Assembly: GCA_034926225.1 (NCBI GenBank)
Contig: JAYFRF010000008.1
Coordinates: 128,132 to 192,131, forward strand
Length of the DNA stretch: 64,000 nucleotides
Source: Clostridiaceae bacterium
GTDB lineage: Bacteria; Bacillota; Clostridia; Oscillospirales; QAMX01
Direction of reading: 5' to 3'
In this document: positions 1 to 64,000 of the stretch, one piece after another
Layout of the letters: every line of letters starts with the position of its first letter
Numbering within the stretch: the first letter of the stretch is position 1
Notes under the pieces: model-generated
Database searches by the model: none
The model's input: only the letters and a program-made list of their open reading frames with translations
What the model was told of the DNA's origin: nothing
Made by a program: the position numbers and the translations under genes

Positions 1-1524
1 GTACAGGGCGCGGCAGGCTCCGGCAAAACGGCGGTCGCTCTCCATCGTGTCGCGTATCTGCTCTACGAAGGACACGCGCGGAAGTTGTCGGCAAACGATG
101 TGCTGATGCTCTCTCCTTCGGCTGTTTTCGGTGCCTATGTCGCCGATGTACTGCCGGAGCTTGGCGAGGAAAACCTGCGCACGCTGCTTTACGAGGAATT
201 GATGGCGAAAAACCTGCCCGATACGCGCTTTTCCTCCCGGATCTCGCACTTTGACGCGTTTACCGAAGCGTCCGACGAGGAAGCTGACGCATATGTCTTC
301 TTCGGCTCGGAGGAAATGATCCATATCCTTGACCGAGCCGTTGACCGCTACGCTCACCGCGGCTTTGGCTTCACCGACATCCTCTACGACGGAAACTGTG
401 TGATGAGTGCCGTCGAGCAAAAGGATTATCTTTTAAATAACCCCTATCACACACCGTGGGGCGAGCGTCTTCTCCGTCTCGCGGCGGTCGCTCTCGAGCG
501 CGCTGCCGACCTGCAGGACGCCCGCACCCGTCATCTCGCCCTCCTGCTGTCCCGCGACGTCTCCCGCGCCAATCCCGAACGCGACGCCCGCCGCATCTCG
601 GTCGCCGATTTCGCACGTGTGAAGGATAAAATCGACCGGCAGCTTTTGATGCACCCCGAGGATCTGTTCATCCGTCTGATGCGTGACGACACCTTCTTTT
701 CGCAGATGGCGCGCGGCTTCGACGTACCGGCTGGCTTTACCGTGCTGCGGCATCAGTATGCCGCCTGTACGGAGGAGCAGACGCTCGATTTTGCGGCAGC
801 TTGCGCGTTATTCTATCTGAAAATCCGTATTTTCGGCGCAAAAGGCTATGAAAAGCTCCGTCAGCTCGTCATCGACGAGGCACAGGACGTCACGCCTCTG
901 CAATACGCCACCCTACGTGCGATGATGCCCTATGCCCGTGTCACCGCCGTCGGTGATCAGGCGCAGAGCGTTACGGGACGCTCGGGCGGCCTGTACGGAG
1001 CACTCGAGCGTCTCTACGCGCCCCGCCGTACCGCCGTCGTCACCCTCGAACGCAGCTACCGCAGCACCGCCCAGATCACCGCTTTCTGCAACCGCCTGAC
1101 AAACACCCCCGCTGCGTTCTTCGCGCGTGAAGGGGATCTGCCACGCGTCGAAACCTATCCGGACGCCGACGCTATGACCGCCGCCGTCGCGCGAGACCTG
1201 ACCGCGCTTCTTGCCGGAGGGTATGGCATCGCCGCCGTCGTCTGCGCAAGCGAGTTGGAAGCGCGCCGGATGGCGGACAGGCTGCCCGGTACGACGCTGC
1301 TAACGGAGCACAGCGCGGATACCGTGCGCGGCGCGGTCGTGCTGCCGATTGCACTGGCGAAAGGTCTGGAATTCGACGCGGTACTCGTCCCGAACGCGGA
1401 GCGCTATGCGGGCATCCGCGGCAAACAGGCCCTGTACGTCGCCTGCACACGCGCGCTGCATGTCCTTCGTCTGTACGCAGCGGGCGATTCCCCCTTTCTC
1501 GACGAATTGAGGAAACCGCTATGA
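1..1524 (+). CDS. helD: HelD-like UvrD/Rep superfamily-1 helicase, 5' end cut by window edge
   Basis: The frame of ORF 85..1524 stays open back to base 1 and reads VQGAAGSGKTAVALHRVAYLLYEG (Walker A GSGKT). Later motifs are VIDEAQDV (motif II) and the C-terminal LAKGLEFDAVLV and ALYVACTRALH. The track start at 85 is only a TTG inside an already open frame. Confidence 0.8.
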   Translation, partial: VQGAAGSGKTAVALHRVAYLLYEGHARKLSANDVLMLSPSAVFGAYVADVLPELGEENLRTLLYEELMAKNLPDTRFSSRISHFDAFTEASDEEADAYVFFGSEEMIHILDRAVDRYAHRGFGFTDILYDGNCVMSAVEQKDYLLNNPYHTPWGERLLRLAAVALERAADLQDARTRHLALLLSRDVSRANPERDARRISVADFARVKDKIDRQLLMHPEDLFIRLMRDDTFFSQMARGFDVPAGFTVLRHQYAACTEEQTLDFAAACALFYLKIRIFGAKGYEKLRQLVIDEAQDVTPLQYATLRAMMPYARVTAVGDQAQSVTGRSGGLYGALERLYAPRRTAVVTLERSYRSTAQITAFCNRLTNTPAAFFAREGDLPRVETYPDADAMTAAVARDLTALLAGGYGIAAVVCASELEARRMADRLPGTTLLTEHSADTVRGAVVLPIALAKGLEFDAVLVPNAERYAGIRGKQALYVACTRALHVLRLYAAGDSPFLDELRKPL

Positions 1525-2099
1525 ACCATTTCTTCGCCTATGTCTTCCGCATGCGCCACATCCTACGCTGGAGCCTGATGCGCAACGCCGAGGAGGAAAA
1601 CCTCTCCGAGCACACCGCCGAAGTCGCCATGCTTGCCCACGCGCTGGCGCTGATCCGCCGCGACGTGCTGGGGCGTCCTTGCGACCCCGACCGCGTCGCG
1701 GCGCTCGCGCTCTACCATGACGCGCCGGAAACGATGACGGGCGATCTGCCGACGCCCGTCAAGTACGCGAATCCCCGCATCCGCCATGCCTTCGGGGAGA
1801 TTGAGGAAGCCGCCCGTGACCGGCTATTGGCCATGCTACCGCCCGCGCTGCGTCCGGAGTATGCGGGGCTATTTGACCTCGAGCACAGCGAATACTATGA
1901 TCTCGTCAAAGCCGCCGACCGTCTTGCGGCTTACATAAAGTGCAAGAACGAATTAAAAACCGGCAACGAGGAGTTCCGCCGCGCCTACGAAAAGACACGC
2001 GCCTCGCTCGACGGCATGGATATGCCGGAGGTCTCGTACTTTATGCAGGAATTCATGCCGTCGTTTGCGCTAAACCTCCACGACATGACCGACGCGTAA
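1521..2099 (+). CDS. yfbR: HD-domain 5'-deoxynucleotidase, YfbR-like
   Basis: 192 aa with ENLSEHTAEVAMLAHALA and LYHDAPETMTGDLPTPVK, an HD-domain signature as in YfbR-type nucleotidases. Its start overlaps the helicase stop by 4 nt (ATGA). Confidence 0.7.
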   Translation: MNHFFAYVFRMRHILRWSLMRNAEEENLSEHTAEVAMLAHALALIRRDVLGRPCDPDRVAALALYHDAPETMTGDLPTPVKYANPRIRHAFGEIEEAARDRLLAMLPPALRPEYAGLFDLEHSEYYDLVKAADRLAAYIKCKNELKTGNEEFRRAYEKTRASLDGMDMPEVSYFMQEFMPSFALNLHDMTDA

Positions 2100-2151
2100 A
2101 AAAACAGGGCCGCTTTCCTTTTGGATAAGCCTTGTAAGGAAGAATTCATAC

Positions 2152-2193
2152 AATAACCCGCCGAAAAGGGGCAACTCTTTTCGGCGGGTTATT
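2152..2193. terminator. Stem-loop between convergent genes, probable bidirectional terminator
   Basis: Perfect 17-bp inverted repeat AATAACCCGCCGAAAAG (2152..2168) / CTTTTCGGCGGGTTATT (2177..2193) with an 8-nt loop. There is no long U-tract, so strength is uncertain. Confidence 0.55.
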
Positions 2194-2210
2194 GTATGTG
2201 CCGAGGACGC

Positions 2211-2576
2211 TCATTTTGTTTGCTGCGGTTTATAAGCGACTCCGTCCATTTGACACATACATGATTCATCTAGAAATTCTGTTACTACAGTCATTCTTGC
2301 GGGAAAACCATTTTTGAAATATTCATAGAAAACCTTTCGTCCTTCATCGAAGTCTGCCGTATTTTTAATGTAAAAATTTAACTGCACAACATCGTCAAGT
2401 GTGGCACCGACGCTTGCGAGCGTTTGTATCATGCGTTTAAAGGTTGCTCTTGCTTGATGGGCAATTTCTTGTTTGTCAAATCCTCCGGCATGATGTGCCA
2501 AATAGATGAAATCACCCGCAACCACACAAGAAGAGCATGTGTCATCACCGCAATGAGTTGGCATTTTAGTAATCAT
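2211..2576 (-). CDS. RidA/YjgF/TdcF-family (endoribonuclease L-PSP fold) protein
   Basis: The layout is RidA-like: AGDFIYLAHHAG, QARATFKRMIQTLASVGATLDDVVQLNFYIKN..DF, FPARMTVVTEFL. I chose the start at 2576 (MITKMPTH) because GGAG lies 6 nt upstream. The track start at 2594 has no SD. The gene is visibly AT-rich compared with its neighbours. Confidence 0.7.
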   Translation of the reverse strand: MITKMPTHCGDDTCSSCVVAGDFIYLAHHAGGFDKQEIAHQARATFKRMIQTLASVGATLDDVVQLNFYIKNTADFDEGRKVFYEYFKNGFPARMTVVTEFLDESCMCQMDGVAYKPQQTK

Positions 2577-2602
2577 AATGATCTCCTGTTTCATTTTAAA
2601 CC

Positions 2603-2738
2603 TATTTAAAGCTTTTTAATGTCATGCTAATTCACATGCAGGGAATTCGTTTGACACAAATACCCCATATGGATAAAATTCATTTTGTACGGCGTTCCAT
2701 TCGGATCAGCGGCTTCTCTTTTTAGCCTTCCATTTCCT
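2603..2738. repeat. Direct repeat copy A (~136 bp), diverged copy of 3936..4073
   Basis: It aligns end to end with 3936..4073, for example tgtcatgctaattcacatgcagggaattcg vs tgtcatgctaatttacatgcggggaattcg, and gcttctctttttagccttccatttcct vs gcttctcttttttactcttccaattcct. It lies just upstream of the RidA-like gene. Confidence 0.7.
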
Positions 2739-2743
2739 TATTA

Positions 2744-2775
2744 CCCACCGAAAAAAAGTCGATTCTTTCGGTGGG
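2744..2775 (-). terminator. Stem-loop downstream of the P-loop gene (possible terminator)
   Basis: CCCACCGAAA (2744..2753) pairs with TTTCGGTGGG (2766..2775). The U-run lies inside the 3' arm rather than as a separate tail, so confidence is low. Confidence 0.4.
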
Positions 2776-2798
2776 TATCTATCATATGCGGATTATGC

Positions 2799-3899
2799 TT
2801 ATAAAACGATCTTGTCATAGATCATTCCCGTTGTTGTCCAACGCTCGCATATCTGCGAACCCGAAATAATGATTCTATTATCTTCAAATCGTAGGATTGT
2901 TGGCAGCCAGTCCACGTAAAACTCATTGTTTGTTTTCGGGAAGATCTTTCTTGTTTTTTCGGTCGGGTCTGTAATTGAAAGGCCGTCAACTCTTATCACA
3001 AAGCTCAATGCTTCATTTTTATAAACACCGTTTTGCGGAAAAGCATTCGGGCTTGGTATGCGATTGACATCTAAAAAAGAGAGCATCTCGTCCTCAAGGT
3101 AAGCCCAGTCTCCATTCGAAATTTCAAGGGATATTTTGTTTGTCTGAAATGAATCGAACAACAAATCCGCCATATCGGCATAATCCCGCAAGAACTGCTT
3201 AAAGCTTTCCGCTCCGGGCGGCTTGCCTATATAATATGGTTGGGCTTTGTCCCTATGCCATATATATTCCAAGTATGATGTACCTCGATCTTTTTCAAGA
3301 TAATCAATTGTCGCCTCGGTGTTTTCCCTGTAAAAAAATATGAGACATGGGTTTAGTGGCTGTATTATTTCTTCAATCTGACCAATAAAGCTTTGCAACT
3401 CTTTATAGGGTCTATTCTTAAACAAAAAGGTAAAAATCTGGAACTGGAAGATTGCGCTGTCTATGATATAGACTTCATCCCGATTTTTCAACGCTTTTTC
3501 GGTAAAATGCGCCCACTTTTCCAAAGCAAATTTTTTGTATACATCAAGAGGATAGTTCCAAACGTCATACTCCAACAACGCCTGATAGACTTTCTCGCTG
3601 ATTTTATCTCTATAGTTCCATTGAATTAAAGGTAGATGAATACCCACGGTGCTCTTTCTAAATACAGCTATATTATTAAGGATGTCAGCTGCTTCCGGAT
3701 ATGTCTTTATGAATTTATCATATTCATCATATGTCATTCCGACCTCATCAAAAAATAGCACAGGATGCGGCATGGCCACTTCATGTATCCATTCTGCTTT
3801 AATATTATTGCGTTCAAGTTGTATATGTATAAACCGGGAATTTGTGGTTTTGCCCGTAGAAGGCATACCCTCTAACATGATTAATTGCGAATCAATCAT
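2799..3899 (-). CDS. P-loop NTPase of unknown function (kinase-like Walker A), AT-rich gene
   Basis: Walker A MLEGMPSTGKTT lies 8 residues from the chosen start MIDSQL (3899), which is preceded by AAGAGGA. The track start at 3947 adds 16 residues without an SD. I recognise no further family signature. Confidence 0.6.
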   Translation of the reverse strand: MIDSQLIMLEGMPSTGKTTNSRFIHIQLERNNIKAEWIHEVAMPHPVLFFDEVGMTYDEYDKFIKTYPEAADILNNIAVFRKSTVGIHLPLIQWNYRDKISEKVYQALLEYDVWNYPLDVYKKFALEKWAHFTEKALKNRDEVYIIDSAIFQFQIFTFLFKNRPYKELQSFIGQIEEIIQPLNPCLIFFYRENTEATIDYLEKDRGTSYLEYIWHRDKAQPYYIGKPPGAESFKQFLRDYADMADLLFDSFQTNKISLEISNGDWAYLEDEMLSFLDVNRIPSPNAFPQNGVYKNEALSFVIRVDGLSITDPTEKTRKIFPKTNNEFYVDWLPTILRFEDNRIIISGSQICERWTTTGMIYDKIVL

Positions 3900-3935
3900 T
3901 ATTATCCTCTTTTCAACGGCCAATATAAATAACCC

Positions 3936-4073
3936 TATATAAAGCATTTTCTATGTCATGCTAATTTACATGCGGGGAATTCGCATGTCACAAATTCCCC
4001 GCATACATAAAAATCACCTTATTGGACGTCCCCTTGTCGGGGATCGCTTCTCTTTTTTACTCTTCCAATTCCT
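3936..4073. repeat. Direct repeat copy B (~138 bp), includes the last codons of the ABC-F gene and a perfect 12-bp palindrome
   Basis: It aligns with 2603..2738. It contains ATGCGGGGAATT (3970..3981) / AATTCCCCGCAT (3993..4004) with an 11-nt loop. Its right end overlaps the ABC-F stop codon (4057..4059) and final codons. Confidence 0.7.
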
Positions 4074-5967
4074 CATACAGCGCCAGCAGTTCGCTTTCCG
4101 CTTCATCCTTGCGTTTCAGCAGCGGGGCAAGCTTTTCATAATCGGATGCGTTTGCTTCAATCCGTGTGTCCAGCTCCACGATCTCCCGCTCCAGCTCACA
4201 GGATCGGTTCTCCGCGGATTCCCGGCGGCGCTTTTTGCGGCGGGCTTCCTTGCCGTCCTCACGCGCTTCCTCTGATTTCGGCGGGTTCTCCCCGCGGCTT
4301 GCCTTCTGCGCGCGGGCCGCCATCGCCGCGGCGCTTTCCTTCTCGCGGCGGCGACGTGCGCGGTATTCCTCAAAGCCGCATTTATAGTCGCGCAGCTGCC
4401 CCTCGTTCATCTCGAGCACCCGCGTCGCAAAACGCGAAACGAAATAGCGGTCATGCGATACAAACAGAATCACACCGCCAAAGCCTTCGAGCATCCCCTC
4501 GAGCCATTCGCGTGCGGCAAGGTCGAGATGGTTTGTCGGCTCGTCGAGAATCAGCATATTCACATCGTCCTGCATCAGCATGCACAGCCTTAGCCGCGCG
4601 CGTTCGCCGCCGGACAGCGCTGTGAGCGGTTTAAATACGTCCTCGCCTACAAACAGGTACTGCCCGAGCGCGTCGCGCGCCGCCTGCGGAGTCATACCGC
4701 GCTCGTAGATCAGCGTGTCGACGACATTGCGCTCCATGTTATCGAAGGTGACAAGCTGCGGCAGATAGATCCACTTCGTCTGCGGCCCGAACCGCACCGA
4801 GCCTTCGTCGCAGGGATATTCGTCGACGATCATGCGCAAAAGCGTCGTCTTCCCGCAGCCGTTGGGCCCGTAGATCGCAACACGCTCGCCACCACCGATG
4901 CGGAAGTCCGCTTTTTCGACAATGGTGCGGTCATTAAACCGCTTCGTGACGCTGCGAACCGATAACGCGTCATCCGCGAAAAACGACGCCTCATCGATTC
5001 TCGCGCGGATGACCTTCTGCCTGCGCGGACGGTCGGACACCGTCAGACGCTCCACGCGATGCTCGATCTCTTTGGCGCGGATCATCATCGTTGGTGTCGC
5101 CCAAGCGCGGTACTGCCTTGCCAGCGCTTCCAGCTTTTGCTTTTCAGCAAGCTCCCGCTGGTACCGCTCGAGCTTTTCCTGATATCGCCGTTCCTTTTCC
5201 ACGGCATAATAGCTGTAGTTGCCGTCGTACTCCTCGCTGACGCCATTTTCAATCTCGACAATGCGCGTGACCACCTCGTCGAGAAAGTAGCGGTCATGCG
5301 AAATCACGAAAACAGTGCCCTTATACGACTGCAGATATTCACCGAGCCATTCTACCGCGTCGATGTCGAGGTGGTTCGTCGGCTCGTCCAATAAAAGGAT
5401 ATCCGAGCGTTCGAGAATGACGCGCGCAAGATTCGCCCGGGAACGCTCGCCGCCGGACAACAGGTTAAAGTCCCGCTTGCGGATATCACCGTCCAAATCG
5501 AGTCCGTTTGCCACCTTCTCAAGTGTATATTCCGTCTCGTAGCCGCCGTCGGCTTCAAAGCGCGACGAGAGCTCCCCATATCGTTTTAAAAGCGCCGGGT
5601 CCTGCTCCGTCGCCATCCGCTGCTCAAGCGCTGCAAGCTCCCCGCGCATCCGGTCAAGACGGACAAAGCCCGTCCGCAGGACATCCTCGACGGTGAACCC
5701 CTCCGGATAGACCGGAATCTGATCGATTAAGCCCACGCGCCGGTCTCCGCGAACGCTGATCCCGCCCGCATCGTAGAGCGTGGGGTCGCCCGGACGGGCC
5801 TTCCCCGTGCCGATATCCGCGATAATATTAAACAGGGTCGTCTTTCCCGCGCCGTTTTTGCCGATCAAGCCCACCCGTTCACCGGAATACAGGTCGAAAT
5901 CCACGTCCTTTAACAGTTGAAAGTCGCCAAAGAATTTTTGTACATGAGATACTGAAATTTCAATCAT
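4057..5967 (-). CDS. ABC-F family ATPase (two ABC cassettes, no TM domain, Arg/Lys-rich coiled-coil C-terminal extension)
   Basis: Two Walker A sites (GKNGAGKTT, GPNGCGKTT), two signature motifs (LSGGERSR, LSGGERARL) and two Walker B sites (ILLLDEPTNHLD, MLILDEPTNHLD), with an inter-domain linker typical of ABC-F. The start is ambiguous: 5967 (MIEISVSHVQKFFG, the typical ABC-F N-terminus) or 6021. Confidence 0.85.
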   Translation of the reverse strand: MIEISVSHVQKFFGDFQLLKDVDFDLYSGERVGLIGKNGAGKTTLFNIIADIGTGKARPGDPTLYDAGGISVRGDRRVGLIDQIPVYPEGFTVEDVLRTGFVRLDRMRGELAALEQRMATEQDPALLKRYGELSSRFEADGGYETEYTLEKVANGLDLDGDIRKRDFNLLSGGERSRANLARVILERSDILLLDEPTNHLDIDAVEWLGEYLQSYKGTVFVISHDRYFLDEVVTRIVEIENGVSEEYDGNYSYYAVEKERRYQEKLERYQRELAEKQKLEALARQYRAWATPTMMIRAKEIEHRVERLTVSDRPRRQKVIRARIDEASFFADDALSVRSVTKRFNDRTIVEKADFRIGGGERVAIYGPNGCGKTTLLRMIVDEYPCDEGSVRFGPQTKWIYLPQLVTFDNMERNVVDTLIYERGMTPQAARDALGQYLFVGEDVFKPLTALSGGERARLRLCMLMQDDVNMLILDEPTNHLDLAAREWLEGMLEGFGGVILFVSHDRYFVSRFATRVLEMNEGQLRDYKCGFEEYRARRRREKESAAAMAARAQKASRGENPPKSEEAREDGKEARRKKRRRESAENRSCELEREIVELDTRIEANASDYEKLAPLLKRKDEAESELLALYEELEE

Positions 5968-6024
5968 ACCATTAACCTTGCGCGGAGGGTGACGGAATTC
6001 ATCCTCCGCGCTTATTTTCATCTT

Positions 6025-6630
6025 TTATGCAAGCTCCATCCAGCCGAAAAACTCCGGCCGGTGATAATCCGGCTTCTCTACCGCGATCGGCAGCAGCGTT
6101 ACAAAGGATTTCTCCTCCGCAAGCTCCCCGCAGCGGTACATATTGCCGCGAATCCTCGATCCCGGCGCGCCCGTAAACTCTGTCGCAAACGCCCGGATCA
6201 GCGCGTAGGGAATCTGATAAGTCAGCTGCCAGTACGCGTCCGTCTTCTCCGCGCGCATCCCCGCGCTCTCGGGCAGCCTATCCGTTTTGATACGGCCATG
6301 CCGTCCTGCGCCATAGTTGAATTTCATTGCGCCGTTCGGGTTTGCTTCCATGTTAAAATAATGCTCCCGCAGCTCAGGACACGGGGAGAAGAAAAATTCC
6401 ATGCAGGAATCGAGATGCACTGCACCCTCATGCTCCGTCACCGTCGCACGCGGCGCGCGTTCGTAGCAGCGCATCGATACGTACAGATTCTCCCCGTCGT
6501 GGCAGACCCTCGCCCGGACGTCCATCGGCGCGCTGCCCCACGGGTAGTTGGATAACGTCCAATTAAGCCCCTCCACTGCAATCAATGCGTTGAAAGCAGC
6601 ACGTCCCGAGATTTTTTCGATTTTTAACAT
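6025..6630 (-). CDS. Carbohydrate-binding family 9-like (DOMON-like) protein
   Basis: 201 aa with no signal peptide. The pattern VCHDGENLYVSMRCYE ... DSCMEFFFSP ... YFNMEANPNG ... GNMYRCG resembles the short CBM9-like proteins of Clostridia. This is a family-level call only. Confidence 0.55.
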   Translation of the reverse strand: MLKIEKISGRAAFNALIAVEGLNWTLSNYPWGSAPMDVRARVCHDGENLYVSMRCYERAPRATVTEHEGAVHLDSCMEFFFSPCPELREHYFNMEANPNGAMKFNYGAGRHGRIKTDRLPESAGMRAEKTDAYWQLTYQIPYALIRAFATEFTGAPGSRIRGNMYRCGELAEEKSFVTLLPIAVEKPDYHRPEFFGWMELA

Positions 6631-6681
6631 CCTGTTTCTCCTGTCAACTTTTATATGTCCGATTCCCGGGAGTAAGGGGCA

Positions 6682-7041
6682 TCAGTCAAACCACTCGTCT
6701 TCCGGATCAAAAGCCGGAACGGGAACGTTGATGAGCTTTAACTTTCCCACCGCCCGATGACGGCAGTTTTCCCGAATTAGGATCGACGAGCCCGGATGCA
6801 CTGGGATCTTTTCCTCGTCCAGCTCCATATAACCCTCCCCTTCGAGGATGTAGTAGATTTCGATTTGCTTTTTGTGATAATGAACCTCCGAGTCCTTCTT
6901 GATCTCCACCACGTGGAAGGATGCGCGCCCTCCCGAGCCCTCAATAAAAGCACGCTTTGACATACCGCAGGGACAGGGAACGGGCGTAATCTGGGAAAAA
7001 TCCACGATTTCGTAACTCTTTTGTTCACTCATAGCAGTCAA
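6682..7041 (-). CDS. Cupin-domain protein
   Basis: 119 aa. HVVEIKKDSEVHYHKKQIEIYYILEGEG ... IPVHPGSSILIRENCRH matches the two cupin motifs (G/H-x-H-x-H ... and P-x-G-x(n)-H). Confidence 0.7.
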   Translation of the reverse strand: MTAMSEQKSYEIVDFSQITPVPCPCGMSKRAFIEGSGGRASFHVVEIKKDSEVHYHKKQIEIYYILEGEGYMELDEEKIPVHPGSSILIRENCRHRAVGKLKLINVPVPAFDPEDEWFD

Positions 7042-7048
7042 CCATCCA

Positions 7049-7655
7049 TTAAAGAATCGGCAGACCGTCCGCCGTAAAGTCGATGGGCTTTTCCAGCTTT
7101 CCGGAAAACTCGATGGCCTCCGCTAGACCCTGCACACGCGCCGCCTGACGCAGATTCGCCTGAGGAGGCACCTCGTCGCGTACCATGCGGATAAAGTCGT
7201 ACATAATGTTCTCGCTCGCGATTGGCTGTCCCGGCTGGGAGAAAGTCGTGACCTGCGGCCTGCAGATAACGGCGCATGAATCCGATCTGTACCGGCACAT
7301 GATACCGATCTGCTAGGTCCGCAAGCGATGCAGCTTCCTTACCGGAAAACGTCACAGGCTTTTCGATGAAAAATGGGCTTGCCTGTCGGGATGGTTTTTC
7401 GCAATGCTTCGGCGTGTGCAAGCGGGGACAGACTGATGATGAACGCATCCACGTCCCTGTAGGCGATCAGCGCTTCGGAGGTATGCAGACGGCGCCGCCG
7501 TATTTGGCAGTCAGAGCCTCTGCGGAAGCGGGAACGAGGTAAAAGGCCGCCTGGACCCGGTAAAAATCGTCCTGAATCAGTGAATCGAGCAGCGCCTGTG
7601 TACGTCTACCGCAGCCGTATAATCCAAGCCTAATCATATTCCTTACCTCCATCAC
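7049..7655 (-). pseudogene. Decayed Gfo/Idh/MocA-family oxidoreductase (several frameshifts plus an internal deletion)
   Basis: The Rossmann N-terminus MIRLGLYGCGRRTQALL..AEALTAKYGG is in one frame. TSEALIAYRDVDAFIISLSPLAHAEALRK is in a second frame. FIEKPVTFSGKEAASLADLADRYHVPVQIGFMRRY (EKP motif) is in a third. The C-terminal YDFIRMVRDEVPP...LEKPIDF is again shifted. The total span of about 600 bp is far shorter than an intact family member. Confidence 0.8.
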
Positions 7656-7676
7656 CGGTCCGCTCTATCTTCCGGC

Positions 7677-8141
7677 TTACTTGCGATTCTGTTCGCGAAG
7701 CAGGTCGCGGATTTCCGTAAGCAACAGCTCTTCATTCGTCGGCTTGGGCGGCTCGGGTTTCTTTTCGGCGGCGGCCTTCGCAGCCTCGGCTTCCAGCTTA
7801 CGCTTACGTGCGGTCAGGATACGGACAAGCAGGAACACGGACAGCGCGATGATGAAGAAGTTGACGACTGCTTGAATAAACAGCCCGTACTGCATGACGA
7901 CCTCTTGCCCATTGAACCCTGTCATCGTAACGGACAGCGTGGAGAAGTCGATGCCGCCGATCAGAATGCCGACAAGCGGCATAATGACATTGTTGACGAG
8001 GTTTGTCGTAATGGCGCCGAATGCGGTCGCCATTACGACGCCGACCGCGAGGTCGAGGACATTACCCTTTGCGATAAATTTTTTAAACTCCTCGAGAATC
8101 GGAACCTTGGTCTCCTTCATGCGTTTGATCGTGTCCTTCAT
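7677..8141 (-). CDS. mscL: Large-conductance mechanosensitive channel MscL
   Basis: EFKKFIAKGNVLDLAVGVVMATAFG...MPLVG.LIGGIDFS is the MscL hallmark. The ATG at 8141 has GGAG 6 nt upstream. The track start at 8153 is a GTG that contains that SD. Confidence 0.9.
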   Translation of the reverse strand: MKDTIKRMKETKVPILEEFKKFIAKGNVLDLAVGVVMATAFGAITTNLVNNVIMPLVGILIGGIDFSTLSVTMTGFNGQEVVMQYGLFIQAVVNFFIIALSVFLLVRILTARKRKLEAEAAKAAAEKKPEPPKPTNEELLLTEIRDLLREQNRK

Positions 8142-8179
8142 TATCGTCTCCACCCTTTATTTTATTTTGACAAGACCAC

Positions 8180-9463
8180 TTACATGAGTTTATCAATCCC
8201 GCCTAAAAAAGGACGCAGCACTTCCGGCACAGTTACGCTGCCATCGGCATTTTGATATTGTTCGACAATCGCGGGGAGAATCCGGCTGGTCGCAAGACCC
8301 GAGCCGTTCAGCGTATGCACAAACGCGGTCTTGCCCGTCGCGCTGTCACGGTAACGGGTGTTATTGCGGCGAGCCTGATAATCGTTAGCGTTCGAAACGG
8401 AGGAAACCTCCTTGTAGATGCCCATCGACGGGATCCAGACCTCGATATCATAGGTGCGCGCCATTGACGCGGAGCAGTCGCCTGCCGCGAGCTTCGATAC
8501 ACGGAAGTGCAGCCCCAGCTTTTCAACCAGCCCCGACGCCTTCCCGACAAGCTCCTCAAACGCCGCCTTCGACTGCGCAGGCGTCGTGAGCTGCACCATC
8601 TCGACCTTATCGAACTGATGGCCACGAATCATCCCACGCTCCTCGGCGCGTGCGGATCCGGCTTCCTTACGGTAGCAGGGCGTGTACGCGAAAAACTTCA
8701 TCGGCAGCAGCTTCTCGTCGATGATCTCATCCCTGTATAGATTCACCAGCGCGGTCTCCGCCGTCGGAAGCATGAAAAGCTCCTTTTTACGGTCGCCGCT
8801 CTCACCCTCGAGCCAGTATACTTCATCGGCAAACTTCGGGAACTGTCCCGCGCCGAGTCCGCAGTTGTACCCGAGCTGATGCGGCGGCAGGATGAACTCG
8901 TAGCCGTCGCCGAGGTGCTCGGACACAAAGAAGTTTAAAAGCGCCCACTCGATGCGCGAGCCCATGCCGCGGTACACCCAGTAGCCGTTTCCGGAAAGCT
9001 TAACGCCGCGTTCGTAGTCGATCAGGCCAAGTCCCGTGCAAAGATCGACATGATTTTTCGGTTCAAAGCCAAATTTCGGCTGCTCTCCGCTGACACGGAT
9101 AACCTTATTGTTTTCCTTCTCGCCCGGCAGCAGGTCGTCGTCCGGCAGGTTCGGCAGGACAATCAGGAAATTATAAATTTTATCATTTAATTCATTGATT
9201 TTCGCATCGCCGGCAACGATTTCATCGCCAAGCGCACGCATTTCGGCAAAAATCGCATCCACCGGCTGACCGGCTTTCTTCAGCTTCGGTATCTCGGCGG
9301 AAACCTTATTTCTCTGCGCTTTTTTCGTTTCGATATCGCGTAGAAGGGTCCTTTTATCGGCATCCCAGTCCAATAAAGGCTTAAAATCGACGATGCAGCC
9401 TTTTTTTGCAAGCGCGGCCGCGATGGCCTCCGGATTGCTTCGGATAGCATTCTGATCTAACAT
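8180..9463 (-). CDS. serS: Serine--tRNA ligase
   Basis: 427 aa with the MLD...IR N-terminal coiled-coil arm and class II core motifs (FMLPTAE, YRKEAGS, RGHQFDKVE, GSGLATSR). Confidence 0.95.
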   Translation of the reverse strand: MLDQNAIRSNPEAIAAALAKKGCIVDFKPLLDWDADKRTLLRDIETKKAQRNKVSAEIPKLKKAGQPVDAIFAEMRALGDEIVAGDAKINELNDKIYNFLIVLPNLPDDDLLPGEKENNKVIRVSGEQPKFGFEPKNHVDLCTGLGLIDYERGVKLSGNGYWVYRGMGSRIEWALLNFFVSEHLGDGYEFILPPHQLGYNCGLGAGQFPKFADEVYWLEGESGDRKKELFMLPTAETALVNLYRDEIIDEKLLPMKFFAYTPCYRKEAGSARAEERGMIRGHQFDKVEMVQLTTPAQSKAAFEELVGKASGLVEKLGLHFRVSKLAAGDCSASMARTYDIEVWIPSMGIYKEVSSVSNANDYQARRNNTRYRDSATGKTAFVHTLNGSGLATSRILPAIVEQYQNADGSVTVPEVLRPFLGGIDKLM

Positions 9464-9479
9464 GGCACCCTTTTCTCCC

Positions 9480-9713
9480 TTATTCCCCTAATTTATCTTC
9501 TAACTCAGCGACGCGTTCCTCCAGCGCCGCAATTTTCGCGTCCCGTTCGGCCAGCGCAGAGTCCAGCATATTAAGCTGCTGCTTTGTCTCTTCTTCCCGC
9601 ATGTCGTTAATATAGGACATCAGCACTAAAACCAACGCGATTGTGAACATCGGAATGATATACGTGAAGACAAATTTACGCAGTGACAGCGTCGTTTCGC
9701 GATTCATGGTCAT
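9480..9713 (-). CDS. Small membrane-anchored coiled-coil protein (unknown function)
   Basis: 77 aa with one hydrophobic helix (FVFTYIIPMFTIALVLVLMSYI) followed by a heptad-like acidic coil (LAERDAKIAALEERVAELEDKL). It is packed 2 nt after parB and 16 nt before serS. Confidence 0.5.
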   Translation of the reverse strand: MTMNRETTLSLRKFVFTYIIPMFTIALVLVLMSYINDMREEETKQQLNMLDSALAERDAKIAALEERVAELEDKLGE

Positions 9714-9715
9714 TT

Positions 9716-10588
9716 TTATTTACCCCCCGCAGCATCCATCAGCTGCGTGATCAGCGTATCAAGATCGTCATTATCGTAGTACTCCAGCATGACATATCCC
9801 TTTCCTTTACCCGGACGGAAGGTCACCCGGCGTCCGTACAGGCCCGACAGCCGTTCGCGGGTTTCTCCGAGCGGATCGGCCCCTTCCTCTAAAGCCTCGG
9901 ACTTTTTCTTCTTCGGCTTTTCCGCTGCCGCTTTCCATGCCGCCGCAAGCTTCTCCGTTTGCCGGACGCTCAAGCTATTATCCGCGACTCTCGTCGCAAG
10001 CTCCCGGATCATCTGCGTGTCCTCCAGCGTGAGGAGCGCTCTTGCGTGTCCCGCCGAAAGCCTGCCGTCCCGCAGCATCGCGCGCACATCGTCTGGTAGC
10101 GATAAAAGCCGGATGGCGTTGGCTACCGCCGGGCGGGATTTACCCACCTTCTGCGCGGCTTCCGCCTGCGACAGCCCAAACTCCTCGGTCAGCACCCGAT
10201 AGCTCTCCGCTTCTTCAAGAGGATTCAAGTCCTCCCGCTGCAGATTTTCGATCAGCGCAAGCTCCGTCATCCGCCGGTCGTCGGCTTCCAGAATGATCGC
10301 CGGAAGCTCGAGAAGCCCCGCGCGTCTCGCGGCCCTCCAACGGCGCTCTCCCGCGATCAGCTGAAAACCATTGCCCACACGCCGCACCAGCAGCGGCTGC
10401 AAAAGGCCGTTGTCGCGGATCGAATCGGCAAGCGCCTGCAGCGCTTCCTCATCAAAGTCCCGCCGCGGCTGCTTCGGATTCGGCTCTATATCGCTGACAC
10501 GCAGCGTATGCACCGCGCTTTCCGGCGCCGCTTCGCCCGCGTCGCTGCCGAGTAGTGCACCGAGTCCTCGCCCCAATCCTTTTGCCAT
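9716..10588 (-). CDS. parB: ParB/Spo0J chromosome partitioning protein
   Basis: MAKGLGRGLGALL N-terminus, the ParB box NPKQPRR.FDEEAL..LA.SI...GLLQPLLVR and GERRWRAA, and an HTH segment. The ATG at 10588 has AGGAG upstream. The track start at 10699 overlaps the upstream gene. Confidence 0.9.
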   Translation of the reverse strand: MAKGLGRGLGALLGSDAGEAAPESAVHTLRVSDIEPNPKQPRRDFDEEALQALADSIRDNGLLQPLLVRRVGNGFQLIAGERRWRAARRAGLLELPAIILEADDRRMTELALIENLQREDLNPLEEAESYRVLTEEFGLSQAEAAQKVGKSRPAVANAIRLLSLPDDVRAMLRDGRLSAGHARALLTLEDTQMIRELATRVADNSLSVRQTEKLAAAWKAAAEKPKKKKSEALEEGADPLGETRERLSGLYGRRVTFRPGKGKGYVMLEYYDNDDLDTLITQLMDAAGGK

Positions 10589-10610
10589 GTCTTTTCTCCT
10601 AATATTTCCG

Positions 10611-11495
10611 TTATAATCCAAGTACCGCCGGAAGCGCCCGATACGGCAGGAATTCGATTCCCATCTCCCGAATCGCACCGAGGTTTGCCGCGTCCGCAAA
10701 GAACTGATACTCCCACACGCGCGGCAGATACCAGGGTGTGATCGCCCGCAGCTCCGGGCTGTCCTCGCTTGGATGAATATAGACCTCCGTCACGCCCTCG
10801 GGAAAGCTTCCGATATGCGTCATCAGTCCCGTGCGGAATTCGTCATAGTCCCGCGCCTGCTTCAGATGTCCGTGTGCGATCAGATAATCCGGCATTGCGA
10901 CATGCAAATTTCTCGCGCAGTCCGCAACCCCATCAAAGTACCGCCGCACCTCGTCCGCGGGCATCCCAAAGCGCTGTGCATATGCCGCGATTTCCTCCGC
11001 GCCATGCTTCGTGGGAAACCGGAACGATAGCCCATATTCTGCTGCCAGCTTGATCGACATCTCCAAAAGCTCCAGCTTCCCCGAAGCCACGCCGTACGCC
11101 GTCCCCATATGGGAATCCATATGCGACGGCGTAAGTCCGCACGCTTTGGCGCGTTCGATCTGCGCCCGGAATTCCGCATCCACGCTTGCCGCGTCCGCAT
11201 GCCTTTCGGCATCCGCGGCAGAGCGGTAGAAATACCCCTCGGCATCCCGGAAGCACGCGGCTCCCGTCAGCGAGCCCCAGCGGTAGTCCGTCCACTCGGC
11301 GGTTGTCGTCAAGTGGACGCCGATAGACTTGTCCGGATGCGTCTTTGCGATCGTCACGGCCTCATTCGCCCATGAGCATGGAAACATGATCGTCGCGGAC
11401 GTGATCCCCCCGCATTGAAGAAGCGTGCTCATCGCCGCGTTTGCCGCGTGACACATGCCGCAGTCGTCCGCGTTGACCATCAAATACCTAGCCAT
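10611..11495 (-). CDS. YdjC/ChbG-family carbohydrate deacetylase
   Basis: YLMVNADDCGM N-terminus, HLTTT, HMDSHMG and EVYIHP blocks are characteristic of the YdjC family. The alternative GTG start is at 11504. Confidence 0.7.
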   Translation of the reverse strand: MARYLMVNADDCGMCHAANAAMSTLLQCGGITSATIMFPCSWANEAVTIAKTHPDKSIGVHLTTTAEWTDYRWGSLTGAACFRDAEGYFYRSAADAERHADAASVDAEFRAQIERAKACGLTPSHMDSHMGTAYGVASGKLELLEMSIKLAAEYGLSFRFPTKHGAEEIAAYAQRFGMPADEVRRYFDGVADCARNLHVAMPDYLIAHGHLKQARDYDEFRTGLMTHIGSFPEGVTEVYIHPSEDSPELRAITPWYLPRVWEYQFFADAANLGAIREMGIEFLPYRALPAVLGL

Positions 11496-11530
11496 CCGAG
11501 ACACTTCCCTTTATCAGTTTTTTAAGATGC

Positions 11531-12286
11531 CTATGCATTCGCTATCACGAATTCCGCCAGCTTATCGTAGCATTTTGACCCCTTTGACGCCCGGTCATAC
11601 GCTGTCACCGGCATACCGTGACTCGGGGCCTCGGAAAGGCGCACATTACGCGGGATGACGACCGGAAACACCTGACGCGGGAAATGGCGCTTGACCTCCT
11701 CCGCCACCTGCAGTGACAGATTTGTGCGACCGTCGTACATCGTCAGAAGAATCCCCTCGATATCGAGCGTCGGATTCAGCGTGCGGCGGATCATCCGCAG
11801 CGTCTCTGTCAGGCTCGAAAGCCCTTCCAGCGCATAGTACTCGCATTGCAGCGGAATCAGCACGGTATCCGCCGCGACCAATGCGTTTACCGTCAACAGG
11901 CTTACCGACGGCGGACAGTCGATGATGATGAAATCGTACTCAAATGCGATCGACGCCAACAGGTTTTTCAACCGGAACTCTCTTTGCGGCTGATCGGCTA
12001 GCTCCAGCTCCGCACCCGCCAGCGCAATCGACGACGGCAGCACATCACAGTACTTCGTTTTGAGAATCAGGCTCCGGGCCTTTTCTTCTCCCAGCAAGCC
12101 CTCGTAGACATTTTTACGTTTATCATCGCGCGCCACGCCCAGTCCGGAAGAAGCGTTCGCCTGTGGATCGAAGTCGCACAGCAGCGTGCGTTTTCCTCTC
12201 TCGTAGAGCGCGCTAGCCAAATTGACCGCTGTCGTCGTCTTTCCGACGCCGCCTTTTTGATTGGCTACCGCGATTATTTTACCCAT
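11531..12286 (-). CDS. soj: ParA/Soj partitioning ATPase
   Basis: Deviant Walker A NQKGGVGKTTTAVNLA, DFDPQANAS and IIIDCPPS motifs. GGGAG SD upstream. Confidence 0.9.
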   Translation of the reverse strand: MGKIIAVANQKGGVGKTTTAVNLASALYERGKRTLLCDFDPQANASSGLGVARDDKRKNVYEGLLGEEKARSLILKTKYCDVLPSSIALAGAELELADQPQREFRLKNLLASIAFEYDFIIIDCPPSVSLLTVNALVAADTVLIPLQCEYYALEGLSSLTETLRMIRRTLNPTLDIEGILLTMYDGRTNLSLQVAEEVKRHFPRQVFPVVIPRNVRLSEAPSHGMPVTAYDRASKGSKCYDKLAEFVIANA

Positions 12287-12635
12287 ATTTTAGCTCCCAG
12301 AACGGTTTTATCCTTTTAATTATACCATACATTACGAAAAAATCAAGATGCTGCGGTACCTTTTTCTCGTCCCCCCTCTTTTCAGAAGATCCATGCTTTC
12401 CAAACGACATTGCCATTGTCAATTATCACTGTCAATCTTTTGTTTGACAAAATAACCCGTTTTTTTCACGTCAATAATGGCAAATATTATGAACTGACTG
12501 TAAACTTCCCATTTTGACTCTTGATTTTTACAAACGCTTTGTTTATTCTATGCGTATTCTTCTAAGAAACAACGTGCGGGCAGCCGGAATCGGGACGGGG
12601 CGTTTTCAGGCTTTTCCGCTCGTAAGGAGGTTTTT

Positions 12636-14015
12636 ATGAAACAAAAACCCGTCGCATTTGCAAAAAACGCCGTCTGTATCCTAAGTTGTCTCTGTTTTTT
12701 GCTGACTCTTTTACCCACAACCGAAGCCGTTTACAATGAGCTGACCGTCAGCGATTCGCTCGTTGACATCGTCAAAAATTACGAGGGCTTTTCCAAATAC
12801 GCCATCAACGACGGCACCGGATGGTACATCGGCTATGGCTCCAGCTGCGGCCGCTACGAATACCCGAGCGGCATTACCGAGGAGGAAGCGGATACTCTGC
12901 TGCGTTCCATGCTGTCGCTTTGCTCCGACGTCATCAATAACTTTGCGAAAAAGAATAAGCTCACCTTTACACAGTCACAATTCGACGCGCTCGCTTGCTT
13001 TACCTACAATTTGGGTGATAAGTGGATTCGCAATAACTCATCCCTCGCGCAAGCTTTAAAAGACGGCATCGAATCCTATACCGATTTGCAGGTTGTCAAC
13101 CTCTTCGGTGTTTGGTGTCACTTCGATTCTTCCCCCAGCAAGGGACTTGCCCGCCGCCGTATTGAAGAAGCCTGCATTTTTCTATATGGCGACTACAGCG
13201 GCTCCGAAACCGAGCGTTACACCTACATAACCCTCGCGGCCGACGGCGGTGAGGTTGATACCGACGTCGTCTTCTATGAAAAGAATGAGCCTTACGGCGC
13301 CCTCCCCTATGCGACCAAATCCGGCCACACCCTTTCCGGTTGGAAGACCTCCGATGGCAGCATTCTCGCCACCACCGACATCGCAACCGGCATTACCTCT
13401 GTCAAAGCCGTCTGGGGCGTCGGCTCCGCTCCCTCTACGACAGCCCCACCCGCAACGACCACGCCCGCTAAAGTGATTACAACCGTCATGTCTACCGCCA
13501 CCGTCCATCCGGCCGCGACTGCCGGCTCCTTTCATGACGTCTCCTCCGGCGCATGGTACTATCCCTATGTCCGTGACCTCTCCGCCACCGGTGTTCTCAG
13601 CGGCTATCCCGACGGCAGCTTCCGTCCCGACGATCAGGTAACCCTTGGCGCCGCATTAAAGCTCATCCTCCGTGCGGCGGGCTTTGAAGAAGAGGATCCC
13701 ATCAACGCCCACTGGGCCAGCGGTTATGCCGCCTTTGCCGTCATGGAAGGCATGGTCTCCGCGTCGGACGTTTCCAATCTCAACGGTTCCGCCAGCCGTC
13801 TCCTTGTTGCACAGATCGCCGCGCAGTCCATCGGCCTTGAATACTCCTTCGGCAGCACGCCCTTCGTGGATACCACGGACGGCTTCGTCATTTCCCTGTA
13901 TCAGCGCGGCATCATCAGCGGCTTCGACGTCTCCGGCGCCATGTTCTATAAGCCCACCTCGGGCATCACCCGAGCGGAAATCTGCGCCATCGTCTGGCGG
14001 ATCGCGCATATGTAA
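12636..14015 (+). CDS. Secreted GH24-type lysozyme with a B-repeat and C-terminal SLH anchoring domains
   Basis: Signal peptide (AVCILSCLCFLLTLLPTTEA). Phage-type lysozyme core (IVKNYEGFSKYA...GYGS...T..QFDALACFTYNLG). A GHTLSGWKTSDGS repeat and a Thr/Pro/Ala linker. SLH-like segments (FHDVSSGAWYYPYVRDLSATGVLSGYPDGSFRPDD.VT). AAGGAGG SD upstream. Confidence 0.75.
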   Translation: MKQKPVAFAKNAVCILSCLCFLLTLLPTTEAVYNELTVSDSLVDIVKNYEGFSKYAINDGTGWYIGYGSSCGRYEYPSGITEEEADTLLRSMLSLCSDVINNFAKKNKLTFTQSQFDALACFTYNLGDKWIRNNSSLAQALKDGIESYTDLQVVNLFGVWCHFDSSPSKGLARRRIEEACIFLYGDYSGSETERYTYITLAADGGEVDTDVVFYEKNEPYGALPYATKSGHTLSGWKTSDGSILATTDIATGITSVKAVWGVGSAPSTTAPPATTTPAKVITTVMSTATVHPAATAGSFHDVSSGAWYYPYVRDLSATGVLSGYPDGSFRPDDQVTLGAALKLILRAAGFEEEDPINAHWASGYAAFAVMEGMVSASDVSNLNGSASRLLVAQIAAQSIGLEYSFGSTPFVDTTDGFVISLYQRGIISGFDVSGAMFYKPTSGITRAEICAIVWRIAHM

Positions 14016-14037
14016 ACTTTATTTTCTCCGTATGGAA

Positions 14038-14065
14038 ACCCCCGGCGATGGCCGGGGGTGTTTTT
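14038..14065. terminator. Rho-independent terminator between convergent genes
   Basis: ACCCCCGGC-gatg-GCCGGGGGT followed by GTTTTT on the plus strand. It overlaps the stop codon of the minus-strand GH36 gene. Confidence 0.75.
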
Positions 14066-16094
14066 AATATTCGATCTCTACGCAGAGGTTCTGTCCGTTT
14101 TCTGTATTACAGTCTACATAATATAGTTCACTTTCACCTGTTACGGTTTTCTGCGTGCCATTTACGCGCACACAGGCAGGCATTTTATCCGCATAAAATG
14201 CAAACCGTCCTCCGTCGCGCAGCAGCACCACCGTACGGTCGGCAAAGCGCTTCTCATACAGGATCGCGGCGCCGGGAATGTACTTGCCGGCCAGTCCGAT
14301 CGGCACAATCCCGCCGCTCCCCGGATAGAACGTATAGAGCCGCACCTCGCCGGGCAACAGCGTAAAGGAGCATTTCTTCCTGTCTTCCAGTCGTTTTGCT
14401 TCCCCTGTGAAATATTCATACGCAATGCACGCCCCAGCCATCTCGGCATCCTCCGCCCCGACGGCACACGGCATCGGCTCTTCTCCCTGATACAGATTGA
14501 ATACGGCGACTACGCCATACCGTCCGAGCCGGTTATAAATCTTCATCGGCACCTTCTCCCGGTATGGGTCGCGCAGCAGGCAGCCTCTCGATGGCTTGCC
14601 GCCATCGTCACAGCGGATGACCCGTCCGTCGGAGAACACCAGCGGCATCAGGACTTTCTCATCCGTATCCCCTACGCGGTCGCTGACATACACAGGCCCC
14701 CCGCTGACGGCGCGCAGCACTGCGTTGCGCACGGAGTCGTTCTGCGACGTCCACCACATATCCCAGTCGCCGCGGATAAACGCGCTGTGGAAGACCGCGT
14801 TGTAGGCATTTTGCAGCGCGTGCTCATGGAAGCCCTGCTGTTCCTCCGGCAGAATGTCGACTTTATGCGGCAGGTAGTCCATGCTGTTGCGCGATACGGC
14901 GGTATAGGATCGATGGAAGACGTTTTCCTCCCGCATGCCCATGCAGTTTAGGACATGACCGTCGAAGAAAACCGTCCCCGCCGCCTCCGCCGCGGCTCCC
15001 AGCTCCTCCGCAACGGAGGCGGGATTGCGTTCGCCCTGATAATACCGGTATGTCGCCCATGACTGCAAGTCGACTTTGACAAAATCGACGCCCTGTGCCT
15101 TTAAGTACGCATACCAGTCCGCAAAGAAGCGATAGGCCTTCGGAAAGGCCGGCGCGGGATAGTACTCTCCTTCTTGATTCCGTACAAGATGATCCCCATA
15201 CGCGCCGATCAGCGGACTATCGGGGTGGATGCCGTTATAAAACGCCGATAACGCGTGCCATACGCCGAGCCAGCGCAGTCCATACTCCCGCGCAAGCGTA
15301 TCCTTCATCGACGCAAACCCCTGCGGGAACTTCTCTCGGTCGGCTTCCATCACGTACAGCTTTTCCTCGCGCAGACTCTGCCAGCCGTCGTCAAGGATTA
15401 CCCAGCGCGCCGGCACCCTCTTATCGTAAAACTCTTGAAACTTCTCCGTTACGACACTCTCTTTTAGGTTGCGGTAGCAGGCGTCCCAGGTACACCAGCC
15501 CAGATACTCAAACATTTCCGGGTACCTGCGCCGCTCCACAGGCACGGCATCCGGGGAAACCTCCTTCGTCGCCGCGCGGACGGCTTTATCCGCCAGTACA
15601 TACGGGTTATCCCCCGCCGCCATGACGAGCATCAGCTGTTCGCCCTCCGCCGCACATTCAAACGCCGCGCAGGTCTCGCCCTTCCCCTCTCCCCGCAGGA
15701 AGACGTTTGCCTTATCGGATACCGGCAACAGCACGCACCAGGTATCCCGTTCCCGCCAAAGAAGCGACTGGGTCAGCGCCGGAATCTCGCCGAAATCGCG
15801 GCCGAACCACGGTCTTTGCCAGCAGTCCAGAATGCAGTAATTCGCCATCGCGCCTTCTACGCTGTCCTCCGCCGTGAAGCGGAAGCTGTTTTCGGGATCG
15901 ATTTTCTTCGCCCGGATATATAAAAGCCCGTTTTCGGGTGTAACTAGTATGTTTTCCGGGTCATATTCGCATCGCAGCATCCGGCGTCCGCCGGCTAAGA
16001 TGACAGACCCATCGCTGTATTTACGGATTGAGAACAATAAAATCCCCTCCCTTGTACCTGTCGCGATTATACCATGGATTTTCCTCATCGGCAA
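14064..16094 (-). CDS. GH36-clan alpha-galactosidase / raffinose-synthase (Sip1)-like protein
   Basis: LGWCTWDACY, WVILDDGWQ and GVDFVKVD blocks are typical of the Sip1/raffinose synthase branch of GH36. The start is uncertain. 16094 is a TTG sitting 4 nt from the dnaJ terminator, and an internal ATG (MLRCEYD, 15980) is possible. Confidence 0.7.
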   Translation of the reverse strand: MPMRKIHGIIATGTREGILLFSIRKYSDGSVILAGGRRMLRCEYDPENILVTPENGLLYIRAKKIDPENSFRFTAEDSVEGAMANYCILDCWQRPWFGRDFGEIPALTQSLLWRERDTWCVLLPVSDKANVFLRGEGKGETCAAFECAAEGEQLMLVMAAGDNPYVLADKAVRAATKEVSPDAVPVERRRYPEMFEYLGWCTWDACYRNLKESVVTEKFQEFYDKRVPARWVILDDGWQSLREEKLYVMEADREKFPQGFASMKDTLAREYGLRWLGVWHALSAFYNGIHPDSPLIGAYGDHLVRNQEGEYYPAPAFPKAYRFFADWYAYLKAQGVDFVKVDLQSWATYRYYQGERNPASVAEELGAAAEAAGTVFFDGHVLNCMGMREENVFHRSYTAVSRNSMDYLPHKVDILPEEQQGFHEHALQNAYNAVFHSAFIRGDWDMWWTSQNDSVRNAVLRAVSGGPVYVSDRVGDTDEKVLMPLVFSDGRVIRCDDGGKPSRGCLLRDPYREKVPMKIYNRLGRYGVVAVFNLYQGEEPMPCAVGAEDAEMAGACIAYEYFTGEAKRLEDRKKCSFTLLPGEVRLYTFYPGSGGIVPIGLAGKYIPGAAILYEKRFADRTVVLLRDGGRFAFYADKMPACVRVNGTQKTVTGESELYYVDCNTENGQNLCVEIEY

Positions 16095-16097
16095 GGG

Positions 16098-16140
16098 TTT
16101 TTATTTAAAAAGGAGCCGTCCATGTTCCGGACAGCTCCTT
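16098..16140 (-). terminator. dnaJ (hrcA operon) terminator
   Basis: On the minus strand, AAGGAGCTGTCCGG-aacat-GGACGGCTCCTT (one mismatch) is followed by TTTAAATAAAAA, directly after the dnaJ stop. Confidence 0.7.
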
Positions 16141-16154
16141 ACATTATATATGCG

Positions 16155-17315
16155 TCAAGAAAACAAATCACGCACCTTGCGCATAAAGCTTTTAGTTTCC
16201 TCGGTATGATTTTCCGGCGACAGCGCGTGGTCAAACGACCGCAGCAGATCCTTCTGCTGACGGTTTAAGTTCTTCGGCACCTCGATGTTGACCGTTACGA
16301 AATGATCGCCGCGACCTCTGCCATCGGGACGCTTGATCCCCTTACCGCGCAGACGGAAGATCGTACCGGTCTGCGTTCCTTCCGGAACCGTATACTTTAC
16401 TTTGCCGTCGATCGTCATAACCTCGATCTCCGCGCCGAGTGTCGCATCCACGAAGGAAATCGGCACATCACAGAGCACATCCGAGCCCTGTCGCGTAAAC
16501 AGCGGATGGGGACGGATGCTGACCACTACGTACAGGTCCCCTGCCGGTCCGCCGTTTACACCGGAGTTGCCCTGTCCGCGGAGCTGGATCGGCTGATTGT
16601 CGTCGATACCCTCGGGGATAGTGACCTCTATACGGCGATGGCGGCGTGTCATGCCCTGTCCGTGACAGGTCTTACACGGGCTTTTGAGGACCTTGCCCGT
16701 ACCGCGGCAGTTCTGACACGGCGACGAGCTTTGGAACATGCCAAGCGGCGTACGCTGCGTCGTTTTCACAGAGCCGGTACCGTGGCAGACAGGGCAGGTT
16801 TCCGCCGTTGTCCCGCGTTCAGCGCCGGTGCCGTTGCAGTCCTCGCACTTTTCGATACGATCGATTTCGATGGACTTCGTGCAGCCGAAGGCGGCTTCCT
16901 CAAAGGACAGCATCACGCCGATCTTCAGGGAATCGCCACGCTGCGGCGCATTCCGTCTGGCGGACGAGGTTCCGCCGCCGCCGAAGAAGCTGTCGAAGAT
17001 ATCGCCGAGGTCGATGCCGCCGCCGAAACCGGACGCATCGAAGCCGCCGAAGCCGCCGCCGTACGCGTTTCCCGCGCCGTAGTTCGGATCGATGCCGGCG
17101 TGACCAAAACGATCGTATTTCTGCTTCTTATCGGCGTCCGACAGCACCTCATAGGCCTCGCTGACCTCTTTAAACTTCGCTTCCGCTTCCTGATTACCGG
17201 GATTTAAGTCCGGATGATACTGCTTGGCAAGCTTACGGTATGCCTTTTTTATCTCATCGTCCGACGCGCCCTTTGACACGCCGAGCACTTCATAATAATC
17301 GCGTTTTTCTGCCAT
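16155..17315 (-). CDS. dnaJ: Molecular chaperone DnaJ
   Basis: J domain (DYYEVLGV...[14 protein letters not shown]), a Gly-rich region, and four CxxCxGxG zinc-finger repeats. Confidence 0.95.
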
Positions 17316-17339
17316 ACGTTATATCCTCCGCATACGCCA

Positions 17340-17374
17340 TTTTGCCATGGAATATGGTAGATTCCATGGCAAAA
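17340..17374 (-). promoter_or_regulatory. Perfect 14-bp stem-loop in the dnaK-dnaJ intercistronic spacer
   Basis: TTTTGCCATGGAAT (17340..17353) / ATTCCATGGCAAAA (17361..17374) with a 7-nt loop. There is no U-tail on the coding (minus) strand. Confidence 0.6.
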
Positions 17375-17409
17375 CAGGTATCTCACATGTTCGCTGGGGG
17401 ATTTGCTGC

Positions 17410-19305
<1,896 letters not shown>

Positions 19306-19356
19306 TCAAAAAGCATACATTCTATGATAAAAACGCTTATTTGCTTGCGATAAGCG

Positions 19357-19929
19357 TCAGTTTGCGACCTTTACCATCGCGTGACGAACGACTTTGTCAT
19401 TCATCGAAAAGCCCTTCTGGAACACCTCGACAATCGTATTGTCGTCTACGCCTTCCTGTTCTACATGCATGACGGCGTTGTGCTTCTCCGGGTCAAACTG
19501 CTCACCCTGCGCCGGGATTTCCGTTACCCGGAGCTTCTCCAAGCAGTCGTAAAACTGCTTGGCGGTCATCTCGACGCCCTTTTTAAAGGCATCATCCTGC
19601 GTCTCAACAGCAAGCGCACGCTCGAGGTTATCTAGCACCGGCAGCATCGCCGCAACGATCGTCAAAGCGGCGTCGCCGTAGACGCTTTCCCGTTCACGGG
19701 CGCTGCGCTTTCGGAAGTTATCGTACTCGGCAAGCATCCGGCGGTATTGATCCTCCGTATCGGCAAGCGCCGATTCAAGCTTCTTTTTCTCATCGGTCAG
19801 CTTTCGCAATTCATCGGACTCCTTTGCTTCAGTTTCCGGAGGCTTCACATCCGTAATAACCTCTTTTTCCGGCTTTTCAACCATTCCCTCCGGCGTTTTC
19901 TCGCACGGATTCCTGTTTTCGTTATCCAT
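19357..19929 (-). CDS. grpE: Nucleotide exchange factor GrpE
   Basis: Acidic N-terminus, coiled coil (RMLAEYDNFRKR) and the C-terminal beta domain. It sits between hrcA and dnaK. Confidence 0.9.
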   Translation of the reverse strand: MDNENRNPCEKTPEGMVEKPEKEVITDVKPPETEAKESDELRKLTDEKKKLESALADTEDQYRRMLAEYDNFRKRSARERESVYGDAALTIVAAMLPVLDNLERALAVETQDDAFKKGVEMTAKQFYDCLEKLRVTEIPAQGEQFDPEKHNAVMHVEQEGVDDNTIVEVFQKGFSMNDKVVRHAMVKVAN

Positions 19930-20974
19930 TACGGTTCTCCATCCCCTGTTGTTCTGTCAGCATGCGCGTGAGCCCCTCGGAAAACTTTTCGAGCCTTGCG
20001 CATACCTTCGCGTAATCCATTCTCGTCGGCCCTATGATGCCGATGAGACCCTTTGCTCCATGCGCCGCTTCATAGGCCGATACAACGACCGATGCGTCGC
20101 AGAGCGGTTCCACACCGTTCTCCGTGCCGATTGAAATACGCAGCGTCTCACCCGGTTGCGGCGTCGGAAGCTTCGCCAGCGTTTCTCTGTTGGATAAGCA
20201 TTCCAAAAGCGCCCTTGCCCGATCTACGTCGCGGTACTCGGGGTATTGCAACAGCTGTGCCGCGCCGGCAAGGTATAGGTCGCGGTTCAAAATCCTGTTT
20301 AACACATCCGCGGCAAAGTCGATCGCCGCCACAAGCAGCTCCGAAATCTCCGCGCCGGTTTCAACCTCCGCACGCGCGATTCTGTCGCCGTTCATATCCC
20401 CCAGCGGGATGTTTGTAAAGTAATTGTTCAATGCCCGGTTTGCCGCGGCTACCTCAAACTCGGACAGCGGAATGTTTAAGCGGCATATGCGGTTTTTGAT
20501 CTGATCCGAGCTTGTGACCAGCACCAAGACCACCGTCGTCTTCTCAACGGCAATGACCTCGAAGCGCCGTACACTTTCCGTTTCCGCCGCCGGCGTCAGC
20601 GCGATCGCCGTGTGATGCGTCAGCTCCGACACCATTTTTCCCGCTTCGTTGATCAACCGATCCAACTCGCGCATTCGCAGTCCCAAGGCGAGCTGAACCT
20701 CCGTCATATCCTGCGCCGTTAACTGGTAACGGCTCATCAATTCGTCTACATATAACCGATACGCCGCATGGGACGGGATCCGTCCCGCCGACGTGTGCGG
20801 CTGTTCAAGATACCCGAGGTTTTCTAGCTCCGACATCTCGTTACGCACCGTCGCCGATGATACCGGCGTCGTTAAGCGTACCGCGATGGCCTTCGACCCC
20901 ACGGGCTCCGCCGTCTGGATGTAGTCATCCACCACGGCTTTCAATATCTGTTTTTTTCGATCGCTCAGCTTCAC
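19922..20974 (-). CDS. hrcA: Heat-inducible transcription repressor HrcA
   Basis: LSDRKKQILKAVVDDYI.TAEPVGSK...VSSATVRNEM..LE..GYL.QPHTSAGRIP is the HrcA N-terminal wHTH. GTG start with a GGAGG SD. First gene of hrcA-grpE-dnaK-dnaJ. Confidence 0.93.
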   Translation of the reverse strand: MKLSDRKKQILKAVVDDYIQTAEPVGSKAIAVRLTTPVSSATVRNEMSELENLGYLEQPHTSAGRIPSHAAYRLYVDELMSRYQLTAQDMTEVQLALGLRMRELDRLINEAGKMVSELTHHTAIALTPAAETESVRRFEVIAVEKTTVVLVLVTSSDQIKNRICRLNIPLSEFEVAAANRALNNYFTNIPLGDMNGDRIARAEVETGAEISELLVAAIDFAADVLNRILNRDLYLAGAAQLLQYPEYRDVDRARALLECLSNRETLAKLPTPQPGETLRISIGTENGVEPLCDASVVVSAYEAAHGAKGLIGIIGPTRMDYAKVCARLEKFSEGLTRMLTEQQGMENRNG

Positions 20975-21001
20975 GCGAACGGACCTCCTTTCCCGGACGC
21001 G

Positions 21002-21028
21002 TTAGCACTCTAATCTATCGAGTGCTAG
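21002..21028. promoter_or_regulatory. CIRCE operator (HrcA binding site) of the hrcA-dnaK operon
   Basis: TTAGCACTC-N9-GAGTGCTAG. One mismatch to the consensus TTAGCACTC-N9-GAGTGCTAA. Confidence 0.9.
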
Positions 21029-21032
21029 CAAT

Positions 21033-21061
21033 AGATTACCACGAGTGCGCGCGTTTGTCAA
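21033..21061 (-). promoter_or_regulatory. Sigma-A type promoter of the hrcA operon
   Basis: The minus strand reads TTGACA - 17 nt - TAATCT immediately upstream of CIRCE. Confidence 0.6.
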
Positions 21062-21115
21062 ATGGTATTTATACGAAATTTTCTTATTTTATGGAATCCT
21101 ATTTATGCATTTTTA

Positions 21116-21967
21116 CTAGTCTCGTACCCGCACCAGCATAGAAAGTCCAAAACAGACGCCAAGACAGAGGACAATCAGCGCGGACGCGGCACAGCCTGCA
21201 TAGTATGCCCCGATACAGCCTCCGATACCGCAAAGAAGGGCAATCAGGACGGAAAACAGTGTAAACCGACCCATACGCCCCGCGATATTGCGGGAAACGG
21301 CTGCGGGAAGGATCAAAAGTGCGTTGATGACGAGCATACCGACCCAGCGGATAGCGACCGTGACGGTGATCGCGACGACGATGGAGAAGATCAGCTCCGA
21401 CTTAAGCGGTTTGATGCCGCGGCTCCGTGCGATAGAGCGATGCAAGGAGAGCGTTACGAGGGAATTGGCCGCGAAGAGCCAATAAACAGTCACGGCAAGC
21501 AGGAGCAACAGCGCCCAGGCAAGCTCCCGCGGACGTACGCTCATCAAATCGCCGACGAGCAGCGAGGACAGCTTCGACAGTCCCGAGCCCGCCGTCGCGA
21601 GCACCAGACCGAGCGCGATACTGACAGCTGAATAGACGCCGATGATAGTATCCGCCGAGAGCTTTACACGGGATTTTGTGACGGTGACAAGCGACGCAAA
21701 GACGATGGAGAAAATGACGGCTCCCCAAAGCGGTTCCGCAAAGCCCGCAAGCGTGCCGACGACCATGCCGGTAAACGCGCCGTGACCTAAGGATTCGGAG
21801 AAAAACGACATGCGCGTGTTGACAATCATCGTCGAAAGCAGTCCAAAAAGCGGGGTGATGAGAATCACCGCGAGAAGGGCATTTTTAAAGAATAAGCCAG
21901 CCCCGGCCGCCGCCCATTCAAACGGAAGCCAGTCGATCATGCGATACCATACTTCCATGCCGCTCAC
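21116..21967 (-). CDS. Metal (Zn/Mn/Fe-type, ABC-3 family) ABC transporter permease
   Basis: 283 aa and multi-TM, with ZnuB/MntB-like organisation. Its start overlaps the upstream ATPase stop by 4 nt. Confidence 0.8.
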   Translation of the reverse strand: MSGMEVWYRMIDWLPFEWAAAGAGLFFKNALLAVILITPLFGLLSTMIVNTRMSFFSESLGHGAFTGMVVGTLAGFAEPLWGAVIFSIVFASLVTVTKSRVKLSADTIIGVYSAVSIALGLVLATAGSGLSKLSSLLVGDLMSVRPRELAWALLLLLAVTVYWLFAANSLVTLSLHRSIARSRGIKPLKSELIFSIVVAITVTVAIRWVGMLVINALLILPAAVSRNIAGRMGRFTLFSVLIALLCGIGGCIGAYYAGCAASALIVLCLGVCFGLSMLVRVRD

Positions 21968-22704
21968 CCCAGCAATTCCCGGTATTCCGGCGAGGCGATC
22001 ACCTCTTCCGGCGTACCGATGCGCAAAACTCTGTGATTTAAAAGCACCGCACGGTCGGCGTACCGGAGCACCAGCGCCGGATCGTGGGAGATCAGCAGAA
22101 CCGACAGATCGGCATGCTCCTTGACCTGTTCGACCGTCTCATAATAGATTTCGAGACCCCGGCTGTCGATGCCGGAGGAAGGTTCGTCCAAGAGCAGAAT
22201 CTGCGGCAGCGGACGCAGCGCCAGCGCCAAAAGCACCCTTTGCAGCTCACCGCCGGATAAGACGCCTACCTGCCGGTCTAGCGCGTCCTCCATCTTCACC
22301 GCCCGCAGCGCGCCGCGGATATCCTCCCGCAGTTTTTTCCCATGCGGCAGCCATACGGGTGCTCGTGAGGTACAGGCGACGAACAGATCGCAGACGGTCG
22401 CGGGATACTGCGCGTCAAATCGCGGCATTTGCGGGACATAACCGATTATTGGGCTCACCGGCTCCGTGTTATGGGCGTTGGTAAAATGGATGTCGCCCGT
22501 ATGTGCCAGTTCACTCAGGATGGCGCGCATCAGCGTCGACTTGCCCGCGCCGTTCGGCCCTACGACAGCCGTCGTCTCCCCGCAGTGCATATGGAGATTG
22601 ACATCCTCAAGGATGGTATCCGCGCCGATTTTTACACCGACGTGCTCCACCTTCGTGCAGCAGGCGATGGCGCATTCGTTATTTCCATGGGGGTTGACGC
22701 GCAT
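21964..22704 (-). CDS. Metal ABC transporter ATP-binding protein (ZnuC/MntA-like)
   Basis: Walker A GPNGAGKST, signature LSGGELQR, Walker B LLLDEPSSGID. Confidence 0.85.
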   Translation of the reverse strand: MRVNPHGNNECAIACCTKVEHVGVKIGADTILEDVNLHMHCGETTAVVGPNGAGKSTLMRAILSELAHTGDIHFTNAHNTEPVSPIIGYVPQMPRFDAQYPATVCDLFVACTSRAPVWLPHGKKLREDIRGALRAVKMEDALDRQVGVLSGGELQRVLLALALRPLPQILLLDEPSSGIDSRGLEIYYETVEQVKEHADLSVLLISHDPALVLRYADRAVLLNHRVLRIGTPEEVIASPEYRELLG

Positions 22705-22710
22705 AACTCT

Positions 22711-23616
22711 TTAGTTTCCTTCCTCGCAGAGCGCCTGCACCAATACAGCGTAGTTTTCCTTCATGATATCCAGATAATGACTGTCCTCCGTATCGGCGCT
22801 GACGAGGGAATCCACAACATATACCGCCGCGCCGGTTTCCTGCGAAACCGTAACCGCCGCGCGGTCATCGTATTGCACGTCGGCAAACAGCGCACGTACA
22901 TCGTACTTCTCGACCGCCGCGATAACCTCATTCAGCTCCTTTGCCGACGGCTCCTCATCCGGCTCCTTGGCAATCACGCCGACGACGTTCAAGCCGAAGT
23001 CCCGCGCCACGTAATCAAAGCTTTCATGGAAAATGACAATGTTCCGATTTTCTACCCCTTCAAGCTGCCCTTGATACTCCGCAAGCTGCGCGCGCACCTT
23101 TACGGCAAACGCTTCGGCATTCGCGCGGTAATCCTCCGCATAGGCGGGGTCTGCTTCCCCGAGCGCATGGGCGATATTGGCGGCCATGACGCACGCACCC
23201 TCGGCGCTCATCCATAGATGCGCGTTGTACTCTGTCTCTCCCGTGATTGACGGCAGCATGGCTGCGGTACCGATCGCTTCGGTGACCTTTACATTATTAT
23301 GCGCTTCGGTGACTTCGTCGAGGAAGCTCTCCATGCCCCCGCCGCAGGCGAGGAAAACGTCGGCCTTTTCGAGAAGCTTGCGGTCGTTCATCGTAAGCTG
23401 GTAGTCATGCAGGCATCCCGCCTGAGCAGGCGCCATGTTTTCCAGGCTGACACCGTCGATGTTCGCTGTGACTTCCTTTGCAATCAGGTATACCGGGCAA
23501 AAGGAGGTGACGACGCGCAGGCGGGCGTCGTCCGTTTCCTTCGTATTCGCCGCGCAGGCGGACAGGAGCACCATCAGCGCCATCACAAGCGGCAGCATCG
23601 TTCTAATTAAAGTCAT
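22711..23616 (-). CDS. Metal-binding lipoprotein, cluster A-I (TroA/ZnuA-like) solute-binding protein
   Basis: Lipoprotein signal (MALMVLLSAC), the VVTSF.P.Y motif, and H/D/E metal-ligand spacing typical of ZnuA/MntC-type SBPs. Metal specificity cannot be read from the sequence. Confidence 0.8.
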   Translation of the reverse strand: MTLIRTMLPLVMALMVLLSACAANTKETDDARLRVVTSFCPVYLIAKEVTANIDGVSLENMAPAQAGCLHDYQLTMNDRKLLEKADVFLACGGGMESFLDEVTEAHNNVKVTEAIGTAAMLPSITGETEYNAHLWMSAEGACVMAANIAHALGEADPAYAEDYRANAEAFAVKVRAQLAEYQGQLEGVENRNIVIFHESFDYVARDFGLNVVGVIAKEPDEEPSAKELNEVIAAVEKYDVRALFADVQYDDRAAVTVSQETGAAVYVVDSLVSADTEDSHYLDIMKENYAVLVQALCEEGN

Positions 23617-23631
23617 AGTCGCCTTTCCTTA

Positions 23632-23685
23632 TGCAAAAACGGGAAAACGGGGGAACGCCCTTCGCATCCCCGCGTCCCCCCGTTT
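23632..23685 (-). terminator. groEL terminator
   Basis: On the minus strand, AAACGGGGG ... CCCCCGTTT is followed by TCCCGTTTTTGC. It ends about 15 nt before the start codon of the metal SBP gene. Confidence 0.7.
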
Positions 23686-23705
23686 GTATCATTTGCTGTA
23701 TTCGA

Positions 23706-25340
<1,635 letters not shown>

Positions 25341-25380
25341 CTAATATCCTCCCAGTTTATAACTCTTATGATACAGGCTC

Positions 25381-25720
<340 letters not shown>

Positions 25721-25730
25721 CACAGTTAAT

Positions 25731-25759
25731 ACTATAGTGCAAATCTCTCTTTTTTTCAA
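25731..25759 (-). promoter_or_regulatory. Sigma-A type promoter of groESL
   Basis: The minus strand reads TTGAAA - 17 nt - TATAGT, with CIRCE about 10 nt downstream. Confidence 0.65.
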
Positions 25760-25869
25760 GTCCCGTTTTTCGCTTTATTTTATTCCTTTTCTCCAAAATT
25801 ATGTGTTGTCATAATATACCTTCTGATTTCATTTTCTTCCTTCCTTTTTCTCGTTTTATCTGTTGTTTT

Positions 25870-26814
25870 CTATTTGCAATCAGTAAAATCAAGCTGTACC
25901 CCCATGTTTCTCAGAAGGTGCGCACCATCCGGCACGACGAATTTCAGTGCATTCCTGACCAAGCGGATTTCCGCGCGGTCTGTGACAAGGATATCGCCGT
26001 CATAACAGATCGGCTCCGGCCGCTCAGAGACAAGCGTCAGGGTATGCGCGCGGCGGTAGAGCTGAAGTCTGCCAAGCTCGCGGTGACGCCCGGAAGCATA
26101 CAACGGCAGCATCCGAAGCATCGCCGCGCGGCTGACCTTGCGGATGCCGACTATATCAAAGGCGCCGTCATCCGGCTCAGCCTCCGGCACGGCGTAGAAC
26201 CCGCCGCCGTAGTAGCGTCCGTTGGCGGCTACCATCAAGGCGATATCCATGTCGAACGGTTCCCCATCGATTTCAATATGATAGCGGCGATTGATCTTTT
26301 GAAAAAAGTTGATCGCCAAAGAGAGCTTATACGGAAAGCCGCCTCCGAACAGGCATTTTCGCTTATTACGAACCACCCAATACGCGATACGCGCGTCGAT
26401 CCCCGCGTCGCAGATATTGATCGCGTAGCGGTCGTTGACCGCAAGCGCGTCCATGAACTCGGCTTTGCCGCGTACCTGTGCGGGGATACTGCGAAAAAGT
26501 TCCGGTTTGTCGAATATTTTAATGAAATCGTTTCCCGTACCGTAGGGCAGACAGGCGATTTCGACATTATCAAGCCCGATCGCGCCGTTGACAACCTCCG
26601 AGAGCGTACCATCGCCCCCGCAGGCATAGAACCGACAGATTCTCGGCGCCACCTTCTCGGCGATCTGACGGACAAGCGCTGTCGCGTTTCCCGGCCCCGT
26701 GGTCACACGGATTTCGTAATCGAAGCCTTCCATTTCGCTCAAGACTTCCTTACGAATACGTTCCGTACTGTTTTGCAGCCCTGCCGCCGGATTGATCAAA
26801 AAAATATGCTTCAA
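25870..26814 (-). CDS. Diacylglycerol/lipid kinase, YegS/BmrU family
   Basis: IFLINPAAG ... ACGGDGTLSEVVNG ... LPYGTGNDF are the DAGK catalytic-domain motifs. Confidence 0.8.
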   Translation of the reverse strand: MKHIFLINPAAGLQNSTERIRKEVLSEMEGFDYEIRVTTGPGNATALVRQIAEKVAPRICRFYACGGDGTLSEVVNGAIGLDNVEIACLPYGTGNDFIKIFDKPELFRSIPAQVRGKAEFMDALAVNDRYAINICDAGIDARIAYWVVRNKRKCLFGGGFPYKLSLAINFFQKINRRYHIEIDGEPFDMDIALMVAANGRYYGGGFYAVPEAEPDDGAFDIVGIRKVSRAAMLRMLPLYASGRHRELGRLQLYRRAHTLTLVSERPEPICYDGDILVTDRAEIRLVRNALKFVVPDGAHLLRNMGVQLDFTDCK

Positions 26815-26939
26815 TACCCCTCATTCCTTCCGCCCCAAGTTTCTCCGTTTTCATTTAGAATACAACTATTTTCGTCAAAAGGCAAGAGTGTTCGTTAATT
26901 ATTATTGATCGATCCGGTGTATTATACGCGCTCGCTGAT

Positions 26940-26990
26940 AAGAAAAGCGCCCAGGAGACAAATCAGTCCCTTGAGCGCTTGCTTTTTAAC
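26940..26990 (-). terminator. Possible terminator after the 27005..28180 gene
   Basis: On the minus strand, an imperfect stem AAGCGCTCAAGGGA ... TCTCCTGGGCGCTT is followed by TTCTTATC. It needs G-U pairs and mismatches. Confidence 0.4.
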
Positions 26991-27004
26991 TTATATTGCT
27001 AATT

Positions 27005-28180
27005 TTATACTTCAGGAACGCTGATCTCCACCTCGCGGCCGATCTTTGCGGAGCGGTTGATACCGTCGATGATCGCCTGGTTGTAGATGATCTGGGAGGA
27101 CGGTACGGGCGCGGGACGGTTGTAGAGAATCGCATCGAGGAAGGAACGGATCTTCTGATCAAAGAGACCGCCCTCGAAGGGGTTCTTCACGATCGGGATG
27201 ATCGTCTCGGTCTGCTCGCCCGCAACCTCGTGATACAGCGTCATCGGACCGCCGACGGTGCCGTTCCAGCAGTCGGTGGACGGGATACGCAGGCCGGCCT
27301 TCGTGCCGAGGATGATCGTGTCGCCGGGGGTGTTGATGTTCATCGCCCACGCGATACGGAAGTCGAGGATGATGCCGCCCTCAAGACGGATGAACGCCGC
27401 CGCGAAATCGTCGACGCCGAAAGCCTTGGCATACTCCGGATGGCCGCGGCCGATGAAGGTCGCCGGGTTTTTGCCGAAGAAGTCGGAGGTGTAGCCGGAA
27501 ACGGTCAAAGGCTTCGGATAGCCGATCGCGTTGAGAACCATATCGAGCGAGTAGCAGCCGATATCGCCGAGCGCGCCGATGCCGCCGGTTTCCTTCGCGA
27601 TGAAGGAGGTGCCAAAGGGGGTCGGAATGCCGCGGCGACGGCCGCCGCCGGTCTGTATATAATAGATCTGACCCAGTTCGCCCGACTCGACGATCTTCTT
27701 GATCATCTGCATATTCGCGTCAAAGCGGGGCTGGAAGCCGATGGAAAGCACCTTGCCGGACGCCTTCTCAGCCTTGCGGATCTCGACAGCTTCCTCGAGC
27801 GTCACGCACATAGGCTTTTCGAGGAGGACGTTTACACCGCGGTTGAGCGCGTCGATCGTCGGCACCGCATGCGCCATGTTGTAGGTACAGACGGAAACCG
27901 CGTCAAGCTGCTCGTTTTCAAGCATGGAGAGGTGATCGGGATAAAGACGGACGCCCTCGACGCCGTGCTTCTTGAAAAACGCATCCGCCTTGCCGGGGAT
28001 CAAGTCCGCGCCCGCGACGATATCGACGTCGGGCTGTTTCAAATAGCTCATCATATGGGAATCGGCAATCCAACCGGTACCGATGATACCGACCTTTAAG
28101 CGGCGGCCGTTTTTGCAGCACTTGCAGCCGTCCTCGACCGGCGCGTCAATGTTTGTTAAGACGTCATCTGCTTTTTTCAT
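27005..28180 (-). CDS. Gfo/Idh/MocA-family NAD(P)-dependent oxidoreductase
   Basis: Rossmann N-terminus LKVGIIGTGWIADSH, the EKP motif (LLEKPM), and a C-terminal alpha/beta domain. AGGAGG SD. Confidence 0.85.
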   Translation of the reverse strand: MKKADDVLTNIDAPVEDGCKCCKNGRRLKVGIIGTGWIADSHMMSYLKQPDVDIVAGADLIPGKADAFFKKHGVEGVRLYPDHLSMLENEQLDAVSVCTYNMAHAVPTIDALNRGVNVLLEKPMCVTLEEAVEIRKAEKASGKVLSIGFQPRFDANMQMIKKIVESGELGQIYYIQTGGGRRRGIPTPFGTSFIAKETGGIGALGDIGCYSLDMVLNAIGYPKPLTVSGYTSDFFGKNPATFIGRGHPEYAKAFGVDDFAAAFIRLEGGIILDFRIAWAMNINTPGDTIILGTKAGLRIPSTDCWNGTVGGPMTLYHEVAGEQTETIIPIVKNPFEGGLFDQKIRSFLDAILYNRPAPVPSSQIIYNQAIIDGINRSAKIGREVEISVPEV

Positions 28181-28218
28181 GACTACTCGTCCTCCTAAAA
28201 AGAGATAAGGTATGGTTT

Positions 28219-28247
28219 ATTGTAGCATACCTTTTTTTGTTTTGCAA
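28219..28247 (-). promoter_or_regulatory. Sigma-A type promoter for the 27005..28180 oxidoreductase gene
   Basis: The minus strand reads TTGCAA - 17 nt - TACAAT, about 35 nt upstream of the start codon. Confidence 0.6.
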
Positions 28248-28282
28248 GGGTTTTAGGTAAGATTTAAAGCATCTAACCAAGC

Positions 28283-28640
28283 CTTCCCCAGGGGGAAGCT
28301 TGTCGGAGGGGGCGCTTCTCGCCCCCCTCCGACACCACCCTCCGCGCTACTTTCTTTGCCCCGGCAAAGAAAGTAACAAAGAAAGCCGTCTTAGGAGGAC
28401 TAAAGTCCTCCTAAGAACCCCCCCGGAACGGCGGCGACTTCGCGCCGCTTATACGGGGGAGTCTACGGGGATCTGTGCGACAATTTTTTGCTTCGCCCGT
28501 AACTTTTCTCTCGTATAAAAAAACGCCCTCAGGCGTTTTTTACTCACGTCCCTAAAAAGATGCTTTCTTATCCAATATTCTTTCTCTCGGAGAAAGAATA
28601 TTGGCGTGGGTGGTCTGGAGGGGCGAGGAGCCCCTCCAGA
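28283..28640. repeat. Cluster of eight independent near-perfect hairpins/palindromes (one is a canonical bidirectional terminator)
   Basis: H1 28283..28298 CTTCCCC/GGGGAAG. H2 28302..28333 GTCGGAGGGGG/CCCCCTCCGAC. H3 28349..28374 ACTTTCTTTGCC/GGCAAAGAAAGT. H4 28390..28415 CTTAGGAGGAC/GTCCTCCTAAG. H5 28431..28448 GCGGCG/CGCCGC. H6 28516..28541 AAAAAAACGCC/GGCGTTTTTT (terminator). H7 28572..28604 CCAATATTCTTTCTC/GAGAAAGAATATTGG (15 bp, perfect). H8 28614..28640 TCTGGAGGGGC/GCCCCTCCAGA. Confidence 0.8.
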
Positions 28641-28674
28641 AGGTATGATTCTGTACAAAGCTAAAGTAGAGCGG

Positions 28675-30828
28675 TCACAGTGTAATGATATGCACCGTCG
28701 CGATACGATCCGCCGAGCCGACGGCCAGCGTACGCTCGTCATGCGACAGCACGATGCTTGACAGCACGTTCGATTCCGTCGGACGATAGAAGCCGACGCT
28801 GTTGTAACTCAGGATACCGAGCTGACGTAAGCCCTCGTCGTCGTCATAGGTGAAGATATAGCCCATGTCCTCTTCATCGCCTGCGACGCCCCAAAGCTTC
28901 GTCTTCGCAGCGTTCGTACACATGCAGCGTACCGGACCGTATGCGGCCGCGCCGCCGAGGCAGTAGACTTTCCCATCCGCGCTGACCATCGCCAAAAGCG
29001 CGTCCATCGTGCCGACGATCGCGCGCCCGTCATGCCACGCGGCTGTCGCAGACGCTTTCGCGCGGTACCGCCGTCCCGTGGCTTCCGGCAGCCGGATGCC
29101 TTCGTCCACGGCCACCGGCTGAGGCAGGATATTTGCGCGGAGCCATTCGCGATACTCGCCGTCGATCGCGGAAAAATCCTCGCGCGAGAGGATATCATGA
29201 CCCTGAATGCGGAACACATACGCCGCCTCGCCGAAGCTCCCCTTCGCCCCGGTGACAACATGCAGCACATCCTTCTCATCGAACGCCATACCGATCACCT
29301 TCGCGTCCTCGATATGGTCGCAGAGTTCGCCTTTTTCGCCGATCTCGCGCCAGATGCGTACAGGATATGCGCGATCGATCGGGAACGCCTGGAATGGGTT
29401 GTTTTCGCTGTTCTCCTCCCCCGCCGTATTCTTCCTCGCACGCGCCTCAGCACGCTTGCGGATTTCCTCGTCCGTCAGCCTGACCGGATAGAAAATCGAA
29501 TGCGTCGTAACGGGTCCCTGTTCGTACATATATGGCCGGAACTCGGGTAAGTCAATGCGTACGACATCCGGGCCGTTCTCCCCAAAGCCGTGACCGACGT
29601 TGACAATATAGAGGATATCGCGGATATGGTCGCAAGCCATCTCCGTCGACCGGTTATGGACATAGTCCGGCGTACCGACCATCCCTAAAAGCTCAGGCTG
29701 GCCCCCATGCGTGATATCCCAGCGGCACAGATACTGCCCCGGGGTGTATCTGACATCCTCATCCGTGTCATAAGGACGCGTCTGCAGAATATACCACAGC
29801 ACACCGTATTTATCCATTGTCATGCAGTTGTTGCCCGTCGCGGACTTTGCCGACTGCGGACGCACAAGGTCGGTCACCTGCTCGCCATCCTTAAAGGGCA
29901 GAAGCTTGCCCGCCGATGTGATCTTTTTTGTCGCAAACTCGAGTCTATATAGGTCATAGGCATAAGGGTGGAACATGTAGAGGTATTTGCCGTCGGCGGA
30001 ATTTTCCGCCTGCCCGAGGTAGCGGTACCATGTGTTGTTGACATACCGGGGATTCCCCTCGGGGGAGTAATATGCCGGCACCTCTGCGCCGAGATCAACA
30101 AGTTTGTTCTCTTCCGTATCGATCATGAACGGGAAACCGGACTTCGTGCAGCCGTAGATATTGCCGTCCGCGCCGAGCGCCAGGCGGAAACAGAACACCT
30201 CGGCGGCTTTGCCGAGATCCTTCGTCACGCGGCGGGTATCGATATCGAAGCTGTAGACATGGCCGCGCATGAAGCCGATCATGTAAAGGCGGCGGTGCTT
30301 CGGGTCATATTTCGCGCCGTAAATCGATTCGTGCGGCACGGGGGTACCCCAGCTTTCGGCATGCCCTGTTATCGGGTCGTAGACGAGAATCTGCGAACCG
30401 GGGAAGCCCTCCCAGACATGGTTCTGGTGTCCGAACGGCATCCATTCCGTATGATGCTTTGCGCGGTCGGTGGAATGCGTCGTCGCGATGACGAGGTAGT
30501 CCTCCGGCTTGTCGCCTGTCGGGATGAAGTTGATCGACGTATGCAGCTTGGAATGCGGCAGCTGGCGCTCCTGCGGCAAAACAAGGTCTCCCGCATAAAA
30601 GCAGAGCACGAGTTTGTTTGTGTCGCGGTCATAGCGCACGAGCTTTGCATGGTCGCATTTCCCGGATTCGGAGGAAAGCGTCGTATAGAAGGTGCCGTCG
30701 GGCGCGCAGTCGCCGTCCCAGCAGCAGTTGAAGTTCTCGTTGCCGGGCATCCAGGGCTTCGCCTCATGCACACCGGTTTGATTGATCACGCGGTAATAAT
30801 CGTCGGAAAACTGATCGAAGTAGTACAT
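28675..30828 (-). CDS. Uncharacterised ~715-aa cytoplasmic beta-propeller-like protein, paralog 1 of 4 (last gene of the operon)
   Basis: 717 aa with no signal peptide. It aligns over its full length with the products of 31687..33840, 33837..36011 and 38240..40384. AGGAGG SD (AGGAGGCTAACTATG). Confidence 0.85.
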   Translation of the reverse strand: MYYFDQFSDDYYRVINQTGVHEAKPWMPGNENFNCCWDGDCAPDGTFYTTLSSESGKCDHAKLVRYDRDTNKLVLCFYAGDLVLPQERQLPHSKLHTSINFIPTGDKPEDYLVIATTHSTDRAKHHTEWMPFGHQNHVWEGFPGSQILVYDPITGHAESWGTPVPHESIYGAKYDPKHRRLYMIGFMRGHVYSFDIDTRRVTKDLGKAAEVFCFRLALGADGNIYGCTKSGFPFMIDTEENKLVDLGAEVPAYYSPEGNPRYVNNTWYRYLGQAENSADGKYLYMFHPYAYDLYRLEFATKKITSAGKLLPFKDGEQVTDLVRPQSAKSATGNNCMTMDKYGVLWYILQTRPYDTDEDVRYTPGQYLCRWDITHGGQPELLGMVGTPDYVHNRSTEMACDHIRDILYIVNVGHGFGENGPDVVRIDLPEFRPYMYEQGPVTTHSIFYPVRLTDEEIRKRAEARARKNTAGEENSENNPFQAFPIDRAYPVRIWREIGEKGELCDHIEDAKVIGMAFDEKDVLHVVTGAKGSFGEAAYVFRIQGHDILSREDFSAIDGEYREWLRANILPQPVAVDEGIRLPEATGRRYRAKASATAAWHDGRAIVGTMDALLAMVSADGKVYCLGGAAAYGPVRCMCTNAAKTKLWGVAGDEEDMGYIFTYDDDEGLRQLGILSYNSVGFYRPTESNVLSSIVLSHDERTLAVGSADRIATVHIITL

Positions 30829-30838
30829 AGTTAGCCTC

Positions 30839-31690
30839 CTAAGAAATCCATTTATCGGGTGAAATCTCGGAAAAATCCCCCTCGCGGAAACCCGCGGCGG
30901 TCAGATATTTTTCCGCTTCCGTGCGGTGATCGGGATAATCCGGCGTATCGCTGTCCCTGCCGTGGCAGTCGGAGCCGTAGGTCATCGGGATTCCCTTTTC
31001 GAACATATACCGCAAAAATTCCGCGTATTGGCGGCGGAAAAACTCCGATAAACTCGGCGAGATCAGCATATTCACGTTACATTCGATGTATTTGCCATGC
31101 TCCAGGAGGTTTGCACCCAGTTCGTCGTGCATAGCGCGCGGTATGACAGAAAAATCGTCGTACCACGAGCGGTTGCAGGACCACGGATGCCCGAGAATCG
31201 TCACGCGCGGGTCGGCGGCGAGTGCCATCTGCTGCCTAAACCACTCGCGGATCTGTGCGTCGACGCCGTTGTCCACCGCCTTCACATCGGCCACGTCAGT
31301 GCGCCAGTGCGCTGCGCCGACGGCGTAGCGGATACCGAGCGTTCGCATCTCGTTAAGCGTCAGCGCAAGCTCGATGCCATACGGCGTATCCTGCGGCACG
31401 GGGACATACCCCTCACGCGTGCCAGTACGGGCGATATAGTCGTATTCCGGCGACGCTATCGGCGTAAACTCCACGCCGAGGATCATCTCCGGAACGCTTT
31501 CGGCCGCCGCGCGGTAGTTTGCGGCCGATCGGCGGATGTTTTCCATGAATTTAGCATCGTTGAAGTTTGCGTGATCGGTCGTTCCGAAGCCGCGCAAGCC
31601 CTGCTCCCGCGCGCGTTTGATCAGCGTGTTAAGCGGGAGCTTTGCGTCGTAGGAAGCGTCGGTATGGATATGCCAGTCGGAGTGAATCAC
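30839..31690 (-). CDS. PHP-domain (histidinol-phosphatase-like) metal-dependent phosphoesterase
   Basis: SDWHIHTDASYD (HxH), TTDHANF, GAAH, ILGHPW and YGSDCHG blocks match the PHP-family metal ligands. Its GTG start overlaps the stop of paralog 2 (GTGA). Confidence 0.75.
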   Translation of the reverse strand: MIHSDWHIHTDASYDAKLPLNTLIKRAREQGLRGFGTTDHANFNDAKFMENIRRSAANYRAAAESVPEMILGVEFTPIASPEYDYIARTGTREGYVPVPQDTPYGIELALTLNEMRTLGIRYAVGAAHWRTDVADVKAVDNGVDAQIREWFRQQMALAADPRVTILGHPWSCNRSWYDDFSVIPRAMHDELGANLLEHGKYIECNVNMLISPSLSEFFRRQYAEFLRYMFEKGIPMTYGSDCHGRDSDTPDYPDHRTEAEKYLTAAGFREGDFSEISPDKWIS

Positions 31691-33840
31691 TTTCCCATCG
31701 CCTCCGTATTCAAAAGATGCACGCAGGCCATCCGGTCGGCGTTGCCCACGGCAAGTATCTTCTCATCGGGGGACAACGCGACGGAGGTCAGCACATTGGC
31801 CTGCGTCGTACCGTAAAAGCCATGCGAATTATAGCTGATGATGCCAAGCTCGCGGATCCCGTGGCGGTCGTCGTAGCGGAACAGATATCCCATCCCCTCG
31901 AGGTCGCCCGCGACGCCATAAAGCACGGTTTTCGCCGCGTTTGCCGTCAGGCAGCGCACGGGGCCATTGGGCGCGCAGGTGCCGAGGTTAAAGACATGCC
32001 CGTCCGGGTACACGACCGCGAGGAGTCCGTCGCGCGTGCCGGCGATCGTGCGGCCCTGCGACCACGCGGCTGTCGCGGAGGCAATCGCGCGGTAGCGGCG
32101 TCCGGTGACTTCCGGCAGCTTGACGGTGTCGTCGAGGGTCACAGGCCAGGGCTCTACATGCGTACGGAGCCAATCGCGGTATTCGTCTTTCACAAGCCCC
32201 ATATCGAGTCTGCCGCAGATGTCGCGTCCGCGTAAGGTGAAAACGTATTTCGCATGTTCAAAATCCGATGGAACTCCTACCGCTCCGCCATCGCCCGTCA
32301 CGACGTGGAGGATACCGTCTTCATCGTAAGCCATGCCGACGACGGACGCGTCCTCGATGTGCGCGGACGGCACCTTTTCGAAGATGCGCACGGGATAGCA
32401 GTCGGCGTCCGGCACCGGCTGGAACGGATTCGACGCCGTGACCTCTTCGCCGACGAATTTTTTCAGGCGTTCGTCGCGCTTTTGTTTTTCCTCATCGGTG
32501 AGCTCGCGCCGGCGCAGTGCCTCGTCCTCCGAGATCGGCCCCGGCTCGTACATATGGGGCTTGTAGGCTTTCATATCGATCGCGATCACGTCCGGACCGT
32601 CCGCGCCGAAGCCGCGTCCGACGTTGCAGCAATAGAGAATGTCGTTTGCGTGATCGTACTCCATCTCACAGGTCAGGCGCTGGACGTTGCGGGGAGTACC
32701 GATGATGCCCAGGACCTCGGGCTGACGCCCCGCGTCGATGTCCCAGCGGCAGAGATAGCAGGGAATCGTATACGTAAAGTCGGAGGCGTTCTTGATCTGC
32801 CAGCCGCGCATGGCATACCACAGCACGCCCTCGCCGTCGATTGCGAAGGTATAGGTCGCGTAGCAGCTTTCCTTGTTCGGCAGCTCGACGATACCGTCCT
32901 CAGGCAACATCCGTCCGGCGCAGGTGACCTCTCCCGTTGCGTAGTCATAGCGCCAGAGGTGATCGGTGCAGGGCGCGAGCATATACAAAAACTTCCCCGA
33001 CGGGTGGCTCCGCGCAAGGCTCATCCAGCGGTACCAGGTATTGTTGATGTAGTTGTCCGGGTAATCCGGCACGCGGAAGTTTAAACTTTCAAGCTTATTT
33101 TCAGCGGTATTGACGCGGAAGAAATACCCCGCCTTGGAGCCGCCGTAGATGTTGCCGTCACCGCCGCGCGAGAGACGGTAGGAGCAGAACTCCATCCCGC
33201 GTCCGAGATCGACGATTTCTCTCGTATGAAGGTCATACGAATACACATGGCCGCGCATGAAGCCGACCATATACAGACGGTTGTGAACAGGGTCATACTC
33301 TGCGCCGTAGATCGATTCGCGCGGAACGGGGGTACCGAGGCTCCACGCATGCCCCGATTTTGGGTCGTAAACGAGAATCTGGGAGCCGGGGTATCCCTCC
33401 CACAAGTCGGGCTGGTGGGCAAACGGCATCCATTCGGTATGATGGCGCGAGCGGTCGGTGGAGTGGGTCGTCGCAATGACGAGGTAGTCTTCGGGATTTG
33501 ACAGATCGCCGTCAAATGAGCCGCGCGGGATGAAATCAATAGAGGTATGCAGCTTCGAGTGCGGCAGCTCCCGCTCACGCGGCATCACGATGTCGGCGGC
33601 GTAAAAGCACTCGACGAACTTGTTTTCGGCACGGTCATAGCGCATCAGACGGGCATGGTCGCATTTGCCGCCTTCGGAGGAATCGGTGAAGTAAAACACG
33701 CCGTCGGGGGAGAGAGCGCCGTCCCAGTTGCAATTGTAGTTTTCATATCCTGTTTCGGGAGGATACGCCTGCTGTACGCCGGTTTGATTGATCAGGCGGA
33801 AAGAATCGTCGGAAAAACGTTCAAAAACATACTTTTTCAT
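31687..33840 (-). CDS. Uncharacterised beta-propeller-like protein, paralog 2 of 4
   Basis: 717 aa with the same conserved blocks as paralog 1. Its start overlaps the stop of paralog 3 by 4 nt (ATGA), with a GAGGAG SD inside the upstream gene. Confidence 0.85.
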   Translation of the reverse strand: MKKYVFERFSDDSFRLINQTGVQQAYPPETGYENYNCNWDGALSPDGVFYFTDSSEGGKCDHARLMRYDRAENKFVECFYAADIVMPRERELPHSKLHTSIDFIPRGSFDGDLSNPEDYLVIATTHSTDRSRHHTEWMPFAHQPDLWEGYPGSQILVYDPKSGHAWSLGTPVPRESIYGAEYDPVHNRLYMVGFMRGHVYSYDLHTREIVDLGRGMEFCSYRLSRGGDGNIYGGSKAGYFFRVNTAENKLESLNFRVPDYPDNYINNTWYRWMSLARSHPSGKFLYMLAPCTDHLWRYDYATGEVTCAGRMLPEDGIVELPNKESCYATYTFAIDGEGVLWYAMRGWQIKNASDFTYTIPCYLCRWDIDAGRQPEVLGIIGTPRNVQRLTCEMEYDHANDILYCCNVGRGFGADGPDVIAIDMKAYKPHMYEPGPISEDEALRRRELTDEEKQKRDERLKKFVGEEVTASNPFQPVPDADCYPVRIFEKVPSAHIEDASVVGMAYDEDGILHVVTGDGGAVGVPSDFEHAKYVFTLRGRDICGRLDMGLVKDEYRDWLRTHVEPWPVTLDDTVKLPEVTGRRYRAIASATAAWSQGRTIAGTRDGLLAVVYPDGHVFNLGTCAPNGPVRCLTANAAKTVLYGVAGDLEGMGYLFRYDDRHGIRELGIISYNSHGFYGTTQANVLTSVALSPDEKILAVGNADRMACVHLLNTEAMGK

Positions 33841-36011
33841 ATCGTTTTCTCCTCTTGCTTCAGATCGATCACATGTACGGTGCCGAGTCTGTCTGCGCCG
33901 CCGATCGCGAGAGTATGCTCGTCCGGCGACAGCGCGACGCTCGAGAGAATATTCGACGCGGAAGGACGGTAGAAGCCGATGGAGTCGTAGTTGAGCATGC
34001 CGAGCTGCCGCAGGCCGTTTCGGTCATCGTAGGAGAACACATACCCCATGTCGAGCTTGTCTCCCGCGACGCCCCAAAGCTTCGTCTTCGCGGCGTTCGT
34101 GACCATACAGCGCACCGGACCGTACGCCGCCGCGCCTCCGAGGGAAAAGACCTCGCCTGCCTCGTCGATCACGGCAAGCTGGGCGTCGCGCGTGCCGACG
34201 ATGGTACGACCGCCGTTCCACTCCGCCGTCGCCGTCGCGTGGGCGCGATAGCGGCGTCCCGTGACCTCCGGCAGCCGGATATTCTCATCAAAGCACACCG
34301 GCTGCGGCAGGATATGCGTGCGCAGCCACTCGCGGTAGGCTTCCTTGATCGTACCGAAGTCCGCGCGGGACTCGATCTCGCGGTAACGGATACGGAAAAC
34401 GTACTTTGCTTCGTCAAACCGATCCGTCTCGCCGGTGACGACGTGCAGAATGCCGTCTTCGCCGTAGCACATGCCGATGACCTCCGAATCCTCTGGACGC
34501 AGCACGGCGTTCCACAAACGGACGGGATACGCGTCGCGGTTTGGAAACGCGACAAAGGGGTTTGATTCCGTGACCTGTTCGCCCGCGCCGACCTTCCGAC
34601 GCGCTTCCTCGCGTGCCATTTCCTCGGGGCTTGCGTGTCTCGGATAGATGCGCGGCTCTTCGGTATACGGGCCCTGTCGCTGCGCGACGGGCAATGCGTT
34701 CTGACACTGCCACCCTTGCGAAACCGCGCCGCTCGACCCAAGCTGCCTCCGAAACTCCGGCAGGTCGATGCAGAGTACGCAGGGGCCCTTATGCCCAAAT
34801 CCCGTACCGTGGTCAACGGTATAGATTCGGTCGGTCGCGGGGTCGTATTCCATTTCGACCGTGATGCCGTGGACACGCTCCGGCGTTCCCATCACGCCGA
34901 TGTATTCCGGCGCCTTACCGTTTTCGATATCCCAACGCATGAGCTTCGAATAGTAGGGGTTTAACCGTACATCCGTCGTATATTTATGCAGCGATATACG
35001 CAGTTCGTACCAGATCACGCCGTACTTATCCACCGCGAACGATCCGCAGCTGTAGTCCACCGCCGCGAAATCGACGGGGAACAAGCCCTCGCCCGGCACC
35101 AGTCGGCCGGCTGTCGTAAACTCGCCGGTTTCGAAGTCATATTGGTACAGTTCCCAACCGGAGCTGTTCGTTAAGTACATGAACTTCCCCGACGGATGCA
35201 TTCGCGCGCAGGTCAGGTAACGGTAATGCGTGTTGTTCGACAGCGCCCCCGGATAGTACGGCACCTGACGGTGCAGATCCTCAAGGATGTTCTTTTCGGT
35301 ATTGATGCGGTAATACTCGCCGGACTTTGTGCAGGAGTAAATATTGCCGTCTGAGGCGAGCGAGAGACGGTAGTTAAAGACCTCCGCGGCCTTGCCCAAG
35401 TCCTCCACCTTCCGCGTTTTGCAGTCCATGCTGTAGACATGCCCGCGCATGAAGCCGATCATATAGAGCCGGTCGTGCGCGGGATCATACTTCGCGCCGT
35501 AAATCGTTTCACGCGGCACGGGCGTCCCCCAGCTTTCGGCGTGTCCAGTATCGGGATCGAACATGAGAATTTGCGAGCCGGGGAAGCCCTCCCAGATATC
35601 CGCGTGATGCGCGAAGGGCATCCATTCGGTATGTTGCGGCGCGCGGTCGGTGTTGTGAGTAACACCGAGGACGGTATAGCCGCAGCCGCCGGTCTTCGGG
35701 CGAAAGTTGATCGACGTATGGAATTTTGAATGCGGAAGCTGGCGCTTCTGCGGCATCACGACGTTGCCCATGTAGACGCATTCTTCGACGGCGTTCTTAT
35801 TGTAGTTATAGCGCACAAGCTTTGCGTGGTCGCATTTTCCGGCTTCGGAGGAGAGCGTATAGTAGAAGACGCCGTCGGGGGAAAGCGCGCCGTCCCAGCA
35901 GGTGTTGAAGTTGCCGTTGCCTTCCTCATCGGGTTCGACCGCGCGGACGCCGGCCTGTGGTATCAGATGATAATAATCCGGATCGTCATAGGATTTGAAA
36001 AGATAAGCCAT
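33837..36011 (-). CDS. Uncharacterised beta-propeller-like protein, paralog 3 of 4
   Basis: 724 aa with the same blocks. It has a longer and different central linker (…SSGAVSQGWQCQNALPVAQRQGPYTEEPRIYPRHASPEEMAREEARRK…). AGGAGG SD. Confidence 0.85.
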   Translation of the reverse strand: MAYLFKSYDDPDYYHLIPQAGVRAVEPDEEGNGNFNTCWDGALSPDGVFYYTLSSEAGKCDHAKLVRYNYNKNAVEECVYMGNVVMPQKRQLPHSKFHTSINFRPKTGGCGYTVLGVTHNTDRAPQHTEWMPFAHHADIWEGFPGSQILMFDPDTGHAESWGTPVPRETIYGAKYDPAHDRLYMIGFMRGHVYSMDCKTRKVEDLGKAAEVFNYRLSLASDGNIYSCTKSGEYYRINTEKNILEDLHRQVPYYPGALSNNTHYRYLTCARMHPSGKFMYLTNSSGWELYQYDFETGEFTTAGRLVPGEGLFPVDFAAVDYSCGSFAVDKYGVIWYELRISLHKYTTDVRLNPYYSKLMRWDIENGKAPEYIGVMGTPERVHGITVEMEYDPATDRIYTVDHGTGFGHKGPCVLCIDLPEFRRQLGSSGAVSQGWQCQNALPVAQRQGPYTEEPRIYPRHASPEEMAREEARRKVGAGEQVTESNPFVAFPNRDAYPVRLWNAVLRPEDSEVIGMCYGEDGILHVVTGETDRFDEAKYVFRIRYREIESRADFGTIKEAYREWLRTHILPQPVCFDENIRLPEVTGRRYRAHATATAEWNGGRTIVGTRDAQLAVIDEAGEVFSLGGAAAYGPVRCMVTNAAKTKLWGVAGDKLDMGYVFSYDDRNGLRQLGMLNYDSIGFYRPSASNILSSVALSPDEHTLAIGGADRLGTVHVIDLKQEEKTI

Positions 36012-36029
36012 GGTTAGACCCTCCTTATT

Positions 36030-38216
36030 TCATTGACCTTCGGCGAGGTATACGGACACACGGCTCTGTATCAACGCCGCTGTTTCCTCGCATGTCCTCA
36101 CGCCGGCGTAGTAAGCCGGCAGCTCGTCGTAGATGATGTCCAGAATCGTATTGTCGCGGTAATCTCCGTAGCGGATACTGCGTACCAGCGCGTCAAACGT
36201 GGTGATGATTTCCGGCGTTGCGGCATAGATGTAATGGTAAGTATTATCCCTTGTGTAGCGTGTGCGCGCCTGTTCGACCCGTACACCGTCCACGATGTTA
36301 TAATAATTGACCTGCGCCTCCGCCAGCATATCGGCATACGGCTTCTCCCACGCCGGGATATAATGGTATCGGTGGATGCCGTTGTCGCTTCCGAGTACCT
36401 GAAAGTAGCTTTCGTCGTCGGTTATTAGGAAATGCAGGAATGCCCACGCGGCATCCGGTCTTTCACAGGCAGTCGTAATGCCGTACAGCTCCATCACCTG
36501 CGCGATCGTTCCGACGCCGTCCTCCGACGGATAGCCGGTGACCGTCAGACCGCCATCGAGCGTCTGGCAACTGATCTGATAGCTGTCCACGCTGGAATAC
36601 GCTTCCATTTTCAGCAATGCCCGGCCGTCGAGCAGTCTGTCGACCGCCGACTCCTCCAAGTCCTCGATGGTCTCCGGGAAGCGTGCGCAAAGCTCTAATA
36701 TCTTATAAAATCCTTCGTTTTCAAAATCACACACGCCGTTTTCATAGTCAACAAAGGCTGCTTGTACAGTAAAGGCAAAAAAATCAAAGGCTTTTGCACG
36801 CGGGATGTTTGCCACCGGCTGGATGACTCCCGGGTTCTCATCCAGCAACATGGCAAACTCCTCCACGCGCAGTCCATCGTCGGCGCGGTTTCCCACAACT
36901 TCCGGCAGCGCGCTCATTGTTGAAATAAGAAAGCGCGGCGAAATCCCCGCCAGCTTGTCCTTGTATTCCCACAGCACACGAATGTTGGGTAAAATGCCGC
37001 CCAGCTCCGTGTCGCCGTCGACATACGCGGACAAATCCAGCAACAGCCCTTTATCCATGTAGCTTTTATACGGCAAATACCGCAGCTCGAGCATATCGGG
37101 ACATTTCCCCGCGATCATATCGAGATGCAGCCGATCCTCCCCTTCCCGCCAGCCGTCGTCCGTGTTATAGACGGAATAATCCGCGAGTTCCACGCGATAG
37201 TCCGCGCTTTGCATGTTAAAACGGAGAATCGCCGCCTTTAAGTCCCGGTTGTTCCCCGTAACGCCGATGGTCAGCACCGTTTTACGCTCCTCCGCCGTTG
37301 CCCGACGCAGAATCCGCAGCGAAAGTGTTCCCCCGTCGTTATAGGCATAGCAAAGCGTCGGCTCGCCGCCGGAAAGCCCCGATGCAAGAGCGGTGATCTC
37401 CTCGGCGATCGCGTCCGCGTCGGAGAAGGCAAAAAGCCGGGTGACGGAGGCGTCGGAGAGCGTAAAACCCGCTGCATCCGACCCGTAGAGATAAAGATCA
37501 TACACGCTGTCACCCGGTGCGAGACGGGTATACCCCGTAGAATAGGTCTGCGAAAAGCCGTTTCGGGTATCCGCATCGCAGATGCACATAACCGCGCCGT
37601 CCGGACGCGCGACCGCTGCCGCCGCACGTCCGTCGGAGAGCCTTGCAAGCGCTGTCACACCAGTCACAGCCACGGATAAGCGCCGTTTTCCATCCGCGCC
37701 GTACGCCGCCAGTCTTCCTCCCGCGTATAGCCAGGCTGTCCCCTCACCGTCCTGCACCGCCACGGGATTGGTGAACGCTTCACCGTTTTCACCATACAGT
37801 TCGGTGACGTCTGCGCGGGCAAGCTCTGTTCCCGTATTATCCAGCCGGACGAGTGTGTGCGACACGTAGGAGCTGTTCCGGCGAACGCTCTCCACGAGCC
37901 ACAGCGGTTCGCCGTCTTTTCCCGGCAGCAGAAGCGTCGGATGCGCATCCCCCGAAATCTCATACGGGAAACGCGTAGAATTTCCCTCCGCGTCGACGAA
38001 ATAGGTACCCAAAACGCCGTCCTTTGCGGTGATCATCCACAGCTGCCCGTCGCCTGTCGGCATCGTATTGGAGATAAAAGTCAGCGGTGTTTCGAGCGTA
38101 TCCGAACGATACGCGAGCGCGGCGTCAAGCCTGGCGACCGCCGTCTGGGACGGGGCGGCCGCGCAGGCGCATAGCAGCAAAAGCGATACGATCAGCCATA
38201 AAAGTCTGCGCGGCAT
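36030..38216 (-). CDS. Lipoprotein: N-terminal beta-rich domain of unknown function fused to an extracellular solute-binding (ABC family-1-like) domain
   Basis: Signal peptide/lipobox MPRRLLWLIVSLLLLCAC. The C-terminal ~420 aa look like a sugar-type SBP (TIGVTGNNRDLKAAILRFN...YRVELADY...KCPDMLEL...). The ATG at 38216 has a GGGAGG SD. The track start at 38237 is a TTG. Confidence 0.7.
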   Translation of the reverse strand: MPRRLLWLIVSLLLLCACAAAPSQTAVARLDAALAYRSDTLETPLTFISNTMPTGDGQLWMITAKDGVLGTYFVDAEGNSTRFPYEISGDAHPTLLLPGKDGEPLWLVESVRRNSSYVSHTLVRLDNTGTELARADVTELYGENGEAFTNPVAVQDGEGTAWLYAGGRLAAYGADGKRRLSVAVTGVTALARLSDGRAAAAVARPDGAVMCICDADTRNGFSQTYSTGYTRLAPGDSVYDLYLYGSDAAGFTLSDASVTRLFAFSDADAIAEEITALASGLSGGEPTLCYAYNDGGTLSLRILRRATAEERKTVLTIGVTGNNRDLKAAILRFNMQSADYRVELADYSVYNTDDGWREGEDRLHLDMIAGKCPDMLELRYLPYKSYMDKGLLLDLSAYVDGDTELGGILPNIRVLWEYKDKLAGISPRFLISTMSALPEVVGNRADDGLRVEEFAMLLDENPGVIQPVANIPRAKAFDFFAFTVQAAFVDYENGVCDFENEGFYKILELCARFPETIEDLEESAVDRLLDGRALLKMEAYSSVDSYQISCQTLDGGLTVTGYPSEDGVGTIAQVMELYGITTACERPDAAWAFLHFLITDDESYFQVLGSDNGIHRYHYIPAWEKPYADMLAEAQVNYYNIVDGVRVEQARTRYTRDNTYHYIYAATPEIITTFDALVRSIRYGDYRDNTILDIIYDELPAYYAGVRTCEETAALIQSRVSVYLAEGQ

Positions 38217-38239
38217 AAGAAGCCCCTCCCTATTCAATT

Positions 38240-40384
38240 TTACAGTGTGATGATATGCACGGTTCCAATCCTGTCCGCGCCGCCGATAGCGAGAACCTTG
38301 CCGTCCGGGGACAGCGCGATGCTCGACAGCACGTTCGACGCCGTCGGGCCGTCAAAATAGCCGTGCGAGTTGTAGTTGAGGATGCCGAGCTGGCGCAAGC
38401 CCTCCTCGTCGTCGTAGGCAAAGACGTAGCCCATGTCCTCGTCGTCGCCCGCGACGCCCCAAAGCTTTGTTTTGGCGGCATCGGTGACCATGCAGCGGAT
38501 CGGCCCGTACGCAGCGGCACTGCCGAGGCTGTAGACCTTGCCGTCAGGCTTTACGATGGCCAGCATCGCGTCCAGCGTGCCGACGATTTTCCGTCCGCCG
38601 TTCCAGTCCGCGACGGCGCTCGCCTTCGCACGGTAGCGGCGTCCGGTCGCCTCCGGCAGCTTGATCGACTCGTCGAACATCACCGGCTGCGGCAGTATAT
38701 TTGCGCGGAGCCATGCGCGGTACTCGTCATGGATGTACGCCATCTCGCGCACGCCCTCGACCTTGCCGCGTACGATGCGCATGACATACTTCGCGTTGTC
38801 GAAGGTATCGCCCTTCCCGCAGACGACATGCAGTACGGTATCCTCGCCGGTTTTATCCGGTTCAAAGGCCATGCCAACGACCTTCGATTCCCCGACATCG
38901 AGGCGCGGCAGACTGCGCCAGATACGTACGGGGGTCACCTTTGCCGGCGGGAACGCCTGGTAGGGGTTATGCTCGGTGACCTCCTCGCCGATCTTTTTGG
39001 CGGCCTTCGCACGGCGCTCCGAAAGCTCCTCGGGCGTCAGCTTGCGCGGTATAAGGACCGCGTCGTCGGAGACGGGGCCGCGCTCGCGATACACGGGGCG
39101 GAATGCGGACAGGTCTATGGCCGTGACGCCGGGGCCGTCGGCGGCGAAGCCGCGTCCGACGTTCGCGCAATAGAGAATATCGCGTTCGGGGTCGTATTCC
39201 ATTTCGGTCACGCTGTTCTCGACGCGGTGCTCGGTGCCGATGATGCCGCAGCAGTACGGCTCCTCGCCGTTTTCGACATCCCAGCGCAGCAGATAGCAGG
39301 GACGCGGGTCTGTATATTCCGTATCGTTGTGGATGCTCCAGTGATGGACGCAGAACCAGATTACGCCGTCTTTGTCGAGGACGAAACTATGCGGATTCCA
39401 GCTTCCGTCGGCGGCCGGCAGCTCGTAAAGGCCGTCACCGGGCATAATCTTACCCGCTCGATAAACCTCGCCCGTGGCAAAATCCAGCTTGTACATGTAC
39501 GGTGCGACGGCGAACATCATATACATGAACTTCCCCGAAGGATGGTTGCGCGCATTCTCCATATAGCGGTACCAGGTGTTGTTTACATAATTATTCTCAT
39601 ACTCCGGTACACGGAAGTTCATATGCTCGAGTTCGTTCTTCTCGGTATCGATGCGGAAGAGCTGTCCGGCCTTCGTACAGCCATAGATATTGCCGTCTGC
39701 GCCGAGCTTTAAGCGGTAGCAGTAAAGCTCCGCGACCTTGCCGAGGTCCTTCGTCACGCGGCGGGAAGCCACGTCGAAGCAGTAGACATGTCCGCGCATA
39801 AAGCCGATCATATATAAACGGTTATGTACGGGGTCATACTTGGAGCCGTAGATCGATTCATGCGTCACAGGGGTGCCAAGCGACTGGGCATGTCCGGTCT
39901 TCGGGTCATAGACGAGAATCTGTGAGCCGGGGAACCCTTCCCAGACGTGGTTATGGTGCCCAAACGGCATCCACTCGACGTGCTGCCTCGCACGATCCGT
40001 CGAGTGCGTCGTCGCAATGACGAGGTAATCTTTAGGGTCGTCGGGCGCTTCAGGATAGAAGGCGTGTCTGGGCATGAAATTGATCGACGTATGGAGCTTA
40101 GAGTGCGGGAGCTGCCGATCCTGCGGCAGGACGAGCGAACCGGCGTAAAAACACTCAATGATGCGGTTTTCATCGAAATCGTAGCGGACGAGCTTCGCGT
40201 GATCGCATTTTCCGGCTTCGGAGGACAGTGTATAGTAAAAAGTTCCGTCGGGTGCCAAAGCACCGTCCCAGCAGGCGTTGAAGTTTTCGTTTCCTTCCGC
40301 CTGAGGCGCCGCCTGACGGACACCGGTCTGGTTGATGACGCGGTGCGCTTCGTCGGAAAAGCGGTCAAATACGTAGTTTTTCAT
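38240..40384 (-). CDS. Uncharacterised beta-propeller-like protein, paralog 4 of 4 (first gene of the operon)
   Basis: 714 aa starting at MKNYVFDRFSDEA, which aligns with the N-termini of the other three paralogs. AAAGGAGGCTAACCATG SD context. The track start at 40543 would run through the promoter and into the upstream gene. Confidence 0.85.
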   Translation of the reverse strand: MKNYVFDRFSDEAHRVINQTGVRQAAPQAEGNENFNACWDGALAPDGTFYYTLSSEAGKCDHAKLVRYDFDENRIIECFYAGSLVLPQDRQLPHSKLHTSINFMPRHAFYPEAPDDPKDYLVIATTHSTDRARQHVEWMPFGHHNHVWEGFPGSQILVYDPKTGHAQSLGTPVTHESIYGSKYDPVHNRLYMIGFMRGHVYCFDVASRRVTKDLGKVAELYCYRLKLGADGNIYGCTKAGQLFRIDTEKNELEHMNFRVPEYENNYVNNTWYRYMENARNHPSGKFMYMMFAVAPYMYKLDFATGEVYRAGKIMPGDGLYELPAADGSWNPHSFVLDKDGVIWFCVHHWSIHNDTEYTDPRPCYLLRWDVENGEEPYCCGIIGTEHRVENSVTEMEYDPERDILYCANVGRGFAADGPGVTAIDLSAFRPVYRERGPVSDDAVLIPRKLTPEELSERRAKAAKKIGEEVTEHNPYQAFPPAKVTPVRIWRSLPRLDVGESKVVGMAFEPDKTGEDTVLHVVCGKGDTFDNAKYVMRIVRGKVEGVREMAYIHDEYRAWLRANILPQPVMFDESIKLPEATGRRYRAKASAVADWNGGRKIVGTLDAMLAIVKPDGKVYSLGSAAAYGPIRCMVTDAAKTKLWGVAGDDEDMGYVFAYDDEEGLRQLGILNYNSHGYFDGPTASNVLSSIALSPDGKVLAIGGADRIGTVHIITL

Positions 40385-40426
40385 GGTTAGCCTCCTTTGT
40401 TTGATTGGAATTCCCGCACATCGTGG

Positions 40427-40455
40427 ATTATAGCAGACCTTGTCGCAGTTTACAA
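40427..40455 (-). promoter_or_regulatory. Near-consensus sigma-A promoter of the paralog operon
   Basis: The minus strand reads TTGTAA (40450..40455) - 17 nt - TATAAT (40427..40432), about 40 nt upstream of the ATG at 40384. Confidence 0.7.
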
Positions 40456-40497
40456 GCTTTTTGCACAAATATTCTGGACGGTTTTTTCCGTCAATTG

Positions 40498-40965
40498 TCA
40501 CTTTCTGTCCTGTCGGGCACGCAGTGATTTCGCATGCGCCCATTCCTCGCGTTCCTCATCGGTCTGCGGCCGTAGTTCCGGCACCTGGGTCGGATGATCG
40601 TCCTCATCGAGCGCCACCATCGTCAGATACGCCGAATTGATGAGCTTGCACGCCCCGTCGAGCGCTTCCACATAGGAGTGGACGCGCACAACCATGGACG
40701 TATTCCCGGCGTAGACGATCTTTCCCTTCAGGACGACCGTGCTGTTCGGCACCGCGGGCTCCCGGAACTCCAGTCGCTCGACCGCCGCCGTCGTAACGTT
40801 GCGTTCCGAGTGCCGTCTGGCGACGACCGCCGCGACAATGTCGATCCACTCCATCAGGCGTCCTCCAAACAGCCGGTTCGTGCCGTTCATCGAACTGAGG
40901 GTCAGCACCTGTACCTGCTCCGCCGTGGAATCCAGCGGTGTTTTTACTTTTCTTTCCTGTGCCAT
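40498..40965 (-). CDS. Acyl-CoA thioesterase, hotdog fold (YciA/BFIT-like)
   Basis: 155 aa. NGTNRLFGGRLMEWIDIVAAVVARRH ... VTTAAVERLEFREP ... GNTSMVVRV is typical of the acyl-CoA thioester hydrolase family. Confidence 0.75.
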   Translation of the reverse strand: MAQERKVKTPLDSTAEQVQVLTLSSMNGTNRLFGGRLMEWIDIVAAVVARRHSERNVTTAAVERLEFREPAVPNSTVVLKGKIVYAGNTSMVVRVHSYVEALDGACKLINSAYLTMVALDEDDHPTQVPELRPQTDEEREEWAHAKSLRARQDRK

Positions 40966-41131
40966 TATTTTTATTATCCTTTCCCATCATCAGTAGATAA
41001 GGTATTGTATCATACACTTCCCCTTATCTACAAGAGAAAACATTTTTATGCATAAAAATAACTTGTGTTTTTCGGAAAATGGTGGTACACTGAATTTACC
41101 TTTGAATCATATAAAGGAGCGTTGTGGACAT

Positions 41132-42202
41132 ATGGATAAGAACAATATCGGTTACGCGGTCCTCGGACTTGGCGTCGGCGTCGGCCACGTCAAGGGCGCC
41201 GCGCATCTGCAGGGCGGACGGCTCGTAGCTATCTGCGACCTAAAAACCGACCGGCTTGAAAAGGTCTCCTCTGAGCTTGCGGCCGAAGGCGTCAACGTAA
41301 AGACGTATGCCAATTATGCCGAAATGCTGCGCGACCCGGAAATCGACGTCGTTTCCATTGCGACTCCCTCCGGTATGCACGCCGAGCACGCGATGATGGC
41401 GATGCGCGCCGGGAAGCATGTCCTCATCGAAAAGCCAATCGACGTCTCCGTCGCCCGCGCCGAGGAAATCGTGCGCGTATGGAAGACGATGGGCGTCAAG
41501 GCGTCCTGCGTATTTCAATGCCGCCGCTGGCCGTGCATTGACGAAATCCGCCGTGTCCTCGCGGAGGGCAAGCTCGGCGACGTCTTCTCCGGCTTCTTCC
41601 GCATCAACTGGCTGCGCACCGACGAATACTTTTCCGGCACCACCATCGCATCCGGCGAAGCCTGGCGCGGGACATGGGCCTGGGACGGCGGCGGCAGCCT
41701 GATGAATCAGGGCGTGCATACCACCGACCTGATGCAGTGGCTGATGGGCGGCGTCGAATCTGTCATTTCCGTGACAAATATCTTCAATCACAAGATCGAA
41801 ACGGAGGATTTTACCTCCTCCATCGTTAAATTTAAGAGCGGCGCTATCGGCAACCTCGTCTCAACCACCTGCAATGGCGGCAAGACTTCCACCGATATTC
41901 AGATTTACGGCACCAAGGGCTCGATCTCGATGGATGCGGGTAAGATCACATCCTGGGTCGTCCCGGGCGAAGACGAAGCGGAAATGATCGCGCGTTTTGC
42001 CGATGGCGGCGCGGCTGTCACAAAGAACGCAGCCGCCGCAACAGGACATGCCTTCCATGTACAGGATCTCGTCGATGCCATCCGTGAGGACAGAGCGCCC
42101 TACATCCAGCCGGACGAAGCGCTCGACGCATTAAAAGTTGTGCTCGCCGTCTACAAATCCGCAAAGGAAGGCCGCGAGGTCTTTATCCGCGATATGGAAT
42201 AA
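41132..42202 (+). CDS. Gfo/Idh/MocA-family oxidoreductase
   Basis: IGYAVLGLGVGVGH Rossmann N-terminus, the EKP motif (LIEKPI), and a C-terminal domain. The first in-frame ATG after AAAGGAG is at 41132. The track start at 41048 lies in an AT-rich promoter-like region. Confidence 0.85.
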   Translation: MDKNNIGYAVLGLGVGVGHVKGAAHLQGGRLVAICDLKTDRLEKVSSELAAEGVNVKTYANYAEMLRDPEIDVVSIATPSGMHAEHAMMAMRAGKHVLIEKPIDVSVARAEEIVRVWKTMGVKASCVFQCRRWPCIDEIRRVLAEGKLGDVFSGFFRINWLRTDEYFSGTTIASGEAWRGTWAWDGGGSLMNQGVHTTDLMQWLMGGVESVISVTNIFNHKIETEDFTSSIVKFKSGAIGNLVSTTCNGGKTSTDIQIYGTKGSISMDAGKITSWVVPGEDEAEMIARFADGGAAVTKNAAAATGHAFHVQDLVDAIREDRAPYIQPDEALDALKVVLAVYKSAKEGREVFIRDME

Positions 42203-42228
42203 AGTTTATATAGGGAGGATATTGTCTT

Positions 42229-43215
42229 ATGCGCGTTGCCATGATTAGCGGTTGGCATGTCCATGCCAAAGGGTACGCAAACACCTTAAAGAATCATCCG
42301 GGCGTCGAAATCGCCGCCGTTTACGATTCCGATACGCTTTGGAATCACGGCACGGAATCCGGGAAGAAGTGGGCCGAGGAACTCGGGTGCCCGTATGTCG
42401 GAAGCTTTGACGCCATTCTGGCAGACCCCTCGATCGACGGCGTCGCGATCTGCGCGCCGACGTCTGCGCATCCGGAATTGATGATCCGCGCAGCCGACGC
42501 GGGCAAGGCGATCTTTACCGAAAAGGTGCTCGCCCTGACCGCCGCCGACGCCTATCGGATTCGGGACGCGGTAAACCGCAACAACACCCTTTTCACAATC
42601 TCCTATCCTCATAAAACCCTTCCCTCCATCCTGTTTGTCAAAAATCTCGCCGATACCGGTGCGCTTGGCGTCCTCACCTATGCCCGTATGCGCAATGTCC
42701 ATTCCGGCAGCATTGCCGACTGGCTCCCGCCGCATTTCTACGATGAGAAAGCCTGCGGCGGCGGCGCAATGATCGATCTCGGCGCGCATCCGTGCTACAT
42801 CCTCGATTGGTTTTTAGGAAAGCCCGAAAGCATCCAGTCCTGCTTTACGAACGTCACGCCGCGCGCGGTCGAGGACAACGCCGTCTGCCTGTTCCGTTAT
42901 GCATCCGGCGCAATCGGCGTATCCGAAACCGGCTTCGTCTCCGTCGCCGACCCGTATGAGTTCCATCTTTCCGGTACGAAGGGTGCGGCTTATGTCCGCG
43001 GGCAGGAAGTGTTCTATGCAACCGAAGCCACCGAGAAGAAGTGGGTCAAGGCCGAATCCCTTCCGGAAGCGCCGGTTTCTCCGTTGATTTCCTGGGCAGA
43101 TTCGTTTATGAACGACAAGCCCTCCGCGTACGGTATTGACGAAGCGGTGGAGCTGTCCGAGATCATGGACGCCGCCTATCGTGCCTCCGGTTCCCGAGCG
43201 GAAGCAAGCCTGTAA
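42229..43215 (+). CDS. Gfo/Idh/MocA-family oxidoreductase (second copy)
   Basis: MRVAMISGWHVHAKGYA N-terminus, FTEKVLA (an EKP-like motif), and GGGAMIDLGAHP. GGGAGG SD. Confidence 0.8.
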   Translation: MRVAMISGWHVHAKGYANTLKNHPGVEIAAVYDSDTLWNHGTESGKKWAEELGCPYVGSFDAILADPSIDGVAICAPTSAHPELMIRAADAGKAIFTEKVLALTAADAYRIRDAVNRNNTLFTISYPHKTLPSILFVKNLADTGALGVLTYARMRNVHSGSIADWLPPHFYDEKACGGGAMIDLGAHPCYILDWFLGKPESIQSCFTNVTPRAVEDNAVCLFRYASGAIGVSETGFVSVADPYEFHLSGTKGAAYVRGQEVFYATEATEKKWVKAESLPEAPVSPLISWADSFMNDKPSAYGIDEAVELSEIMDAAYRASGSRAEASL

Positions 43216-43292
43216 GTCTGTTTGCTCGTTTTCCCCATATCGCATGCTCTTCCCCTCGGTTCAACAATACACACGATAGGAGAAATTTTTTT

Positions 43293-44855
43293 ATGTCCAG
43301 TTCTTCAGTTCAAACACTGATTGCGATGGTACTCTACATGGCATCCGTCATCTGTATCGGCCTCTATTTTGCCAAGCGCGCTAACCAAAGCTCTGAAAAC
43401 TACTTCATCGGCGGCCGTACCTTGGGCCCCTGGGTTGCGGCGATGAGTGCCGAGGCCTCCGACATGAGCGGCTGGCTCCTGATGGGTCTGCCCGGCGTTG
43501 CCTATTGGTACGGCACCGCCGACGCCGCCTGGACGGCGATTGGCCTGGCCGTCGGTACTTACCTCAACTGGCTGCTCGTCGCCAAGCCCCTGCGCCGCTA
43601 TTCCGAGATTGCAGGCAACGCCATCACCATCCCTGACTTCATCAGCAACCGTTTCAAAGAGAAAAAGAAGGTGCTGATGCTTATCGCATCGACCTTCATC
43701 CTGATTTTCTTCGCGGTCTACGCGGGGAGCTGCTTTGTCACCTGCGGCAAGCTTTTTTCCCGGCTCTTTAACGCGGATTACCGTCTGATGATGATACTCG
43801 GCGCGTTATTCGTTCTGGTTTACACCTATCTCGGCGGCTTTCTTGCCGAAAGTGCGTCCGACTTTATGCAGGCTGTCGTCATGATCTTCGCCCTGCTCGT
43901 CATTGTGATTTCCGGCTCGATCTACGCGGGTGGATTTGGCGCCGTTGTCGAGAACGCCCGCAACATCCCGGGCTTCTGGGCCTTTTTCGGCATCGCCTCT
44001 CCTGTCGCCGGCGCCGACGGCCTGCAGGCCATATCCTCCTCCGGCGCGCCGCTGTTTGGCGAAGCAGGCAGCTACGGCCTTCTGACCATACTCTCCACGC
44101 TCTCCTGGGGTCTCGGTTACTTCGGTATGCCGCAGGTACTGCTCCGCTTTATTGCCATTCGCCGCACCGACGAGCTGACCCAGTCCCGCCGGATCGCCAC
44201 CGTTTGGGTCGTCATTTCGCTGACCGCAGCCGTTCTGATCGGCGTTATCGGCCGTGCGATGATGCCCGCAGCGCTTAAAACGGCGTCGCAAGCGGAGAAC
44301 ATCTTCGTCATCATGTCGCAGACGCTGCTGCATCCGCTGTTCGCCGGCATCGTCATGGCGGGTATCCTCGCCGCCACCATCAGCTCCTCCGACTCCTATC
44401 TGCTGATCGCAGCCTCCGCGCTGTCGAAAAATATCTATCAGGGTATCCTTCGCCGCAACGCGAGCGACAAGCAGGTCATGACGGTCAGCCGCATCACCTT
44501 GCTCGCGGTCGCTCTCGTGGGTATGCTCATCGCTTTGGATGAGAACAGCGTTATCTTTACCATCGTCAGCTTCGCCTGGGCAGGCTTCGGCGCGACCTTC
44601 GGGCCGATCATGCTCTTCTCCCTGTTCTGGAAGCGTACCAACCGCGCCGGCGCGATTGCCGGTATGATCGGCGGCGGCGGCATGGTCTTCTTCTGGAAGC
44701 TCGTCTTAAAGCCGCTCGGCGGCCTACTTGGCATCTACGAACTCCTGCCCGCCTTCCTGTTCTCCTGCCTGATGATCGTCGTCGTATCGCTGCTCACCGC
44801 GCCTCCTTCCCGCGAAATCTGCGCGGAGTTCGACGCCGCGAAAAAGGCCGCCTGA
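43293..44855 (+). CDS. putP: Sodium:solute symporter, PutP-like (sodium/proline symporter family)
   Basis: 520 aa and multi-TM. YFIGGRTLGPWVAAMSAEASDMSGWLLMGLPG is the PutP-type hallmark. The substrate is inferred only by family. Confidence 0.75.
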   Translation: MSSSSVQTLIAMVLYMASVICIGLYFAKRANQSSENYFIGGRTLGPWVAAMSAEASDMSGWLLMGLPGVAYWYGTADAAWTAIGLAVGTYLNWLLVAKPLRRYSEIAGNAITIPDFISNRFKEKKKVLMLIASTFILIFFAVYAGSCFVTCGKLFSRLFNADYRLMMILGALFVLVYTYLGGFLAESASDFMQAVVMIFALLVIVISGSIYAGGFGAVVENARNIPGFWAFFGIASPVAGADGLQAISSSGAPLFGEAGSYGLLTILSTLSWGLGYFGMPQVLLRFIAIRRTDELTQSRRIATVWVVISLTAAVLIGVIGRAMMPAALKTASQAENIFVIMSQTLLHPLFAGIVMAGILAATISSSDSYLLIAASALSKNIYQGILRRNASDKQVMTVSRITLLAVALVGMLIALDENSVIFTIVSFAWAGFGATFGPIMLFSLFWKRTNRAGAIAGMIGGGGMVFFWKLVLKPLGGLLGIYELLPAFLFSCLMIVVVSLLTAPPSREICAEFDAAKKAA

Positions 44856-44871
44856 GCCGCGCCCAGAAAGG

Positions 44872-46305
44872 ATGTCCGGAATGGATTTTCAAGAAAACAT
44901 ACTCCGCAATTTCACCCGCATCGCGTCCCATCCCCGTCCCTCCGGACATGAGGATGTCGTCGCCGCCGATCTCGCGGCATGGGGACGGGAGCAGGGCTTT
45001 ACCGCCCGCGTCGACAATGCGAAAAACGTAGTGATCGAGGTCCCCGCCTCTCCCGGCTGCGAAATGGCGCCTGTTACCATTTTACAAGGCCACACCGATA
45101 TGGTCTGCGTCGCGGCGGACGGCGTCGCCTTCGATCCGCTGACCGATGTGCCGAAACTCGTACGGGATGGAGACGCACTTCACGCGTCCGGCACCACGCT
45201 CGGCGCGGATGACGGTTTGGGGCTTGCCATTTCCATGACGCTTGCCGCCGATCCCGCGCTGCGGCACGGGCCACTGCGTATTCTCGCGACCGCCGACGAG
45301 GAAAAGGGCATGTCCGGCGCCGGGGCGCTCGACAATGCGGCCCTTGACGGTAAGTACCTTATAAACCTCGACTCCGAGGAAATGGGCGTCCTCACGAATA
45401 GCTCAGCCGGCAGCCAGTCGTATACTCTTACGCTCCGCGCGGCGCGGATTCCCGCTCCGTACCGCTGGGCGTTCCGCATCACGTTTTCCGGCTTCCGCGG
45501 GGGGCATTCCGGCGTGGATATCCATAAAAACCGCGCCAATGCCATCTGTCTTTTGGGGCGGCTGCTGGCGTCGGCTCCCGATTTTGCCCTCGCGTCCCTC
45601 TCCGGCGGCACCGCCTATAACGCCATCCCCACGGGTATTTCCGCTGTCGTCGTCACGGACAGTCCAGAAGCGCTCTGCCATGCGGTCAATACCTGCCGTG
45701 CGTATGTCCGCGCGCGGTATACCGAACCGGATTCCGCTCGTATCACGCTTGAATCCTGTCCGCGTCCCGCCGATACGCTGCCTTGCGCCGCTTCCCGGGA
45801 TGCCGCGAGTCTGATCGCGTCCCTGCCCTGCGGCGTACGCACGATGAGCCAAGACTTCGATGGGCTTGTCGAAAGCTCGTGCAGCGTCGGTGTCGTTTCG
45901 CTTGACGGCGATACGGTAACCATCGGCGCATTCGCCCGCTCCTCCGTCGCCTCCCGGCTTCTGGAGAACGAAGCCGACTACCGCCGTCTCGCCGCCGCGC
46001 ACGGTTTTACCGTCAGCGCAAGCGCACCCGGCACGGGCTGGCCGGTCGATCCTGCAAACCCGCTGGAAGCGATGTTTACGGAAGCGTACCGTGCGGTCAC
46101 AGGTGCCGAGATGACCGTCTCCCCCATCCACGCGGGACTCGAATGCGGGAGCTTTGCCGCGCGCAACCCGAAGCTTTCGATCGTATCTGTCGGCCCGACG
46201 ATCACCGGCGCGCATTCGCCACTGGAAACCGCAGATTTGTCAGTGCTGAATGATTTTACGCGGGTTGTCGCCGCGGTTATCGAAAAAATCGCCGCTCAGG
46301 TTTGA
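44872..46305 (+). CDS. pepD: Aminoacyl-histidine (Xaa-His) dipeptidase, M20C family
   Basis: IASHPRPSGHE, ILQGHTDMVC, GTTLGADDGLGLA, ATADEEKGMSGA and PIHAGLECG blocks. Confidence 0.85.
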   Translation: MSGMDFQENILRNFTRIASHPRPSGHEDVVAADLAAWGREQGFTARVDNAKNVVIEVPASPGCEMAPVTILQGHTDMVCVAADGVAFDPLTDVPKLVRDGDALHASGTTLGADDGLGLAISMTLAADPALRHGPLRILATADEEKGMSGAGALDNAALDGKYLINLDSEEMGVLTNSSAGSQSYTLTLRAARIPAPYRWAFRITFSGFRGGHSGVDIHKNRANAICLLGRLLASAPDFALASLSGGTAYNAIPTGISAVVVTDSPEALCHAVNTCRAYVRARYTEPDSARITLESCPRPADTLPCAASRDAASLIASLPCGVRTMSQDFDGLVESSCSVGVVSLDGDTVTIGAFARSSVASRLLENEADYRRLAAAHGFTVSASAPGTGWPVDPANPLEAMFTEAYRAVTGAEMTVSPIHAGLECGSFAARNPKLSIVSVGPTITGAHSPLETADLSVLNDFTRVVAAVIEKIAAQV

Positions 46306-46315
46306 ATTTTATAAG

Positions 46316-46362
46316 AAATAAGCGCTCTGTCAAGACTTTTTGTCCGACAGAGCGCTTATTTT
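46316..46362. terminator. Bidirectional terminator between pepD and the DUF2087 regulator gene
   Basis: AATAAGCGCTCTGTC (46318..46331 core) / GACAGAGCGCTTATT (46346..46360), flanked by A- and T-runs. Confidence 0.75.
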
Positions 46363-47101
46363 ATACCCGCCAATAATCCGAGCAGTCCCTGGTGCGTCCC
46401 ATATAGCCGTACTCCACCAGATACCGGCGCAGCGTGACGTAATCCTCGTAAATTGCTTCCAGAATCTCATTAACATCCGGCTCGGTATAATGCCGTCCGC
46501 GCTCGAATTCCTCCGCGATACGGCGCAGGGTAACGACCTTCTTTTTTTCCTTCGCCGAAAATACTTTCAGCCTCAGCGGTTCCATGCTTTCAAACACGGA
46601 CGCAAGAATTTTCTTTTCTTCTGCTTCGGTAATCACAAAACGATCATCCACCATTTTTGCCCCCTCATGCACGGGTACCAGCGTTTGCTCCGCCGGTTCC
46701 ATTTTTTCCTCTGTGGCCATTTCCCACAACGCCAGCATCACTCTTGCCGCTTTCGCACGCTCGCGGAACTGAAACCGCTGATTGCGCACCGTGGACTGCG
46801 CGACGCCCATACGCGCCGCGATCTCCCGGTCGGAAAAACCCTCCCGGATCAGCGCTAAAAGCGCTTTCTGATTCTCCGTCAGCTTATCCGCAAGCGCAAG
46901 CAGTCCGCAAAACCGGCGCTCCTGTTCCTCTCGGGCATGCGCTGCCGCCGCGTGGCGCGCGTCCAGCAGGCGCTCCCCGACCGGGTATATTTCCCCCTCG
47001 CGGAACGCCTTCCCGCAGACGACGCAGGTATATGCACCGTCCTCCTCCACGCATCCCCGGGTAAGCGTCTCCGGCGTAACGTGGTCTAAATCTATATGCA
47101 C
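46361..47101 (-). CDS. DUF2087-domain protein with a central LuxR/sigma-70-region-4-like HTH and an N-terminal Cys-rich segment
   Basis: LTENQKALLALIREGFSDREIAARMGVAQSTVRNQRF is the HTH. The C-terminal KKKVVTLRRIAEEFERGRHYTEPDVNEILEAIYEDYVTLRRYLVEYGYM is DUF2087-like. Confidence 0.7.
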   Translation of the reverse strand: MHIDLDHVTPETLTRGCVEEDGAYTCVVCGKAFREGEIYPVGERLLDARHAAAAHAREEQERRFCGLLALADKLTENQKALLALIREGFSDREIAARMGVAQSTVRNQRFQFRERAKAARVMLALWEMATEEKMEPAEQTLVPVHEGAKMVDDRFVITEAEEKKILASVFESMEPLRLKVFSAKEKKKVVTLRRIAEEFERGRHYTEPDVNEILEAIYEDYVTLRRYLVEYGYMGRTRDCSDYWRV

Positions 47102-47113
47102 ATATTCACCTTC

Positions 47114-47153
47114 TGTCTATTTTAATTATAGACACATATTATCATATGTCTAT
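47114..47153. promoter_or_regulatory. Promoter with three copies of a TGTCTAT/ATAGACA heptamer (candidate operator) upstream of the DUF2087 gene
   Basis: TGTCTAT at 47114..47120, ATAGACA at 47128..47134, TGTCTAT at 47147..47153. On the minus strand, TAGACA - 16 nt - TATAAT (47125..47152) overlaps the repeats. Confidence 0.55.
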
Positions 47154-47173
47154 AATTTTGTCAAGTCCTTTCA

Positions 47174-47214
47174 CAAAAAATCCCGGAACAGCCAACTCCC
47201 TTGACTGTTCCGGG
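47174..47214 (-). terminator. Terminator of the apgM-to-DUF4886 operon
   Basis: On the minus strand, CCCGGAACAG-13 nt-CTGTTCCGGG is followed by ATTTTTTGTG. Confidence 0.8.
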
Positions 47215-47236
47215 GCGATCATGTTTATATATATAG

Positions 47237-47965
47237 TTATAGCGTCGCCGCGACCGCCGCATGTGCGCAGTCCGCCAGCGCGGCGCGCAGCTCCCGTGTC
47301 AGCGGTTCCGTCGTCGCGTCGAACGGATTACCGGCGGCGGATATGCTGAGAATCGTCTCCAGCCATACGCACGCGGCGGTATAACGCCCCGCGCCGAAGG
47401 AGAGATGGTAGCCGTCGCGGTACATCCGCACAAGGTCAAGCTCCGCCGCGCGGCGAATCGCATCGCCGGACGGCAGCAGGCGGGCATGCAGAAAGGCCGC
47501 CGCTTTGGCGTAGGCGGCACGCACATCCGCAAACATGGCGGCGGCGGTCTCGAATCCGAAGGCGGCAAGGCGTTCGCTGCCTTCCTCATACGCCCAGGTC
47601 TGATGAACCATCAGCTCCGCCGTGGGCGCGTAGGTATGGATGTAGTCGCGGAGGGTTTCCAGGTAGGGCTGATAGGTTTCGTATCGGAATGACAGGTGAC
47701 TTGCCTGCTGGAGCGTGATCACGTCCCATGGTTCGTTCTTCAGCGCATCATAAATCGACACATCGAAGTTTGTCAGAAAGCCGTTGTACTCCAGCTTATA
47801 GTCCCGCTCCCGTCCGAGTGCGTTAAACGCATGCCGCGACAAAGGGCAGCCTCCGATATACAGATTCACGATCTTCAATTCCTCGCCCGCCGCGAGCGCC
47901 AGCTCGTAAAGATAGGCGGTTGCGTCCTGCGAAAAACTGTTGCCGATCGCAAGTATCTTTTTCAT
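47237..47965 (-). CDS. DUF4886-domain (SGNH-hydrolase-like) protein
   Basis: MKKILAIGNSFSQDATAYLYELA...NLYIGGCPLSRH matches the DUF4886 N-terminus. Confidence 0.7.
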   Translation of the reverse strand: MKKILAIGNSFSQDATAYLYELALAAGEELKIVNLYIGGCPLSRHAFNALGRERDYKLEYNGFLTNFDVSIYDALKNEPWDVITLQQASHLSFRYETYQPYLETLRDYIHTYAPTAELMVHQTWAYEEGSERLAAFGFETAAAMFADVRAAYAKAAAFLHARLLPSGDAIRRAAELDLVRMYRDGYHLSFGAGRYTAACVWLETILSISAAGNPFDATTEPLTRELRAALADCAHAAVAATL

Positions 47966-47977
47966 AGACACACTTCC

Positions 47978-48796
47978 TTACGCGTTTGCGATCAGGTAAT
48001 CGGTAACCTGATGCAGGTAGCGCAGCTTCCATTTGCGCACCTCAAGCGGGCAGGAATTTTCGCCGGGGATCTCGTAATTGAACAATCCGTCGTAGCCGAC
48101 CTCCCGCAGTCCGCGGACGACGGAAAAGAAATCGACATTGCCGCGCCCAAAGGGCATCATATGCTGATCCTCTTTGCCCTGATTATCGGCTAAGTGGAGC
48201 GCCTTAAGGTACTTGCCGCAGGCGCGGATGAAGTCGAGCTGCGTTTCGCCATGCATGTTTAAGTGTCCGGTATCCAGGCAAATGCCGAAATTCGGGCTTC
48301 CGAGATCGTGCATCAGGGCAAGAAGTCCCGATGACTCCGCGTGATCGCCCCCGAAGATGTTTTCAATGCAGACGGTGAGGTTCGTGTCGCGCAGATATGC
48401 CGCGACCTTGTCGAGTACAACCATCCGGCGCGCGCGGGCGACGGCATAGGATTGTCCCGGGCGGCTGTTGGCATGCAGCACGGCGCGGGGAATACCCGCT
48501 TCGAGGTACATGTCAAACCAAGCTTTGAGTCTATCAAACTTTGTCTCGTAATCGTCTCCGGTGATGCATGCGGACAGCCACAAATGCCCCTGCGGAAACT
48601 GAAAACCGGTATCTTCCGTGATCGTCCGAACCTTTTTCCCGGCTTCCGCCGCCGTAGGACACTCTGAAAGCAAACGTGCGCCGTCCTCATCGGACAGCTC
48701 CGACGCGAAAAATCCGCATTCGGCAAACGCAGCCGCTTTTTCGGCAAGCGTCATTTCCTTACAGTGGAAGTATTCCGACCAAACCGAGTACAGCAT
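47978..48796 (-). CDS. Sugar phosphate isomerase/epimerase (xylose isomerase-like TIM barrel)
   Basis: 272 aa. LHAN..., ENIFG, CLDTGHLNMHG and PFGRGNVDF blocks are typical of the AP endonuclease 2/xylose isomerase-like TIM family. Confidence 0.75.
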   Translation of the reverse strand: MLYSVWSEYFHCKEMTLAEKAAAFAECGFFASELSDEDGARLLSECPTAAEAGKKVRTITEDTGFQFPQGHLWLSACITGDDYETKFDRLKAWFDMYLEAGIPRAVLHANSRPGQSYAVARARRMVVLDKVAAYLRDTNLTVCIENIFGGDHAESSGLLALMHDLGSPNFGICLDTGHLNMHGETQLDFIRACGKYLKALHLADNQGKEDQHMMPFGRGNVDFFSVVRGLREVGYDGLFNYEIPGENSCPLEVRKWKLRYLHQVTDYLIANA

Positions 48797-48813
48797 GGGA
48801 AAAACCTCCGTAT

Positions 48814-49851
48814 TTAGATTTTAGTAAGCATCTTAGCAAACACGGGCCACGACGGCTTCGCGTAGAAGCGGTGACCGGCGTCGCCGACGATCATCGCGCA
48901 GTTCTCCGGCACGCCCGCGGCGCGGTAAATCTTTTCCACCGTCGCAAACTCCCGCTTAACGCCCTCGAGCGGGAAGATACTGTCGTCCTTACCGCAGACG
49001 ACGATCAAAGGACGCGGTGCGATCAGCATGGCAAGGTCGCCCATTTCGAAGTACTGATACAGCTTTGGAATGTAGTTGCAGACGCAGTGATGCTGCGCGA
49101 AGATGGAATCATGTAAGGAGCAAAAAGCGCAGGACGGCATGGCGATCTTCACGCGCGGCTCGACGCAAGCGGTGTAGAACGTCGCCGTACCGCCGCCGGA
49201 GTTGCCCATCAGACTGACACGCTCCACATCGCATTCGCTGAAATTTCCGAGCGTGTCGATGAGACAGGAAACGTCGTGCGCGCGTTCGCCGATCATCGTG
49301 CGGCCGAGCAGGAGGGCCTGCGTCGAGTTCTGCTGGCAGCGATTGGCGCCGGGGCTGACGGTACCGTCCAGCTCACCGAAGCCGCGCTGCTCCATCGCGA
49401 CGGCGGCATAGCCTAAAGCCACCGCCTGAATGCAGAAATCGCGGTCGCCGCCGGAGATATCTTCCTCATCGCCCGGGTACTTCGCGCGGCCGAGCGAGAT
49501 GTGCATACCGCTCGCGTGCCCCTGCAGACCGATCACCACGGGCAGCTTTTTGCCGGTCTTGTATACACCCTTCGGCAGCAGCAGATGTGCCGGAACGAAT
49601 AAGTTCGGCTCGGATTCAAATTGAAATCGGATTTCGTCAAAACGGGGATCCGCGTCCGAAACATATTCGACCATCGGCACAGAATTGACGGTCTTTTCCG
49701 GCAACCCGAGAAGCTCGATAAACTTTTCTCTGGCTGCCTTCGTCTGGGCGGGGAGATCGCGGTTTTCGTCGAAAGACATAATGGGCGGATGGGCATCCGC
49801 ATATGCGTGGTGAAGCGCTAAAACAGCTGGCTGCATGGGTTCTTCCTCCAA
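48814..49851 (-). CDS. Alpha/beta-hydrolase esterase (acetyl esterase / dienelactone hydrolase-like)
   Basis: GxSxG nucleophile elbow (MGNSGGG), a downstream D and a GHRF histidine. Overall length and order fit an alpha/beta-fold esterase. Confidence 0.65.
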   Translation of the reverse strand: MEEEPMQPAVLALHHAYADAHPPIMSFDENRDLPAQTKAAREKFIELLGLPEKTVNSVPMVEYVSDADPRFDEIRFQFESEPNLFVPAHLLLPKGVYKTGKKLPVVIGLQGHASGMHISLGRAKYPGDEEDISGGDRDFCIQAVALGYAAVAMEQRGFGELDGTVSPGANRCQQNSTQALLLGRTMIGERAHDVSCLIDTLGNFSECDVERVSLMGNSGGGTATFYTACVEPRVKIAMPSCAFCSLHDSIFAQHHCVCNYIPKLYQYFEMGDLAMLIAPRPLIVVCGKDDSIFPLEGVKREFATVEKIYRAAGVPENCAMIVGDAGHRFYAKPSWPVFAKMLTKI

Positions 49852-49870
49852 ACTTATTATAATAAGTTCC

Positions 49871-51091
49871 TTATTTTAGGAATCGGTCCATCAAAAGAAA
49901 ACCTTCCGGTAAATATACGCCCGTTTTTCCGATTTCCGCTTCCGTATAGCGGTCGGCCGGATGCGGTCCTTCCGCGTCGGAGCGCCAGATCACAAACGGC
50001 ACGGGATCTCCGGTATGCGTCCGCACAGCGACCGGGGTCGGATGGTCGGGCATCAGTAATATGGACAGCGGCTCGCCGCGGAATTCGTCAAGAATCGGGC
50101 CTAAGACCTCCTCGTCAATCCGCTCGATCGCCCAAACCTTCTTTTCCGCTTCGCCGTGATGGCCGCATTCGTCGGGGGATTCGATATGGAGGTAGACGAA
50201 GTCGCAGTCGTCGCGCAAAAGCTTGATCGCGGCCTCTCCCTTACCGCGGAAGTTTGTCTCAATCGCGCCCGTCGCGCCGGGTACGTCGATCGTCCTCATG
50301 CCAGCGCAGAGTCCAAGTCCGCGAATGAGATCCACCGCGCAGACGACGCCCGCCGTCACGCCGTACTTCTCTTTAAAATCCACAAGCGCGGGTTTTGTCC
50401 CCTCTCCCCAGAACCATGCGCAGTTCGCCGGATGCAGCCCCTGCGCGCGGCGGGCACTGTTTACGGGATGGTTCTCAAGAATCTCTCGGGAAAGTGCGGT
50501 CAGCCCGAGTAAAAGCGGCGCATAACGGCCTTGCGGCAGGTATTCCGCGATTTTTCTCCCGGTGATGTCGTGCGGCGGGGTGCCATGCGTACCGGTTTCG
50601 GCGTGGGATATCACAAAGCAGTGGCGATAGCTGATGCCGGGATGGAGTTTTACCGTATAGCCGCGCGCCCGGGCATATTCGGCAAATGCCGGTGCCAGTG
50701 CTTCTACAAGCTTTTGCGCTTCCTCCGTGGTGATCTCATCGGATGAGTAGTCGAGCATCACGCAGTCGTCTGGGAAGGACTCGCAGGAAAGGGTCACGAG
50801 GTTTAAACGGAAAGCAACATCGTCCGGCTCGAGCCGCACACCCATGCTGACCGCCTCGAGCGGCGAGCGTCCGGAGTAATAAACGCGCGGATCAAAGCCC
50901 ATGCAGGCCATATTCGCGGTATCGGAGCCCTTAGGCATACCGTCGGGAATAGTTTTCGCAAAACCCGCATCGCCGTGTCTTGCGAGATAATCCATATGCG
51001 GATGTGCCGCCGCTTCAAGCGGGGTGCGGTTCCCGAGGGCTTCTATGGGGGTATCGGCCATACCGTCGCCGAGTAAAAGGACGTATTTCAT
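49871..51091 (-). CDS. apgM: Cofactor-independent phosphoglycerate mutase, archaeal-type (ApgM family, alkaline-phosphatase superfamily)
   Basis: MKYVLLLGDGMADTPIEALGNRTPLEAA.HP.MDYLA, ...HIESPDECGHHGE..., MPDHPTP. Confidence 0.8.
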   Translation of the reverse strand: MKYVLLLGDGMADTPIEALGNRTPLEAAAHPHMDYLARHGDAGFAKTIPDGMPKGSDTANMACMGFDPRVYYSGRSPLEAVSMGVRLEPDDVAFRLNLVTLSCESFPDDCVMLDYSSDEITTEEAQKLVEALAPAFAEYARARGYTVKLHPGISYRHCFVISHAETGTHGTPPHDITGRKIAEYLPQGRYAPLLLGLTALSREILENHPVNSARRAQGLHPANCAWFWGEGTKPALVDFKEKYGVTAGVVCAVDLIRGLGLCAGMRTIDVPGATGAIETNFRGKGEAAIKLLRDDCDFVYLHIESPDECGHHGEAEKKVWAIERIDEEVLGPILDEFRGEPLSILLMPDHPTPVAVRTHTGDPVPFVIWRSDAEGPHPADRYTEAEIGKTGVYLPEGFLLMDRFLK

Positions 51092-51288
51092 GAAATTTGC
51101 CTCATTTATCTGGTATCACGGGACATTTCCCGCATAATATGTATTGTATCACGGGTTGAGTGTAAACGCAAGTCCAATTTACCCTTCAGCCGTTCTCCAG
51201 ATCACTTACGTTTTATTTCCACGGGTAACATCCCTTTATCCCTATCAAAAATTTTAGGTTCATACATGTGAAAAACCACCGAAAGCTA

Positions 51289-51317
51289 TTGCAAATTTGG
51301 AAACAATGTGTTATTAT
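51289..51317 (+). promoter_or_regulatory. Sigma-A type promoter of the small membrane protein gene
   Basis: TTGCAA (51289..51294) - 17 nt - TATTAT (51312..51317). Confidence 0.6.
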
Positions 51318-51375
51318 ATTTTTAATTAAAGGCGCTTTATATAAAAGTGCCGCGGAATTAAGGAGGAAGTTATTT

Positions 51376-51720
51376 ATGGCCGGTGTTAATTTCGAGGACG
51401 TAACCGCAACTTTTGATTCGGGCGATATTGAAAAGAACAAAGCCGTCGCCGCGCTCTCCGTCATTCCCTTTTTATTCTGGCTTCCCTTCGTTGCCGCCAA
51501 GGATTCCCGTTTTGCCATGTTCTACGGCAACCAGGGGTTAATTCTGACGATCGTTTCCATTGCGGCGGGTATTTTTAATAACATTCCCTGGGTCGGCTGG
51601 CTTCTGGGGCTGGCCTGTGAGCTGTATCTTGCCGTCAGCGTTATCATGGGGCTGGTCAACGGTTTCCAGGGCAAAGCGAAAAAGCTTTTATGGCTCGGTG
51701 AAATCGAAATCCTTAAATAA
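51376..51720 (+). CDS. Small membrane protein (DUF4870-like)
   Basis: The ATG at 51376 is preceded by AGGAGG (51361..51366). There are three hydrophobic segments (AVAALSVIPFLFWLPFV, LILTIVSIAAGIF, LLGLACELYLAVSVIMGLV). The track start at 51268 lies inside the promoter. Confidence 0.65.
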   Translation: MAGVNFEDVTATFDSGDIEKNKAVAALSVIPFLFWLPFVAAKDSRFAMFYGNQGLILTIVSIAAGIFNNIPWVGWLLGLACELYLAVSVIMGLVNGFQGKAKKLLWLGEIEILK

Positions 51721-51735
51721 GTATCTTTGAAACAT

Positions 51736-51770
51736 AAAGCCTGTGCCGTATGAGATGGCACAGGCTTTTT
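51736..51770. terminator. Bidirectional terminator between convergent genes
   Basis: AAAGCCTGTGCC-9 nt-GGCACAGGCTTT followed by TT. Confidence 0.8.
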
Positions 51771-51821
51771 CATATTGTTTTACGTTGAATCCTCCGGCAG
51801 GTTTCGCAAGCGTTCCCGATA

Positions 51822-54719
<2,898 letters not shown>

Positions 54720-54755
54720 GTCAGGTTTGCCTCCTATGTATTTTACGCCAATTGA

Positions 54756-55586
54756 TTACAGGACGAACGAAAGAACAATCGCAAGCGCGCCGGCGCAGAC
54801 GCAGTAGATCGAGAACGGGCGAAAGCTCTTGCGGTTTGCGATGAACCGTACCATGGAAATCGCGGCGATACCCGCAAGCGCGGCGCATAGCACCCCAATG
54901 ATATACGGCAAAATCATCGCGGTATCGATGCCCTCCGCAAGCGCGTCCTTGATGGTAAAGATGTTCGCACCCAAAATGACCGGAATGGACATCAAAAACG
55001 CAAACTTCACGGAAAAATCCCGCTTAAACCCGCGCACCGAGCAGCCCATGATCGTCGTCCCAGAGCGGGAGATGCCGGGTATCAGCGCGATGAGCTGCAG
55101 ACAACCGACAATCAGAGCGTCCTTCCAACTTGCCGTCGCCGCCGTCTTTTTGCCATTACGTGCGCGGTCAACTATGTACAGGATGATCGCCGTAACGAAC
55201 AGCATGACGCCGACAAGAAAGGGACTTGCAAATAGCGCTTCGATCCTGTCGTCGACCAGCGGCACAACCACCATCGGGATCGTCGCGAGGACGACCATGA
55301 TCATCATGCGCCGTGCGGGGGTTTTGTTTAGATCGGGTTTCCCGCGAAACAGGTCGCCGAGGAGCCGGAAGAACTCGACGATCATGTCACGGATATCCGG
55401 CCAGAAGCAGAGGAATACCGATATGAGCGTACCGAAGTGCAGCAGCACGTCGAACAGCACATAGTCATGCTCAATATCGGCACCGAGGAAATTCTGTAAA
55501 AGCACGAGATGCCCCGAACTGGAAATCGGCAGGAACTCCGTGAGTCCCTGCACAATCCCCATCAGAGCCGCAAACCAAGCGGACAT
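54756..55586 (-). CDS. uppP: Undecaprenyl-diphosphate phosphatase
   Basis: GLTEFLPISSSGHL and PGISRSG.TI motifs. Multi-TM. Confidence 0.93.
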   Translation of the reverse strand: MSAWFAALMGIVQGLTEFLPISSSGHLVLLQNFLGADIEHDYVLFDVLLHFGTLISVFLCFWPDIRDMIVEFFRLLGDLFRGKPDLNKTPARRMMIMVVLATIPMVVVPLVDDRIEALFASPFLVGVMLFVTAIILYIVDRARNGKKTAATASWKDALIVGCLQLIALIPGISRSGTTIMGCSVRGFKRDFSVKFAFLMSIPVILGANIFTIKDALAEGIDTAMILPYIIGVLCAALAGIAAISMVRFIANRKSFRPFSIYCVCAGALAIVLSFVL

Positions 55587-55613
55587 AGACGACTCCTTTT
55601 AAATGTAATATGT

Positions 55614-56798
55614 TCAAGCAGAAAAGACGGTACGCCCGCCGATGATCGTACGGGATACGTTGATCTGATCGTCGAAGATGACGATATCGGCATCCTTCTC
55701 GGGCGCGAGCACGCCCTTACGGTCGGCAAGACCCATGATCGTCGCCGGGGTGACCGTCATCATCCGCACCGCGTCCACAAGGGAAACGTCGGCAAGATTG
55801 CGCATTGTACGGACAAGGCGGTCAGTTGTCGCAACGGAACCGGCGAACGCCGTATGATCCTGCAATTTGGCCACGCCGTCCTCGACGATGGCTTCGATGC
55901 CCTCATCCTTGTTGCCAAGGACATAGAGCTTGCCTTCGGGCATACCGGCGGCGCGGATGGAGTCCGTAATCAACGCGATGCGCGCCGGCCCTTTGAGCTT
56001 GTAGATCATCTTTAACAGTTCCGCCGGCAGATGGCAGCCGTCGGCGATGATCTCGACGTACATATCATCCATGCAGTAGCCCGCTTCGATAACGCCTGCG
56101 AAACGGTAGGCGTTGATGCGGCGCACGGTGGACATACCGGAGTAGAAGTGGGTCAAAAGATGGTAGCCGTTTTCACGGGCATCCTCGACGTCAGAGTACA
56201 GGCCGTCGGTATGCGCGACGGACGCGACGATCCCGCGGCGCTCAAGCTCCCGGCCGAGGGCCATCGCGCCGCGGCGTTCCGGTGCGATGCTCCAGCGGAC
56301 GATGTCGTCGGTCATCGAGAGGAATTCAAGATATTCCTTGGGGTCGGGATCTTTAATAAAGCGGGGATCCTGCGCGCCGCGCTGCTCATAGGAGAAGTAC
56401 GGGCCTTCGAGGTGCAGACCGTAGAGCTCGGCGCCCTTGGTGTTTTTCGCCTTCGCCTCTTTAAAGTATGCAAACATGGCTTTCATTATGTCATAACTGC
56501 CGGTGGTTGCAGTCGGCAGAAGCAGCGTGGTGCCGTGACGCGCATGCATCTCCGCCGCGCCTAGAAAGGCTTCCGCAGAGCAGTCCATAAAGTCGTAGTT
56601 ACCCGCGCCGTGGGTATGGATATCGATAAAACCCGGCGCGACAATCTGTCCTTTCGCGTCGATGATCTCGCAGCCTTCGGTGCAGCATTCGCCGCGCACA
56701 ATATCTACGATCTTGCCTTCTTCAAAAAGCACCGTCGCACCTTCGAATACCCGGTAGGGGGTTACGACGCGACCATTCATGATTGCCGTTCTCTTCAT
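55614..56798 (-). CDS. nagA: N-acetylglucosamine-6-phosphate deacetylase
   Basis: PGFIDIHTHG, HLEGPY, THFYSGM and ITDS blocks of the amidohydrolase NagA family. Confidence 0.85.
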   Translation of the reverse strand: MKRTAIMNGRVVTPYRVFEGATVLFEEGKIVDIVRGECCTEGCEIIDAKGQIVAPGFIDIHTHGAGNYDFMDCSAEAFLGAAEMHARHGTTLLLPTATTGSYDIMKAMFAYFKEAKAKNTKGAELYGLHLEGPYFSYEQRGAQDPRFIKDPDPKEYLEFLSMTDDIVRWSIAPERRGAMALGRELERRGIVASVAHTDGLYSDVEDARENGYHLLTHFYSGMSTVRRINAYRFAGVIEAGYCMDDMYVEIIADGCHLPAELLKMIYKLKGPARIALITDSIRAAGMPEGKLYVLGNKDEGIEAIVEDGVAKLQDHTAFAGSVATTDRLVRTMRNLADVSLVDAVRMMTVTPATIMGLADRKGVLAPEKDADIVIFDDQINVSRTIIGGRTVFSA

Positions 56799-56970
56799 TT
56801 CGTACTGTCTCCTTTATGCTGTTTCGTTCTATAAAAAAGAAATGAAAACTATACCAGTCTTATTTTACACACATTTCTCGAATAAGTCAATAGTTAGGAA
56901 ATCGTTTTACTTGCCAACGCGGCCCAATTATGCTATACTACGTACAAATGCAAAGGAGGCAATACACACC

Positions 56971-57801
56971 GTGCGTACCTTATACATCGCCGACCTCGAC
57001 GGCACCCTGCTCGACCCCTCCCCCGCCCTGACGGACTTTTCTCGGAAACGCTTAAACGAACTTACCGCACGGGGCCTGTGTTTTTCCGTCGCCACCGCCC
57101 GCACCGCAGCGACAGTGGACATCCTGCTTCGGGGGCTTGTCACCGGCGCACCGTGCGTGCTGATGAACGGCGCTTGTGTGTATGATCTCGCGGCGAAACG
57201 CTATCTGAAAGCCGAAACCTTTCCGATCGCGTCGATTTTGCCCGTAATCCGGCAGTTTTCCTTGGGCGGCTTCGCTTTTTCATTGGAAAACGGGCAGCTG
57301 AATACCTTCTATGAAGACGTCGGCTCGGACGCCGCGCGTGTATATATGGATGACCGTATAAAAAACTTCGGCAAAGTCTTCACACGTGTTTCAAGCCTCG
57401 CCGATGTCCCGGATGTACTCTATTACTCCTTCACCGACCGCCGGGAACGGCTGGAGCCCGCCTATCTTGCGCTGAAAGCGCTTCCCGGACTGCGTGTGGA
57501 GTTTTATGTCGACGTCTATTATCCGGATAATCATTATCTGGAGGTTGCCAGCGCCGCCGCGTCGAAAGCGAACGCCGTCCGGTACATCCGGGAGGCTTGC
57601 GGCTTCGACCGGATCGTCGCCTTCGGCGACAACTACAACGATCTGCCGATGTTTTCCGTCGCGGACGAGTCCTGCGCGATGGAAAACGCGCGTGCGGAAG
57701 TCCGCGCCGCCGCCACCCGCGTGATCGGCTCAAATGACCGGGACGGCGTCGCCCGTTATCTTTCCGACATATTCCCGTCCACGGAGGAAGCCAATGCCTA
57801 A
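56971..57801 (+). CDS. Cof-type HAD-IIB family phosphatase
   Basis: The GTG at 56971 is preceded by AAAGGAGG (56951..56958). YIADLDGTLL (motif I), SVATAR (motif II), FGDNYNDLPMF (motif IV). The track start at 56779 overlaps nagA and is not credible. Confidence 0.8.
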   Translation: MRTLYIADLDGTLLDPSPALTDFSRKRLNELTARGLCFSVATARTAATVDILLRGLVTGAPCVLMNGACVYDLAAKRYLKAETFPIASILPVIRQFSLGGFAFSLENGQLNTFYEDVGSDAARVYMDDRIKNFGKVFTRVSSLADVPDVLYYSFTDRRERLEPAYLALKALPGLRVEFYVDVYYPDNHYLEVASAAASKANAVRYIREACGFDRIVAFGDNYNDLPMFSVADESCAMENARAEVRAAATRVIGSNDRDGVARYLSDIFPSTEEANA

Positions 57802-58972
57802 CGTAACGCTAAAGTCTGTCTCCATCCCACACGGCCGCCGCGCCGTGGTTTTCTCGGACGTTCACGGCGCCGCAGCTTCCCTGCGCAATGTCATCGATCA
57901 GGTACGGCTTTCGGCCAGCGATATTCTATTCCCCGTCGGCGACTATACGGAGCGCGGTGCGGACAGCATCGGCGTTCTGCGCGAGATGATGCGGCTTTGC
58001 CGGACGTATGAAGCTTATCCGCTGCTGGGGAACGTGGACGCCTATGTCCTGTGGATGTTCCACGACCATTCCCCAAATGCCAATACCGCGTTGCGCCGGG
58101 CGCTTGCGGCGGAAGGCGGGCGCTTTGCCAAAGAAGCCCGCGACGCGCTGGGGCTTGCGGAAGTGCCCGCACTGAATCCAAGCCTGTACGTCGACCCGGC
58201 GGCGCGGCTCGACCCGTCCTCCGACGAAAGCATCCCGGAGGAAGACGCCGCCGCATTAAACGACTTCCGCGAAAAGGTCCAAAAAGCCTTTGCGCTGGAG
58301 CTTGCATGGCTCCGTTCGCTGCCGACCATCGTCGATACGGAGCGCTTTATTTTTGTCCATGGCGGGCTGCCGCATGAAAATCTCGACGCGCTTGTCGGCA
58401 CAAACGCGTATCATCTGATGAAAAACGACAATTTTTTGGGGCAGGGCCTGCGCTTTTCCCGCTGGATCATCGTCGGACACTGGCCGGTGACGCTTTACCG
58501 TCCCCATATCCCGAGCGCCGTACCGTACATCGCCGAATCTCAGCGGATTATCGGCATGGACGGCGGCTGCGGCGTAAAGCTTGACGGTCAGCTCAACGCA
58601 ATGGTGATCCCCGACGCGCAGGAGGATCGTTTCGAATTTTACATGGCGGATTCCCTGCCCGAACGAGTCGCTCTCGACCGCCAGGAAGCGTCCCGCGATT
58701 CCTTCAGCATCCGTTGGGGCGACCATTATGTACATATCCTCCGGCGCGAGGGAGACCGCATTTTCGTGCGTCACCTCTCCACCGAACGTACGCTGTGGAT
58801 CCCGGAAAGCTTTCTCTTCCGAGACGGCGACCCCGCCGAGATCGATGATGCGACGGATTACGCGCTGCCAGTGGAGCAGGGGGACCGCCTAAAGCTCGTC
58901 TGTGAAACCTCCCAAGGCGCTGTCGTAAAGAAAAACGGCGTCACGGGCTGGTATTATGGCCGCCTAAAATGA
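57794..58972 (+). CDS. Calcineurin-like metallophosphoesterase with a C-terminal SH3-like extension
   Basis: VVFSDVHG, GDYTERG, GNVD and FVHGG motifs. The chosen start MPNVTLK overlaps the HAD stop. Confidence 0.75.
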   Translation: MPNVTLKSVSIPHGRRAVVFSDVHGAAASLRNVIDQVRLSASDILFPVGDYTERGADSIGVLREMMRLCRTYEAYPLLGNVDAYVLWMFHDHSPNANTALRRALAAEGGRFAKEARDALGLAEVPALNPSLYVDPAARLDPSSDESIPEEDAAALNDFREKVQKAFALELAWLRSLPTIVDTERFIFVHGGLPHENLDALVGTNAYHLMKNDNFLGQGLRFSRWIIVGHWPVTLYRPHIPSAVPYIAESQRIIGMDGGCGVKLDGQLNAMVIPDAQEDRFEFYMADSLPERVALDRQEASRDSFSIRWGDHYVHILRREGDRIFVRHLSTERTLWIPESFLFRDGDPAEIDDATDYALPVEQGDRLKLVCETSQGAVVKKNGVTGWYYGRLK

Positions 58973-59088
58973 CCGTTGGGGCGAACCATAAAGGTCCGCC
59001 CCTGCCGCGCCGGCAATCTAGCCGACGCTTCACTGGGATTTAAACGCACTAACAAAAACGGAATACCTCTCGGGCGCTCAAGGCCCGG

Positions 59089-59256
59089 TCAGCGGAAAAT
59101 TTCGCCTACATTGTCGACGACATCGCCCATCGTTTTAAGGACGCGCGCCGCACGAACCTGCGCAGGATAACGTTTCTTTTTCGGCATAAACATCATGGCA
59201 ACCGCTGCACCGGCAATCATACCGGCGGCAATGCCTGTCGTAAAACTTTTATTCAT
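59089..59256 (-). CDS. Unlisted small ORF: 55-aa single-TM protein (YtxH-like look)
   Basis: My own translation: MNKSFTTGIAAGMIAGAAVAMMFMPKKKRYPAQVRAARVLKTMGDVVDNVGEIFR. AAGGGGG SD 8 nt upstream of the ATG. It falls below the length cut-off of the ORF track. Confidence 0.5.
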   Translation of the reverse strand: MNKSFTTGIAAGMIAGAAVAMMFMPKKKRYPAQVRAARVLKTMGDVVDNVGEIFR

Positions 59257-59323
59257 TAATTAACCCCCTTCGCGTCGTTAGTATACCCGACACGAAGGGG
59301 GTTACACTGTTAATTTTAACCTT

Positions 59324-59992
59324 CTAACCGTCGATCGGCAGCAGGAACATGTTCTCCGCACGTCCGCCCCGTCCGCCATACGTCACAGGATACTCTGCTT
59401 CACAGCCGCCGCCTGAGACGACGACGACAATCTTCGTTTTTCCTTCCGTGCGCTGCGCACGCAGAGCAAGCGCCGTACCGTCCTCCGTATATCGGATGAT
59501 ATACAGTTCATCACCCGCGCTGACCGTGCCGTCTTCGTTCTCTATCGCCTGACAGACACTCATCTTCATGCTGTCGAAACGCGGGATGACGAGCAACGTT
59601 TCACCGTCCTCATCGACTATGTACCGCTGCAACAGTACCGCTTCGCTAAGCTGCTCCCTGCTCGGGTTTTTGATGATCATCCCCATGCACAGTTCCGGCG
59701 CACCTGCATCCGCGAGGATTGTATACGTCATATTCTCCGGATATCCGTAGAGGGCCTGCGTCGTCGCCGTTGTAGTTGCGGCAGTTTGTGTCGTTTGCAC
59801 GGCTGTCGTAGCGGCTGCCGTCGTTACCATTTGCGTGGAGATCTTTGCTGTTGTCGTTTGTATGGAGGTGGCTGCGGCGGTTTGCGCAGACGTTGTGTGT
59901 ATCGCCGTCGCGGTGGTCTTGCCTGTTTCGACCCGCGTACAAGCAGCCAGTAAGAGGCATAATACGCAAAGCCACGGTAAAAGCCTGATCAT
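59324..59992 (-). CDS. Lipoprotein with a Thr/Ala-rich linker, unknown function
   Basis: Signal/lipobox MIRLLPWLCVLCLLLAAC, then a low-complexity T/A/Q stretch and a ~130-aa globular C-terminus. Confidence 0.65.
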   Translation of the reverse strand: MIRLLPWLCVLCLLLAACTRVETGKTTATAIHTTSAQTAAATSIQTTTAKISTQMVTTAAATTAVQTTQTAATTTATTQALYGYPENMTYTILADAGAPELCMGMIIKNPSREQLSEAVLLQRYIVDEDGETLLVIPRFDSMKMSVCQAIENEDGTVSAGDELYIIRYTEDGTALALRAQRTEGKTKIVVVVSGGGCEAEYPVTYGGRGGRAENMFLLPIDG

Positions 59993-60025
59993 GCCCTCAC
60001 CTCCCGCAAACGCTTTTATATACCG

Positions 60026-60652
60026 CTACGTTCTTTGTGTCAGGCGCCCCAATGGCCTGACCAATGCGCCGCAGACGATCCCCGCGATCACAGCCTCCGG
60101 CAATCCGTTCGTCAGGACCGTCGTCATGATCAGCCCTAAAAGCAGTTCAAACGAGCTTCCGATCGCCGCAGCATACTGCGCACCGAAGAAGACGTAGATG
60201 CCGCCTAAAACCAGCAGCGTATGGACAACCGAACCGACGACCGCCGCGGTGCCCGCCGCGAGATAAGGCCGTTTGATTCTCCGGCTGAGAACGCGATACA
60301 GTGCCGTCGCGGTGACAGCCAGCAGAATGCGCGGCACAAAGCAGATGATCACGCTCCAGATCCCGCCGTTGATATCACCCACGGTGATAAAGGGGGTAAA
60401 GACAAACGAGGTGGGCAAGGGATTTACTGTCCACCAAACCATACTGCATACGCCGAACAGCGCGCCCATATAGATACCGGGTCCCCAACCGAGGCAGATA
60501 GCCGCGATCAGGACGGGAATATGCGCAAGCGTCGCGACGATCGGCCCGATCGGAACCGAACCGAGGATGGTGAATGCGAAGATGATTTCTATAGCGGTTA
60601 AAAGTGCGAGCTGAACGAGGATACGCGTGTTGATTTTACCGGGGTTTGCCAT
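60026..60652 (-). CDS. ECF transporter substrate-specific (S) component, likely pantothenate-type (PanT-like)
   Basis: 208 aa with six hydrophobic helices and an S-component-like N-terminus (LVQLALLTAIEIIFAFTILGSVPIGPIVATLAHIPVLIAA). Specificity is inferred from its position directly downstream of coaX. Confidence 0.65.
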   Translation of the reverse strand: MANPGKINTRILVQLALLTAIEIIFAFTILGSVPIGPIVATLAHIPVLIAAICLGWGPGIYMGALFGVCSMVWWTVNPLPTSFVFTPFITVGDINGGIWSVIICFVPRILLAVTATALYRVLSRRIKRPYLAAGTAAVVGSVVHTLLVLGGIYVFFGAQYAAAIGSSFELLLGLIMTTVLTNGLPEAVIAGIVCGALVRPLGRLTQRT

Positions 60653-60779
60653 GTTACATACCTCCCGCTGCCGTTCCCGTCTTGCTTTCGGGATACGACG
60701 CGTAATTTAAGGAAAGGGCGATCTATTTTATAAACGCCTGCGGCTCCCGTAACATATCAAGGGATGTCGCGGCGGATTC

Positions 60780-61553
60780 TTATTTGTCTGTGTTGCGGCG
60801 ATAGATGCAGTAAAGACCGTCCGGTACGAGTGTCGGGTCGAGCAGGATACTCGTTTCGCAATAGGGCGTTATGACCTGAGAGAACCCGCCGGTCGCTACG
60901 ACGGTCGCATCGTCTCCGAGGATGGAACGGTACTTCTGCGCCATGCCGTCGATCATCGACGCGGTGCCGAAAATGATACCGGAGCGCATGGAGTCGACCG
61001 TGTTCGTACCGATGACGTTCTGCGCGGTATCGAAGTCGATATGGGGCAGCTGTGCGGTACGGGTAGACAGCGCGTGCAGGGAGATCCCGATGCCGGGCAA
61101 GATGGAACAGCCGACGAAGCTTGAGAACTTATCAATCGCGCATATTTTCGTCGCGGTTCCGAGATCGAAAATGATGATCGGCGGCTTATACTTTTTCAAA
61201 GCCGCGACCGCGCCGCATACCAAGTCCGCCCCTAGGATCGCGGGGTTGTCGATCTTGATATTGAGTCCCGTACGCAGTCCCGGCCCGATGGTCAGCACAC
61301 GGCAGCCCAAGAGTTTTGCGATGGCCGTTTTCAACGTCGTTTGCAGTGGTGGTACGACGCTGGAGATAATCGCACCCTCAAAGCCCTCGGCGGAGCGGTG
61401 ATTTAAGTGCAGGATTGAGTTAAATGTGATTGCGTACTGGTCGGCAGTCTTATCCGGCTCCGTCTGGATACGCGACGTAAAGATCGGGCGATCCGATGAT
61501 TCATATGCCGCGAGTACGGTATTGGTATTGCCGACGTCAACTGTTAAAACCAT
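60780..61553 (-). CDS. coaX: Type III pantothenate kinase
   Basis: MVLTVDVGNTNTVLAAY, FDLGTATK and ATGGFS motifs of CoaX. Confidence 0.9.
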   Translation of the reverse strand: MVLTVDVGNTNTVLAAYESSDRPIFTSRIQTEPDKTADQYAITFNSILHLNHRSAEGFEGAIISSVVPPLQTTLKTAIAKLLGCRVLTIGPGLRTGLNIKIDNPAILGADLVCGAVAALKKYKPPIIIFDLGTATKICAIDKFSSFVGCSILPGIGISLHALSTRTAQLPHIDFDTAQNVIGTNTVDSMRSGIIFGTASMIDGMAQKYRSILGDDATVVATGGFSQVITPYCETSILLDPTLVPDGLYCIYRRNTDK

Positions 61554-61655
61554 AATTGCCCCTCACATTCCCATTCTTTGGTTTTATTATAGCATTCTTT
61601 GGTCATTTAGCAAGTGGCAATCCATCCAATTTTCATGTCATTTTGATACTATTTT

Positions 61656-61937
61656 CTAAAAACGCGGCGCATTTCCCTCCTCGGCGCGCCGTGACAGCGC
61701 GCTCACGGCATTGCGAACACGCTCCAGAGCTTCATCTCCGGTCGCGGCGCCTTCGACATACAGAATGAGCCGCTTCCTACTCTCCTCCGGCAGCATCGCA
61801 AACGCTTCCGTCGCTCTCGGGTCCTGTGCGATGCGTATACCCAGTCCCAGCGGCATATCGGTCGCGGCGCCGGGCGCCGGCTCGGGCATATTGGTAAGAA
61901 TATTGTGCAGATCCATTATAAAAACCTCCGTATTCAC
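61656..61937 (-). CDS. Hypothetical small protein
   Basis: 93-aa ORF (alternative start MDLHNIL at 61916) with codon usage like its neighbours. I recognise no motif. Confidence 0.4.
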   Translation of the reverse strand: MNTEVFIMDLHNILTNMPEPAPGAATDMPLGLGIRIAQDPRATEAFAMLPEESRKRLILYVEGAATGDEALERVRNAVSALSRRAEEGNAPRF

Positions 61938-61979
61938 GTATTATGCGGATATCATACGCTATTACGGCGATTTTTATGC

Positions 61980-62858
61980 TCAGCTGTGCCACTCGCGGGT
62001 CTTGCCGGTAAAGAATAAGGCGATACAGCCCGGGCCGCAGTGTGTGCCGATGATCGGACCCATCGGCAGCACGTGGATTTTCCCGACCTGAACATGTGCG
62101 TTTATGTAATCGACCATCCACCTAGCGTCGCCGGGGCAGTCGGCATGGTTGATAATGATCACCTGGCGTTCCGGCTCAATGATATTTTCAAACATACGGT
62201 CACACATAATTTGAAGCGACGCACGGCGTCCGCGCACCTTGCTGCCGACGGTGAGCTTGCCGTCGAGAGCGGTGTACATCGCGGGCTTAATGCCGAGCAC
62301 GGTTCCGGCGATCGCCGCGGTACGGGTTAAACGTCCGCCGCGGAAAAGGTGGTTTAGATCATCGACGGTAAACAGGTGGATAAAGTACTTTTTATTTTCT
62401 TCCGTCCACTCGTATAGCTGATCGATGGTCAATCCTTCGCGTTTCTTCTGTGCCATAGCGAGAGCCAGTCTGCCTTCGCCGCCGCATTCGGAGGTGGAGT
62501 CGATGGTATAGACCCGGGCGTCGGGATATTTTTCGCGTACCTCGCTGACCGCGATGAGAGAGGACTGATACATACCGCTGCACGCGGAGGCAAAGCCGAG
62601 GTAAATCACGTCGTGACCGGCTTCTATTTCATGGGCAAACTGTGTGAAAAAGAAGTCGGGGTTTAGCTGCGCAGTGGTCGGCATAGCGCCTTCGCGCATT
62701 TTCTGATAGAAGTCATGTCCGGCGAGCGTCACACCGTCGTCCGGGTAATCCACGTCATCGATGGAGAACGTCATCATGAACACCTTTAACCCGTTTTCCC
62801 GATACATTGCCGGTGTGAGGTCGCAGGTAGAATCCGTAAAGATAGTATAGTCGCGCAT
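61980..62858 (-). CDS. degV: DegV-family fatty-acid-binding protein
   Basis: IFTDSTCDL N-terminus, the TTAQLNP motif, and typical DegV length. Confidence 0.85.
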   Translation of the reverse strand: MRDYTIFTDSTCDLTPAMYRENGLKVFMMTFSIDDVDYPDDGVTLAGHDFYQKMREGAMPTTAQLNPDFFFTQFAHEIEAGHDVIYLGFASACSGMYQSSLIAVSEVREKYPDARVYTIDSTSECGGEGRLALAMAQKKREGLTIDQLYEWTEENKKYFIHLFTVDDLNHLFRGGRLTRTAAIAGTVLGIKPAMYTALDGKLTVGSKVRGRRASLQIMCDRMFENIIEPERQVIIINHADCPGDARWMVDYINAHVQVGKIHVLPMGPIIGTHCGPGCIALFFTGKTREWHS

Positions 62859-63035
62859 GAGAATCCTCCCGGATGTTAATTATATGGTAAAAGTATACCT
62901 GTTTTGTAAGGCGATTGCAACCCCAATTTTCTTAAAAACCGTCCGACTTTCAGAAAATTATTTGCATTTTAACCCATGCCGTGGTATACTATTCTGCATT
63001 AATGAATCCATCGAAAAAGGAGTTCATATACGAAT

Positions 63036-64000
63036 ATGGCAGAATTACGTTATCATCCGCTGACCCGCGATTGGGTTATGGTCGCCTCGCACCGCCAAAA
63101 CCGTCCGCAGATGCCCCGTGACTGGTGTCCTTTCTGTCCCGGTTCGGGTAAGGTTCCCGACGATTATGACGTACTCAAATACGATAACGACTTTCCGGCG
63201 CTTTCCCCGGATCCGCCGATTCCGGATGCCGTTGAGACGGCTCTCTACAAGACTGCGCCCGCCTACGGTAAATGCGAGGTCATCCTCTATTCTCCGAAGC
63301 ATACAGCCACGCTGCCGGAGCTGTTGATCCACCATGTGACGAAGCTTGTTGAGCTTTGGACGGAGCGTTTCCGGGAGCTGTCCGCCGACGAAAAGATCAA
63401 GTACGTTTTCATTTTCGAGAATCGCGGCGCGGCTGTCGGCACAACGATGCCGCACCCGCACGGTCAGATTTACGCTTATCCTTTTATCCCGAAAAAGCTG
63501 GCTTTGGAAACGGAATCCTGCCGTGATTATTATAAAGAGAACGGCCGCTGCTTAATTTGCGACATGCTTTCAGACGAACGTACCGACGGCCGCCGCATGG
63601 TTTTTGAAAACGAGGATTTCTCGGTCTTCATCCCCTTTTTCTGCGAGTATCCCTACGGCATATACATCGTATCCCGCAGCCATAAGCAAAACCTGACGCA
63701 GTTTAACGCGCGTGAGCGGGAGAATCTGGCGGTCTCCATCCGCGCGGCCGTCGGCACATTGGATAACCTGTTCGGCTTTCAGTTCCCATACATGATGTGT
63801 ATGCACCAAAACCCGGTGAATTCCGGAGACTATTCCGCCGACTATCATTTTCACATCGAATTTTTCCCGCCGATGCGGGCAGCCGACAAGATCAAGTACA
63901 ACGCCTCCTCCGAGACGGGGGCGTGGGCGCACTGCAACCCGACCGCTCCCGAGGACAAGGCGGTCGAACTCAGGGAAGCCTATCGGCGCTATTGCGCGTC
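63036..64000 (+). CDS. galT: Galactose-1-phosphate uridylyltransferase (HIT-superfamily type), 3' end cut by window edge
   Basis: Not in the ORF track because no stop is reached. My translation from the ATG at 63036 (AAAGGAG upstream): MAELRYHPLTRDWVMVASHRQNRPQ...DWCPFCPGSG...ENRGAAVGTTMPHPHGQIYAYPFIP... It carries the CxxC zinc motif and the HPHGQ active site. Confidence 0.85.
   Translation, partial: MAELRYHPLTRDWVMVASHRQNRPQMPRDWCPFCPGSGKVPDDYDVLKYDNDFPALSPDPPIPDAVETALYKTAPAYGKCEVILYSPKHTATLPELLIHHVTKLVELWTERFRELSADEKIKYVFIFENRGAAVGTTMPHPHGQIYAYPFIPKKLALETESCRDYYKENGRCLICDMLSDERTDGRRMVFENEDFSVFIPFFCEYPYGIYIVSRSHKQNLTQFNARERENLAVSIRAAVGTLDNLFGFQFPYMMCMHQNPVNSGDYSADYHFHIEFFPPMRAADKIKYNASSETGAWAHCNPTAPEDKAVELREAYRRYCA

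Follow-up and report, generated by a model that had tools for sequence, protein, structure and literature searches.

What do four diverged copies of one protein do when they are kept side by side in what reads as a single operon? The question is raised by a window of 64,000 nucleotides (the whole stretch of DNA that was analysed) from a Clostridiaceae bacterium, in which the copies, here called paralogs A to D, are packed with a PHP-family phosphoesterase and a lipoprotein. Here we examine their sequences, predicted fold, relatives and genomic contexts, and conclude that the paralogs are probably a new family of carbohydrate-processing enzymes. The family is unannotated and sits inside a familiar kind of locus, whose parts are as follows.

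40427..40455, minus strand: promoter, sigma-70-type TTGTAA-17-TATAAT with extended -10 TG, 43 nt 5' of the gene D start
38240..40384, minus strand: paralog D, 714 aa, D-type subfamily, array gene 1, modelled with AlphaFold2
36030..38216, minus strand: lipoprotein X, 728 aa from ATG 38216, lipobox LCAC, between D and C
33837..36011, minus strand: paralog C, 724 aa, C-type subfamily
31687..33840, minus strand: paralog B, 717 aa, B-type subfamily, start overlapping the C stop (ATGA)
30839..31690, minus strand: PHP-family phosphoesterase, 283 aa, GTG start overlapping the B stop
28675..30828, minus strand: paralog A, 717 aa, A-type subfamily, final array gene
28301..28640, no strand assigned: downstream hairpin cluster, terminator at 28518-28541 plus a 13-bp stem at 28389-28416
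40498..40965, minus strand: 4HBT (hotdog) thioesterase gene, directly upstream of the array
27005..28180, minus strand: Gfo/Idh/MocA oxidoreductase, downstream of the array, with its own promoter-like site
41048..44855, plus strand: divergent unit of two Gfo/Idh/MocA oxidoreductases and a sodium:solute symporter

The layout given in a preliminary description of this DNA is borne out. The coordinates of the four minus-strand paralog ORFs are exact, and both the PF02811 domain of the PHP protein and the lipoprotein signal were found. The 10-nt gap between A and the PHP gene, the 4-nt GTGA and ATGA overlaps and the 18-nt gap are all present, as is the 23-nt gap provided that the lipoprotein starts at ATG 38216. 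The ORF of paralog D has an alternative upstream ATG at 40543, and its 714-aa form matches the public annotation VB111_07900 at 100%. The promoter previously singled out is the top match within 26500-41500 (10/12), internal 9/12 matches occurring at the level of shuffled sequence; internal terminator-like matches are likewise at that level, and the terminator placed after the final gene is found as an A6-stem-T6 structure at 28518-28541. This bidirectional terminator, AAAAAACGCC-N4-GGCGTTTTTT, is joined by further perfect hairpins downstream of paralog A, such that 6 of the 13 perfect hairpins of the whole window (arms of at least 10 bp) fall in 28301..28640; an Rfam search of this cluster returned chance-level matches only and no family. 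Promoter, terminator and junction signals together make a single transcription unit for the array plausible. The thioesterase gene may be co-transcribed with it, and its adjacency is conserved, an 85% ortholog lying 42 nt upstream of the D ortholog in the related locus L015.

About half of the residues are shared between the paralogs, as had been estimated by eye (global pairwise identity 51-61%). The shared motif blocks that had been listed stand in part: motifs 1-6 occur in all four proteins, but the two long C-terminal motifs are exact only in A and B, with C and D differing at a few positions. Across 55 homologs of several phyla there are 65 invariant columns, many of them His, Asp, Glu, Arg, Lys, Trp or Tyr in blades 1-3 of the fold described below, and every invariant residue is kept in all four window copies. 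A search for subfamily-specific residues that might mark specificity found 9 strict positions only, scattered along the sequence. None of the four proteins has a hydrophobic segment (maximum KD19 <=1.2), in agreement with the earlier reading that signal peptides and transmembrane helices are absent.

The beta-propeller fold proposed from short repeated motifs is supported by structure prediction. AlphaFold2 (pLDDT 93.9, pTM 0.93) predicts a seven-bladed N-terminal propeller followed by a smaller beta-rich C-terminal domain, and every Foldseek match is a propeller. Modelled alone (pLDDT 91.6), the N-terminal domain has seven four-strand blades in a ring closed by strand 22-25, so that the models show the radial four-stranded antiparallel blades and ring closure of the propeller class. 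The blades average ~60 residues and carry long top-face loops with many invariant His, Asp and Glu. Confidence in the WEGFPGS loop (residues 142-149) falls once the C-terminal domain is removed, which places the loop at the domain interface.

That the family is uncharacterised, as first suggested, agrees with searches of Pfam, NCBIfam, PADLOC and PDB sequences, none of which gave a match above threshold. All named homologs are annotated "hypothetical", and all homologs come from metagenome-assembled genomes (MAGs). Pfam-A, NCBIfam and PDB searched by sequence returned no significant full-length match, scans of the operon proteins giving sub-threshold generic propeller matches, and PDB profile searches with alignments of 4, 55 and 23 sequences returned only noise and designed 'Cake' propellers, the latter by way of one blade motif. 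Foldseek searches of the PDB, run with the complete model and again with the N-terminal domain by itself, found WD40-type and double-propeller scaffolds only and no enzyme family. Literature searches found no paper on the propeller family, and a plasmid search no homolog. Several specific assignments were considered and rejected: the WD40 repeat family PF00400 (best window score 18.1 bits, below the gathering threshold of 27, with sub-threshold matches in 31 of 55 members); a hybrid two-component sensor (no transmembrane segment, kinase, receiver or HTH domain, and Reg_prop in 1 of 55, below threshold); and a beta-propeller phytase or inositol pathway, prompted by the PHP, Gfo/Idh/MocA and SSF genes, for which there was no specific match. 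The window copies also stay below the threshold for SMP30/gluconolactonase PF08450 (13.5-18 bits against 26.3, over short inconsistent stretches).

Judged by their orthologs, the four copies belong to four old orthologous subfamilies (D-, C-, B- and A-type), and the order D-C-B-PHP-A is conserved in other Clostridia genomes. D orthologs (71-88% identity) come first in the arrays of L015, L009, L010, L001 and L012, C orthologs (65-78%) are second in L009, L010 and L001, B orthologs (65-73%) occur in L001/L011 and L012, with PHP again following B in L001, and A orthologs (71-88%) are last in L015, L001 and L010. Subsets also occur in related genomes, namely D+A in L015 and D+C+A in L010. The duplications are old, because the orthologs of each copy (70-88%) are closer to it than the window copies are to each other (51-61%). 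Paralogs D, C and A do have the Shine-Dalgarno context GGAGG..CTAAC[CT]ATG in common, as had been observed. The duplication of gene-plus-RBS units drawn from it is not supported, given the age of the duplications and the lack of the CTAAC spacer upstream of the orthologs, those of the closest genome included.

A survey of homolog neighbourhoods, which the preliminary description had called for, found a copy number of 1-6 per locus and recurring partners that are mostly sugar-utilisation genes. Up to 6 copies stand in tandem and one MAG has 17 ORF hits. Other lineages enlarged the family on their own, and three independent tandem expansions are seen, the Faecousia arrays being a separate expansion within one subfamily. 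In Lentisphaerae, Kiritimatiellaeota and Verrucomicrobia the copies are single and dispersed, with ~45-50% identity between these lineages and Clostridia. Counted as same-strand neighbours in about 65 loci, the partners include 7 ABC sugar permeases, 4 DUF3502 binding proteins, 6 PHP proteins, 5 Gfo/Idh/MocA oxidoreductases, 4 PF12831 FAD oxidoreductases, 3 aldo-keto reductases, 2 GH29 enzymes and 2 FGGY sugar kinases. One locus combines an AraC regulator, an FGGY kinase, a xylose-isomerase-like gene and a propeller that is co-directional and contiguous with the isomerase and kinase. GH27 lies within one array, GH29 is adjacent in two more cases, GH78, LacI and a sugar ABC system also occur close by, and the closest relative has GH32 and a FAD oxidoreductase as neighbours. 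The surroundings of the window array are themselves conserved in L015, where a 92% ortholog of the downstream Gfo/Idh/MocA gene lies directly 3' of the A ortholog and the Gfo/Idh/MocA pair of the divergent unit is syntenic (89-90%).

Some propeller loci have no nearby carbohydrate genes, an example being the single copy in L004, whose neighbours are type I restriction-modification, HEPN and AAA/TPR genes.

Secreted relatives carry a fused C-terminal AGE-type (GlcNAc 2-epimerase) or tannase/feruloyl-esterase domain and adjoin DUF4838 and GHL6 genes. Several putative 'catalytic' positions are replaced in these fusions (D130S, E137T, H199 lost), and the propeller could, there at least, be a binding module.

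The two other members of the array are the PHP gene and the lipoprotein. The PHP gene (30839-31690) scores 41.6 bits for PF02811 against a cut-off of 26.4, and its protein has a complete metal-ligand motif set (H7, H9, E74, H128, H168, D241, H243). It thereby resembles the HisJ-type PHP phosphatases and YcdX in fold and ligands, but lies in a non-histidine context, and the HisJ histidinol-phosphatase subfamily was rejected for it (TIGR01856, 32.9 bits against a cut-off of 90.2); PDB sequences gave matches only at E=0.28-0.55. PHP homologs adjoin family members in L015, L001/L011 (twice), L032 (three times), L075 (twice) and L081, and the link is facultative, occurring at ~6 of roughly 65 propeller loci. 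Seen from the PHP side, propellers flank the PHP gene in 1 of 13 metagenome contigs, most of which are too short to judge. Lipoprotein X has a weak similarity to PF01547 (SBP_bac_1) confined to residues 361-430, where it scores 25.1 bits and the cut-off is 26; an identical database entry carries a precomputed PF01547 hit. A word-filtered search of a 5.8-billion-cluster database returned just the protein itself, and 77 related loci contained no homolog by BLASTP at E<=1e-4; on these searches the gene inserted between D and C is an orphan. The window ORFs scanned include no sugar ABC permease that could partner it, their sole ABC permease belonging to a zinc-uptake system at 21116-23616.

The reading that we favour, at somewhat less than even odds, is a conserved catabolic cassette whose core is four functionally differentiated, cytoplasmic, two-domain propeller enzymes acting on carbohydrates. 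It draws on the confident fold models, the conserved polar residues, the sugar-utilisation neighbours and the domains fused to the secreted relatives. Each paralog would be an enzyme whose active site occupies the top face of its N-terminal seven-bladed propeller, a placement made by the secondary-structure register of the model and not by coordinates. The loops of blades 1-3 would supply the invariant His, Asp, Glu, Lys and Arg residues of the site (W39/D40, K96/H98, H127-D130-H135-E137, W148-E149, E176 and R197/H199), over which the C-terminal domain would form a cap, and the many invariant His and carboxylates suggest a bound metal or acid/base catalysis. Substrates may be imported carbohydrate-derived molecules, for example oligosaccharides or glycosides with pentose or deoxyhexose units, the four subfamilies dividing linkages or consecutive steps among themselves. 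The role of the PHP enzyme would be to take phosphate off a substrate or intermediate, and the lipoprotein, in this genome only, might capture substrate outside the cell with its solute-binding-like domain. Comparable enzymes exist: PL22, GH43 and GH130 include cytoplasmic propeller enzymes that finish imported oligosaccharides and are often multiplied within one genome, and PL22 oligogalacturonate lyase is seven-bladed and binds Mn through His. The His-rich conserved site of the family is reminiscent of PL22, a likeness that serves as a lead, but there is no sequence or Foldseek match to these families, size and domain composition differ, and no uronate-pathway genes lie nearby. Against the enzyme reading, no sequence or fold match to a characterised enzyme was found, and the best Foldseek matches are non-catalytic WD40 scaffolds and the Bacteroides glycan-sensing double propeller. 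The facultative PHP link, the loci devoid of carbohydrate genes, the absence of a sugar ABC permease for the lipoprotein and the replaced residues of the secreted fusions also count against it.

In an unlikely alternative, the paralogs would come together in a hetero-oligomeric multi-propeller complex, either a scaffold or an enzyme of several subunits, of which PHP would be another. The order D-C-B-PHP-A is conserved though orthologs are only 65-88% identical, and the ATGA and GTGA overlaps point to coupled translation; it is this order and coupling that keep the idea alive. Conservation across phyla (~45-50%) is also unusually high for a 700-aa protein and could reflect many interaction surfaces, and scaffolding WD40 double propellers rank highest among the fold matches. 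The first 445 residues can be superposed on seven-bladed WD40 propellers such as WDR5 and Thermomonospora curvata WD40 (PDB 5yzv) with target-normalised TM-scores of 0.70-0.75, including the ring-closing N-terminal strand. However, identity to them is 9-12%, the Pfam WD40 score is below cut-off, the family has an extra C-terminal beta domain, and its context is a bacterial catabolic operon rather than scaffolding. Related genomes make do with D+A, D+C+A or single copies, singletons are dispersed in three other lineages, the Faecousia arrays expanded separately within one subfamily, and all copies retain the full invariant polar set, whereas complex subunits often lose active sites. A set of specialised enzymes is therefore preferred, because copy number varies (1-6), subsets are viable and expansions are independent; a fixed hetero-oligomer is less likely.

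Lactonase activity of the SMP30/gluconolactonase type, or a related ring-opening hydrolysis, is about as improbable. The propellers would then hydrolyse the products of sugar oxidation by neighbouring Gfo/Idh/MocA, FAD and aldo-keto-reductase enzymes, and redox enzymes are indeed the commonest non-transport neighbours, three Gfo/Idh/MocA genes flanking the operon in synteny with L015. Like SMP30/gluconolactonase/LRE-like proteins (PF08450, SGL), the paralogs are soluble propellers, and sub-threshold SGL matches recur in 22 of 55 members (best E-value 1e-5), two homolog clusters having a precomputed PF08450 hit. These scores nevertheless lie under the curated cut-off (18 against 26.3 bits) and fall on different blades in different proteins, a pattern typical of general similarity between blades. 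Enzymes of the SGL type have six blades, about 300 aa and Glu/Asn/Asp metal ligands, whereas this family is seven-bladed and His-rich, with an extra domain and a different conserved residue set, and no SGL-type structure is among the top 50 Foldseek matches. Less probable again is a non-catalytic role in cytoplasmic ligand binding, as sugar sensors or chaperones. The periplasmic Bacteroides HTCS sensor domains BT4663, BT4673 and BT3049, of which BT4663 binds oligosaccharides and whose class is encoded in glycan-utilisation loci, are among the top full-length Foldseek matches and share a two-propeller architecture and similar length. In the secreted relatives, moreover, the propeller is joined to a clearly catalytic domain in the manner of a binding module. 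Yet the TM-scores are low (0.2-0.33), the window proteins are cytoplasmic and have no Y_Y_Y, transmembrane, kinase, AraC or other output or DNA-binding domain, 4-6 cytoplasmic binders per catabolic operon would have no obvious role, and one propeller is contiguous with a sugar isomerase and kinase, the usual position of a catabolic enzyme. Anti-phage defence or another conflict system is very improbable: the surroundings of the L004 homolog point that way, but none of the seven proteins is recognised by a PADLOC-DB 2.0 model, a plasmid search gave no homolog, and the other roughly 65 contexts are metabolic.

The preferred reading, specialised carbohydrate enzymes, concerns a family without a name, a Pfam model or a solved relative despite its conservation across phyla and its place in sugar-utilisation loci of gut and anaerobic-digester bacteria. 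Tentatively, and with a chance of perhaps one in three, it could be a new carbohydrate-active class (glycoside hydrolase, lyase or related) with a double propeller and a His-rich, possibly metal-containing site between the domains, deployed in ordered cassettes of uncultured gut and digester Clostridia on a glycan or glycoside class without a known cytoplasmic pathway. Bolder still would be a version in which the paralogs and the PHP phosphoesterase form a hetero-oligomeric multi-propeller enzyme. The conserved order D-C-B-PHP-A provides a ready protein set for expression and testing. If this is an enzyme family, it would supply a missing step in the breakdown of plant or host glycans by uncultured anaerobes and extend the catalytic uses to which the propeller fold is put.

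The four paralogs, A to D, are encoded together with a PHP phosphoesterase and a lipoprotein, X, in a putative six-gene operon whose anatomy we confirmed as a whole. Its genes (locus tags VB111_07875 to VB111_07900, each annotated as hypothetical) run in the order D-X-C-B-PHP-A and occupy the following positions:

28675-30828, minus strand, ORF of paralog A
30839-31690, minus strand, PHP phosphoesterase (PF02811, 41.6 bits)
31687-33840, minus strand, ORF of paralog B
33837-36011, minus strand, ORF of paralog C
36030-38216, minus strand, lipoprotein X, carrying a lipobox and a segment weakly similar to SBP_bac_1
38240-40384, minus strand, ORF of paralog D

All four paralog ORFs were recovered exactly where the preliminary description had placed them and can be aligned end to end, with pairwise identities of 51-61 % in global alignment. 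Six of the eight shared motifs that it quoted occur in every copy; the two long C-terminal ones are exact in A and B only. The junctions are also as described, with a 10-nt gap, GTGA and ATGA overlaps, and gaps of 18 and 23 nt. The promoter named there, TTGTAA-17-TATAAT, carries an extended TG, lies 43 nt 5′ of the D start and is the top match in the 15 kb scanned, while promoter-like and terminator-like sites occur inside the operon at no higher rate than in shuffled sequence. The terminator after A is bidirectional (A6-stem-T6, 28518-28541). The PHP identification holds, as the gene encodes a PHP domain with seven of seven metal-ligand residues in place; it does not qualify as HisJ. No hydrophobic stretch was found in any of A-D, which agrees with the claim that they lack membrane segments and thus points to a cytoplasmic location.

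The terminator sits inside a cluster of six perfect hairpins in 340 nt (28301-28640; arms of 10-15 bp, 100 % complementarity) that fills the space separating the operon from the next gene and accounts for 6 of only 13 hairpins of this kind that the 64-kb window contains in total. The six differ from each other in sequence, and an Rfam search matched them to no family. Since the syntenic intergenic gap in L015, the homologous locus of the closest relative, measures only 92 nt, the cluster has the appearance of an insertion made up of stacked terminators or palindromic elements. On the other side, a 4HBT hotdog thioesterase gene (40498-40965, minus strand) lies directly 5′ of the operon promoter. 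No clear terminator was found in the interval and in L015 its ortholog precedes that of D by 42 nt, so the thioesterase may belong to the same transcription unit; its role beside sugar enzymes is not obvious. About 6 kb upstream of the operon, a second minus-strand gene run (46361-51091) comprises genes for a DUF2087/sigma-70 region 4 regulator, a DUF4886 protein, a xylose-isomerase-like TIM barrel, an AXE1-like esterase and an ApgM-type phosphoglycerate-mutase-like metalloenzyme. In L001, another homologous locus, that mutase-like gene recurs directly next to the five-copy array. Farther away, positions 2001-4000 form a low-GC island (GC 0.40 vs 0.53-0.63 elsewhere) that may have been acquired horizontally. 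It contains a 382-aa ORF (2799-3947, minus strand) that no Pfam model matches and that is bordered by perfect hairpins at 2147-2198 (22-bp arms), 2742-2777 and 3970-4004.

The propeller family is real but small. A word-indexed search returned 280 homologs, all of the named ones being hypothetical, and when 1.84 billion cluster representatives were searched exhaustively with a profile, 625 matched at E<=1e-3 and 134 at E<=1e-30. By scanning one genome per species we located 69 homologous loci in Oscillospiraceae, Faecousia, other Clostridia, Lentisphaerae, Victivallis, Kiritimatiellaeota, Treponema and Bacteroidales. Nearly all carry MAG titles, the remainder being uncultured bins or a metagenome assembly, and none comes from a named cultured strain. 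One Verrucomicrobia MAG protein (P0119) and its locus were also found; a plasmid search gave no homologs. The earlier view that the family is uncharacterised stands, as it has neither a place in a curated family nor a solved relative: Pfam and NCBIfam scans gave no model at cut-off (WD40, DUF6923 and SGL below threshold only), PADLOC matched nothing, and profile searches of PDB sequences reached only designed 'Cake' propellers through a single blade motif. The paralogs do not qualify as WD40 proteins, HTCS sensors or defence proteins, nor, on profile score, as SGL proteins.

Structure prediction bore out the suspected beta-propeller fold. The AlphaFold2 model of D, built on a 55-sequence alignment, reached a pLDDT of 93.9 and a pTM of 0.93. 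In its secondary-structure register, residues 40-424 form seven four-stranded blades, with an N-terminal strand (22-25) closing the ring; a linker with a helix follows at ~430-480 and then, at 483-713, a C-terminal beta domain with roughly four blades. Foldseek matched the full model only to tandem WD40 propellers and Bacteroides hybrid two-component double-propeller sensor domains, at low TM-scores (0.2-0.33). The N-terminal domain modelled alone (pLDDT 91.6) matched generic seven-bladed WD40 propellers at a target-normalised TM-score of at most 0.75 and 9-12 % identity. Because no propeller enzyme family appears among its top 50 matches, the fold alone gives no functional assignment. The invariant WEGFPGS loop (142-149) falls from a pLDDT of ~85 in the full-length model to ~46 in the isolated domain, which suggests that it packs against the C-terminal domain. 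Across the 55 sequences 65 columns are invariant, including W39, D40, K96, H98, H127, W148, E149, E176 and H199, and D130, H135, E137 and R197 are nearly so. Judged by residue position relative to the strands rather than by coordinates, the conserved residues are predicted to lie in the D-to-A and B-to-C loops of blades 1-3, on the top face, the usual active-site location in propeller enzymes.

Orthologs of the individual copies in other genomes are 65-88 % identical to them, well above the identity between copies, and clustering at >=64 % identity yields four subfamilies whose operon order is preserved: D-C-B-A in the window, D-C-B-D'-A in L001, D-C-A in L010, D-C in L009 (where the contig end falls inside a third copy) and D-A in L015. 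PHP follows B in L001, as in the window. Faecousia holds arrays of 3-5 copies that represent a separate expansion inside one cluster, a third lineage has arrays of its own with 3-5 copies, and in Lentisphaerae, Kiritimatiellaeota and Verrucomicrobia the family occurs as scattered singletons. With orthologs closer than paralogs, separate arrays and singletons, the duplications must be old and the expansion repeated. One Oscillospiraceae MAG, SIG502, has 17 family ORF hits in eight loci (L012, L032, L053, L054, L059, L068, L072 and L075), tandem arrays of 6 and 5 included, an extreme expansion for an unannotated family. D, C and A resemble one another in Shine-Dalgarno context (GGAGG..CTAAC[CT]ATG; regions 40385-40400, 36012-36029 and 30829-30838), which had been taken to suggest gene-plus-RBS duplication. 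The duplications are too old for this, and the CTAAC[CT] spacer between Shine-Dalgarno and ATG is absent upstream of the orthologs in L015, L001, L010, L009 and L012, the closest genome included. The shared context therefore cannot be such a relic; the spacer is a within-genome feature that arose by convergence or local conversion.

L015 is syntenic with the window on both flanks, and the two have in common two Gfo/Idh/MocA genes, the thioesterase, D, PHP, A and a further Gfo/Idh/MocA gene at 79-92 % identity. Their interiors differ, L015 reading D-FAD oxidoreductase-PHP-A where the window reads D-X-C-B-PHP-A. The oxidoreductase belongs to PF12831 (12226-13509 in L015; also 755-2032 in L025), itself a poorly characterised family. 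For X (728 aa), a word-filtered search of a 5.8-billion-cluster protein database returned its own entry only, and none of the related loci carries a homolog, which makes X an orphan; it interrupts an otherwise conserved D-C adjacency.

The neighbourhood survey that had been suggested revealed recurring sugar-utilisation partners and a copy number that varies among loci. The families below were counted among same-strand, closely spaced, Pfam-scanned genes from non-redundant loci.

Neighbour families of the propeller genes (members)
ABC sugar permeases (BPD_transp_1): 7
PHP: 6
Gfo/Idh/MocA: 5
PF12831 FAD oxidoreductase: 4
DUF3502 sugar-binding proteins: 4
Aldo/keto reductase: 3
Alpha-L-fucosidase: 2
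FGGY kinase: 2

One locus combines a propeller with an AraC regulator, an FGGY kinase and a xylose-isomerase-like gene, and one five-copy array encloses a GH27 gene and two PHP genes. In two further cases GH29 adjoins a propeller, and GH78, BNR_2, LacI and a sugar ABC system lie close by; L015 has GH32; a few loci are uninformative or lie amid restriction and HEPN genes. The PHP partnership is recurrent but facultative: PHP is present at L015, L001/L011, L032, L075 and L081 and missing from most loci, and longer contigs found from the PHP side lack a propeller. In distant secreted relatives the whole double propeller is fused to an AGE-type (GlcNAc 2-epimerase) or a tannase/feruloyl-esterase domain, and several invariant residues of the core family are replaced. 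At L078 (10001-16868) such fusions (P0274 and P0283; also P0184 and P0187), of 1114 aa for the epimerase type and 1177 aa for the esterase type, lie tail to tail, and DUF4838 and GHL6 genes adjoin them.

As the best-supported reading we tentatively propose, at a little under an even chance, that the catabolic cassette encodes specialised cytoplasmic enzymes acting on imported carbohydrate-derived substrates. Each paralog would be an enzyme whose N-terminal propeller carries the active site on its top face, with the C-terminal domain as a cap and the invariant histidines and carboxylates serving in metal binding or acid/base chemistry. PHP would contribute a phosphoesterase step, and in this strain X may act at the cell surface to capture substrate.

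A hetero-oligomeric complex of the paralogs would be in keeping with the conserved gene order and translational coupling, but variable copy number, the occurrence of viable subsets and the existence of singletons make it unlikely. We likewise give little credence to SGL-like lactonases serving an oxidative sugar route: redox neighbours are plentiful, but the weak SGL similarity is generic and blade-level, and both blade number and residue set differ. Sugar-binding proteins devoid of catalysis are quite improbable, and a defence system, given the PADLOC result, is extremely so.

Under the enzymatic proposal, the locus is of the same familiar type as other sugar-utilisation operons with multiplied enzymes, and its fold is familiar too. 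The paralog cassette is well defined, conserved and experimentally tractable, rather than a demonstrated new mechanism. It is conceivable, if on the doubtful side, that the family founds a new class of carbohydrate-active enzymes, whose members may join with PHP in a multi-propeller assembly.
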